In this document: piece after piece, positions 1 through 13,305 of the stretch
Layout: each line of letters opens with the position of its first letter
Position numbering within the stretch: the stretch's first letter is position 1
IMG/VR virus record: IMGVR_UViG_3300039368_000086
Coordinates: 1 to 13,305 of that record
Source: a virus
Taxonomy: Duplodnaviria > Heunggongvirae > Uroviricota > Caudoviricetes
Direction: 5' to 3' (one strand)
Length of the DNA stretch: 13,305 nucleotides
Program-made: the position numbers and the translations under genes
The notes under the pieces: generated by a model
What the model was told of the DNA's origin: nothing
Seen by the model: the letters and a program-made list of their open reading frames with translations, nothing else
The model's database searches: none

Positions 1-252
1 CTGATAGAAACAGAAGCCACTGGAGCACCTCAAAAACACCATCATACACTAAATCAGTAAGTTGGCAGCATCACCGGCTGGCAGCAGTCGGCAGGTGCAA
101 GGGCTGAGCTGGCACTGGCGGAGAAACTGGGCCATGCGGTGATTTTTCAGGAGGTGGGCAGTGAATATTGACCCGGCGATAACGATTGATATGGCCCTGA
201 ACACCGGCCTGGCACTTCTTGGTTATTTCTACATCATGTTCTGCAGCGGACG

Positions 253-441
253 ATGGCTGTCACTGTTGTTCAAAAATGGAATAAACGCCGTAAGCAGGAG
301 CAACGCCAGAAGGCAATGGATGCATTTTTCGAAGCCTTCGGGATTGACAGCATGGAACCAGGGGATCCAGCTCGCGTAATTAGCAGAGGTGACGTTGTAA
401 TTCTTGTATACCGGAATGAAGAGAAAAATGAGCGAGATTAA
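253..441 (+). CDS. Hypothetical small basic/acidic phage protein (62 aa; alternative start at 320)
   Basis: ORF with protein-like charged composition; stop overlaps the start of the next gene by 14 nt. Start ambiguous; it competes with the GTG-initiated ORF 161..379 in another frame. Confidence 0.3.
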   Translation: MAVTVVQKWNKRRKQEQRQKAMDAFFEAFGIDSMEPGDPARVISRGDVVILVYRNEEKNERD

Positions 442-1051
442 CTATCAGGTACTGCGTGAAAAGGCAGAGAAAGCAACTAAAGGAAGCTACATCGTAGGGC
501 ATACATCTGTTAACCAACACGGCAATTTAACAGGAGTTTTTGTTTGTCAAAAATGGAAAGGAGAACCCGGTGGCGTGATTGCGGAACGTCATGTTAACTG
601 CCTGATTGAAACAGATGCTCAGGCTTATGCAAACGCTGAGTTCATAGCAGAGGCTAACCCGGCTACCGTGCTGGCACTGCTGGATGAACAGGAAAGAAAC
701 CAGCAATACATCAAACGCCGCGACCAGGAGAACGAGGATATTGCGCTTACGGTTGGGAAGCTGCTCGTTGAGCTTGAAGCAGCAAAATCAAAACTCAACG
801 AGCAGCGCGAGTATTACGAGGGAGTTATCTCTGATGGGTGCAAGCGTATTGCTGAACTGGAAGCGCGGGAAGTTCAATTACCGACTCGCTACGACCTTCG
901 ATATGGACACCCGATAAATGCAGATGAGCGACATGTCATGATACCTAAAGAAAATGGCAGTTGGCTTTACCTGATTGACCTGGAACACGCATTACGCGTC
1001 GCTGGCATTCGCATCAAAGGAGAGGAGCATGGAAATAAAACCAGAGGATGA
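428..1051 (+). CDS. Ead/Ea22-like phage accessory protein (coiled-coil)
   Basis: ATG at 428 gives N-terminus MSEINYQ...; central motif AEFIAEANPATVLALLDEQE and a coiled-coil tail resemble the lambdoid Ead/Ea22-like family (from memory, not searched). The upstream ATG at 404 is less likely. Confidence 0.55.
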   Translation: MSEINYQVLREKAEKATKGSYIVGHTSVNQHGNLTGVFVCQKWKGEPGGVIAERHVNCLIETDAQAYANAEFIAEANPATVLALLDEQERNQQYIKRRDQENEDIALTVGKLLVELEAAKSKLNEQREYYEGVISDGCKRIAELEAREVQLPTRYDLRYGHPINADERHVMIPKENGSWLYLIDLEHALRVAGIRIKGEEHGNKTRG

Positions 1052-1385
1052 GTTAAGCAATATCGTTTTATTTCCGGTAAAAGAGGATGACCCTCGTAAT
1101 CAGGTTAATTTTCTTTATGAGCCATCGGAAAGACCATATTGTCATCACGCCTCTGTCCGGGTTGACGAAAAAGAGCGTCAGGTCCGCTGTAAAATCTGCG
1201 GTGCAGTTGTGGAACCATTTGACTGGATGCTCTCTGTGGCGAAAAGAGAAACCAGACTGGCAGATGATGTAAGGCTCTTGCGTCAGGAGGAGCGGGAAAG
1301 GCGAAAAAATATAGAAAAGCTAATTCAGATTGAGCGTAACGCGAAAGCGCGGATACGCAGGGCGACAAAATCCAGAACTGAATAA
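1029..1385 (+). CDS. Hypothetical phage protein with putative zinc-ribbon (CHH...CKIC) and a basic C-terminal tail
   Basis: ATG at 1029 preceded by AAGGAGAGGAGC ribosome-binding site; overlaps the upstream gene by 23 nt (coupling); C-x-H-H ... C-x2-C motif; Arg/Lys-rich C-terminus. Confidence 0.55.
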   Translation: MEIKPEDELSNIVLFPVKEDDPRNQVNFLYEPSERPYCHHASVRVDEKERQVRCKICGAVVEPFDWMLSVAKRETRLADDVRLLRQEERERRKNIEKLIQIERNAKARIRRATKSRTE

Positions 1386-1478
1386 TTAAATTTAGCTCTG
1401 TTAAAAATTTAATCCTTAACCGGAGGGATTTCTGCACCCTCAGAACATCAGGAGGCCGCCCGAAAGGGCGGTAGTTAA

Positions 1479-1661
1479 ATGCGAAAGTTTAAAATAATTA
1501 TTGAAACGGGAATAGCCGGTGGAGATTTCGAGGATGAATTCGAAGTGGATGATGATGCGACGCCTGATGAAATACATGACGAAGCAAAAGATATTTTCTT
1601 TAACTACTGCAATTACTCATATCACGAAATAAAAGACGAAGAGGAAGAGCAAAATGGCTGA
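1479..1661 (+). CDS. Small highly acidic protein (60 aa, about one third Asp/Glu)
   Basis: ORF follows an AGGAGG (1450-1455) plus GAAA-tetraloop hairpin (1456-1471); 20 of 60 residues acidic by manual count. Confidence 0.5.
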   Translation: MRKFKIIIETGIAGGDFEDEFEVDDDATPDEIHDEAKDIFFNYCNYSYHEIKDEEEEQNG

Positions 1662-1830
1662 TTTTGGTTCAACTAAATACAACGTCAGTTTTGAAGCATG
1701 GCATGAACTGTTAATGGACTATGCAGAGTTACGTGGTGGCAGTGCTGCTGATGCTGAAGCATGGCGTGATGATTATGAAGCAGGAAAAACTCCGGTCGAA
1801 GCATATTGTGATGAGTGGGGCGATGAATGA
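1654..1830 (+). CDS. Small acidic protein (58 aa), not in the supplied ORF track (below length cutoff)
   Basis: ATG at 1654 with GAGGAAG 6 nt upstream; hand translation MADFGSTKYNVSFEAWHELLMDYAELRGGSAADAEAWRDDYEAGKTPVEAYCDEWGDE; 8-nt overlap with the upstream gene and ATGA overlap with the downstream gene. Confidence 0.5.
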   Translation: MADFGSTKYNVSFEAWHELLMDYAELRGGSAADAEAWRDDYEAGKTPVEAYCDEWGDE

Positions 1831-2141
1831 GCGAGATTAATTATCAGGAAGGGCATGAAACGGCAGGGCAGGCAAAACCAGTTGCATGGCGATATCGCTA
1901 CGTGAAAAAAGGCGTTACGGACTTTCAGGAGAATCTGTGGGTTGGTGACTGGAAATATGTACCGACAAAAGAGGATTGCAACGACAGGCCGAACTATGAA
2001 ATTCAGGCCTTATTCGCTGCCCCGCCAGTTCCGGTGACATCAGAAGAACTGGTTAAAGCTGTGCACTTTTATGAACAACTAAAACGCGAAAATCCACCAG
2101 CATCCGGAAACCTGATTACAGATTCCCAGATAAGGCAATGA
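1827..2141 (+). CDS. Hypothetical phage protein (104 aa) sharing the MSEINYQ N-terminus with the Ead/Ea22-like gene
   Basis: ATGA start/stop overlap with the upstream gene; first 21 nt are 20/21 identical to the gene start at 428. Confidence 0.55.
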   Translation: MSEINYQEGHETAGQAKPVAWRYRYVKKGVTDFQENLWVGDWKYVPTKEDCNDRPNYEIQALFAAPPVPVTSEELVKAVHFYEQLKRENPPASGNLITDSQIRQ

Positions 2142-2311
2142 GCTACCTGGCGCAGAACGGGCTGATAAGTATGGGGAATATTTTGCGATGAATATTTAGA
2201 CTAAAGAGTTTGTAACGCTATGTAAGTGATTTTTTCTGGTTTAGATATTTATATGTCCGGCCAAATTGAGGTGTGTTTAAATGTTATTGCACATTGATTG
2301 TAGGGGGAATA

Positions 2312-2491
2312 ATGAAAAACGCATTGCAGTTTTTGTTTGTTGCGTTCTGGTTGTTCGCATCATGTATGCCCATCATCTTCACAGCAAGGTATATGGAAAA
2401 AGTTGATGTTTTGATATTAATGTTTGGACATATAAATGCCCTTTTTTTAGGGGTGTTCATGGCGGTCATGTGCATTGAATACTGGCGGTAA
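2312..2491 (+). CDS. Small hydrophobic (membrane) protein, about 59 aa
   Basis: ATG at 2312 preceded by AGGGGGAA; sequence MKNALQFLFVAFWLFASCMPIIF... is predicted two-TM-like; an alternative GTG start at 2273 exists. Confidence 0.35.
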   Translation: MKNALQFLFVAFWLFASCMPIIFTARYMEKVDVLILMFGHINALFLGVFMAVMCIEYWR

Positions 2492-2750
2492 ATACAGCGA
2501 ACGCCATTGGTTTAGTTGGATATTTACTGTGCCGGACAAAAACGGTTTGCGGGGAAATCTTAGTTAAGTAGAATGACTGCGGGTGCTTGAGGCTATCTGT
2601 CTCAGGCATGAACACTGAAAGGCAGATAGAGAAAAGCCCCAGTTAACATTTCGCGTCCTGCAAGACGCTTAACATTAATCTGAGGCCCAATCTATGTCTC
2701 ACAAATGTAGGTTAGCCTCTTACGTGCCGAAAGGCAAGGGGAAGCAGGCT

Positions 2751-2906
2751 ATGAAGCAGCAAAAGGCGATGTTAATCGCCCTGATCGTCATCTGTTTAAC
2801 CGTCATTGTGACGGCACTGGTAACGAGGAAAGACCTCTGCGAGGTACGAATCCGAACCGGCCAGACGGAGGTCGCTGTCTTCACAGCTTACGAACCTGAG
2901 GAGTAA
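2751..2906 (+). CDS. hokD: Hok/Gef-family membrane toxin (HokD/RelF-like, 51 aa)
   Basis: Translation MKQQKAMLIALIVICLTVIVTALVTRKDLCEVRIRTGQTEVAVFTAYEPEE matches my recollection of HokD/RelF; an in-frame upstream extension (2694) of 70 codons has mok-like length; structured leader upstream and a 3' hairpin at 2914-2936. Confidence 0.85.
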   Translation: MKQQKAMLIALIVICLTVIVTALVTRKDLCEVRIRTGQTEVAVFTAYEPEE

Positions 2907-2975
2907 GAGACCCGGCGGGGGAGTAATCTCCCGCCACCTCTGATGTGCCAGGCATCCTCAACGCACCCGCACTTA

Positions 2976-2995
2976 ACCCGCTTCGGCGGGTTTTT
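2976..2995 (+). terminator. Rho-independent terminator (CCCGC-TTCG-GCGGG + T5)
   Basis: Perfect 5-bp GC stem with TTCG loop followed by TTTTT, seen directly in the sequence downstream of hok. Confidence 0.6.
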
Positions 2996-3007
2996 GCATT
3001 AGTCTGG

Positions 3008-3036
3008 TTGACAAAAATAGAAAAATGCGAAAATAT
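3008..3036 (+). promoter_or_regulatory. Candidate sigma70 promoter for the 3072-4806 cassette (TTGACA -35, 17-nt spacer, weak AAATAT -10)
   Basis: Consensus TTGACA at 3008-3013; the -10 matches only 3/6, so this is tentative. Confidence 0.3.
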
Positions 3037-3071
3037 GTGGTTTACGAATTCTAAAAAAAGCGAAACTTGAA

Positions 3072-3722
3072 ATGAATGAAAATCAGTTAGCTCCTTGTTG
3101 GGAATTTCAACCTTATCTTGCTGAAAACTATGTTCGCCACTTGTTGGCGGAGATCGCTAACGTACTTGAGCAGCTGTACTATCATAAGCACGCATTAGAC
3201 AGCAACTGGTCTGAAGGTGTAAGGGCTTATGATTGGGTCAGAAATCATCTTATTCAAAATGAAGATGCAATTCCTGGCCTTGAGATGATTTCCAAGGGGT
3301 TGGACTATGTAGTTGCTTTAAATAAAGTTCCGCTACAATTTACCAAAGATTGCATTAATAACCCCAAAAAGAAACATCGTCTGCGTCGAAATAAAGTAGA
3401 GTATGAGCAGCTCTCATTGTTTGGTGATGTTGAGGCTGAGCAAGATATTACATGGCGAGTCATAGCTGAGCCTTTTTTATCCGAAGAGGGCGATGGTGAA
3501 TTAGAGTCCACACTGCCTCGTTGGGAGGTAGCTCTTGTTGGATTTAATACTTATGGTGCTCAGATTAGTATAGTTTCTCATCAATCTACAGCATCGATGC
3601 CGCTTATGCCTCTTGATTATAACACACTCCCTGACGAAGCGGAGATTAATAAGGTGCCTCTTCGTCGGCGTACGAAGGATAAAGATTTGGATGTGAGCAG
3701 TGATGGAACATCAGGTGAATAA
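3072..3722 (+). CDS. Hypothetical protein (216 aa), upstream partner of the HTH-peptidase; no family recognised
   Basis: Long ORF in an AT-rich segment, translationally coupled (about 20-nt overlap) to the downstream gene; weak ribosome-binding site. Confidence 0.65.
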   Translation: MNENQLAPCWEFQPYLAENYVRHLLAEIANVLEQLYYHKHALDSNWSEGVRAYDWVRNHLIQNEDAIPGLEMISKGLDYVVALNKVPLQFTKDCINNPKKKHRLRRNKVEYEQLSLFGDVEAEQDITWRVIAEPFLSEEGDGELESTLPRWEVALVGFNTYGAQISIVSHQSTASMPLMPLDYNTLPDEAEINKVPLRRRTKDKDLDVSSDGTSGE

Positions 3723-4806
3723 CTTCACTGAGTATCGGGGTGATAAGCTCAAACTAGCGAGAATGGCTGTTGGGCTTTCTTGTGAAGAGTTAGCCGAAAA
3801 AATTGGCAAGACAAAGCAATTCGTTAGCAAACTGGAGAAGGGGTGCAGGCCATCGGAGCAATGTCTTGAGTTAATATCTTCAGCGCTTATGATTAAGTCC
3901 AGTTTTCTTTTTACTGAACGAAAATACGCTCTGGAAAGTGATGTCTGCCATTTTCGGAGTAAGAAGTCCAGGACTCAAACGCTGACTAATAGTGTATTGG
4001 CCAGGGCTGAGATTCTTAATATTATAATTTCTGCTGTTGAAGGTGAAATCGAATTTCCTGACGTTAACATACCGGAGCACCCAGGGGCTGAATTACTTAC
4101 TCCGAATGATATTGAGCGAGTGGCAGAAGATTGTCGCCGTGCCTGGAATTTAGGTCTTGGCCCTATATCATCAATGGTTAAATTGGCGGAGAGTTTAGGG
4201 GTAATCGTTGCGCATGTTACGGGAGTCGATGATCGTGTTGATGCTTTTACTGTTCACAATAACAGGCCTGTTATCATCAGGAACAATGTTAAAAAAAGCA
4301 TATGTAGATTTCGCTCTGATTTAGGTCATGAATTAGGGCATTTAGTAATGCATGAGGGCATAACGACAGGTGATAAACTTACGGAATCACAAGCCGATCA
4401 CTTTTCGAGCGCCTTATTAGTTCCCAGGTTATCTTTCATTAAAGAATTTCCACGAATACGAGGTAAGCAATTCGACTGGAATGCTCTGGTTGAATTTAAA
4501 CTTAGATGGAAAATCAGCCTTAAAATGTGTATTTATCGAGCCAGCGCATTAGGCTTATTGACCCAGGAACAGGCAAGAACTGGCTATATGCATCTTAATT
4601 CCAGAGGGTATACGAGAGTTGAACCTGGTGATGAACTTTTGCGCCCTGAAGAACCCGGCATGCTGGCCGAGGCGATTGAAATGCTGGATGATGCAACCTG
4701 GCTAAGAATTCTTATGAAAACTGGCTTGAGCCAAGATTTAATTCGTGAGTTGTTCTCCATCAACAGACCTATTACAAATCCAAGAAATATTTTCCAGATT
4801 GTTTGA
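3703..4806 (+). CDS. HTH_XRE DNA-binding domain fused to ImmA/IrrE-family (M78, COG2856) zinc metallopeptidase
   Basis: N-terminal helix-turn-helix signature (LKLARMAVGLSCEELAEKIGKTKQFVSKLEKG); HEXXH zinc-binding motif in DLGHELGHLVMHEG; 367 aa. Confidence 0.85.
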   Translation: MEHQVNNFTEYRGDKLKLARMAVGLSCEELAEKIGKTKQFVSKLEKGCRPSEQCLELISSALMIKSSFLFTERKYALESDVCHFRSKKSRTQTLTNSVLARAEILNIIISAVEGEIEFPDVNIPEHPGAELLTPNDIERVAEDCRRAWNLGLGPISSMVKLAESLGVIVAHVTGVDDRVDAFTVHNNRPVIIRNNVKKSICRFRSDLGHELGHLVMHEGITTGDKLTESQADHFSSALLVPRLSFIKEFPRIRGKQFDWNALVEFKLRWKISLKMCIYRASALGLLTQEQARTGYMHLNSRGYTRVEPGDELLRPEEPGMLAEAIEMLDDATWLRILMKTGLSQDLIRELFSINRPITNPRNIFQIV

Positions 4807-4810
4807 GTAT

Positions 4811-4831
4811 ACCCGCTTCGGCGGGTTTTTT
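4811..4831 (+). terminator. Rho-independent terminator, near-identical copy of the one at 2976-2995
   Basis: ACCCGCTTCGGCGGGTTTTTT; a 20-nt core is shared with the terminator after hok. Confidence 0.65.
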
Positions 4832-4850
4832 GTTTTTATTTTCAACGTGT

Positions 4851-4880
4851 TTGAAGTTTTGGACGGTGCCAGAATAGAAT
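4851..4880 (+). promoter_or_regulatory. Candidate sigma70 promoter (TTGAAG -35, 18-nt spacer, TAGAAT -10) upstream of 4916
   Basis: Motifs read directly; followed by strong ribosome-binding site GGGAGAAGAGGG and ATG 4916. Confidence 0.35.
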
Positions 4881-4915
4881 CAAAAATACTTAAGTAGCGC
4901 GCAGGGAGAAGAGGG

Positions 4916-5137
4916 ATGGACCCCGAACAGGGGGAGTGCTATTTATCTGGAAGGATTCTGTTGATGAAAATCGAAGAATTACGTGAAATTTTTAGTGAAG
5001 ATGGCCTCTATGCTGTGCGCGTTGAGAATGGGGGTATTACCTACACAGCGTTAATTCCTGATGATCATGTAGTGTTATCTGTTGAGGCATTCATTGAATA
5101 CTTGGAAAGACTCGGTTTCAAGGTAGTTCGGGAATAA
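4916..5137 (+). CDS. Hypothetical small protein (73 aa; alternative start 4966)
   Basis: Strong ribosome-binding site before 4916; no recognisable motif. Confidence 0.45.
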   Translation: MDPEQGECYLSGRILLMKIEELREIFSEDGLYAVRVENGGITYTALIPDDHVVLSVEAFIEYLERLGFKVVRE

Positions 5138-5196
5138 GTTATAATACGTGAGCCAGCCTGAACAACTGGCAACCTGCAGCGCCATTGGAGATGACA

Positions 5197-5469
5197 ATGG
5201 CGCATAATTTCAAATTTCGCAATTCTGATTCTGCCTTTGCCAGCAGGCACGGGTGGCGTTCTCACGCATTCAAATATGACTGGTATCAGCACGATCCCTG
5301 TACTGAAGAACAGGCCGAATGGCTGATTCATAACTACCGCAGACGTGGATATGAGTTTAGGAAAGCCCTCACCCTCGATTATCGTCACTGGATAATCTAC
5401 GTCAGACTCCCTTATTCCGAACGCCCACCGCGTCCGTCCCGCACATTCCAGCAACGCATCTGGAGGTAA
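5197..5469 (+). CDS. Hypothetical phage protein (90 aa)
   Basis: GGAG 6 nt upstream of ATG 5197; stop TAA is embedded in the ribosome-binding site of the DUF968 gene (coupling). Sits where Qin-type prophages carry the small gene preceding ydfU. Confidence 0.5.
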   Translation: MAHNFKFRNSDSAFASRHGWRSHAFKYDWYQHDPCTEEQAEWLIHNYRRRGYEFRKALTLDYRHWIIYVRLPYSERPPRPSRTFQQRIWR

Positions 5470-5470
5470 C

Positions 5471-6517
5471 GTGCGGGTATTACTTCGACCTGTTCTGGTA
5501 CCGGAACTCGGGCTGGTGATCGTTAAGCCGGGCCGTGAATCCATGCCGGTATTCCACAATACCCGGGTACTGGTGGAGCCGGAACCGAAAAGCATGCGTA
5601 ATCTGCCGTCCGGGGTCGTTCCTGCCGTTCGCCAGCCGCTGGCGGAGGATAAATCATTACTGCCATTTTTCAGCGACGAACGAGTGATTCGTGCTGCTGG
5701 TGGCGCTGGCGCATTGTCTGATTGGTTACTGCGCCATGTTAAATCCTGCCAGTGGCCACACGGCGATTATCACCACAGTGAAACCGTCATTCACCGTTAT
5801 GGTACCGGCGCAATGGTGTTGTGCTGGCACTGCGACAACCAGCTGCGCGACCAGACCTCCGAATCACTCGGGCAACTTGCTCACCAAAACCTGTCTGCAT
5901 GGATGATTGACGTCATACGCCATGCAATGAATGGCTCGCAGGAACGGGAATTATCGCTGGCTGAATTATCCTGGTGGGCGGTCCGCAATCAGGTGGCGGA
6001 CGCGCTACCGGAAGCGGTATTACGTCGTTCGCTGGGGTTGCGTGCGGAAAAAATCCGCTCAATGTACCGTGAAAGCGACATCGTACCGGGAGAGCAGACC
6101 GCCACCAGCATACTGAAGCAGCGCACAAAAAATCTTGCGCCGCTGCCTCACGCCCACCAGCAAAACCCGCCACAGGAAGAGACGGTGGTCAGCATTGCCG
6201 TTGATCCTGAGTCTCCGGAATCTTTCATGAAACGACCTAAACGTCGCCGCTGGGTTAACGAGAAATACACACGCTGGGTGAAGACACAGCCGTGTGCGTG
6301 TTGTGGTAAGCCAGCCGACGATCCCCATCACCTGATTGGTCATGGTCAGGGCGGAATGGGGACAAAATCTCACGATATTTTCACGCTACCGCTGTGTCGG
6401 GAGCATCACAACGAGCTTCATGCGGATCCTCTGGCGTTCGAAGAAAAGCATGGTTCTCAGGTTGATTTAATTTTTCGTTTTCTTGATCACGCCTTTGCAA
6501 CTGGCGTGCTTGGGTAA
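5471..6517 (+). CDS. DUF968-family (YdfU-like) phage protein with C-terminal HNH/zinc-finger-like motif
   Basis: GTG start with GGAGG ribosome-binding site; C-terminal CACCGK...DPHHLIGHGQGG...CREHHNELH motif; 348 aa, close to the size of Qin prophage YdfU; located just upstream of rusA/Q. Confidence 0.75.
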   Translation: MRVLLRPVLVPELGLVIVKPGRESMPVFHNTRVLVEPEPKSMRNLPSGVVPAVRQPLAEDKSLLPFFSDERVIRAAGGAGALSDWLLRHVKSCQWPHGDYHHSETVIHRYGTGAMVLCWHCDNQLRDQTSESLGQLAHQNLSAWMIDVIRHAMNGSQERELSLAELSWWAVRNQVADALPEAVLRRSLGLRAEKIRSMYRESDIVPGEQTATSILKQRTKNLAPLPHAHQQNPPQEETVVSIAVDPESPESFMKRPKRRRWVNEKYTRWVKTQPCACCGKPADDPHHLIGHGQGGMGTKSHDIFTLPLCREHHNELHADPLAFEEKHGSQVDLIFRFLDHAFATGVLG

Positions 6518-6529
6518 AAGAGGTGACTG

Positions 6530-6889
6530 ATGCTCATAGATTTGGTTTTACCTTACCCGCCGACGGTGAACACTTACTGGCGACGCCGTGGCAGCACATA
6601 TTTTATCTCGGAGGAGGGAAAGCGTTATCGCCGGGCTGTGGCGCTTATTGTTCGCCAGCAGCGGCTGAAATTAAGCCTGTCCGGAAGGCTGGCGATAAAG
6701 GTGATTGCAGAGCCACCGGATAAGCGCCGCCGCGACCTGGACAATATCCTGAAGGCACCACTGGATGCGCTGACGCATGCCGGACTACTTATAGACGACG
6801 AGCAGTTTGATGAAATCAATATTGTGCGCGGTCAGCTCGTTCCTGGTGGGCGGCTGGGGATAAAAATCACAGAACTGGAGTGCGCATGA
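6530..6889 (+). CDS. rusA: Crossover junction endodeoxyribonuclease RusA (Holliday junction resolvase)
   Basis: 119 aa; conserved PDKRRRDLDN and GGRLGIKITE motifs matching the RusA family; canonical position before Q. Confidence 0.9.
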   Translation: MLIDLVLPYPPTVNTYWRRRGSTYFISEEGKRYRRAVALIVRQQRLKLSLSGRLAIKVIAEPPDKRRRDLDNILKAPLDALTHAGLLIDDEQFDEINIVRGQLVPGGRLGIKITELECA

Positions 6890-7575
6890 ATAACCAGTAT
6901 TTACAGTTTGTGCGTGAGCAGCTCATTATCGCCACCGCTGATTTGAGTGGGGCAACAAAAGGTCAGCTTGAAGCCTGGCAGGAGAATGCCATGTTCGATA
7001 CAGGGCGTTACAGGCGTAAAAAAATCCGGTACCGCGATGAAGTGACCGGAAAAATGATAACGCGGGATAATCCACCAATCCCGGGAAAACAATCGCTGGC
7101 GAAGGGGACGTCAATTCCTCTGGTCAGTCAGGTTGCTTTTTCTACATCATCATGGCGGCGGGCTGTTTTGTCTCTTGAAGAACATCATAAAGCCTGGTTG
7201 TTGTGGTGTTACAGCGGAAATACTTGCTGGGAGTATCAGATCGCGATAACGCAGTGGGCATGGACAGAATTTAAGACTCACTCTGGTACCAGGAAAATTG
7301 CAGGGAAGACACAGGAACGCCTGAAAAAATTAATCTGGCTGGCTGCACAGGATGTCAGGAGATGGGTTATAGGACATGATATCTACCAGCAACAGGAGCT
7401 TGCCCGTCTGTGTGGGATTAAGCCTGACAACTGGAGCCACAATTATGTGAGCTACTGGCGTGAAATACTCGACATTTTTATGAACCTCGATACCGAATCT
7501 CTGATTTGCACTGTGAAAAGGAGATCTCAACAAAAAGCGGCATTTTTGCAGCGAGATATTGCAAAAGTCAATTAG
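6886..7575 (+). CDS. Late-gene antitermination protein Q (phage 21/82/Qin-type Q family)
   Basis: ATGA overlap with the rusA stop; 229 aa; immediately followed by a PR'-like promoter and a short-transcript terminator. Family assignment is mainly positional. Confidence 0.7.
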   Translation: MNNQYLQFVREQLIIATADLSGATKGQLEAWQENAMFDTGRYRRKKIRYRDEVTGKMITRDNPPIPGKQSLAKGTSIPLVSQVAFSTSSWRRAVLSLEEHHKAWLLWCYSGNTCWEYQIAITQWAWTEFKTHSGTRKIAGKTQERLKKLIWLAAQDVRRWVIGHDIYQQQELARLCGIKPDNWSHNYVSYWREILDIFMNLDTESLICTVKRRSQQKAAFLQRDIAKVN

Positions 7576-7587
7576 ATAGCATATATT
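7559..7587 (+). promoter_or_regulatory. Candidate late promoter PR' (TTGCAA -35, 17-nt spacer, TATATT -10) overlapping the 3' end of Q
   Basis: Motifs read directly; predicted start near 7594 would give a roughly 55-nt RNA ending at tR'. Confidence 0.35.
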
Positions 7588-7623
7588 TTATGTAAATGTG
7601 ATATATTGCTGTAAAGTGTATAA

Positions 7624-7648
7624 ACCCGCTCAAATGTGCGGGTTTTTT
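7624..7648 (+). terminator. tR'-like rho-independent terminator (CCCGC ... GCGGG + T6)
   Basis: 5-bp GC stem, 8-nt loop, TTTTTT tract; position right after Q. Confidence 0.6.
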
Positions 7649-7721
7649 GCTTAACTCTGTGGACCTTTTTATCTGTAGTTGTAATATATGGATATTGTTA
7701 CAATTTAGGTCGGTGAGCTTA

Positions 7722-8486
7722 ATGGAAGAACAGCACGGTAATTACTTTATAAAACGAATTCAGTTGATTGGAAGAGGGGCATTTGGCTTTGTTGAACACG
7801 TTAAGGTTTACAACCTCAATAAAGGTGAATGCGGGGATTATGCTAGAAAGGTTTTAGCACCCGAAAAACCAGAGCTTTTGGCGCAAATAGAGCAGTTTAG
7901 AAGGCGTTTTAAAAGGGAGGTTGTGTATCAATCACATTGCGTACATAGCAATATTGTTCCTATTTATTTGTGCGATTTGTTTGTTGAGAATCCATGGTTC
8001 ATTATGGATAAAGCAGAATGTGATCTTGAGCACGAAATAACGAACAACCTTCTTACAACAGATCAAAAAATTTCAATAGTGAAAATGGTATTAGATGGTG
8101 TAGCTTACATCCATGCCAAAGGCTATTTACACAGAGATATAAAACCCTTTAATGTTTTGCGATTTAGCGACGGAACATACAAGGTGTCTGATTTTGGTCT
8201 GGTAAAAGATACGAATCCCGAAGGGGATACCACTAAATTGACCGAGATCGGTACCCGTATGGGAAGTACAAGATATATGGCTCCCGAGATTTTATATAAT
8301 GCAGAGTATTCAGTTAAGACTGATGTTTATGCTGTGGGACGGTTAATTGAAGACTTAAATTTAGATGATAAAAAAATAAAGCCTATCATAGCTAAGTGCA
8401 CAAGGATGGATAAAGATGATAGATATCAGACAATAGATGATGTGGCGTTTGATTTTGCGCATTCTTTTTTAAGGAGTGAGTCATGA
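7722..8486 (+). CDS. Hanks-type (eukaryotic-like) Ser/Thr protein kinase, minimal kinase domain only (254 aa)
   Basis: Full motif set: glycine loop IGRGAFGFV, ARK lysine, catalytic loop HRDIKPFN, DFG (VSDFGLVK), APE (YMAPE), DVYAVG; GGTGAG ribosome-binding site before ATG 7722. Confidence 0.85.
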   Translation: MEEQHGNYFIKRIQLIGRGAFGFVEHVKVYNLNKGECGDYARKVLAPEKPELLAQIEQFRRRFKREVVYQSHCVHSNIVPIYLCDLFVENPWFIMDKAECDLEHEITNNLLTTDQKISIVKMVLDGVAYIHAKGYLHRDIKPFNVLRFSDGTYKVSDFGLVKDTNPEGDTTKLTEIGTRMGSTRYMAPEILYNAEYSVKTDVYAVGRLIEDLNLDDKKIKPIIAKCTRMDKDDRYQTIDDVAFDFAHSFLRSES

Positions 8487-9226
8487 TTCAGCTGATAGCG
8501 ACTTCATCATTCTCGTATCCAAAAGAACCAGGTAGGGTCAACGAAGATTCATTGCTTCCTCCAAAAATTGTAGGAGACGGCATCTTATTTGCCGTAGCTG
8601 ATGGTGTAGGTTCATACTCTGGTGCCAGTTATGCTTCATCCATGGCAATCGCTGAACTTTCAGCATTGACAAGTTTATCTTTTGATGCAGTTCCGAATGT
8701 ATTTGCTGAAGTTAAGCGAAAAGTTATGTCGTTAGCTGAAGTTAATGATGAGTTCGATAAAGCTGCTACTACACTTACCTTTTGTTATGTTTGTGATAGC
8801 GGAATTATTATTGGTCATATTGGTGATTGTCGCTTGTATTGCATTGGAGAAAAGAAAGCATATCAATTGACGAAGGACGATACCAGACATCAGATGTTAA
8901 TTGATCAGAATATTTTTAAACCCAGAGATTTGAAGAATAAACCGGGAAAAAATATCTTAACGACTGCCATAGCCTCAAATGTTGATATGGAATACGACTG
9001 TGATTTTATCCCGTGGAAAGATTTGCCTGGTATTAACGGGTTGTATCATCTGTGTATCATGTCTGATGGAGTTCATAACGTTTGGGAAAAACGCCCCAGA
9101 TTTACATCAAATACTATGAGTAATAGTCAGAAGTTTTCTAATGGTATTTTGCGTCGTATAGAGAGAGCCGGACCTGATGATGACTTTTCTTTAGTAAGTA
9201 TAATGGTGCGTGTGACGTCAGATTAG
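8483..9226 (+). CDS. PP2C-family (PPM) Ser/Thr protein phosphatase (247 aa)
   Basis: Motifs RVNEDS, FAVADGVGS, IGDCRLY, MSDGVHN, GPDDDFSLV; AAGGAG ribosome-binding site; ATGA overlap with the kinase stop (translational coupling). Confidence 0.8.
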   Translation: MIQLIATSSFSYPKEPGRVNEDSLLPPKIVGDGILFAVADGVGSYSGASYASSMAIAELSALTSLSFDAVPNVFAEVKRKVMSLAEVNDEFDKAATTLTFCYVCDSGIIIGHIGDCRLYCIGEKKAYQLTKDDTRHQMLIDQNIFKPRDLKNKPGKNILTTAIASNVDMEYDCDFIPWKDLPGINGLYHLCIMSDGVHNVWEKRPRFTSNTMSNSQKFSNGILRRIERAGPDDDFSLVSIMVRVTSD

Positions 9227-9295
9227 TTGTATAAACCCAGTAGGGAATGCTAATTTCCCATACTACAGAGTAAAGAAAAACTTAATTTTAATGTG

Positions 9296-9322
9296 AAAAG
9301 GCTGCTATCAGGCGGCCTTTTT
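9296..9322 (+). terminator. Rho-independent terminator after the kinase/phosphatase cassette
   Basis: AAAAGGCTGC-TATCAG-GCGGCCTTTTT: 6-bp stem with one G-U pair, flanked by A4 and T5. Confidence 0.5.
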
Positions 9323-9336
9323 ATGTCTGAAAAGCT

Positions 9337-9663
9337 GTGCAGTACGTTAAACACGCTTGTGGTTGTGAATGCCGACTGCGGCGGTATTTTGGCGTGACAG
9401 CGCAGGTGCCGTATACCGATGTCTGGACGCATAAACCGGTGCAGTTCTATCCCGGGAAACATCCGTGCGAAAAACCGGCAGAAATGCTGCAGCAGATAAT
9501 CAGCGCAAGCAGTCGTCCGGGAGACCTGGTTGCAGATTTTTTTATGGGCTCAGGTTCAACGGTAAAAGCGGCACTGGCGCTCGGGCGTCGTGCGATTGGC
9601 GTTGAACTGGAGACCGGACGTTTTGAGCAGACAGTCAGGGAAGTTCAGGATTTAATCGTTTGA
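9337..9663 (+). pseudogene. C-terminal fragment of an N6-adenine/N4-cytosine DNA methyltransferase (5'-truncated)
   Basis: Contains HPCEKP (H-P-x-x-K-P) and the FFMGSGST AdoMet-binding motif, but no DPPY catalytic motif and only a GTG start abutting a terminator. Confidence 0.55.
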
Positions 9664-9712
9664 AACGGATGAGATTGCAGAATTAATTACGCACCATTAT
9701 TATTCTGCTTCC

Positions 9713-9788
9713 GGCCCTTTAGCTCAGTGGTGAGAGCGAGCGACTCATAATCGCCAGGTCGCTGGTTCAAATCCAGCAAGGGCCACCA
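9713..9788 (+). tRNA. ileZ: tRNA-Ile2 (anticodon CAU, lysidine type; ileZ-like)
   Basis: Hand-folded cloverleaf: acceptor GGCCCTT/AAGGGCC, D-stem GCTC/GAGC, anticodon loop CTCATAA, T-arm GCTGG-TTCAAAT-CCAGC, 3' ACCA; close to E. coli ileX. Confidence 0.8.
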
Positions 9789-9795
9789 TCACATA

Positions 9796-9872
9796 CCGCC
9801 ATTAGCTCATCAGGAAAGAGCGCCAGCCTTCGAAGCTGGTTGCGCGGAGTTCGGGTCCCCGAAGGCGGTCCA
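9796..9872 (+). tRNA. argN: tRNA-Arg-like (anticodon UCG as read; argN-like) with one mismatch each in acceptor and T stems
   Basis: Anticodon stem CCAGC/GCTGG with loop CTTCGAA; T-loop TTCGGGT; 3' TCCA; imperfect stems make functionality uncertain. Confidence 0.55.
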
Positions 9873-9885
9873 TTATCTGTATCCT

Positions 9886-9962
9886 GCGTTGTTAGCTCAG
9901 CCGGACAGAGCAATTGCCTTCTAAGCAATCGGTCACTGGTTCGAATCCAGTACAACGCGCCA
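9886..9962 (+). tRNA. argO: tRNA-Arg (anticodon UCU, reads AGA; argO/argU-like)
   Basis: Acceptor GCGTTGT/ACAACGC, anticodon loop CTTCTAA, T-arm ACTGG-TTCGAAT-CCAGT, 3' GCCA. Confidence 0.85.
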
Positions 9963-9977
9963 CACTTATTTTCCCTG

Positions 9978-10001
9978 GCTCGCTTTTGCGGGCTTTTTTT
10001 T
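9978..10001 (+). terminator. Rho-independent terminator ending the tRNA cluster (GCTCGC-TTTT-GCGGGC + T8)
   Basis: Read directly from the sequence. Confidence 0.55.
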
Positions 10002-10196
10002 AAATGTCTCACAATTCAGGCGGTTGACTGTTGTCTGGTTTGCGGGGAGTTTGTTAAAAGAAACTGGCATGGTGAATCCCCCTGTGCGGAGGGGCAATCA
10101 GCGAGTAGGTATATGGGATAATCGCGGATTCAGGTGTTGGTACTGAATTCACCGGGAGGCACCCGGCACCATGCAATGGCACATAGCGCCACTCTC

Positions 10197-10226
10197 CAGC
10201 CCCTCTCCGGAGGGGCTGTTTATATT
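10197..10226 (+). terminator. Rho-independent terminator-like hairpin (CAGCCCCTC-TCCG-GAGGGGCTG followed by T-rich tract)
   Basis: 9-bp perfect stem; the T-tract is interrupted (TTTATATTGATTTT). Confidence 0.45.
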
Positions 10227-10249
10227 GATTTTGTCAGATGTGAGTAAAC

Positions 10250-10283
10250 TCCTTATGGACTTTGTTGTTTTAGTCCATAAGGA
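10250..10283. repeat. Perfect 12-bp inverted repeat (TCCTTATGGACT ... AGTCCATAAGGA) with 10-nt loop
   Basis: Every base pair checked by hand; no U-tract on either strand; overlaps the stop codon of the minus-strand ORF. Confidence 0.7.
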
Positions 10284-10588
10284 CATATTTGCAGAGTGCA
10301 ACGGTTATTAAAGCATTCATTCAATACGTTATCTGTATTTGTAGGGCATTCCTGGCTGTTTTTGATTAAATTCCAGAATGTTTTATTGAATGGTACTACG
10401 TTGTAAATGGTTACAGGTAGCACTTTGTTATTGAGCATGATACCTGTGTGAGTCAGTGTAAATATACTTTCAGGAGGTAAGAAAGCATCCGATTGATACC
10501 AGATTATTAATTTTACTTTACTCCATATGACTGAAAAAGATATTCCGCATGATGGCTGGATAACTGTATCAATCACAATCCACTTCAT
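10253..10588 (-). CDS. Hypothetical Cys/Trp-rich protein (111 aa) in an AT-rich segment; only minus-strand gene candidate in the window
   Basis: ORF with AGGAA 7 nt upstream of its ATG on the minus strand; AT-rich (foreign-looking) context; no recognised motif; could be spurious. Confidence 0.3.
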
Positions 10589-10848
10589 TTAGTTTCCTTG
10601 TTTATGCCTTGCTGGTGATGTTCTGAAAAGTATAAATGATATTTTTGAATGTAAACCATAGAGCAGAATTATTTTTATGATGTTGTTTATTGTTTATTTA
10701 AATGCAGGGTGGTTTATATCTCGTCTTGTAGTTTATCCATGCATATCTGCTTGATAATCAAGTTTTTATTTAAGGTATGGTTTTGTGTTTTTTCTGTATT
10801 ACATGTCAGGTATTTTAAAGAATTATTTTTCAGATGGTGGAAAGAACC

Positions 10849-11037
10849 ATGGCATTTAAACACTATGATGTTGTCAGGGCGGCGGCGCCGTCAGATCTTG
10901 CGGAAAAGCTGACACATAAACTGAAAGAGGGCTGGCAGCCGTTTGGTAGTCCGGTGGCCATAACCCCTTATACCCTGATGCAGGCGATTGCAGCAGAAGG
11001 TGATGTGGTGGTCAGTGGTGCAACTGAGCCGGAGTGA
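10849..11037 (+). CDS. Small conserved-looking late-region protein (62 aa; alternative start 10834)
   Basis: ORF with GGTGG/GAAAGA upstream; located just before the lysis cassette, where lambdoid prophages often carry a small conserved gene. Confidence 0.45.
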   Translation: MAFKHYDVVRAAAPSDLAEKLTHKLKEGWQPFGSPVAITPYTLMQAIAAEGDVVVSGATEPE

Positions 11038-11280
11038 TACTACGTCATCGTACTGGCCCGGCATTCCAGGCCATAAAAGACGGTCTGGCAGTGGGACTAA
11101 ATGCACTGACGCTGACGGATATTACCAAAAATGCAACGTATGGCGTTGAGATAGAAAGTCTGGTGCTGGAGATAAATGCACCGGCATCATCATAAAAAGT
11201 GAGCCAGTCAAATGGAAGGTATCGTTAAACTCACCGGTAGTGTCAGTGGGTCGTCTGAGACGCCTGCATGAGTTATCAGA

Positions 11281-11310
11281 GCCATCAGTACTTAACTGGT
11301 GGCTTTTTTA
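11281..11310 (+). terminator. Terminator-like hairpin upstream of the holin (GCCATCAG-TACTTAA-CTGGTGGC + TTTTTTATT)
   Basis: 8-bp stem with one G-U pair followed by a T-tract. Confidence 0.4.
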
Positions 11311-11344
11311 TTGTTGTCAGCTTCCGGATAACGGGAGACGGGGT

Positions 11345-11560
11345 ATGTACCAGATGGAAAAAATCACAACAGGTGTGTCATACACCACGTCAGCGGTGGG
11401 AACGGGCTACTGGTTCCTGCAGTTGCTGGACAGGGTTTCCCCGTCTCAGTGGGCGGCAATAGGCGTGCTGGGGAGTCTGCTGTTTGGGCTGCTGACATAT
11501 CTGACTAACCTGTATTTCAAAATCAAAGAGGACCGGCGTAAGGCGGCGCGGGGAGAGTAA
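11345..11560 (+). CDS. Phage-21-type class II holin (pinholin, S21/EssD family) with dual-start motif (MYQM)
   Basis: Translation ...[51 protein letters not shown] matches S21/EssD as I recall them; GGGAGACGGGG ribosome-binding site. Confidence 0.85.
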
Positions 11561-11564
11561 AGTG

Positions 11565-12455
11565 ATGAATAAAAAATATGAACTGGTTGTTAAGGGGATA
11601 AATAATTACGGGGATAAGGTTACTGTTACTGTGAAGCCGGAAGGTGACGGGCAAGCGTCGCTGTTGTTGCCAGATGTGGCGATTAGTCTTGACCGTACTG
11701 AAGGTGCCACGCTGGAGTTTTACGAAGCTGAGGCGAAAAAGCAGGCGAAGCAGTTTTTCATGGATGTTGCTGCCGGGTTATGTGAAGGGGATGGTCCGTT
11801 GCCGGAAAAGCGCCCCGTAATTTTAGAGGCGCAGGATGTGTTGATAACCTACAAAGGAAAGCTACCGGGAAGAATTACTTGTTCTCTGAAGATGCCGCCG
11901 TCAACACTGCGGTCAGAAAAAGATGATGTTGAATCACGTATTGAAAAACTGGAGAGCTACGTCGTTGAGCTGAATAAGAAATGGTCGATATTGGTGCCTT
12001 CTGGCGATGAAAAGCAGTTTGCTGCGTTTGACGATTATTGTCGGAAAGTGATGAGCAGAAATCTCGCAGAGTGTTTCAGTATTCATAATGATAATTTCAG
12101 TGACCCGGAATGGGAGTGTAACCGGCCATCCTTTGTTGTATCCGGTGATGCTGGGAAAATAACCATCTCAGAAAATGGGAAAGTAACACCTCCATCGCAC
12201 CAGCACAGTGAGGAGCTCATTGAATTTGCCATTGATTACCTGAAGAACAATAAAAAGCAGGGGCTGATGAAGCGCGTTGGCCGTTGCATGGGATATCTGC
12301 AGGTAGCTGCTGAGATTGAAGCGCTGGCCAGTGGTGCTGATAAGGATGCAATTGTGCGGGAGGCTCTTCTTCGTGATTTTAATACTCCACCCTTTAAAAA
12401 AGTGCCGGCTTACTGGCTTCATCCGGGGCTGACTTATCTTAAAGTGCGTATTTAG
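11565..12455 (+). CDS. Hypothetical protein (296 aa) inserted between holin and endolysin; no family recognised
   Basis: ATG at 11565 lies 7 nt after GGGAGAG, which overlaps the holin stop; long ORF with protein-like composition; no signal peptide or TM segment seen. Confidence 0.7.
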   Translation: MNKKYELVVKGINNYGDKVTVTVKPEGDGQASLLLPDVAISLDRTEGATLEFYEAEAKKQAKQFFMDVAAGLCEGDGPLPEKRPVILEAQDVLITYKGKLPGRITCSLKMPPSTLRSEKDDVESRIEKLESYVVELNKKWSILVPSGDEKQFAAFDDYCRKVMSRNLAECFSIHNDNFSDPEWECNRPSFVVSGDAGKITISENGKVTPPSHQHSEELIEFAIDYLKNNKKQGLMKRVGRCMGYLQVAAEIEALASGADKDAIVREALLRDFNTPPFKKVPAYWLHPGLTYLKVRI

Positions 12456-12491
12456 TGGGCCAGGGACAGCGGCTGAATATTTAATATATCC

Positions 12492-13025
12492 ATGAACACC
12501 AAAATCAAATACGGCCTGTCGGCTGCCGTTCTGGCGCTGATTGCCGCTGGTGCGCCTGCGCCTGACATTCTCGACCAGTTTCTGGATGAAAAGGAAGGCA
12601 AGCACACCACAGCATACCGTGATGGTGCGGGTATCTGGACCATCTGCCGAGGTGCCATCATGGTGGATGGTAAGCCTGTGATTCCTGGCATGAAGCTGTC
12701 GAAGGAAAAATGCGACTGGGTTAACACTATCGAACGGGATAAGGCGCTGGCGTGGGTGGAGAAAAACATCAGAGTGCCACTGACCGAACCCCAGAAAGCG
12801 GGGATCGCGTCATTCTGTCCGTACAACATTGGTCCCGGTAAGTGTTTCCCGTCGACGTTTTACAGACGAATTAATGCTGGTGATCGAAAAGGTGCCTGCG
12901 AAGCGATTCGCTGGTGGATTAAGGACGGTGGCAGAGACTGCCGTATTCGTTCAAACAACTGTTACGGTCAAGTATCCCGTCGTGACCAGGAGAGCGCGCT
13001 GGCGTGCTGGGGTATCGACAGATAA
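12492..13025 (+). CDS. SAR-endolysin (phage-21 R-type lysozyme, T4-lysozyme/GH24 fold)
   Basis: N-terminal signal-arrest-release-like segment GLSAAVLALIAAGAPAP; catalytic-region pattern E...D...T (EKEGKHTTAYRDGAGIWTICRG) similar to R21/P1 Lyz. Confidence 0.8.
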   Translation: MNTKIKYGLSAAVLALIAAGAPAPDILDQFLDEKEGKHTTAYRDGAGIWTICRGAIMVDGKPVIPGMKLSKEKCDWVNTIERDKALAWVEKNIRVPLTEPQKAGIASFCPYNIGPGKCFPSTFYRRINAGDRKGACEAIRWWIKDGGRDCRIRSNNCYGQVSRRDQESALACWGIDR

Positions 13026-13181
13026 GCAGAATATTTTGCTGAAAAATGAGGAATGGCCACGCGGGCGGATAACACGAAATCCTGCGAACTGGCGAAACGT
13101 AAGTGAATAAAAGTAAAAACCCCGTTTGTTGGCACCAAGCGAGGTTTTGTGTTTCTGACCTTGAGTAAGGCAAGGGAGAAC

Positions 13182-13305
13182 ATGGCGAAGTATAAACGAA
13201 TTCTGTTGAGGTTGACTATGAAAAATGTGAACCGCCCCGGGTTTCCTGGAGAGTATTTTATCTGTGAACTCAGGCTGCCAGATCATCGTTTCCGATGGAA
13301 GCATA
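13182..13305 (+). CDS. 5' part of an unknown ORF running off the window end (MAKYKRILLRLTMKNVNRPGFPGEYF...)
   Basis: AAGGGAGA ribosome-binding site 4 nt upstream of ATG 13182; open to the window end; not Rz-like. Confidence 0.35.
   Translation, partial: MAKYKRILLRLTMKNVNRPGFPGEYFICELRLPDHRFRWKH

What the first reader, a model, noticed from the sequence alone, without database searches (positions are those of the whole stretch)
2560..2995. HokD/RelF-like toxin without an upstream relBE, with an in-frame mok-like extension and structured leader
The toxin peptide matches HokD as I recall it, but the upstream gene is a small membrane protein rather than relE. A 70-codon in-frame extension starts at 2694, and the leader (2580-2700) contains inverted repeats such as CTATCTG/CAGATAG, as expected for hok mRNA folding and Sok-antisense control. 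Whether a Sok RNA and promoter exist on the minus strand cannot be decided by eye. A potentially active hok locus next to an inserted cassette is relevant for prophage maintenance.
Basis: partly seen in the sequence, partly recalled or inferred. Interest (0 to 1): 0.45.

Follow-up and report, generated by a model that had tools for sequence, protein, structure and literature searches.

The report
Intact prophage hok/mok/sok toxin-antitoxin module

Summary
Window 2547-2997 holds a complete type I toxin-antitoxin module of the hok/sok family. The 51-aa toxin (2751-2906) is identical to E. coli K-12 HokD. Unlike K-12, the locus keeps the whole 5' leader: the 70-codon in-frame mok ORF (2694-2906), the tac, ucb, SDmok and dcb boxes, the 3' fbi box that pairs with the 5' end, and an antisense Sok gene on the minus strand (about 2702 to 2632). 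The Sok -10 hexamer is the element mutated in the published sokW promoter-less construct. Rfam RF01794 scores 120.5 bits and Pfam HOK_GEF gives 3e-23. At least 80% of the 511-bp query is present in 3819 of 5426 complete E. coli genomes. Phage 933W/Sp5 carries a 92%-identical copy annotated mokW/hokW/sokW and shown experimentally to be a working TA that aids lysis on induction. The literature already states that the 70-codon, relBE-less form is ancestral. Verdict: observation confirmed, interpretation supported (the maintenance role is unproven), already known, low interest. In passing: the neighbouring cassette is a RosmerTA defence pair, flanked by a 20-bp duplication of the hok terminator. 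In related prophages, four other unrelated cargos sit between hok and a copy of that terminator.

The parts
2547..2574 (+). Inferred hok promoter: -35 TTGCGG (2547-2552), 16-nt spacer, -10 TAGAAT (2569-2574). The +1 is inferred at G2581.
   Evidence: Read from the sequence. Across 102 distinct related modules the -10 is conserved (mean 4% differ from the window) while the spacer varies (35%). The consensus scan did not report it, because the -35 matches only 3 of 6. The +1 is placed by Rfam model position 1 and by collinearity with the R1-type 5' end GGCGCTT, whose numbering fits G4/C5/T6 and A70 in PMC9841398.
2581..2592 (+). tac (translational activator) box GGGUGCUUGAGG at the 5' end of the hok mRNA.
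   Evidence: It pairs with fbi in the full-length fold (duplex -21.5 kcal/mol). It pairs with ucb in the fold of the 3'-truncated RNA. It is nearly invariant in 102 related modules.
2593..2629 (+).
   Evidence: Six of its 13 pairs show changes on both sides among related modules, and 91.5% of cells remain paired.
2634..2642 (+). ucb / anti-SD box AAGCCCCAG.
   Evidence: It pairs with SDmok in the centroid of the full-length RNA, which is the closed form. It pairs with tac in the truncated RNA, which is the open form. It is positionally equivalent to A70-G71-C72 of R1. It is nearly invariant.
2632..2702 (-). Predicted Sok antisense RNA, about 71 nt. It has a 14-nt single-stranded 5' tail complementary to 2689-2702 (covering the mok start codon), then a long hairpin and a U-tail.
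   Evidence: Its limits were transferred from the sokW misc_RNA annotated in 933W. The fold is -28.1 kcal/mol with z = -4.9, and 97% of hairpin cells are paired across related modules. sokW RNA of the 92%-identical locus was detected by Northern blot. Expression from this window has not been tested.
2709..2737 (-). Sok promoter: -35 TTGCCT (2737-2732), 17-nt spacer, -10 TAACCT (2714-2709).
   Evidence: It is identical to 933W. Primer YO-421 of PMC8621323 replaces this -10 in the 'pro-less' construct that lost antitoxin activity. It is collinear with the R1-type TTGCGC-17-TATCCT. The -10 is nearly invariant in related modules. The -35 lies inside the search anchor, so its invariance says nothing. 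The consensus scan did not report it.
2682..2685 (+). Shine-Dalgarno of mok (GAGG), 8 nt before the mok ATG.
   Evidence: It is nearly invariant. The same GAGG is the mok SD in R1.
2694..2906 (+). mok ORF of 70 codons, in frame with hok and ending at the same stop codon.
   Evidence: This exact 70-aa sequence is on record on at least 1000 contigs. An in-frame ATG with no stop is present in 167 of 168 related modules. The first codons vary freely, and in a P1-like plasmid relative mok is in another frame. That fits a role through translation rather than through its own peptide sequence.
2682..2719 (+). Sok-target hairpin of the open form. SDmok (2682-2686) pairs with dcb (2715-2719), the inner stem is 2689-2697/2705-2713, and the loop is CUCACAA (2698-2704).
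   Evidence: Rfam consensus structure and the full-length MFE; 87% of cells are paired in related modules. Reading the loop as a CUCA (YUNR) U-turn is my inference from general knowledge of antisense target loops.
2751..2906 (+). hok toxin gene of 51 aa, preceded by a purine-rich SD (AAGGGGAAG, 2736-2744).
   Evidence: Pfam PF01848, 3e-23. It is 100% identical to K-12-type HokD and 47 of 51 residues match HokW, and it is the exact HOKD_ECOLI sequence. PHROG 251 'MokW-like host killing' scores 7.7e-33.
2914..2935 (+). GC-rich 3' stem-loop GGCGGGGGAGUAAUCUCCCGCC, the presumed 3' end of the processed, active mRNA.
   Evidence: 99.5% of cells are paired, with both one-sided and double changes. Its role as the stop for 3' exonucleases is inferred from the R1 model.
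2956..2968 (+). fbi (fold-back inhibition) box CCUCAACGCACCC, which pairs with tac.
   Evidence: It is nearly invariant, and the one variable position, C2962, is the bulge. The R1-type locus has GGCGC/GCGCC where this locus has GGGUGC/GCACCC, so the helix is kept with different bases.
2975..2997 (+). Intrinsic terminator of the hok mRNA (AACCCGCUUCGGCGGGUU followed by a U-run). Bases 2976-2995 are repeated at 4811-4830.

Best explanation
Window 2547-2997 is an intact hok/mok/sok type I toxin-antitoxin module of the HokD/HokW lineage. It sits in the nin region of a lambda-like prophage, between the replication/ead genes and DUF968-rusA-Q. The proposed mechanism is the one worked out for plasmid R1. 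A weak promoter makes a roughly 417-nt hok mRNA (2581-2997). In the full-length RNA the 5' tac box pairs with the 3' fbi box and ucb masks the mok ribosome-binding site, so the RNA is inert. Slow 3' trimming back to the 2914-2935 hairpin removes fbi. tac then pairs with ucb, the mok ribosome-binding site is presented in the target hairpin, and translation of mok carries ribosomes into hok. A short-lived 71-nt antisense Sok RNA (2702 to 2632, minus strand) binds the trimmed mRNA over the mok start, blocks translation and provokes RNase III cleavage. When Sok supply stops, the stable mRNA is translated and the 51-aa Hok peptide damages the inner membrane. What is shown here: all sequence elements are present, intact and conserved, and the predicted folds switch as the model requires. 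What is inferred: that both RNAs are made, that Hok is toxic from this locus, and what triggers it. The most likely biological role, by analogy with hokW-sokW of Sp5, is to speed up cell death and lysis after prophage induction. Stabilising the prophage and excluding other phages are alternatives.
For: The hok-sense strand at 2581-2756 matches Rfam RF01794 end to end (120.5 bits, gathering score 59). The same model hits the hok-sense strand of 933W hokW, an R1-type hok/sok, hokC and a P1-like plasmid hok, but not the K-12-type Qin hokD. Pfam HOK_GEF gives 3e-23. The peptide equals HokD. The full-length fold pairs 2581-2592 with 2956-2968 (z = -6.2), and its centroid pairs ucb with SDmok. The fold of the RNA truncated at 2938 pairs tac with ucb instead. 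The Sok promoter hexamers and spacing are identical to 933W and collinear with the R1 type. All primers of the Sp5 study match 933W exactly, and their promoter-less mutant replaces this same -10. The Sok fold has a free tail, a hairpin and a U-tail, with z = -4.9. In 102 distinct related modules from viral contigs, tac, ucb, SDmok, dcb/Sok -10 and fbi differ from the window at under 1% of cells on average. Spacers, loops and the first mok codons differ at 22-35%. The helices stay 87-99% paired, with double compensatory changes in the 5' hairpin, the 3' hairpin and the terminator. Published experiments on the 92%-identical hokW-sokW show toxicity, neutralisation by sokW, partial dependence on RNase III and Hfq, loss of sokW and appearance of HokW after induction, and a twofold lower phage yield without the locus (PMC8621323). 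The HokD coding sequence was toxic when expressed.
Against: Nothing was measured for this copy. The consensus promoter scan found neither promoter: P_sok matches 4/6 + 3/6 and P_hok 3/6 + 5/6. The hok SD reads AAGGGG rather than the majority AAGGAG (G2740 occurs in 12 of 102 distinct modules). That could weaken hok initiation or strengthen a ucb-GGGG pairing seen in the full-length MFE. The long-range helices are invariant within this subfamily, so covariation for them rests on one comparison with the R1 type. Chromosomal hok loci tested in the past did not give post-segregational killing. The genomic position differs from hokW in 933W, which lies near attR, so the trigger may differ. NCBIfam Hok models score below their curated cut-offs (48.5 bits against 73).
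Confidence: 0.9

Rival explanations
1. The locus is a silent relic. It looks complete but is not expressed or not toxic, as has been suggested for the chromosomal hok loci of E. coli K-12.
For: The literature describes chromosomal hok loci as inactivated or unable to mediate post-segregational killing. Both promoters deviate from consensus and were not picked up by the scan. The minority G2740 allele lies in the hok SD.
Against: K-12 loci are inactivated by IS elements or rearrangement, and none of that is seen here. Every regulatory box is intact and under visibly stronger constraint than the sequence between the boxes. hok ORFs of 50-52 aa are kept in 159 of 169 related modules and the mok frame in 167 of 168. 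The 92%-identical Sp5 copy with the same Sok promoter is functional. The G2740 allele recurs in 47 viral contigs, so it is not a private lesion.
Confidence: 0.08
2. Only the Hok peptide matters. It acts as a phage accessory lysis (holin-like) gene expressed by read-through of early-right prophage transcription, and the antisense/leader apparatus is irrelevant in this context.
For: hok is co-oriented with all flanking nin-region genes and Q. HokW contributes to lysis independently of S and R after induction.
Against: The leader boxes and the Sok -10 are the most conserved non-coding positions of the module, which is not expected if they were dispensable. sokW demonstrably neutralises hokW.
Confidence: 0.05
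3. The Rfam 'sok' hit on the + strand means that the antitoxin RNA itself is encoded on the + strand at 2581-2756.
For: The family is named 'sok antitoxin' and the hit is on the + strand.
Against: The model is 157 nt long, begins at the hok mRNA 5' end and runs to the hok start codon. In 933W it hits the strand of hokW, whereas GenBank places sokW on the opposite strand. The published sokW probe (YO-592) has the hok-sense sequence, so it detects an antisense RNA. The model therefore describes the hok leader that contains the Sok target.
Confidence: 0.01

Closest known systems
hokW-mokW-sokW of Stx2 phage 933W / Sakai prophage Sp5 (GenBank AF125520; Takada et al. 2021, PMC8621323)
   Same: It is 92% identical in DNA over the module. 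The architecture is the same, with a 70-codon in-frame mok. tac, ucb, SDmok, dcb and fbi are identical, and so are the Sok promoter hexamers. It is also carried by a prophage.
   Different: The toxin differs at 4 of 51 residues, all at the C-terminus. There are 7 differences within the 71-nt Sok, mostly in the 5' tail and target loop, so cross-regulation may be limited. The terminator after fbi is different. In 933W the locus lies near attR, not in the nin region.
hokD (relF) of the Qin cryptic prophage of E. coli K-12
   Same: The 51-aa toxin is identical. DNA identity is 97.7% from 2737 to 2996, including the 3' hairpin, fbi and terminator. The downstream neighbours are the same (rem-like ORF, DUF968) once the inserted cassette is removed.
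   Different: In K-12 the homology starts only 14 nt before the hok ATG. relBE occupies the place of the promoter, tac, ucb, mok start and Sok gene, and RF01794 finds nothing there. The literature treats the K-12 form as the derived, truncated one.
hok/sok (parB) of plasmid R1 and IncF relatives
   Same: It has the same set and order of elements, with exactly collinear spacing from the target loop to the hok ATG. It hits the same Rfam family (87 bits for the R1 type). The tac/fbi and tac/ucb logic is the same.
   Different: The toxins are clearly diverged: the paper reports HokW and R1 Hok as 44% identical. Nucleotide similarity is too low for blastn. It is plasmid-borne, with a proven post-segregational killing role. 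The tac/fbi bases differ (GGCGC/GCGCC).
hokC (gef)/mokC/sokC chromosomal locus
   Same: It is about 78% identical in DNA. mok is in frame with 69 codons, tac is identical and fbi nearly identical. The Rfam hit scores 122 bits.
   Different: It is at a fixed chromosomal site next to dnaJ, not in a prophage, and it has a shorter leader.

Membership tests
[quoted passage not shown] | Small (about 50 aa) hydrophobic Hok/Gef toxin | tested here: met
   Pfam PF01848 covers profile positions 1-42 of 42, at 81.6 bits against a cut-off of 22. PHROG 251 scores 7.7e-33. NCBIfam Hok models hit but below their strict cut-offs.
[quoted passage not shown] | Overlapping upstream mok reading frame with its own Shine-Dalgarno sequence | tested here: met
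   ATG at 2694 with GAGG 8 nt upstream, and 70 codons ending at the hok stop. The frame is kept in 167 of 168 related modules. Translational coupling itself cannot be tested here.
[quoted passage not shown] | cis-encoded antisense Sok RNA gene with a promoter inside mok, covering the mok translation start | tested here: met
   TTGCCT-17-TAACCT at 2737-2709 (minus strand) is identical to the sokW promoter region. The predicted 71-nt RNA has a free tail, a hairpin and a U-tail. This is sequence-level evidence only; no transcript data exist for this copy.
[quoted passage not shown] | Conserved structure of the hok mRNA leader | tested here: met
   RF01794 matches positions 1-157 of 157 at 120.5 bits, E 1.4e-27. 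The same strand and extent are hit in reference loci.
[quoted passage not shown] | Long-range 5'-3' pairing (tac/fbi) in the full-length mRNA | tested here: met
   Twelve pairs with one bulge, 2581-2592 with 2956-2968, at -21.5 kcal/mol. The pairing is present in both the MFE and the centroid. The helix is retained with different bases in the R1 type.
[quoted passage not shown] | Refolding after 3' trimming: tac/ucb stem and SDmok/dcb target hairpin | tested here: met
   The MFE of 2581-2938 pairs 2581-2588 with 2634-2640. The SDmok/dcb hairpin appears in the Rfam structure and in the full-length MFE. This is in silico only.
[quoted passage not shown] | Toxicity of Hok and its neutralisation by Sok | not testable with these tools
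   Shown for the 92%-identical hokW-sokW and for the HokD coding sequence, not for this copy.
HokD (K-12 nomenclature / PGAP name) | Peptide identity with HOKD_ECOLI | tested here: met
   100% over 51 aa. It is an exact-sequence member of the cluster labelled HOKD_ECOLI. PGAP labels homologous loci hokD.
HokD (K-12 nomenclature / PGAP name) | relB-relE immediately upstream, no mok or sok (the K-12 Qin arrangement) | tested here: not met
   Homology to the Qin arrangement begins at 2737. The upstream sequence here is the hok leader. This describes the K-12 allele and is not a requirement of the family.
Post-segregational killing / prophage-maintenance module | Loss of the element kills or arrests the cell | not testable with these tools
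   No data exist. The published prophage orthologue points to a lysis-assisting role instead.
RosmerTA defence system (the neighbouring cassette, not the finding itself) | RmrT toxin gene followed by an RmrA gene (HTH plus M78 zinc peptidase) | tested here: met
   PADLOC RmrT scores 4.6e-25 for 3072-3722 and RmrA 6.2e-105 for 3700-4806. Pfam finds HTH_3 plus Peptidase_M78. Anti-phage activity was not tested.

The most novel reading that the evidence does not exclude
The hok module may serve as the fixed left border of a cargo-exchange hotspot in lambda-like prophages. Unrelated toxin-antitoxin, defence or moron cassettes are found directly after hok, each ending in a copy of the hok terminator. 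They are a RosmerTA pair (this window), a Fic/Doc-family gene with a small upstream ORF, an HTH + M78-peptidase pair, a PDC-S42 candidate defence gene and a lipoprotein. The short terminator hairpin (AACCCGCTTCGGCGGGTTTT) would then act as the recombination joint, and the 14-23-bp direct repeats would be its scar. I found no description of this in the papers searched. A recent Hok survey reported no general enrichment of hok next to defence systems.
Probability: 0.4. Interest if true: 0.35.

Novelty: already known. Interest (0 to 1): 0.12.

Why it matters
For annotation, it shows that this prophage carries a complete hok/mok/sok module, not the truncated, Sok-less hokD of K-12. Pipelines label both with the same name, 'hokD', and usually leave mok and Sok unannotated. 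The Rfam 'sok' hit also lies on the hok-sense strand, so its strand should not be taken as the strand of Sok. Biologically the module is expected to influence lysis timing and phage yield after induction, as hokW-sokW does. It may also affect prophage stability or exclusion of other phages. No long-standing question depends on it. The only potentially useful lead is the cassette hotspot at the hok terminator.

Tried and rejected
- The sigma-70 consensus scan of 2400-3100 found no promoter on either strand. Both promoters were therefore placed by homology, not by the scan.
- blastn in 'distant' mode against plasmids did not reach R1 hok/sok. I fetched an R1-type locus with the R1 Hok peptide instead.
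- PADLOC has no model that hits Hok, and NCBIfam Hok models score below their cut-offs.
- I looked for covariation in tac/fbi, tac/ucb and ucb/SDmok among 102 related modules. These helices are almost invariant there, so that sample gives no support either way. Only the comparison with the R1 type shows the helix kept with other bases.
- Invariance of the Sok -35 and the hok SD in that sample is an artefact of the 31-mer anchor (2729-2759) and was discarded.
- I considered that G2740 in the hok SD might be an inactivating private mutation. I rejected this because the allele recurs in 47 viral contigs.
- I considered that sense read-through from the early-right operon after induction might silence the Sok promoter. 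I could not test it, and hokW has a different position and orientation in 933W, so it cannot be the general explanation.
- L050 looked like another cargo flanked by terminator copies, but it is two hok modules in tandem.
Full report
**Observation.** An ORF of 70 codons runs from 2694 to 2906, and a 51-codon ORF starts in the same frame at 2751. The 51-aa product is MKQQKAMLIALIVICLTVIVTALVTRKDLCEVRIRTGQTEVAVFTAYEPEE. It is 100% identical to HokD in a genome with the K-12 arrangement relB-relE-hokD-rem. It is also the exact sequence that public sources label HOKD_ECOLI. It matches Pfam HOK_GEF over the whole profile (3e-23). The ORF upstream (2312-2491, 59 aa, hydrophobic) has no family match, although its exact sequence is on record on at least 1000 contigs as 'membrane/hypothetical protein'. 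It is not relE. The repeat CTATCTG/CAGATAG (2593-2599 and 2623-2629) forms a hairpin in the predicted mRNA.

**Identity.** Rfam RF01794 ('sok') matches 2581-2756 on the + strand end to end, at 120.5 bits against a gathering score of 59. The strand needs care. The model is 157 nt long, starts at the hok mRNA 5' end and stops at the hok start codon, so it models the hok leader, which contains the Sok target. It is not the 60-70-nt Sok RNA. This was checked on reference loci. The model hits the hok-sense strand in phage 933W, where GenBank annotates sokW on the opposite strand. It also hits the hok-sense strand in an R1-type IncFII hok/sok, in hokC and in a P1-like plasmid hok. It finds nothing in the K-12-type Qin hokD locus.

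**How common it is.** At least 80% of the query 2500-3010 is present in 3819 of 5426 complete E. coli genomes, with a median of two places per genome and up to nine. PGAP calls the gene hokD. In the phage collection, 79 records match. Among them 933W is 92% identical and annotates mokW, hokW and sokW. The exact 70-aa Mok-Hok sequence is on at least 1000 contigs.

**Relation to K-12 hokD.** Homology to the Qin arrangement begins at window 2737, 14 nt before the hok ATG, and runs at 97.7% to the terminator. In K-12, relBE occupies the place of the promoter, leader, mok start and Sok gene. The literature says the same. The K-12 hok loci other than hokB are regarded as inactivated by IS elements or rearrangement (PMC12214031). 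[quoted passage not shown] The window therefore carries the ancestral, complete form.

**Anatomy of the hok transcript.** Coordinates were checked.
- The inferred hok promoter is TTGCGG (2547-2552), a 16-nt spacer and TAGAAT (2569-2574), with +1 at G2581.
- tac is GGGUGCUUGAGG (2581-2592).
- The 5' hairpin spans 2593-2629.
- ucb, the anti-SD box, is AAGCCCCAG (2634-2642).
- The mok SD is GAGG (2682-2685), and the mok ATG is at 2694.
- The target hairpin has the loop CUCACAA (2698-2704), and dcb lies at 2715-2719.
- The hok SD is at 2736-2744, and hok runs 2751-2906.
- A GC-rich 3' hairpin spans 2914-2935.
- fbi is CCUCAACGCACCC (2956-2968).
- The terminator is at 2975-2997.

**Anatomy of the Sok gene.** On the minus strand, the Sok promoter is TTGCCT (2737-2732), a 17-nt spacer and TAACCT (2714-2709). 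Sok RNA runs from about 2702 to 2632. The Sok limits were transferred from the 933W annotation.

**Do the RNAs behave as the R1 model requires?** PMC9841398 summarises that model. The full-length mRNA is closed by a tac/fbi stem while ucb masks the mok SD. After 3' trimming, tac pairs with ucb and the mok SD forms a stem with dcb, which permits both translation and Sok binding. The predictions for this locus match.
- In the fold of 2581-2997 (-169 kcal/mol, z = -6.2), 2581-2592 pairs with 2956-2968, in both the MFE and the centroid. In the centroid, ucb pairs with SDmok.
- In the fold of 2581-2938, tac pairs with ucb instead.
- The tac/fbi duplex is -21.5 kcal/mol.
- The R1-type locus keeps the helix with other bases (GGCGC/GCGCC against GGGUGC/GCACCC).
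- hokC has a G-U at one position, and a P1-like plasmid copy varies only at the bulged base.
- The predicted Sok folds as a 14-nt free 5' tail, a long hairpin and a U-tail (-28.1 kcal/mol, z = -4.9). The tail is complementary to 2689-2702, which includes the mok start codon.

**The Sok promoter.** The simple consensus scan reports no promoter in the region, because both promoters deviate from consensus. The case therefore rests on homology.
- The window's hexamers and spacing are identical to 933W.
- They are exactly collinear with TTGCGC-17-TATCCT of the R1-type locus.
- All primers of the Sp5 study match 933W exactly.
- Primer YO-421 replaces the AGGTTA (= TAACCT) hexamer in the 'pro-less' construct, which lost antitoxin activity. 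That study detected sokW RNA on Northern blots.

**Constraint across relatives.** I anchored on the 31-mer at 2729-2759, using both alleles of position 2740, and collected 169 modules from viral contigs. Of these, 148 covered the whole 2540-3010 span, giving 102 distinct sequences.
- Mean fraction of sequences differing from the window: tac 0.7%, ucb 0.9%, SDmok 0.6%, dcb/Sok -10 0.4%, fbi 0.8% and hok -10 4%.
- By contrast, the values are 35% in the hok promoter spacer, 24% between SDmok and the mok ATG, 22% in the first mok codons and target loop, and 69% just past the terminator.
- The Sok -35 and the hok SD lie inside the anchor, so their invariance is uninformative.
- Helices remain 87-99% paired. 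Changes on both sides occur in 6 pairs of the 5' hairpin, 1 pair of the 3' hairpin and 4 pairs of the terminator.
- A hok ORF of 50-52 aa is kept in 159 of 169 modules, and an in-frame mok in 167 of 168.
- In a P1-like plasmid relative, mok lies in another frame. Together with the free variation of its first codons, this suggests that translation of mok matters rather than its peptide.

**Function.** The mechanism I commit to is the R1 mechanism described above.
- Shown: the presence, integrity and conservation of the elements, and the predicted fold switch.
- Inferred: transcription, toxicity and the trigger.
- Lysis assistance is the best-supported role. In Sp5, hokW-sokW is a working TA. 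sokW disappears and HokW appears after RecA-dependent induction, growth arrest comes about 40 min earlier with the locus, and phage yield halves without it (PMC8621323).
Chromosomal hok loci did not give post-segregational killing in earlier work, as summarised in bioRxiv 10.1101/2025.08.07.668861. That preprint also reports that hok is enriched in prophages.
- Exclusion of other phages, as reported for R1 hok/sok against T4 (cited), is a third option.

**Points against, or uncertain.**
- There are no expression data for this copy.
- Both promoters are non-consensus.
- The hok SD carries the minority allele G2740 (AAGGGG; 12 of 102 distinct modules). The allele recurs in 47 viral contigs, so it is not a private defect.
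- Sok here differs from sokW at 7 positions, mostly in the tail and target loop. Cross-talk with other hok copies in a genome is therefore uncertain.
- The locus lies in the nin region, co-oriented with the early-right genes, whereas hokW lies near attR. The trigger could differ.

**Context of the window.** All of the following genes are on the + strand unless marked otherwise.
- ead/Ea22-like (404-1051)
- DUF7167 (1479-1661) and small phage ORFs
- The 59-aa membrane ORF (2312-2491)
- The hok module
- A two-gene cassette (3072-4806)
- A rem-like ORF (4916-5137)
- DUF968 (5471-6517)
- RusA (6530-6889)
- Q (6880-7575)
- A Ser/Thr kinase (7647-8486) and a PP2C phosphatase (8483-9226)
- Three tRNAs (9713-9962)
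- STnc100 (10038-10227)
- A minus-strand ORF (10253-10588); the matching region of plasmid record CP088590.1 (L004) carries a gene annotated iraM
- Holin, DUF1327 and lysozyme (11240-13025)

**The inserted cassette.** The ORFs at 3072-3722 and 3700-4806 match PADLOC RmrT (4.6e-25) and RmrA (6.2e-105). The second carries HTH_3 plus Peptidase_M78. Together they form a RosmerTA-type defence pair. The block is bounded by a perfect 20-bp direct repeat, ACCCGCTTCGGCGGGTTTTT, at 2976-2995 and 4811-4830. That repeat is the hok terminator. K-12-type Qin has a single copy and continues directly into the sequence that follows the second copy here. Among complete E. coli genomes, 237 carry the filled site and thousands carry the empty one.

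**A possible hotspot.** In related viral contigs, the sequence directly after hok also holds other blocks that end in a copy of the terminator not preceded by fbi.
- A Fic/Doc-family gene with a small upstream ORF: 841 bp between the two terminator copies, in L130 and L137.
- An HTH plus M78-peptidase pair: 1348 bp between the copies, in L071.
- A PADLOC PDC-S42 candidate with two small membrane ORFs: about 1.6 kb, in L096. Here the first terminator copy is missing and the cargo starts right after fbi.
- A 130-aa lipoprotein: 693 bp, in L089, L149 and L156. The first terminator copy is cut to 14 bp.

This looks like a recurrent exchange point whose joint is the hok terminator. I did not find it described in the papers searched. 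It is a side observation and was only partly followed up.

**Verdict.** The thing itself, an intact prophage hok/mok/sok module of the HokD/HokW lineage, is already known. It is annotated in 933W, characterised in Sp5, and explicitly described as the ancestral form of K-12 hokD. Interest is low.

Noticed in passing
window 2976-4830: The 'inserted cassette' next to hok is a RosmerTA-type defence pair: RmrT at 3072-3722 and RmrA, with HTH plus M78 peptidase, at 3700-4806. It is bounded by a perfect 20-bp direct repeat of the hok terminator (2976-2995 and 4811-4830). K-12 Qin and thousands of E. coli genomes have the empty site with one terminator copy; 237 of 5426 complete genomes have the filled site.
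   Followed up: yes
L130/L137, L071, L096, L089/L149/L156 (viral contigs), directly 3' of their hok modules: Four other unrelated cargos sit directly after hok and end in a copy of the hok terminator not preceded by fbi. They are a Fic/Doc-family gene with a small ORF, an HTH plus M78-peptidase pair, a PADLOC PDC-S42 candidate with two membrane ORFs, and a 130-aa lipoprotein. Where both terminator copies are present, the repeat is 14-23 bp. This suggests a cargo-exchange hotspot whose joint is the terminator hairpin.
   Followed up: partly
window 2534-2579: The left ends of homology to other prophages and plasmids cluster just upstream of the hok mRNA start, at 2534, 2538, 2557, 2561/2562 and 2578/2579 in different records. 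The best whole-window matches start at 2562, inside the hok promoter spacer. The module therefore behaves as a mosaic unit with varying left joints.
   Followed up: partly
window 2740: The hok Shine-Dalgarno reads AAGGGG instead of the majority AAGGAG. This G allele is the minority (12 of 102 distinct modules) but recurs in 47 viral contigs. In the full-length MFE the GGGG pairs with the CCCC of ucb.
   Followed up: partly
window 2889-2892 (A2890): Tyr47 of Hok is encoded by TAC followed by G (UACG) and is unpaired in the predicted fold. The literature reports low-level TadA A-to-I editing of the equivalent Tyr codon of K-12 hokD mRNA (6%), which recodes it to Cys (PMC12214031). The site is conserved here.
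   Followed up: no
window 2312-2491: The upstream ORF of 59 aa, with two hydrophobic segments and a GGGGGA motif before the ATG, has no Pfam, NCBIfam, PHROG or PADLOC match. Its exact sequence is on at least 1000 contigs as 'membrane/hypothetical protein'. RefSeq leaves the homologous stretch of strain B19695 unannotated.
   Followed up: partly
window 7647-9226: A eukaryote-like Ser/Thr protein kinase (Pkinase 2e-33; PADLOC mad6 and PD-T4-6-like hits) and a PP2C phosphatase lie directly after the Q antiterminator gene.
   Followed up: no
window 9713-10588: There are three tRNA genes: anticodon CAT (called Met by ARAGORN), Arg-TCG and Arg-TCT. They are followed by a full-length Rfam STnc100 sRNA match (10038-10227, 132 bits) and a minus-strand ORF (10253-10588, PHROG 4407). 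The matching region of plasmid record CP088590.1 (L004) carries a gene annotated iraM.
   Followed up: no
window 2581-2756; L001, L005, L006, L007: Rfam family RF01794, named 'sok antitoxin', matches the hok-sense strand from the mRNA 5' end to the hok start codon in every reference locus tested. Its strand must therefore not be read as the strand of Sok.
   Followed up: yes
L006 404-730 (plasmid RCS54_p) and L008: In a plasmid relative (87-89% identical), mok is one base out of register and reads in a different frame from hok. In the IncY copy (L008) the 3' end, including the canonical fbi, has been replaced.
   Followed up: no
L050 about 8500-10500: One viral contig carries two hok modules in tandem, 1735 bp apart. 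The second has a Hok that differs by I34L.
   Followed up: no
L004 (CP088590.1, 'plasmid pD17EC0246-6', 175 kb): The only 100% match to the hok module in the plasmid collection lies in a record deposited as a plasmid. Around the match, that record carries a lambdoid prophage-like block with integrase, excisionase, replication genes, Q and lysis genes. It may be a phage-plasmid, an integrated prophage or an assembly artefact.
   Followed up: no

Follow-up and report, generated by a model that had tools for sequence, protein, structure and literature searches.

A cassette that very probably encodes a RosmerTA-type toxin-antitoxin module of the Vmi480/Vmi470 subtype is inserted as a moron in a lambdoid prophage

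The viral DNA analysed here (IMG/VR record IMGVR_UViG_3300039368_000086; the whole stretch of 13,305 nucleotides is called the window in the following) carries a two-gene cassette between hokD and the DUF968-RusA-Q genes of a lambdoid prophage, and this cassette is very probably a toxin-antitoxin and anti-phage module of the RosmerTA type, Vmi480/Vmi470 subtype (Table 1). We assign it to RosmerTA because both proteins match RosmerTA models of PADLOC: the 216-aa protein was identified as RmrT (PDLC03929, E = 4.6e-25, spanning 5-195 of the 198 profile positions) and the 367-aa protein as RmrA (PDLC03943, E = 6.2e-105). The cassette belongs to a family that is already catalogued, for which the system type, the architecture and the likely role have been published. 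At all seven family loci inspected, the toxin gene is directly followed by the gene for the HTH-M78 protein.

Table 1. Positions of the cassette features in the window.
Feature	Positions	Strand	Description
Left terminator copy	2976-2995	+	hokD intrinsic terminator; single copy in the empty-site prophages L002 and L003
Cassette-only DNA	2996-4810	+	found solely in cassette-bearing prophages; with one terminator copy it makes up the 1835-bp insertion
Tandem units, two of ~31 nt (GGTTnAC-N14-GCGAAA)	3006-3036, 3039-3069 (within 3006-3069)	+	read from the sequence
Candidate sigma-70 promoter	3008-3036	+	read from the sequence; putative function
rmrT	3072-3722	+	216 aa; toxin by homology, Vmi480 / PADLOC PDLC03929 family
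rmrA	3703-4806	+	367 aa; Xre HTH, M78/ImmA-IrrE Zn-peptidase and unannotated C-terminal ~85 aa
Right terminator copy	4811-4830	+	closes the cassette; exact 20-nt repeat, terminator scan

A preliminary description of this DNA had called the 216-aa protein unrecognised, which it is not, since it matches the existing RmrT model and has a homologue in Vmi480. No Pfam domain was found in it, and it matches phrog_5786 (E = 8e-85). Vmi480 (VMD_06480, identified as the protein P0183, which carries this name) hits the same model, PDLC03929, and the two proteins are 26% identical over 176 aa (BLASTP, E = 1e-15), with an hhalign probability of 97.9%. All 65 members of the RmrT family that were aligned match PDLC03929 as well. 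Profile searches and sequence comparison place the protein in the RmrT/Vmi480 toxin family and not in a housekeeping or structural one.

The second reading frame extends from 3700 or 3703 to 4806, and RefSeq uses the ATG at 3703; with this start, rmrT and rmrA overlap by 20 nt on the same strand. The second protein had been described as an HTH domain fused to an M78 peptidase with an intact HEXXH motif, and this was borne out by Pfam, with HTH_3 at residues 17-63 (the HTH spans about residues 14-72) and Peptidase_M78 at residues 177-282, as well as by the zinc motif HELGH (H209-E-L-G-H213, numbered from the ATG). For the comparison with the Vibrio antitoxin we used a locus (L014) whose toxin gene shares a 90% cluster with Vmi480, the cluster representative P0160 taking the place of P0183. 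It consists of a gene for 198 aa, a gap of 5 nt and a gene for 362 aa, which is the geometry published for Vmi480/Vmi470, and we infer that the 362-aa partner is a near-identical homologue of Vmi470. RmrA is 47% identical to this partner (E = 3e-124) and 29% identical to the verified RmrA of E. coli OLC-716 (E = 2e-35).

The closest characterised relative is, judged by toxin family (PDLC03929), antitoxin subfamily (PDLC03943, 47% via the L014 partner), gene order with the toxin gene first and tight linkage, the Vmi480/Vmi470 pair. This pair is located on the mobilisable genomic island MGIVmi1 of Vibrio mimicus VM573, and what was demonstrated for it is toxin-antitoxin function and not defence (Luo et al. 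2015, PMC4671572), whereas the pair in the window is located on a lambdoid prophage. The toxin in the window is longer (216 aa versus 198 aa), its gene overlaps the antitoxin gene by 20 nt where the Vibrio genes are separated by 5 nt, and between the two systems the toxin has diverged far more than the antitoxin.

The cassette is bracketed by two terminators with an identical 20-nt core, ACCCGCTTCGGCGGGTTTTT, which occurs exactly twice in the window, with a distance of 1835 nt from start to start. Allowing up to three mismatches still gave only these two matches, and 200 shuffled sequences gave none, in agreement with the duplicated terminators proposed earlier. Both copies score like intrinsic terminators in the terminator scan, the left one with a hairpin and a T-run. 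Alignment of both junctions with two empty sites (alignment A2) revealed sharp boundaries, with the flanks meeting through one terminator copy, and such joined flanks lacking the cassette were found in 61 genomes, in related E. coli prophages that are otherwise collinear. That these related prophages join the same flanks through one terminator copy identifies the 1835-bp unit as an insertion of the moron type into a lambdoid prophage; in addition, the same cassette is seen in differing nin-region contexts. Since empty sites exist, the terminator repeat marks the insertion boundary and the similarity of the two terminators is not a mere coincidence of conserved sequence. Diverged copies of the cassette retain a terminator of their own with the arrangement ACCCGC-loop-GCGGGTTTT, in which the loops differ. 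The membership of the 216-aa protein in a toxin family, a position away from the immunity genes of the prophage and the empty sites support the earlier proposal of a self-contained moron in which an HTH-M78 fusion would control an upstream effector or toxin.

The gene order around the insertion is hokD, cassette, small ORFs, DUF968 (ydfU-like), RusA and Q, in agreement with the previously noted order of hokD, a small gene, ydfU and Q. The description of the cassette as AT-rich stands in so far as its GC content is lower than that of the whole window (41.5% versus 45.7%), but the difference is marginal and the adjoining nin-region DNA is comparably AT-rich. A kinase/phosphatase pair of a type linked to phage exclusion is located a few kb downstream of the cassette. 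Of 5426 complete E. coli genomes, 237 carry the cassette, among them those of the strains 042 and ABU 83972, and in close alignments against representative genomes relatives were found only in E. albertii and Xenorhabdus. Because none of the sequenced phages in INPHARED has a DNA match to it, the cassette is known only from prophages. The parts of the Millman supplementary tables considered here do not list the strains 042, ABU 83972 and ML35. A role of RmrA as the prophage repressor was ruled out, as the cI/cro-like immunity genes of E. coli 042 are found some 7.5 kb further upstream, ahead of the genes for replication.

RosmerTA has been verified as a defence system, and cells could not be transformed with a version that lacks rmrA (10.1101/2022.05.11.491447). 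The system of E. coli OLC-716 is the only one verified as defence in E. coli (Millman et al. 2022); like the cassette, it has two genes in an operon that begins with the toxin gene, and its RmrA is made up of HTH domain and Zn-peptidase. Its RmrT matches a different model (PDLC03935), and a sequence comparison detected no similarity to RmrT of the window. The RmrTA system of the Gordonia phage Kita (Ernits et al. 2023) and PD-lambda-2 (Vassallo et al. 2022), both demonstrated to be anti-phage, likewise encode an Xre-peptidase fusion after a toxin-like gene. The Kita toxin is membrane-depolarising and has transmembrane segments, whereas the RmrT model of the window predicts short helices (the longest with 20 residues) and six strands. 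An anti-phage activity of the subtype found here would thus be an extrapolation from systems with other RmrT types, namely OLC-716 and Kita. A probable relative in E. coli is the pair E101_02645/E101_02644 from a prophage of strain E101, reported to share 33% identity with Vmi480 and 42% with Vmi470 and to make clpP essential (Rousset et al. 2021 preprint); judged from these reported identities, it probably belongs to the same family as the pair in the window. The RefSeq entries of the two pairs differ (WP_001179380.1 / WP_000481765.1 for E101, WP_001004956.1 / WP_000401168.1 for the window).

The pair might instead be a pure addiction module that stabilises the prophage in its lineage and has no anti-phage role. 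Vmi480/Vmi470 on its mobilisable island has been characterised only as a toxin-antitoxin system (PMC4671572), the E101 relative was detected through the essentiality of clpP and not through defence, and the cassette directly follows hokD/sok, another module of the addiction type. Against this, phage defence is established for two RosmerTA systems that have other toxins, and the cassette occupies a moron position in the nin region with the phage-exclusion-type kinase/phosphatase pair close by. We regard a purely stabilising function as unlikely, and note that addiction and defence are not mutually exclusive.

The polarity of the pair could also be reversed, with a toxic HTH-peptidase that is neutralised by the 216-aa protein, as in PD-lambda-2, where the Xre-peptidase alone is toxic and is rescued by an upstream HigB-like protein (PMC9519451). 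The first gene of PD-lambda-2 encodes a different protein and the system has a third gene. In the homologous Vibrio pair it is the upstream protein, Vmi480, that kills E. coli and is neutralised by the HTH-Zn-peptidase Vmi470, which is harmless by itself (PMC4671572). Furthermore, strain FDAARGOS_1249 has an rmrT that is interrupted by an IS element at about codon 41 next to an intact rmrA, a constellation that also argues against a toxic RmrA. A reversed polarity is accordingly very improbable, and the homology to Vmi480/Vmi470 together with this one natural knockout of rmrT suggests that RmrT would be the toxic and RmrA the neutralising component.

Upstream of rmrT, the preliminary description had placed a promoter with TTGACA at 3008. 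This perfect -35 hexamer is present (3008-3013), but the -10 element is poor, being either AAATAT at 3031-3036 with a 17-nt spacer or TGcGAAAAT at 3026-3034 with a 15-nt spacer, and the candidate scored below the threshold of a consensus scan. The promoter block is conserved in the cassette copies of KFu019, KL53 and Xenorhabdus. It overlaps the first of the two tandem units, which are identical at 20 of 31 positions (manual count) and have the same arrangement in the Xenorhabdus copy (alignment A4); they are possibly an operator for the HTH domain of RmrA. No LexA-box-like site was found in the promoter region, leaving the proposed responsiveness to DNA damage without support. One CTGT-N8-ACAG site is located inside rmrA, and the window as a whole has no more of these sites than chance would give.

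The HTH and M78 domain families are also those of ImmR/ImmA of ICEBs1, DdrO/IrrE of Deinococcus and CapH/CapP of CBASS, in which the HTH protein is the presumed target of the peptidase, and weak PADLOC matches to CapP (1.6e-14) and CapH (1.5e-4) were obtained. A switch of this kind, controlling prophage induction or a DNA-damage regulon in place of a toxin, is nevertheless the least credible of the readings considered and can practically be dismissed: a single protein, paired with a putative toxin, combines the two domains, which are thus not encoded by two genes, the RmrA models outperform CapP by 90 orders of magnitude, the promoter region offers no LexA-box-like site, and the cassette, with hokD and DUF968/RusA/Q as neighbours, is remote from the regions of immunity and integrase genes and adjoins no integrase, CBASS operon or radiation regulon.

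A sequence search of RmrT against the PDB returned only noise (E = 0.18 or worse). An AlphaFold model from 13 close homologues was too weak (pLDDT 62), a weakness that was remedied with the 65-sequence alignment. DSSP assigned six strands and only short helices to the predicted structure, and a Foldseek search of the model against the PDB gave nothing significant. The catalytic motif D ... (D/E)xK of PD-(D/E)xK nucleases, expected on strands beta-2 and beta-3, was considered and rejected, since D78 is kept in only 43% of the sequences and strand beta-3 has no conserved acidic residue. The polar residues that are conserved, D43, E110, Q113, R129 and E133, are at other places. It might be, and we put this forward as a rather doubtful suggestion, that the RmrT/Vmi480 family is a highly diverged nuclease of the restriction-endonuclease fold (PD-(D/E)xK-like, a superfamily with an alpha-beta-beta-beta-alpha-beta core) with relocated catalytic residues (D43, E110, E133, R129); separately and just as tentatively, the two identical terminators may be traces of recombination between terminators, by which such defence morons would pass from one lambdoid phage to another.

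For the RosmerTA module, the anatomy of the cassette suggests that the overlapping genes would be co-transcribed from its own promoter, with transcription ending at its own terminator. By homology to Vmi480, RmrT would be a toxin that arrests growth; RmrA would neutralise it, and its HTH domain would probably autoregulate the operon. The M78 domain may act as a switch or sensor, and host ClpXP may help to hold the toxin in check, by analogy to RosmerTA systems for which a dependence on clpX/clpP has been reported (10.1101/2020.05.25.114553; 10.64898/2025.12.09.693261). Infection by another phage could then upset the balance and free RmrT, so that the infection would be aborted and the lysogen population protected, by analogy to the OLC-716 and Kita systems.

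In the 237 E. coli genomes that carry the cassette, RefSeq names the two products 'hypothetical protein' and 'helix-turn-helix domain-containing protein'; both can now be annotated as a toxin-antitoxin defence pair of RosmerTA, Vmi480/Vmi470 type. Clean insertion boundaries are now available for a prophage defence moron. The assignment also gives a Vibrio toxin that is already in use for counter-selection its place in a defined subfamily of RmrT, and the nuclease reading, if true, would provide the first biochemical activity for this class of RosmerTA toxins.

Both genes of the cassette between the terminator copies are detected by existing defence-system models, although the pair had been regarded as unrecognised. 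PADLOC assigned the 216-aa protein nearly over its full length to RmrT (PDLC03929, E 4.6e-25) and the second protein to RmrA (PDLC03943, E 6.2e-105), with the CapP and CapH models scoring far below the RmrA model on the latter; in PHROGs the two proteins belong to phrog_5786 and phrog_2439. Together, RmrT and RmrA make up RosmerTA, whose experimentally verified example is that of E. coli OLC-716 (Millman et al.). The RmrA of OLC-716 is 29% identical to that of the window (E 2e-35), and the two RmrT proteins have no detectable similarity and match different PADLOC models. Thus, the cassette represents a different RmrT subtype within RosmerTA.

A homologous pair of this subtype was characterised in 2015. 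Searching 1.84 billion representative proteins with a profile of close RmrT homologues yielded 69 clusters, nearly all with proteins of about 200 aa, and all 65 aligned members matched PDLC03929. Named members come from Vibrio, Aeromonas, Pseudomonas, Xenorhabdus, Serratia, Enterobacter and marine Gammaproteobacteria. The preliminary description had proposed to look for the same pair elsewhere, and indeed the toxin gene was directly followed by a gene for a 359-377-aa HTH_3 + Peptidase_M78 protein in seven of the seven loci inspected, the two genes overlapping or being 5 nt apart. The cluster member P0183 (locus tag VMD_06480, with Vibrio mimicus and V. anguillarum accessions) is Vmi480, which kills E. 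coli when expressed alone and is neutralised by Vmi470, the 362-aa HTH-Zn-peptidase encoded downstream of it; a deletion of vmi470 alone was not achievable (Luo et al. 2015, PMC4671572). RmrT from the window and Vmi480 are 26% identical over 176 residues (E 1e-15), align with an hhalign probability of 97.9% and match the same PADLOC model. The 216-aa protein, previously listed as unknown, thus belongs to a toxin family with proven toxicity and neutralisation by an HTH-peptidase.

RmrA is 47% identical (E 3e-124) to the partner protein of a locus (L014) that has the published geometry (198 aa, 5-nt gap, 362 aa); this partner is presumably near-identical to Vmi470. PDLC03943 is also the best model for Vmi470-type, Xenorhabdus and metagenomic partners. 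Within the subtype the antitoxin is far more conserved than the toxin (47% versus 26% identity to the Vibrio pair, homologues from loci L014 and L004). In strain FDAARGOS_1249 (L008, 1698-2754) an IS5-family element splits rmrT after approximately codon 41 and leaves rmrA intact, with a 9-bp target duplication equivalent to 3188-3196 of the window. This natural toxin knockout, found in one strain, supports the toxin/antitoxin polarity. Taken together, the cassette is a RosmerTA member of the Vmi480/Vmi470 subtype and probably works like one.

Features of the window, with positions and strand
Feature	Position	Strand	Remarks
sok antitoxin RNA	2581-2756		Rfam match, 120 bits; directly upstream of hokD, overlapping hokD
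hokD	2751-2906		
Left terminator copy	2976-2995		exact 20-nt repeat, intrinsic terminator score
Two tandem ~31-nt units GGTTnAC-N14-GCGAAA	3006-3069		over cassette promoter; 20/31 positions identical
TTGACA, -35 of proposed promoter	3008-3013		read in sequence
rmrT ORF	3072-3722	+	216 aa
rmrA ORF	3700/3703-4806	+	RefSeq start on identical DNA is ATG at 3703
Right terminator copy	4811-4830		exact 20-nt repeat, intrinsic terminator score
Q antiterminator gene	6880-7575		
Eukaryote-like Ser/Thr protein kinase	7647-8486		Pkinase E 2e-33; directly after Q
PP2C phosphatase	8483-9226		overlaps kinase gene
tRNA cluster Met-CAT, Arg-TCG, Arg-TCT	9713-9962		late-region leader of prophage
STnc100 sRNA	10038-10227		Rfam match, 132 bits; after tRNA cluster, late-region leader

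With the RefSeq start codon, rmrT and rmrA overlap by 20 nt. Pfam found no domain in RmrT and found HTH_3 and Peptidase_M78 in RmrA, the zinc motif of which (HELGH, residues 209-213) is intact, bearing out the proposed fusion of an HTH to an M78 peptidase with an intact HEXXH. The cassette is slightly more AT-rich than the window, as had been suggested, but the difference is small (41.5% vs 45.7% GC).

The 20-mer ACCCGCTTCGGCGGGTTTTT occurs in the whole window only as the two terminator copies, even with up to three mismatches allowed, and was never found in shuffled sequence. In both copies a G+C-rich hairpin is followed by a T-run, confirming that duplicated terminators bracket the cassette. 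Of the candidate promoter, the TTGACA element is present, but the -10 is poor and a consensus scan was not passed. The tandem units over the promoter are candidate operators to which the RmrA HTH may bind, judging from their sequence; the Xenorhabdus copy has the same arrangement. A perfect LexA-box-like core, CTGTTCACAATAACAG (CTGT-N8-ACAG), lies at 4250-4265, inside the coding part of rmrA; such sites are no more frequent in the window than expected by chance, and the cassette promoter has none.

The cassette (3000-4805) was found in 237 of 5426 complete E. coli genomes, including strains 042 and ABU 83972, and is at least 99% identical in 224 of these 237. A model empty site, in which the two flanks are joined through one terminator, matched as a single unbroken piece in 61 genomes. 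Alignment with two empty-site prophages (L002 and L003) showed that the left flank is homologous through the terminator and divergent beyond, and that homology resumes precisely at the terminator at the right junction. The window therefore contains 1835 extra bases bounded by the duplicated terminator, in agreement with the proposed moron insertion. Along the prophage, hokD/sok is followed by the cassette, small ORFs, DUF968, RusA and Q; as sok and hokD lie directly upstream, RosmerTA was inserted right after another toxin-antitoxin module. In the 042 copy the prophage immunity genes are located about 7.5 kb upstream of the cassette, and the HTH-peptidase is therefore distinct from the phage repressor.

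Diverged copies occupy other nin-region contexts. The KFu019 copy (L010, 2977-4830; 94% identical) follows hokD with another downstream flank, the KL53 copy (L009, 3001-4840; 80% identical) is without hokD upstream and adjoins DinI and DUF1367, and the Xenorhabdus prophage copy (53% protein identity) is located between KilA-N/ANT and DUF1367. All three keep the promoter block. The KL53 and KFu019 copies have an ACCCGC-loop-GCGGGTTTT terminator of their own, in which the stem is unchanged and the loops are TATAT and TACG, respectively, instead of TTCG; among the E. coli copies the terminator thus travels with the cassette. In the short aligned stretch downstream of the Xenorhabdus rmrA this hairpin is absent. 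Most likely, the identical copies arose by recombination between the cassette terminator and the near-identical hokD terminator. Since even the best empty sites have flanks only about 96% identical to those of the window, they could be either ancestral or products of deletion between the direct repeats. The repeat does not resemble a target duplication of the kind left by transposition.

An Escherichia albertii contig (L006) encodes an RmrT 100% identical to that of the window. At most 72% of the window (1-13305) is matched in one place by any complete E. coli genome, and the prophage is a mosaic that is not represented whole in the complete-genome set. A second moron-like pair is formed by the kinase and the PP2C phosphatase (7647-9226); this pair may resemble Stk of phage 933W, a kinase by which HK97 is excluded.

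The profile search and structure prediction proposed for the 216-aa protein led to the RmrT/Vmi480 family but to no significant structural match. The AlphaFold model, based on a 65-sequence alignment, is confident (pLDDT 83.3, pTM 0.73) and shows two long helices, a six-stranded sheet region and a disordered C-terminal tail. Foldseek returned nothing significant with this model (best E 0.078; NaeI at rank 7, probability 0.2), and the family does not conserve the canonical D...(D/E)xK residues of strands 2 and 3; a nuclease fold is thus unlikely, though conceivable. The conserved polar residues are D43, R51, Y53, E110, Q113, R129 and E133.

The cassette is not a split ImmR/ImmA, DdrO/IrrE or CapH/CapP switch, and it is also unlike PD-lambda-2, where the partner is HigB-like, a third gene is present and the toxicity is reversed. 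An ImmR/ImmA-like cleavage mechanism has already been suggested as a hypothesis for fused HTH-peptidases (Ernits et al. 2023). The anatomy and likely logic had been read correctly in the preliminary description: what is seen here or known from close homologues is a self-contained and mobile two-gene operon with the toxin gene first and an antitoxin that combines a DNA-binding HTH with an intact metallopeptidase site. In E. coli E101, S. pneumoniae and Pectobacteriaceae, clpP or clpX becomes essential through the presence of a RosmerTA-type module (10.1101/2020.05.25.114553, 10.64898/2025.12.09.693261). Following the family literature, RmrA would neutralise RmrT and probably autoregulate the operon, ClpXP would help to hold the toxin harmless, and phage infection would free the toxin, so that the infection would be aborted.

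Follow-up and report, generated by a model that had tools for sequence, protein, structure and literature searches.

The window analysed here, a stretch of 13,305 nucleotides covering positions 1 to 13,305 of the IMG/VR virus record IMGVR_UViG_3300039368_000086, carries at positions 7722-9226 an intact two-gene operon encoding a Hanks-type Ser/Thr kinase and, directly downstream, a PP2C phosphatase. The operon is AT-rich cargo of a lambdoid E. coli prophage that is Stx-phage-like and stx-less, and it is bounded by the terminator tR' on its left and by its own terminator on its right (Table 1). As a backbone-flanked insert with deviant GC content and its own terminator, it is a moron-like cassette.

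Table 1 Features of the kinase-phosphatase cassette and its surroundings. Positions refer to the window.
Feature	Position	Strand	Basis or remark
Q antiterminator gene, upstream backbone	6880..7575	+	Pfam Phage_antiter_Q, E=5.6e-84; annotated Q in ML35
pR'-like late promoter, TTGCAA-17-TATATT	7559..7587	+	consensus scan; function inferred
tR' intrinsic terminator, hairpin (7622-7645) and T-run	7622..7651	+	terminator scan; -15.5 kcal/mol, z=-4.1
Candidate extended -10 element TGTTACAAT, weak	7696..7704	+	read from sequence
Shine-Dalgarno-like GGTGAG of the kinase gene	7712..7717	+	start of cross-backbone conservation
Kinase gene, bare Hanks-type Ser/Thr kinase of 254 aa, RD type	7722..8486	+	Pkinase, E=1.5e-33
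Shine-Dalgarno AAGGAG of the PP2C gene	8471..8476	+	within the 3' end of the kinase gene; 6 nt before ATG 8483
Phosphatase gene, single-domain PP2C/PPM of 247 aa	8483..9226	+	PP2C_2, E=3.9e-14
Cassette-end intrinsic terminator, GC-rich hairpin and T-run	9291..9326	+	-20.4 kcal/mol, z=-5.2
Junction of independent 1.18-kb deletion	9374..9377	.	alignment to L002
N6/N4 DNA methyltransferase, 3' remnant, pseudogene	9377..9663	+	N6_N4_Mtase profile positions 134-219 of 221 only
tRNA trio: CAT anticodon (ileZ-like), Arg-TCG, Arg-TCT	9713..9962	+	ARAGORN

A previous sequence-only reading of this DNA had described the two genes as AT-rich, had placed them immediately after Q and tR' and had assigned them a terminator of their own at 9296-9322, all of which was borne out. 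The GC content of the cassette is 0.374 compared to 0.522 in both flanks. The left edge is formed by tR', which is also kept in the E24377A and Cronobacter backbones, and the pR'-like site between Q and tR' corresponds to the lambdoid layout. The terminator at the end of the cassette was found by folding; a pattern-based terminator scan gave no match there. The start of the module had been set too early, at 7649: RefSeq begins the kinase gene at ATG 7722, and all homologues share the resulting N-terminus ME..GNY. As had been noted, the two same-strand reading frames share their stop and start codons in an ATGA overlap at 8483-8486, via which the translation of kinase and phosphatase is coupled.

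An extended -10 promoter in front of the kinase gene had also been suggested. The motif TGTTACAAT is indeed present, but it is not conserved across copies: its TG is replaced by TC in the other E. coli allele (E24377A), and alignment of the upstream regions showed that the Raoultella and Yersinia copies lack the element in front of the kinase gene. A promoter consensus scan between tR' and the kinase ATG revealed no site. The sequence GTCGGTGAG...ATG is kept in all five aligned upstream regions. Because the TG of TGTTACAAT is not kept and conservation across backbones starts only about 15 nt before the ATG, a separate promoter of the cassette is unsupported. On the downstream side, the tRNA trio, annotated as ileZ-argN-argO in Stx2 phages, is a landmark of the backbone. 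In related phages, the interval between Q and the methylase gene is occupied by the kinase/PP2C cassette or by a different one, or is empty. A Rosmer (RmrT/RmrA) defence pair is likewise present in the window.

The gene that follows the cassette is a methyltransferase remnant, which RefSeq describes as 'incomplete, missing N-terminus'. The sequence-only reading had correctly recognised its 5' truncation and had attributed it to the insertion of the cassette, an explanation that did not hold. Alignment to the locus L002 (window 6801-9374 corresponds to L002 4222-6793, and window 9377-9872 to L002 7976-8465) revealed instead an independent deletion, which took a small open reading frame along with the first 763 bp of the methyltransferase gene. 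Since the phage PhiR49_2, which does not contain the cassette, shows an identical junction sequence, and since the methyltransferase gene is intact at 12 other cassette loci, truncation by the cassette is ruled out.

Both proteins match their Pfam families above the respective cut-offs. The kinase (phrog_2361; gene length 765 bp) reaches 116.7 bits with Pkinase (PF00069; cut-off 31.7). In an alignment of 31 sequences with 43-74% identity, its Hanks motifs are complete and invariant, which agrees with the initial description of a bare kinase with all catalytic motifs. The invariant residues comprise G17/G19/G22, K43, E66, H137-R138-D139-x-K141-x-x-N144, D157-F158-G159, E189, D201 and R234, and T174 in the activation loop is nearly invariant. 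The catalytic loop HRDIKPFN, which we take to be of the Ser/Thr type, suggests Ser/Thr specificity. The AF2 model of the single protein (pLDDT 89.2, pTM 0.86) displays the canonical bilobal kinase fold, with Foldseek TM values of 0.7-0.8 to PknB, FGFR2 and others. Neither the Pfam profiles, which gave Pkinase only, nor the AF2 model revealed an additional domain. The kinase looks active, and its pN/pS between the two E. coli alleles is 0.04.

The phosphatase (744 bp) was likewise recognised as proposed, with 53.1 bits to PP2C_2 (PF13672; cut-off 24) and with every metal-binding Asp kept. Across 31 sequences, D22, D40-G41, G114-D115, D195-G196 and D233-D234 show no variation. Its AF2 model (pLDDT 93.3, pTM 0.91) shows a PPM beta-sandwich fold, and the closest structures are the bacterial PPMs 6ihw, PstP (1txo), Stp1 (5f1m) and PppA (6jkv) at TM values of about 0.75-0.8; tPphA is also among the best matches. 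This protein, too, is active-looking, and its pN/pS of 0.13 between the same two alleles, together with the value for the kinase, points to purifying selection on both genes.

Kinase-PP2C pairs form a large family in gammaproteobacteria, of which the pair is one member; they move as self-contained units among the cargo slots of temperate phages. In the IMG/VR loci from which the family statistics were drawn, the PP2C gene lies directly downstream of the kinase gene on the same strand at 72 of 74 loci. Among 35 non-redundant pairs, a 4-nt ATGA/GTGA overlap is present in at least 25, and in the others the gap is at most 7 nt. Neither a second kinase (74 loci) nor a third conserved gene (129 neighbours) was found, and sensor domains are absent across the family pairs. 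The GC content of the pair is lower than that of its flanks at all 34 loci compared (mean difference 10.8 points), and comparable terminators are situated within 200 nt downstream at 22 of 34 loci. The genomic settings include lambdoid, Mu-like and P2-like prophages, two isolated phages and one non-phage island. A slot after the antiterminator is occupied by the copies in the window, E24377A, Cronobacter, Raoultella, Yersinia and phiES15, while others are found in the interval between lysis genes and terminase or in the Mu-like structural region. Some pairs adjoin P2-like tail genes on the opposite strand, one lies in the early-left arm of a prophage near the integrase, and some have immunity-region neighbours such as S24, CI, Cro and YdaS. 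The pair in the non-phage Xanthomonas island resides beside a NACHT/STAND gene and SymE. Overall, the commonest neighbours are lysis and packaging genes that are co-oriented with the pair.

These temperate phages infect enterobacteria, vibrios, pseudomonads and Pasteurellaceae. Among complete E. coli genomes, about 1% contain the pair, including ETEC E24377A and APEC BEN2908. A tblastn search with the kinase against 50,697 phage records (E<=1e-10) returned 26 records, and the phosphatase matched phiES15, Flotzy and, weakly, Listeria or metagenomic sequences only. Relatives were visible at the protein level only, as a megablast search with the cassette as query found nothing among INPHARED phages. 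A scan of genome contigs with the kinase alignment yielded one true relative (L016) amid many generic kinases that matched degenerate HRD/DFG patterns. The earlier concern that this might be a widespread and already characterised gene pair is thus half right: the pair is widespread, but a literature search on the two-gene form, lambdoid phages with PP2C, the RefSeq accessions and phiES15 found no functional study. The validated systems of DefensePredictor include HipA-like kinases and metallophosphatases; a Hanks kinase/PP2C pair is absent from them.

Of the characterised systems, the closest is KKP, a kinase-kinase-phosphatase module (PfpC-PfkB-PfkA) carried by Pf6, P2/P4 and Mu-like prophages (Guo et al., Nat Commun 2024, PMC11341870). 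In KKP, the prophage-encoded kinases are toxic and the PP2C PfpC acts as antitoxin; inhibition of PfpC by T4 Gp59 triggers the defence, and the module has a dual role in defence and, through MvaU, in prophage control (PMC11341870). Both systems are cargo of Gram-negative prophages, combine Hanks-type kinase(s) with a PF13672 PP2C in one operon and are known from P2-like and Mu-like prophages, with occasional occurrences on other mobile islands. The KKP genes measure 900-1300 bp each and follow the order PP2C, kinase, kinase, and both the CSD domain of PfkA and the FHA domain of PfkB are needed for toxicity (PMC11341870). The window, in contrast, holds one bare kinase followed, with an ATGA overlap, by one bare PP2C, so that the order is reversed; the genes are shorter (765 and 744 bp), the kinase has neither CSD nor FHA, and the phosphatase does not possess the extra C-terminal part of PfpC. 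The pair therefore falls outside the architectural definition of KKP, and the search filters used for KKP would exclude it. For the pair, the natural model would be the kinase-toxin/phosphatase-antitoxin logic of KKP.

Other kinase-based systems are more distant. The best PADLOC matches to the kinase were mad6 (6e-40), PD-T4-6 (1e-34) and Stk2 (1e-27), all of which span only the kinase core (residues ~7-208) of models that are longer, with 292-659 positions. In the case of PD-T4-6, residues 7-208 align with positions 11-201 of 327, and the Stk2 model is matched at positions 160-348 of 500 only. A PADLOC search with the phosphatase gave no significant match (E=0.0035). PD-T4-6, which PADLOC lists as anti-phage, stems from the E. 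coli pangenome and consists of a single Ser/Thr kinase gene; neither it nor mad6, the kinase of MADS, has a cognate PP2C, unlike the kinase of the window. The 933W kinase Stk, which excludes HK97, and staphylococcal Stk2 are quiescent until infection and then block the phage (PMC11341870). Both are eukaryotic-like kinases, and Stk is encoded by an Stx prophage, but they are single-gene systems without a phosphatase, and Stk is reportedly a tyrosine kinase as opposed to the Ser/Thr-type loop described above. For these two kinases, which had been named earlier as analogues, no relationship was supported: no Stx or 933W phage was among the 26 tblastn records, which led us to reject membership in the 933W Stk group, and the match to Stk2 is confined to the generic core.

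The housekeeping pairs PknB/PstP, PrkC/PrpC, Stk1/Stp1 and PpkA/PppA resemble the cassette in that a cognate kinase and PPM phosphatase are encoded side by side, and they provide the best structural matches for both models. In these pairs, the phosphatase resets the activation loop of the kinase. The housekeeping kinases are encoded by chromosomal core genes and possess membrane anchors as well as sensor domains (PASTA, FHA partners), whereas both proteins of the window consist of the catalytic domain alone and are encoded by mobile, AT-rich phage cargo. The TerY-P triad, which Gao et al. reportedly described in 2020 as a defence-associated operon, combines TerY/vWA, a PP2C and a Ser/Thr kinase. 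No vWA/TerY gene was present in the window or among the 25 commonest of 73 Pfam families in 129 flanking open reading frames at 33 loci, so membership in TerY-P was rejected; TerY-P models were also not among the PADLOC matches listed.

With slightly less than even confidence, we propose by analogy with KKP that the two genes make up a minimal phospho-switch that works like a toxin/antitoxin system and is most likely directed against phages. The kinase would autophosphorylate its activation loop at T174 and could phosphorylate many host and phage proteins. The co-translated PP2C would continually reverse this phosphorylation, leaving uninfected lysogens unharmed. If an invading phage or another stress inhibited, titrated or outlived the phosphatase, the unchecked kinase might stop growth and phage replication, resulting in abortive infection or exclusion that would protect the lysogen population and hence the prophage. 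For the antitoxin-like brake suggested previously for the phosphatase, the KKP module of prophages offers a direct precedent from experiment (PMC11341870), and the idea of abortive infection or exclusion fits an autonomous AT-rich cargo found in numerous phage slots and, in one island, next to a NACHT gene. Also in favour are the obligate pairing of the two intact genes, the purifying selection between the E. coli alleles, the defence-kinase profiles as best PADLOC matches and the Rosmer pair elsewhere in the window. Basal expression might result from leakage through tR' and/or from a weak local promoter, and prophage induction would bring strong transcription of the cassette by Q-modified RNA polymerase. 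Since the copies of the cassette share no promoter, its expression in the lysogen is putative. Further observations speak against the phospho-switch: the closest clade is always placed where transcription depends on Q; the kinase is devoid of sensor or adaptor domains of the kind required for KKP toxicity; the PADLOC matches cover a generic kinase core and include no significant one to the phosphatase; and the gene order is opposite to that of KKP.

Kinase-based phage defence or prophage control is known from few systems, namely Stk, Stk2, PD-T4-6 and KKP, and the family described here would be a minimal form with one bare kinase and one bare phosphatase instead of the two adaptor-bearing kinases of KKP. 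If the pair is a defence system, sensing can be situated in the catalytic pair itself, for example by a phage protein that inhibits the phosphatase, and a small, portable system could be added to defence catalogues from which the pair is now missing. If it rather provides a late service to the phage, it would represent a new host-manipulation module of temperate phages in the slot that also holds Shiga toxin genes.

Such a device for the benefit of the phage rather than the host is conceivable, though we regard it as rather unlikely. Transcribed late from pR' under Q, the pair could serve host takeover, counter-defence or the tuning of lysis or packaging, with timed and reversible phosphorylation disarming defences or rival prophages or setting the timing of lysis and packaging; the phosphatase would limit or time-gate the kinase and not act as antitoxin. 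The cassette follows tR' directly in the window, E24377A, Cronobacter, Raoultella, Yersinia and phiES15, and it retains this placement although the antiterminators belong to three Pfam families. Across the aligned backbones, conservation sets in no earlier than the Shine-Dalgarno sequence, which means that the cassette brings no promoter along, and the absence of a conserved promoter together with the invariable position of the closest clade right after the antiterminator somewhat strengthens late expression under Q. The pair is also retained by two viable, isolated phages, and the preferred place beside antiterminators and the commonly neighbouring, co-oriented lysis and packaging genes may be functional and not incidental. 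However, the Q-to-lysis and lysis-to-terminase slots are generic hot spots for morons; Stx2a_1447, for instance, has a different cassette in the former. The relatives in immunity regions, in the early-left arm, on the opposite strand by P2-like tail genes and in the NACHT island imply that Q-dependent late expression cannot hold for the whole family, and the strict 1:1 coupling by which an antagonist is co-translated is more characteristic of toxin/antitoxin systems.

Improbable in our view is a switch in prophage regulation, in which the pair would set the phosphorylation of an H-NS/StpA-like nucleoid or silencing protein of the host, or else of a regulator of the phage, and thereby govern induction or the cross-talk of co-resident prophages, perhaps with defence as a second function. 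The dual role of KKP via MvaU is a precedent (PMC11341870), the AT-richness typical of DNA targeted by H-NS is seen in the cassette as well as in several cargo regions nearby, and the E. coli strains that carry the pair are presumably polylysogens in most cases. Yet nothing points to any specific substrate, the kinase does not have the nucleic-acid-binding CSD domain typical of PfkA, and some relatives occur in settings without obvious co-resident phages, such as the Xanthomonas island. We give hardly any credence to the view that the genes are decaying or neutral passengers without present function, even though the adjacent methyltransferase gene is a pseudogene in the lineage of the window and IS elements lie within the cassette in one genome (H50). 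Both reading frames are intact, the low pN/pS values argue against decay, the overlap-type coupling is kept across 35 lineages of the family, and the catalytic residues of both proteins are invariant at 40-80% identity.

The kinase–phosphatase cassette proved to be real, with both genes intact, and falls within a widespread, functionally uncharacterised two-gene family. The window comes from a lambdoid, Stx-phage-like E. coli prophage without stx genes and covers its nin-to-lysis region, and positions 2562–10221 align to the chromosome of E. coli ML35 with 99.96% identity. The sequence-only reading had recognised the parts of the cassette correctly, including its position right after the antiterminator gene Q and the terminator tR' and the ATGA overlap of its two genes.

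Features of the window in 5' to 3' order
Feature	Position	Remark
Rosmer-like RmrT/RmrA pair	3072–4806	RmrT 3072–3722 (+), Rosmer defence match E=4.6e-25; RmrA (HTH + M78 peptidase) 3700–4806 (+), E=6.2e-105
DUF968	5471–6517
RusA	6530–6889
Q	6880–7575
pR'-like promoter	7559–7587	late promoter
tR' hairpin	7622–7645
Kinase ORF (+)	7647/7722–8486	overlaps PP2C ORF
PP2C ORF (+)	8483–9226	ATGA overlap at 8483–8486
Cassette terminator	9291–9326
Methyltransferase remnant
Three tRNAs
AT-rich cargo
Lysis genes

Pfam profile searches matched the first gene to Pkinase (E=1.5e-33; 116.7 bits, cut-off 31.7) and the second to PP2C_2 (E=3.9e-14), in agreement with the families proposed earlier. The kinase start had been placed near 7649; it lies instead at the ATG at 7722, where the RefSeq annotation and the homologues begin. 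Across 31 aligned family members with 43–74% identity, every Hanks motif was invariant (G17/G19/G22, K43, E66, HRDxKxxN 137–144, DFG 157–159, E189, D201 and R234), as had been expected of a kinase with intact catalytic motifs, and T174 of the activation loop was nearly so. All metal-binding aspartates of the PP2C were likewise invariant in the family alignment. Judged by these residues, the kinase (RD type) and the phosphatase (PPM type) are both intact, and the two are obligately co-translated. Structure prediction for each protein was confident. The AlphaFold model of the kinase, which used the 31-member alignment as input (pLDDT 89, pTM 0.86), consists of a compact kinase domain only, which agrees with the proposed absence of a sensor domain; its activation loop (163–177) is disordered, and the structures nearest to it are those of generic kinases such as PknB (18–22% identity). 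The very confident PPM model (pLDDT 93, pTM 0.91) best matched PstP, Stp1, PppA and tPphA, which are bacterial PPM phosphatases partnering Hanks kinases.

The pair is AT-rich as described before, with a GC content of 0.374 compared to 0.522 on either side. Its own terminator was confirmed by folding, which revealed a hairpin (−20.4 kcal/mol, z=−5.2) followed by a T-run. A simple pattern scan for terminators did not call this hairpin, probably because its A-T pairs consume part of the T-run. The suggested extended -10 promoter found no support: TGTTACAAT is present at 7696–7704, but its TG is TC in the locus of ETEC E24377A, similarity across backbones (Raoultella, Yersinia) starts only at GTCGGTGAG, about 15 nt upstream of the kinase ATG, and a consensus promoter scan from tR' to this ATG detected no site. 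A promoter belonging to the cassette is thus possible but unsupported. The two E. coli alleles of the cassette share 95.6% DNA identity with pN/pS values of 0.04 (kinase) and 0.13 (phosphatase), which indicates that selection maintains both genes.

A truncated methyltransferase gene does adjoin the pair, but insertion of the cassette, the cause proposed earlier, does not explain it. In E24377A, the cassette follows Q and precedes a 198-nt ORF and an intact methyltransferase gene of 1,050 nt. The alignment of the window with E24377A is interrupted by a clean gap of 1,182 bp (6794–7975 of the E24377A locus, L002), the trace of a deletion that took out the small ORF together with the methyltransferase gene's 5' part. 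The junction, GAATGCCGACTGCGGCGGTATTT at window position ~9374–9377, lies about 50 nt past the cassette terminator and is identical in phage PhiR49_2 (L003 ~4031–4034), where an unrelated Q is directly followed by the methyltransferase remnant and the cassette is absent. Since, in addition, the intact-type sequence is present in every one of the 11 IMG/VR loci with an E. coli-type cassette, the deletion was an independent event. Its occurrence in the window, ML35 and PhiR49_2 shows that the deletion allele spreads by recombination, whatever lies between Q and the methylase. This interval is a variable cargo slot, as the Stx2a phage Stx2a_1447 has another two-gene cassette there, encoding hypothetical proteins on the opposite strand (540 and 1,032 nt; L004 1083–2646), with Q on one side and the small ORF and methylase on the other.

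Homologues of the same length number more than 200 for each protein across Gammaproteobacteria. In a set of 74 loci from exact-protein look-ups and an IMG/VR scan, the PP2C gene lies directly downstream on the same strand in 72, the remaining two being a truncated and a fragmented contig. Clustering at 90% identity yielded 35 lineages, at least 25 of which have a 4-nt ATGA/GTGA overlap, with gaps of at most 7 nt in the others; a second kinase was absent from every family locus examined. GC content of the pair was below that of its flanks in all 34 representatives (mean difference 10.8 points; flank GC of their hosts roughly 38–58%), and in 22 of these a clear intrinsic terminator follows within the next 200 nt. 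When 129 ORFs flanking the pair were classified by Pfam, no third gene proved to be conserved. The neighbours pointed to two main habitats, namely lysis and packaging regions (lysozyme 10, Rz 5, holin 3, Q 3, terminases) and immunity regions (HTH_3 5, S24 4, YdaS 4, CI 3, Cro 3), with integrase and Bro as further neighbours. The pair follows the antiterminator in three different lambdoid prophages of Yersinia, and Q in the UV-induced Cronobacter phage phiES15, other Cronobacter prophages and Raoultella prophages. It is located between spanin and terminase in Enterobacter prophages and the isolated phage Flotzy, in a Mu-like prophage of Photobacterium, next to P2-like tail genes on the opposite strand in Pseudomonas, and in the early-left arm of a Haemophilus prophage (RecT-SSB-[pair]-Bro-integrase). 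The sole clearly non-phage context found is a small variable island of Xanthomonas arboricola (L013 7001–10646), where the pair is convergent with a gene for a 654-aa NACHT/STAND NTPase, with a SymE toxin gene nearby. Among 5,426 complete E. coli genomes, 50 contain the cassette, every time on the chromosome and in one of two allelic forms. The pair behaves as an autonomous mobile cassette living mainly in temperate phages. In one E. coli genome (H50, NZ_CM185152.1 2860735–2864036), IS3- and IS1-family insertions break up the cassette into three pieces covering 68% of the query.

The genes are already annotated, without assigned function: both are correctly named in RefSeq, and the PHROGs entries read 'serine-threonine kinase' (phrog_2361) and 'unknown function' (phrog_5650). 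The kinase corresponds to positions 6–273 of the 415-position phrog_2361 profile and the PP2C to positions 273–520 of the 565-position phrog_5650 profile, so some phage members may be kinase-PP2C fusions or have extra domains. Two distant IMG/VR relatives (L155 921–2956, L156 1554–3565) encode a kinase whose greater length (438–443 aa) implies an extra domain, followed by a PP2C, and may represent a sensor-bearing sister group of the bare pair. While the pair is as widespread as had been considered, it is not an already characterised one, as a literature search on the family, its accessions and the phiES15 genes found no paper.

By analogy, the closest experimental model would be KKP, the three-gene PfpC-PfkB-PfkA prophage module, in which the toxicity of two kinases acting together stems from phosphorylation of many essential proteins and is countered by the PP2C PfpC as antitoxin; when T4 Gp59 inhibits PfpC, kinase toxicity is freed and phage production blocked (PMC11341870). 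KKP also governs Pf lysogeny via MvaU, and its toxicity needs CSD and FHA domains (PMC11341870). The pair shares the prophage location but is not a KKP member: it has one kinase followed by one PP2C instead of PP2C-kinase-kinase, its kinase is bare whereas those of KKP are fused to CSD and FHA, and its genes fall outside the 900–1300 bp of KKP genes. In PADLOC, the kinase scores best against the defence kinases mad6, PD-T4-6 and Stk2, although PD-T4-6 and Stk2 match through the generic core only and have no phosphatase partner. An analogy with Stk2 and with 933W Stk, an exclusion kinase triggered by HK97, had been suggested; for Stk, a search of phage records at E<=1e-10 revealed no similarity. 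TerY-P was rejected too: it requires a vWA gene, and none was found in the window or among the commonest neighbour families. Housekeeping pairs of the PknB/PstP type have the same folds but are sensor-linked core genes. Overall, the family is best regarded as a minimal version of the kinase-phosphatase modules known from prophages. After KKP, its kind is not surprising, yet it is simple, common and directly testable, and as a system it is missing from defence catalogues.

With somewhat less than an even chance in our estimate, the pair may act by analogy with KKP as a minimal phospho-switch. The kinase would self-activate on its own activation loop (T174), the co-translated PP2C would keep the kinase and its substrates dephosphorylated, and infection would disturb this balance. 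The PADLOC matches to defence kinases and the location of the family in immunity regions and beside the NACHT gene support such a switch, whereas the pair has no sensor or adaptor domain comparable to those on which KKP toxicity depends. Furthermore, the promoter is not conserved and the pair of the closest clade is always directly behind an antiterminator, which belongs to one of three families (PF06323, PF06530, PF03589). Both observations weaken the switch and keep alive a late, Q-driven function benefiting the phage, which we nevertheless regard as rather unlikely. Q-modified polymerase reads through terminators in lambdoid late-gene regulation, and stx is strongly expressed in this way in Stx phages. 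From this established regulation it is predicted that, in any case, the polymerase will pass both tR' and the terminator of the cassette in the window, so that the pair should be strongly expressed during induction, like stx. Control of lysogeny as by KKP, which is compatible with either reading, appears less probable still.

Besides the cassette, the prophage holds at least one recognised defence system, Rosmer, encoded by overlapping genes in the nin region. Just upstream, a Hok-family type I toxin gene (2751–2906, +; inside ORF 2694–2906) is annotated as hokD in the identical ML35 sequence. The tRNA at 9713–9788 was called Met (anticodon CAT) by ARAGORN; its homologue in RefSeq and Stx-phage records is annotated as tRNA-Ile (ileZ) with a lysidine-modified CAT anticodon. 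Directly downstream of the ileZ-argN-argO-like tRNAs, positions 10200–10950 are very AT-rich (GC 0.29–0.37), and stxAB of Stx phages occupies the equivalent place. Similarity to ML35 stops within this stretch, at 10221. It contains an ORF for 111 aa (10253–10588, −), which had no match in Pfam or PADLOC and matches phrog_4407 (unknown function) end to end (E=5.7e-73). Between a holin-like ORF and the lysozyme gene, a 297-aa DUF1327 protein is encoded (11562–12455, +; phrog_1085, unknown function, E=2e-188), which combines several shorter PHROG families.

Follow-up and report, generated by a model that had tools for sequence, protein, structure and literature searches.

Anti-adaptors and small RNAs of lambdoid prophages

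For the locus considered here, the closest described relative is the iraL gene of uropathogenic E. coli CFT073, whose product interacts with the adaptor RssB and stabilizes RpoS (Hryckowian et al., mBio 2014, PMC4045071). In that study, deletion of iraL halved the log-phase half-life of sigma-S, the mutant was complemented, and the half-life restored, by a native-promoter fragment spanning -100 to +33, and IraL was reported to be active in log phase and to make contacts with RssB unlike those of IraM. The latter protein (YcgW/ElbA), the Mg2+-starvation anti-adaptor of K-12, belongs to the same NCBIfam family (NF007393), and the crystal structure of the IraM-RssB complex (PDB 8TWD) formed the basis for proposing a remodeling of the RssB linker by IraM. 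Identity between IraL and IraM was 58.9% in the published comparison, and was computed here as 62% over 107 aa. The K-12 iraM gene is also prophage-associated, being located beside e14 and adjoining a DUF1398 gene of the kind that is found after the lysis genes of these prophages.

The second group of described elements comprises small RNAs. [quoted passage not shown] Convergent sRNAs have also been described at the PR' moron site, including the anti-sRNAs AsxR and AgvB (Tree et al., Mol Cell 2014, PMC4104026).

The DNA stretch analyzed here, referred to below as the window, comprises 13,305 nucleotides of a Caudoviricetes record from IMG/VR (IMGVR_UViG_3300039368_000086), and the feature of interest is an interval of about 870 bp (9963-10830) between a tRNA cluster and the lysis genes. 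With a probability of about 93%, this interval is a known accessory 'moron' module that consists of two convergent genes, an STnc100-family sRNA gene and iraL, with IraL acting as an RssB anti-adaptor. The feature is real and already known: the protein gene has been published, the sRNA belongs to an Rfam family, and the moron site is well described. Modules of this kind are common in the late operon of lambdoid prophages, where they lie between the ileZ-argN-argO tRNAs and nanS-p.

Organization of the late region

The window represents the early-to-late junction of a lambdoid prophage. RusA (6530-6889) precedes the antiterminator Q (6880-7575; PF06323, 282 bits), which is followed by a fragment of an N6/N4 DNA methylase (9337-9663), three tRNA genes and, beyond the interval, the lysis genes; this order of Q, methylase fragment, tRNAs and lysis genes is as given in the initial annotation. 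Between Q and the methylase fragment, two further genes (7647-9226) were identified, one for a Ser/Thr kinase and one for a PP2C phosphatase, that are missing from the gene order given there. The methylase is truncated to its C-terminal 108 codons, corresponding to positions 134-219 of the N6_N4_Mtase profile, and 1,182 bp are missing in the window compared with strain STEC388.

The three tRNA genes, all on the plus strand and identified by both ARAGORN and the Rfam tRNA model, make up a cluster of the ileZ/argN/argO type: a tRNA with anticodon CAT of the ileZ type (9713-9788), Arg-TCG (9796-9872) and Arg-TCT (9886-9962). The tRNA region shares 92% identity with that of the Stx2a phage AP012536, and the cluster (9713-9962) delimits the stx insertion point on the left. 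It is followed on the same strand by an intrinsic terminator (9977-10002), composed of a 7-bp GC-rich stem at 9977-9994 and a subsequent T8, with a predicted folding energy of -11.4 kcal/mol (z = -3.2). This hairpin, the terminator of the tRNA cluster, is located after argO and is conserved in Stx2 phages; in AP012536 the same hairpin is found 3' of argO, immediately before the stx2 upstream region. A terminator scan of 9200-11300 detected six terminator-like sites versus 1.6 expected, and the two terminator-like hairpins noticed previously in the interval (9977-9994 with T8, and 10197-10218 with a T-rich tail) were both recovered by it.

The right border of the module is a remnant of nanS-p, the prophage sialate O-acetylesterase gene, which lies on the plus strand at 10849-11195 in two pieces: an N-terminal DUF1737 stub that ends at 11037 (Pfam DUF1737, 61 bits) and an ORF at 11034-11195 encoding a 53-aa tail. 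When the 645-aa NanS-p of AP012536 was compared with the window by tblastn, only residues 1-88 and 610-640 were matched, and the RefSeq homologue of the stub is an incomplete DUF1737 protein. In the region 3' of the interval, the DUF1737 ORF is followed by a P21-type holin gene, a DUF1327 ORF and a lysozyme gene. One further ORF on the plus strand (10709-10912, 67 aa), which overlaps both the AT-rich region around the iraL promoter and the first part of the nanS-p stub, was found to have no support and was rejected.

A vacant stx slot

The layout of the window is that of a Stx-phage late region without a toxin gene, as had been proposed from the sequence. Searches for Stx2A and Stx2B in the window by tblastn returned noise only (best E = 0.16), and no stxA or stxB gene lies between the argO tRNA and STnc100/nanS-p, the arrangement by which a Stx-converting prophage is recognized. 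In BLAST alignments with AP012536, window positions 9376-10000 correspond to 5713-6339 and positions 10005-11006 to 7675-8655. The window therefore has the layout of this phage minus a cassette of 1,335 bp that contains the stx2 promoter region, stx2A and stx2B, and the junction is clean. The site at which stx integrates can be assigned to the stretch that separates the argO terminator from STnc100, at approximately 10001-10004; it is empty in the window, contains an insert of about 630 bp with a DUF3927 ORF in CFT073, and is occupied by stx2AB in Stx2 phages.

The stx slot of the window is thus vacant and not filled. The AT-rich segment that the initial annotation had regarded as its filling is located to the right of the slot, and the 870 bp represent the usual right-hand neighbors of the stx slot, since a homologous module is found downstream of stx2AB in Stx2a and Stx2c phages. 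In AP012536, for instance, the order is argO, terminator, stx2A, stx2B, STnc100 (7708-7923), an IraM-family ORF and nanS-p, in which the IraM-family ORF (7931-8254, minus strand, 107 aa) is unannotated. STnc100 together with an IraM-family gene or an anti-sRNA constitutes a separate module to the right of the stx site.

It had been suggested that the interval carries a distinct cargo. Cargo is indeed present, in the form of one gene for a small protein and one for an RNA, but neither is uncharacterized, as they correspond to IraL and STnc100. The proposal that a new and uncharacterized small protein or RNA took the place of the toxin genes in the stx slot would be compatible with the Stx-phage-like architecture lacking stx, with the lack of a Pfam model for the ORF and with the unannotated state of the homologous ORF in many phage records; however, given the identities of the two genes and the coexistence of homologues of both with stx2AB in Stx2a and Stx2c phages, it is extremely improbable.

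A different account would view the window as a recent derivative of a Stx2 phage from which the stx cassette was deleted, with iraL and STnc100 left as passengers without a current role. Exactly the stx cassette is missing in comparison with AP012536, the junction is clean, and there are signs of local decay, with the methylase cut by the 1,182-bp deletion and nanS-p reduced to two stubs. Nevertheless, the tRNA region shares 92% identity with the Stx2a phage, but STnc100, iraL and the start of nanS-p share only about 70%, which indicates that the right flank belongs to a different and older lineage and that its ancestry is mosaic, not the outcome of a recent deletion. This lineage is 98.8% identical to the stx-negative prophage of CFT073 and is present in about one quarter of E. 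coli genomes, its iraL gene is intact and under purifying selection, and the DUF3927 cargo in the same slot of CFT073 is more in keeping with mosaic exchange than with loss alone. A recent deletion is consequently considered very improbable.

The STnc100-family sRNA gene

An STnc100-family sRNA gene (Rfam RF02076), the counterpart of EcOnc27/sRNA103, was identified by cmscan on the plus strand at 10038-10227. The match is full length (model positions 1-206), with a score of 132.4 bits versus a gathering score of 47 (E = 1.4e-29), and the minimum free energy of the predicted RNA is -74.6 kcal/mol (z = -2.4). The gene ends in an intrinsic terminator (10197-10226, plus strand), in which a 9-bp stem containing seven GC pairs encloses a loop of 4 nt and is followed by a T-rich tail. 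The helix of this terminator (10197-10218), at which transcription of STnc100 would stop, corresponds to the final helix in the Rfam consensus for STnc100 and is kept in AP012536.

Published STnc100 qPCR primers have exact matches in the window at 10068-10087 and 10141-10160, and the same primers detected STnc100 homologues by qRT-PCR. Homologues are found at the same position in CFT073, STEC388, AP012536 and the Sakai prophage Sp5, and none was found beside iraM of K-12. As the score of the window copy is lower than that of the Sp5 copy (132 versus 208 bits), it is a divergent variant. The window gene most likely encodes a trans-acting sRNA that depends on Hfq and has its own terminator. For the STnc100 family the targets are poorly defined, and they may differ from one variant to another. 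A 42-aa ORF on the minus strand (10054-10182), which at homologous loci is represented in RefSeq as an incomplete hypothetical pseudogene, was treated as spurious because it is located wholly within STnc100 on the opposite strand.

Identity and conservation of iraL

The 111-aa ORF that had been pointed out on the minus strand at 10253-10588 is present and, judged by its sequence, is iraL, encoding an RssB anti-adaptor of the IraM/IraL/RssC family. Its product is identical to CFT073 IraL (WP_000871291.1) at 110 of 111 residues, the exception being the conservative substitution V25, which is I25 in CFT073, and the coding regions agree at 334 of 336 nucleotides (99.4%), compared with the full-length identity of at least 95% that was used to define the gene. 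The NF007393 model ('anti-adapter protein IraM') matches residues 1-110 of 111 with 161.4 bits versus a cut-off of 121. Pfam and PADLOC searches with the 111-aa ORF produced no match; as there is no Pfam model for this family, the ORF reads as an orphan when no tools are used, and the homology search that had been recommended for an uncharacterized small protein led to one that is already described. When compared by sequence only, residues 1-78 of IraL align without gaps to the IraM chain of PDB 8TWD (E = 8e-32), whose core is a beta-barrel with a hairpin and a helix. The dN/dS ratio between iraL and its 72%-identical paralogue from a Stx2a phage is 0.15, which indicates that the reading frame is under purifying selection.

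By extension from the literature on the 99%-identical CFT073 gene, IraL of the window would bind and sequester the adaptor RssB, so that RpoS would not be handed over to ClpXP. The expected consequence would be a longer half-life of RpoS in exponential growth and an increased expression of the general stress regulon.

Promoter and transcript ends of iraL

The published 5'-RACE sequence of CFT073 iraL, ACATCACCAGCAAGGCATAAACAAGGAAACCA (PMC4045071), matches the minus strand of the window at 10590-10621 with one mismatch, and none of 200 shuffled sequences produced such a match. The transcription start site of iraL can thus be assigned, by transfer from CFT073, to position 10621, which would give a 5' UTR of 33 nt (10589-10621, minus strand). 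The predicted -10 hexamer TATACT (10634-10629, minus strand) ends 7 nt before this site, and a -35-like hexamer TTTACA (10655-10650, minus strand) is separated from the -10 hexamer by a suboptimal 15-bp spacer and was assigned by hand here. A generic promoter scan made no call at this experimentally mapped promoter, and for this reason both hexamers were placed by hand from the published start site. They are unchanged in CFT073 and STEC388, and for CFT073 the dependence on sigma-70 was deduced from predicted -10 and -35 elements (PMC4045071). The region from -100 to +33, which sufficed for native expression in CFT073, has three differences between the window and CFT073 within its 133 positions (10591, 10622 and 10677; 97.7% identity, compared with the at least 96% used to define the conserved promoter and upstream region of iraL), and the changes at 10622 (promoter position -1) and 10591 (5' UTR) are both found in STEC388 as well.

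The AT-rich stretch that had attracted attention is confirmed, with a GC content of 0.26 over 10622-10833 versus 0.457 for the whole window, and it corresponds to the promoter and upstream region of iraL and the spacer before the nanS-p stub. Although the plus strand contains a string resembling TGTTTA-N5-TATTTA at about 10685-10701, no PhoP box is claimed. The upstream region of K-12 iraM does not align with that of iraL, and the PhoP/Mg2+ control of the K-12 gene is therefore not transferable to iraL; K-12 iraM is further distinguished by having no adjacent STnc100.

At the other end of the gene, the perfect 12-bp inverted repeat that had been noticed previously (10250-10261 and 10272-10283, with a 10-nt loop) covers, as read on the minus strand, the final codons of iraL together with its stop codon, including a four-codon C-terminal extension, QQSP. 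The QQSP tail is present in IraL and absent from IraM and from the Stx-phage paralogue, and the 28-nt segment at the inverted repeat that is the source of this tail is missing from the Stx2a-phage paralogue. [quoted passage not shown] On the minus strand, no U-run follows either hairpin downstream of iraL, which holds for the inverted repeat too.

In the proposed mechanism, iraL would have a sigma-70-type promoter of its own, from which it would be transcribed in the direction opposite to that of the late operon. As this promoter is independent of the phage late promoter, the gene could be expressed in a lysogen, and it may well be expressed in the source host. It is conceivable that iraL is intact but silent, with plus-strand transcription, either antiterminated by Q or reading through from STnc100, overrunning the gene, which would then contribute nothing in this lysogen; the convergent orientation of iraL and STnc100, the antisense position of iraL relative to the PR' late operon and the difference from CFT073 at promoter position -1 would agree with this. 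However, the CFT073 gene has the same convergent arrangement and yet shows log-phase expression and a phenotype, late transcription in a repressed lysogen should stop upstream at tR', and two plus-strand terminators (9977-9994 and 10197-10218) precede the gene. Silencing of iraL is therefore regarded as quite improbable, and an expressible anti-adaptor gene remains the preferred interpretation.

Comparison with related prophages

The potB-island lambdoid prophage of CFT073, which is stx-negative, is 98.8% identical to the window over positions 10005-11260. The two share the 5' UTR, the sequence at the transcription start site and the -10 element of iraL, as well as its neighbors (tRNAs, STnc100, DUF1737 stub and holin), and the order of tRNAs, STnc100, iraL on the minus strand, DUF1737/nanS-p and holin is common to CFT073, STEC388 and SCU-387. 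Features of CFT073 that are not found in the window are the DUF3927 insert of about 630 bp between argO and STnc100 and an IS200 element between Q and the tRNAs; in place of the latter, the window carries the kinase-phosphatase pair and the methylase fragment. Of the two observations that the initial annotation had named as speaking against its reading, an end-to-end alignment with common prophages is indeed obtained, but the other, the lack of a product of the minus-strand ORF, is contradicted by the transcript and the phenotype documented for the CFT073 gene.

The IraM-family ORF of Stx2a and Stx2c phages (for example AP012536, 2851 and 1717, the last being NC_011357) shares 71-73% protein identity with IraL. 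Like iraL, it is convergent with STnc100, precedes nanS-p and has a homologous upstream region; unlike iraL, it is located beside stx2AB and has neither the QQSP tail nor the 12-bp inverted repeat. A literature search revealed no paper evidently devoted to this Stx-phage paralogue of IraM.

In the Sakai prophage Sp5, stx2B is followed by STnc100 (6423-6628, plus strand), AsxR (6630-6682, minus strand, 53 nt) and nanS-p, so that the convergent partner of STnc100 is an anti-sRNA in Sp5 and a protein gene, iraL, in the window. No match to AsxR or AgvB (RF02703 and RF02702), convergent sRNAs of about 55 nt, was obtained in 9960-10900 at E <= 10, and the control, AsxR of Sp5, scored 88 bits. The possibility that AsxR is a degraded relic of an iraM-family gene was considered and rejected, as the Sp5 interval aligns with the iraM-bearing interval only at STnc100 and nanS-p. 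The AsxR and iraM cassettes are thus alternative, non-homologous cassettes. Two adjacent variable positions appear to exist in these prophages, namely the stx slot and the position convergent with STnc100, the latter containing iraL in the window, AsxR in Sp5 and, in many phages of the Stx2a and Stx2c types, a paralogue of IraM.

A speculative extension of these observations, which we consider unlikely although worth stating, is that the position convergent with STnc100 serves as a dedicated exchange site for cassettes that retune global regulators of the host, and that the convergent geometry is itself regulatory. If so, the occupants of the site would be IraM-family anti-adaptors acting on RpoS stability, AsxR acting on FnrS and AgvB acting on GcvB. 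Late transcription antiterminated by Q, or read-through from STnc100, would then be antisense to iraL and would switch it off on induction, by which the host stress response would be tied to the lysis-lysogeny state of the prophage. The mostly unannotated IraM paralogue beside the toxin genes of Stx2a and Stx2c phages could, under the same assumption, alter the levels of RpoS in STEC.

Frequency and annotation

With respect to frequency, a segment covering 80% or more of positions 9663-11040 is present in 1,193 genomes among 5,426 complete E. coli genomes. The iraL gene with its promoter was found at an identity of at least 95% in 1,419 records, which corresponds to about one quarter of the complete E. 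coli genomes, and a further 3,300 records or so have matches at 60-80%; sampled rows of the latter were mostly of the K-12 iraM type, with a few of the Stx-phage type. Among phage records, 46 contain an IraM-family ORF, of which four are 99% identical to IraL and 41 fall at 60-80%. Nearly all of these 41 are Stx2a or Stx2c phages, and a few of them are annotated as iraM, most of those listed being unannotated.

Both elements of the module are therefore common, the protein gene being annotated in RefSeq and the sRNA covered by Rfam. The remaining interest of the locus is comparative, in that a single position beside the toxin slot is taken either by IraM-family genes or by anti-sRNAs. Toxin phages, through the IraM-family ORF beside stx2 that many Stx2a and Stx2c records leave without annotation, may also change the stability of RpoS in STEC. 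As a minor observation on nomenclature, the RefSeq name for IraL is 'anti-adapter protein IraM', a label by which two proteins that were reported to be active under different conditions carry the same name.

Relatives of iraL and occupants of the stx slot in other genomes

An intact IraM-family ORF of 107 aa, related to the RssB anti-adaptor gene iraL, lies on the minus strand of the Stx2a phage AP012536 (L004 7931-8254), 298 bp 3' of stx2B, where the record carries no annotation for it. The same ORF is present in about 40 Stx2a/Stx2c phage records and is unannotated in most of those listed. In CFT073, the position held by stx2AB in Stx2 phages is occupied by an insert of ~630 bp with a 43-aa DUF3927 ORF (L003 42554-43249), located between argO and the STnc100 sRNA gene; the same DUF3927 protein is encoded upstream of iraL in SCU-387 (L006 9989-10120). 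The iraM region of K-12 (L002 6681-8108) is found immediately outside e14 and adjoins ycgX, which encodes a DUF1398 protein. In iraL prophages, a DUF1398 gene is located 3' of the lysis genes, so the surroundings of iraM in K-12 may be what is left of a late region of lambdoid type.

Truncated and accessory genes in the window

Two genes on the plus strand of the window are incomplete. The methylase gene is represented by a 3' fragment (9337-9663), as comparison with STEC388 (L001 4533-5714) revealed a deletion of 1,182 bp from the window that removed the first two-thirds of the methylase together with a small ORF upstream. Of nanS-p, the sialate esterase gene of the prophage, the window retains a remnant (10849-11195) composed of a DUF1737 N-terminal stub and a small ORF for the C-terminal tail; relative to the 645-aa NanS-p of AP012536, the gene has lost ~520 codons, including the esterase domain. 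Between the holin and lysozyme genes, a plus-strand ORF of 297 aa (11562-12455) contains an N-terminal DUF1327 domain, whereas its YdfR-family counterparts in CFT073 and STEC388 are far smaller (~105-115 aa).

Immediately 3' of the late antiterminator gene Q, in the moron region of the late operon, the plus strand encodes a eukaryote-like Ser/Thr kinase with a Pkinase domain and a PP2C phosphatase (7647-9226), the two genes being translationally coupled. The kinase matched the PADLOC models mad6 (137 bits) and PD-T4-6 (117 bits), and the kinase-PP2C pair, which is also present in STEC388, may constitute either a kinase-based defence module or a module for host modulation. In the early region of the prophage, two overlapping plus-strand ORFs of 216 and 368 aa (3072-4806) matched the PADLOC models RmrT (86 bits) and RmrA (349 bits), respectively, the 368-aa ORF containing HTH_3 and Peptidase_M78/ImmA domains; together they resemble an anti-phage defence pair of the Rosmer type. 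The plus strand also carries a type I toxin-antitoxin locus, hok/sok (2581-2906), with an Rfam match to sok (120 bits; 2581-2756) and a Hok/Gef ORF at 2694-2906.

Follow-up and report, generated by a model that had tools for sequence, protein, structure and literature searches.

A two-domain YdfR-family gene between the S21-type holin and SAR-type lysozyme genes of a lambdoid prophage, and its possible role as a late accessory protein

The window analyzed here, a stretch of 13,305 nucleotides from a virus of the class Caudoviricetes (IMG/VR record IMGVR_UViG_3300039368_000086), carries between its holin and lysozyme genes an open reading frame at 11565..12455 on the + strand, which encodes 296 amino acids from an ATG (stop codon included in the coordinates). 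We found that this ORF is almost certainly an intact and full-length YdfR/DUF1327 family member (PHROG 1085) with a two-domain anatomy. The family is an accessory late-operon gene of lambdoid prophages in Escherichia, Shigella, and Salmonella, and the ORF is not a new element, since the family and its place in the cassette had both been catalogued before. What our analysis adds is a two-domain layout that appears to be ancestral, a conserved C-terminal domain (C-domain) outside any Pfam model, the takeover of the endolysin's coupled start, and a link to a published study on RNase E. Our best overall explanation, to which we give slightly less than an even chance, is that the ORF encodes a full-length YdfR-family late accessory protein that would act via RNase E.

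Profile searches place the ORF in this family. Residues 1-100 match Pfam DUF1327 (PF07041) with an E value of 4e-40 and 136.4 bits against a cutoff of 25, and PHROG 1085 is matched end to end (E 2.2e-188, protein residues 1-296 on profile positions 1-296 of 296); the shorter PHROGs 406, 2091, 2735, 36381, and 26186, all labeled 'unknown function', match fragments of the protein. RefSeq names the ORF 'YdfR family protein', and an NCBIfam search with it gave no informative match. The sequence-only reading had described an unknown ORF with no recognizable motif; the DUF1327 match overturns the second part of that description, while of the first part it stands that no function is attached to the family, although the family itself is known. 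In PADLOC-DB 2.0, no defense family was matched at E ≤ 0.01 by the ORF or by two Salmonella homologues. PDB sequence profiles queried with full-length and C-domain alignments returned nothing significant, and Foldseek searches against PDB and BFVD found no informative fold relative and no recognizable enzymatic or toxin fold. A toxin or defense gene, one of the lysis-coupled roles suggested earlier, was rejected on the grounds that no model matches and that the K-12 homologue is non-toxic on overexpression.

The ORF behaves as a real gene rather than a chance frame, because its dN/dS against seven E. coli homologues is low (0.28-0.51 overall, and 0.15-0.28 for the C-domain) and its sequence is kept in other genomes. 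All 891 bp are 100% identical in both of the other E. coli genomes that were compared base by base, and 331 records match the ORF DNA at 99% or more. The frame ends with a TAG at 12453-12455, and a GTG one codon upstream of the ATG is an alternative start, with which the ORF is listed as 11562..12455 (297 aa). RefSeq labels the first 336 nt of the gene as 'YdfR family protein, incomplete, missing C-terminus' in NZ_CP069528 (locus L001, 12366-12701) and NZ_CP015159 (locus L023, 1201-1536), and leaves the remaining 555 nt unannotated, yet in both genomes the 296-codon frame is intact and 100% identical to the window. We attribute this partial-pseudogene label to comparison of the long form with short reference proteins. 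A frameshift behind the 'incomplete' label in NZ_CP069528 was ruled out, as the ORF there is identical and intact; the 1-nt indel is located downstream, past the lysozyme gene. The label, together with the many truncated copies in E. coli, could be taken to mean that the ORF is decaying or non-functional. We consider this very improbable, given the uninterrupted and identical frame in the very genomes that bear the label, the low dN/dS of the C-domain (0.15-0.32), and the residues that are invariant between Escherichia and Salmonella. The hidden frameshifts or stops that had been considered as a reason to doubt translation of the ORF were thus not found.

An AlphaFold2 model built on a 65-sequence alignment, of moderate confidence overall (mean pLDDT 62), divides the protein into modules, of which residues 1-72 and 190-272 are the confident parts. 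The N-terminal DUF1327 module (aa 1-75; 11565..11789, + strand) is predicted to form three β-strands and a long helix (pLDDT about 65-85), and alignments show that it occurs as two diverged allele types. It is followed by a linker that is predicted to be disordered (aa 76-120; 11790..11924, + strand; pLDDT 27-37; aa 73-120 as the disordered stretch of the model) and is variable among homologues, with a dN/dS of 0.4-1.3 over aa 76-185. Next comes a predicted helical hairpin or coiled-coil-like segment (aa 121-176; 11925..12092, + strand), with helices at 122-146 and 149-176 (pLDDT about 57-64), which in the alignments carries variable, lineage-specific insertions. The core of the C-domain (aa 190-272; 12132..12380, + strand) is modeled as a small β-sheet and three helices with a pLDDT of 73-91. 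In the alignment of 65 Escherichia and Salmonella sequences, the C-domain residues H214, G239, G243, L245, Q246, and A249 are invariant. The Pfam scan matched DUF1327 only, which leaves a conserved C-domain of about 110 aa without any Pfam model. The protein ends in a conserved tail (aa 273-296; 12381..12452, + strand) with the pattern PPFK..P..W..PG..YL..R, in which P276 and K278 are invariant and W284, P287, G288, Y291, and L292 nearly so. The tail is modeled poorly (pLDDT 43-52) and is possibly a peptide that folds upon partner binding. E. coli also has the C-terminal part without the N-domain, in proteins of 185-213 aa encoded directly after the holin gene.

Both domains are under purifying selection, with a dN/dS of 0.15-0.32 in the C-domain, as given above, and of 0.17-0.6 in the N-domain for pairs diverged enough at synonymous sites. 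Between the window and locus L013, dS is 1.03 in the N-domain but 0.026 in the C-domain, a contrast that shows recombination between modules.

A search of 1.84 billion representative proteins returned only 74 relatives, and a scan of GTDB species-representative genomes with the C-domain motif found only three Escherichia/Shigella loci. The distant relatives, at 27-45% identity, are Salmonella enterica prophage proteins that align over both domains and have the same three-part architecture; one of them matches PHROG 1085 at E 1e-25. The short proteins diverge from the long form at different points. K-12 ydfR is homologous to it only up to about codon 69 and then continues into unrelated sequence, and the genes of H-19B and ML35 are homologous up to codon 112, within the linker, with unrelated sequence beyond. 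Because the distant Salmonella homologues have the same two-domain layout, the long form is most simply read as ancestral, and the simplest account of the short YdfR proteins, such as those of K-12 and H-19B, is that they derive from it by deletion or replacement at the 3' end, a direction that we infer from only two genera. The Salmonella homologues also allowed us to rule out an accidental fusion of two genes, as they share the fused architecture.

In E. coli as well as in Salmonella, YdfR-family genes often have a small minus-strand ORF of 86-106 aa that abuts or overlaps their 3' end. We recorded such ORFs at loci L003 (3084-3344), L004 (3145-3459), L021 (13911-14183), L009 (4881-5141), L011 (4849-5145), L025 (4271-4591), and L026 (4226-4519), and they belong to several PHROGs of unknown function (2572, 2411, 1853, and weakly 19753). 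The window has no such ORF, and the gap between its YdfR-family ORF and the lysozyme gene is only 36 nt.

The family is common in E. coli, mostly in shortened form. Of 5426 complete E. coli genomes, 3084 (57%) contain its DNA, at 6939 places in total, and 496 have at least 80% of the long form. N-domain DNA occurs at 5833 places in 2681 genomes and C-domain DNA at 952 places in 777 genomes, such that the C-domain has been lost from most E. coli copies. Among GenBank phage records, 434 have an S21-type holin and 106 have a YdfR-family match, three of the 106 covering at least 80% of the long form. We also collected 80 IMG/VR loci with holins 97-100% identical to that of the window, 71 of which have a downstream lysozyme gene within reach. 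The slot between the two genes is occupied in 59 of these 71 cassettes (nine with the exact spacing of the window), and in the other 12 the lysozyme gene follows the holin by 4 nt or less. Although the sample is biased toward the holin allele of the window itself, cassettes with this holin type have the slot occupied as a rule.

The same arrangement is found in well-known prophages. In the K-12 Qin prophage, the order is essQ (holin), ydfR, rrrQ (lysozyme), and rzpQ/rzoQ, and the holin-ORF-lysozyme layout recurs at loci L003-L005, L013-L019, and L021, which are all of the E. coli variants that were looked up. In the classic Stx1 phage H-19B (AF034975; locus L020, 2218-2565), the 400-nt gap between S and R holds an unannotated YdfR-family ORF of 114/115 aa. 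The earlier view of the ORF as an exceptional insert between two genes that normally adjoin is therefore not supported, given these occurrences, from K-12 Qin and H-19B to 57% of E. coli genomes and 59 of 71 cassettes. The gene is a common and normal occupant of its position, but it is not a characterized one. On the other hand, Stx2 phage II has a holin 100% identical to that of the window with the endolysin gene directly after it. The ORF is dispensable for the lysis machinery itself, since a holin of identical sequence can have the endolysin gene right behind it.

The flanking genes are as the sequence-only reading described them, with the ORF starting 4 nt after an S21-type holin gene and ending 36 nt before a SAR-type lysozyme gene. 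The holin (11345..11560, + strand; 71 aa) is a class II holin of the pinholin type, with a match to Phage_holin_2_1 (PF04971, E 7e-33) and to PHROG holin families, a MYQMEK dual start, and the RefSeq name 'class II holin family protein'. The lysozyme (12492..13025, + strand; 177 aa) is RrrQ-like, matches PF00959 at E 6e-23, and is named 'rrrQ: lysozyme' in RefSeq. Its hydrophobic N-terminus, rich in Ala, Gly, and Leu, and its E35-X8-D44-X5-T50 triad are consistent with a SAR endolysin.

The ORF takes over the start context that otherwise serves the endolysin gene. The Shine-Dalgarno-like sequence GGGGAGAG lies at 11550-11557 (+ strand), within the last holin codons, where a ribosome-binding site overlapping the holin end had been pointed out, and is followed by TAA, a 4-nt spacer, and the ATG of the ORF. 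In an alignment covering the window, Stx2 phage II, K-12, and L013, the junction GGGGAGAGTAA plus 4 nt and ATG is identical whether the ORF or the endolysin gene follows the holin. The endolysin gene of the window is instead preceded by an A/T-rich spacer of 36 nt (12456..12491, + strand) that ends in …TTAATATATCC ATG and has no evident Shine-Dalgarno sequence; the part of the spacer adjoining the endolysin start codon is conserved among ORF-carrying cassettes. Because the ORF takes the coupled start and leaves the endolysin behind an A/T-rich stretch with no obvious Shine-Dalgarno sequence, its insertion may change endolysin translation.

These junctions bear on whether the ORF product is a cytoplasmic lysis regulator that tunes pinholin triggering or the supply of SAR endolysin, either by protein contact or by taking the endolysin's coupled start, with the endolysin then translated from a weak A/T-rich leader that lacks a Shine-Dalgarno sequence. 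Besides the captured start context, this explanation can draw on the constant position of the gene, which in E. coli always lies between an S21-type holin and a lysozyme and in Salmonella always adjoins the lysis cassette. We nevertheless consider it quite unlikely. As the sequence-only reading had stated, the product has no transmembrane segment: its highest Kyte-Doolittle mean is 0.75-0.85, compared to 1.8-2.0 for the lysozyme N-terminus and the holin. It has no periplasmic segment either, and is predicted to be a soluble cytoplasmic protein. Holins identical to that of the window work with the endolysin directly downstream, and the C-domain is missing from most E. coli copies. In Salmonella, the homologue lies just upstream of the holin in all five contexts examined, mostly with a small opposite-strand ORF in between, and these contexts adjoin three unrelated Pfam holin families (2_1, 2_3, and 3_1); in one cassette, the holin is of the lambda-S type and the endolysin has no recorded PF00959 hit. 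Because the Salmonella homologues adjoin three different holin families, a holin-specific lysis role is weakened, whereas the late cassette position on which the original lysis-regulator idea was built holds.

The ORF should be made late together with the lysis genes, as had been expected, because its start lies 4 nt behind the holin gene and it lacks a promoter-like site of its own. A consensus-based scan found no promoter-like site on the + strand from position 9200 to the end of the window, and the same kind of scan found no terminator of its own clearly flanking the ORF. It did find a terminator-like hairpin at 11278..11306 (+ strand), a 12-pair stem followed by TTTATTG, some 40 nt before the holin gene begins. 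Polymerase modified by Q is probably needed to transcribe the cassette, and because no + strand promoter-like site was found and terminator-like hairpins precede the holin, expression of the ORF should depend on the Q-dependent late transcript.

Another reading is generic late-operon cargo unrelated to RNase E: an anti-defense factor or a host-takeover factor aimed at something else, or a protein set free on lysis like the toxin and esterase cargo nearby. The base composition of the ORF fits such cargo, with a GC3 of 0.465 compared to 0.68 in the holin gene and 0.59 in the lysozyme gene, as do its presence/absence polymorphism and the mosaic domain alleles of the pair compared above (dS 1.03 and 0.026). 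In related phages, moreover, the region from Q to the lysis genes bears a NanS-type esterase, an ArtA-like toxin, HicAB, and ParE. Against this, the ORF has no PADLOC defense match, no recognizable enzymatic or toxin fold, and no promoter-like site of its own, and the family's sole experimental datum points to RNase E. We regard generic cargo as somewhat unlikely.

Other genes of the window deserve mention in their own right. In the prophage early region, the overlapping genes at 3072-3722 and 3700-4806 (both + strand) match the PADLOC models RmrT (E 5e-25) and RmrA (E 6e-105), the latter an HTH and ImmA/IrrE-like protein, and form a candidate toxin-antitoxin or defense pair. Just downstream of the Q antiterminator gene, a Ser/Thr protein kinase gene (7647-8486, + strand) matches the PADLOC models mad6, PD-T4-6, and Stk2 and is overlapped by a PP2C phosphatase gene (8483-9226, + strand), the two being a defense-like pair of cargo genes within the late operon. 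The interval from Q to the lysis genes also includes three tRNA genes (9713-9962, + strand), as is typical of Stx-like lambdoid prophages. One has a CAT anticodon (Met according to ARAGORN, annotated as tRNA-Ile in relatives in RefSeq), and the others are Arg-TCG and Arg-TCT; just upstream of the three, at 9337-9663, is a truncated ORF for a DNA methyltransferase. An opposite-strand gene within the late region (10253-10588, - strand) encodes IraM, an anti-adapter protein that regulates RpoS stability, according to identical RefSeq loci. A DUF1737 ORF (10834-11037, + strand), called incomplete by RefSeq, and the ORF overlapping it (11034-11195, + strand) match positions 1-58 and 582-632 of the 634 positions of phrog_143 and are probably what is left of a larger gene after an internal deletion. 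At a related locus, a Salmonella diarizonae prophage (L026, 1710-2519) has, in the cargo region of its late operon, a gene for an ADP-ribosyltransferase like pertussis toxin S1 and ArtA, which lies roughly 1 kb upstream of the gene for the YdfR-family homologue.

The only experimental lead on the function of the YdfR/DUF1327 family comes from a study in which K-12 YdfR was recovered from a two-hybrid library screen with RNase G, the paralogue of RNase E, as bait (RNA Biology 2026, PMC13232886). In that work, the two-hybrid signals of YdfR were stronger when the N-terminal half of RNase E was the partner, YdfR pulled down Rne 1-597/598, residues 1-72 of YdfR sufficed for the interaction, and RNA co-purified; overexpression changed few transcripts and left growth unaffected (PMC13232886). 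The window protein is 47% identical to K-12 YdfR over aa 1-74, the reported RNase E-interacting region. Elsewhere in the literature, the gene is absent from the main text of the envelope-screen paper cited for ydfR (PMC3879167), and further papers naming ydfR mention it only within lists.

The likeliest mechanism, by analogy with K-12 YdfR, would have the ORF protein act on host RNA metabolism from the cytoplasm at a late stage of infection. Its N-terminal module would attach to the N-terminal, catalytic half of RNase E, in line with what was reported for the K-12 protein, and the conserved C-domain and tail would supply an effector or partner-binding activity that the truncated K-12 protein is missing. 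With the lead coming from one paper on a homologue of 47% identity, we treat an RNase E mechanism for the ORF protein as possible and on the doubtful side. A more specific version, in which the full-length form is a late RNase E modulator whose N-module docks while its C-domain and tail recruit or block a second partner such that RNA decay is reprogrammed, seems to us unlikely. The linkage to lysis genes, which is tight and repeated in two genera, could still reflect a lysis-related role.

If the full-length protein does act via RNase E, it would represent a previously unrecognized class of RNase E modulators, present in some form in more than half of E. coli genomes. The family is among the commonest uncharacterized prophage genes in E. 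coli, and the sole functional work used the K-12 protein, which apparently lacks the best-conserved domain and, in all, two thirds of the ancestral protein. We therefore advise use of the full-length gene in work on RNase E or on lysis timing in Stx1/H-19B-type phages, and we point out that the intact long form carries the RefSeq partial-pseudogene label in at least two genomes.

The closest point of comparison is YdfR of the K-12 Qin prophage (P76160), which shares with the ORF a homologous N-module, the slot between an S21-type holin and an RrrQ-type lysozyme, and the 4-nt spacing after the holin stop. Unlike the ORF product, K-12 YdfR has only 103 aa and is without the linker, the helical hairpin, and the conserved C-domain, and the ydfR stop overlaps the rrrQ start, whereas the ORF stops 36 nt upstream of its lysozyme gene. 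The K-12-type N-domain allele also occurs fused to a nearly identical C-domain, in protein P0022. The Salmonella enterica prophage proteins of 250-320 aa (for example P0199, P0200, and P0196) resemble the ORF product in their three-part architecture, their invariant C-domain residues, and their late-operon position beside the lysis cassette. They differ in an N-domain that falls below the Pfam threshold (P0143, E 0.004), in a gene position ahead of the holin instead of between it and the endolysin, and, for some of them, in a C-terminal extension.

Phage proteins that act on RNase E include T4 Srd, T7 gp0.7, and phiKZ Dip. The ORF product would likewise be a phage-encoded RNase E binder only if the K-12 result transfers to it, and it differs from these proteins in coming from a temperate phage and in its expected late expression; searches of PDB and of viral models found no sequence or fold likeness to Srd, gp0.7, or Dip. 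Accessory lysis regulators, on the other hand, include the S21-71 antiholin, T4 RI, and P1 LydB. The Mu releasin gp25 is a further accessory lysis regulator (PMC9239132). In contrast to antiholins and membrane lysis regulators, the ORF product has no membrane or periplasmic segment, is not tied to one holin family, and is missing beside identical holins, but like the accessory lysis regulators it is encoded within or next to a holin-endolysin cassette of the SAR-endolysin type.
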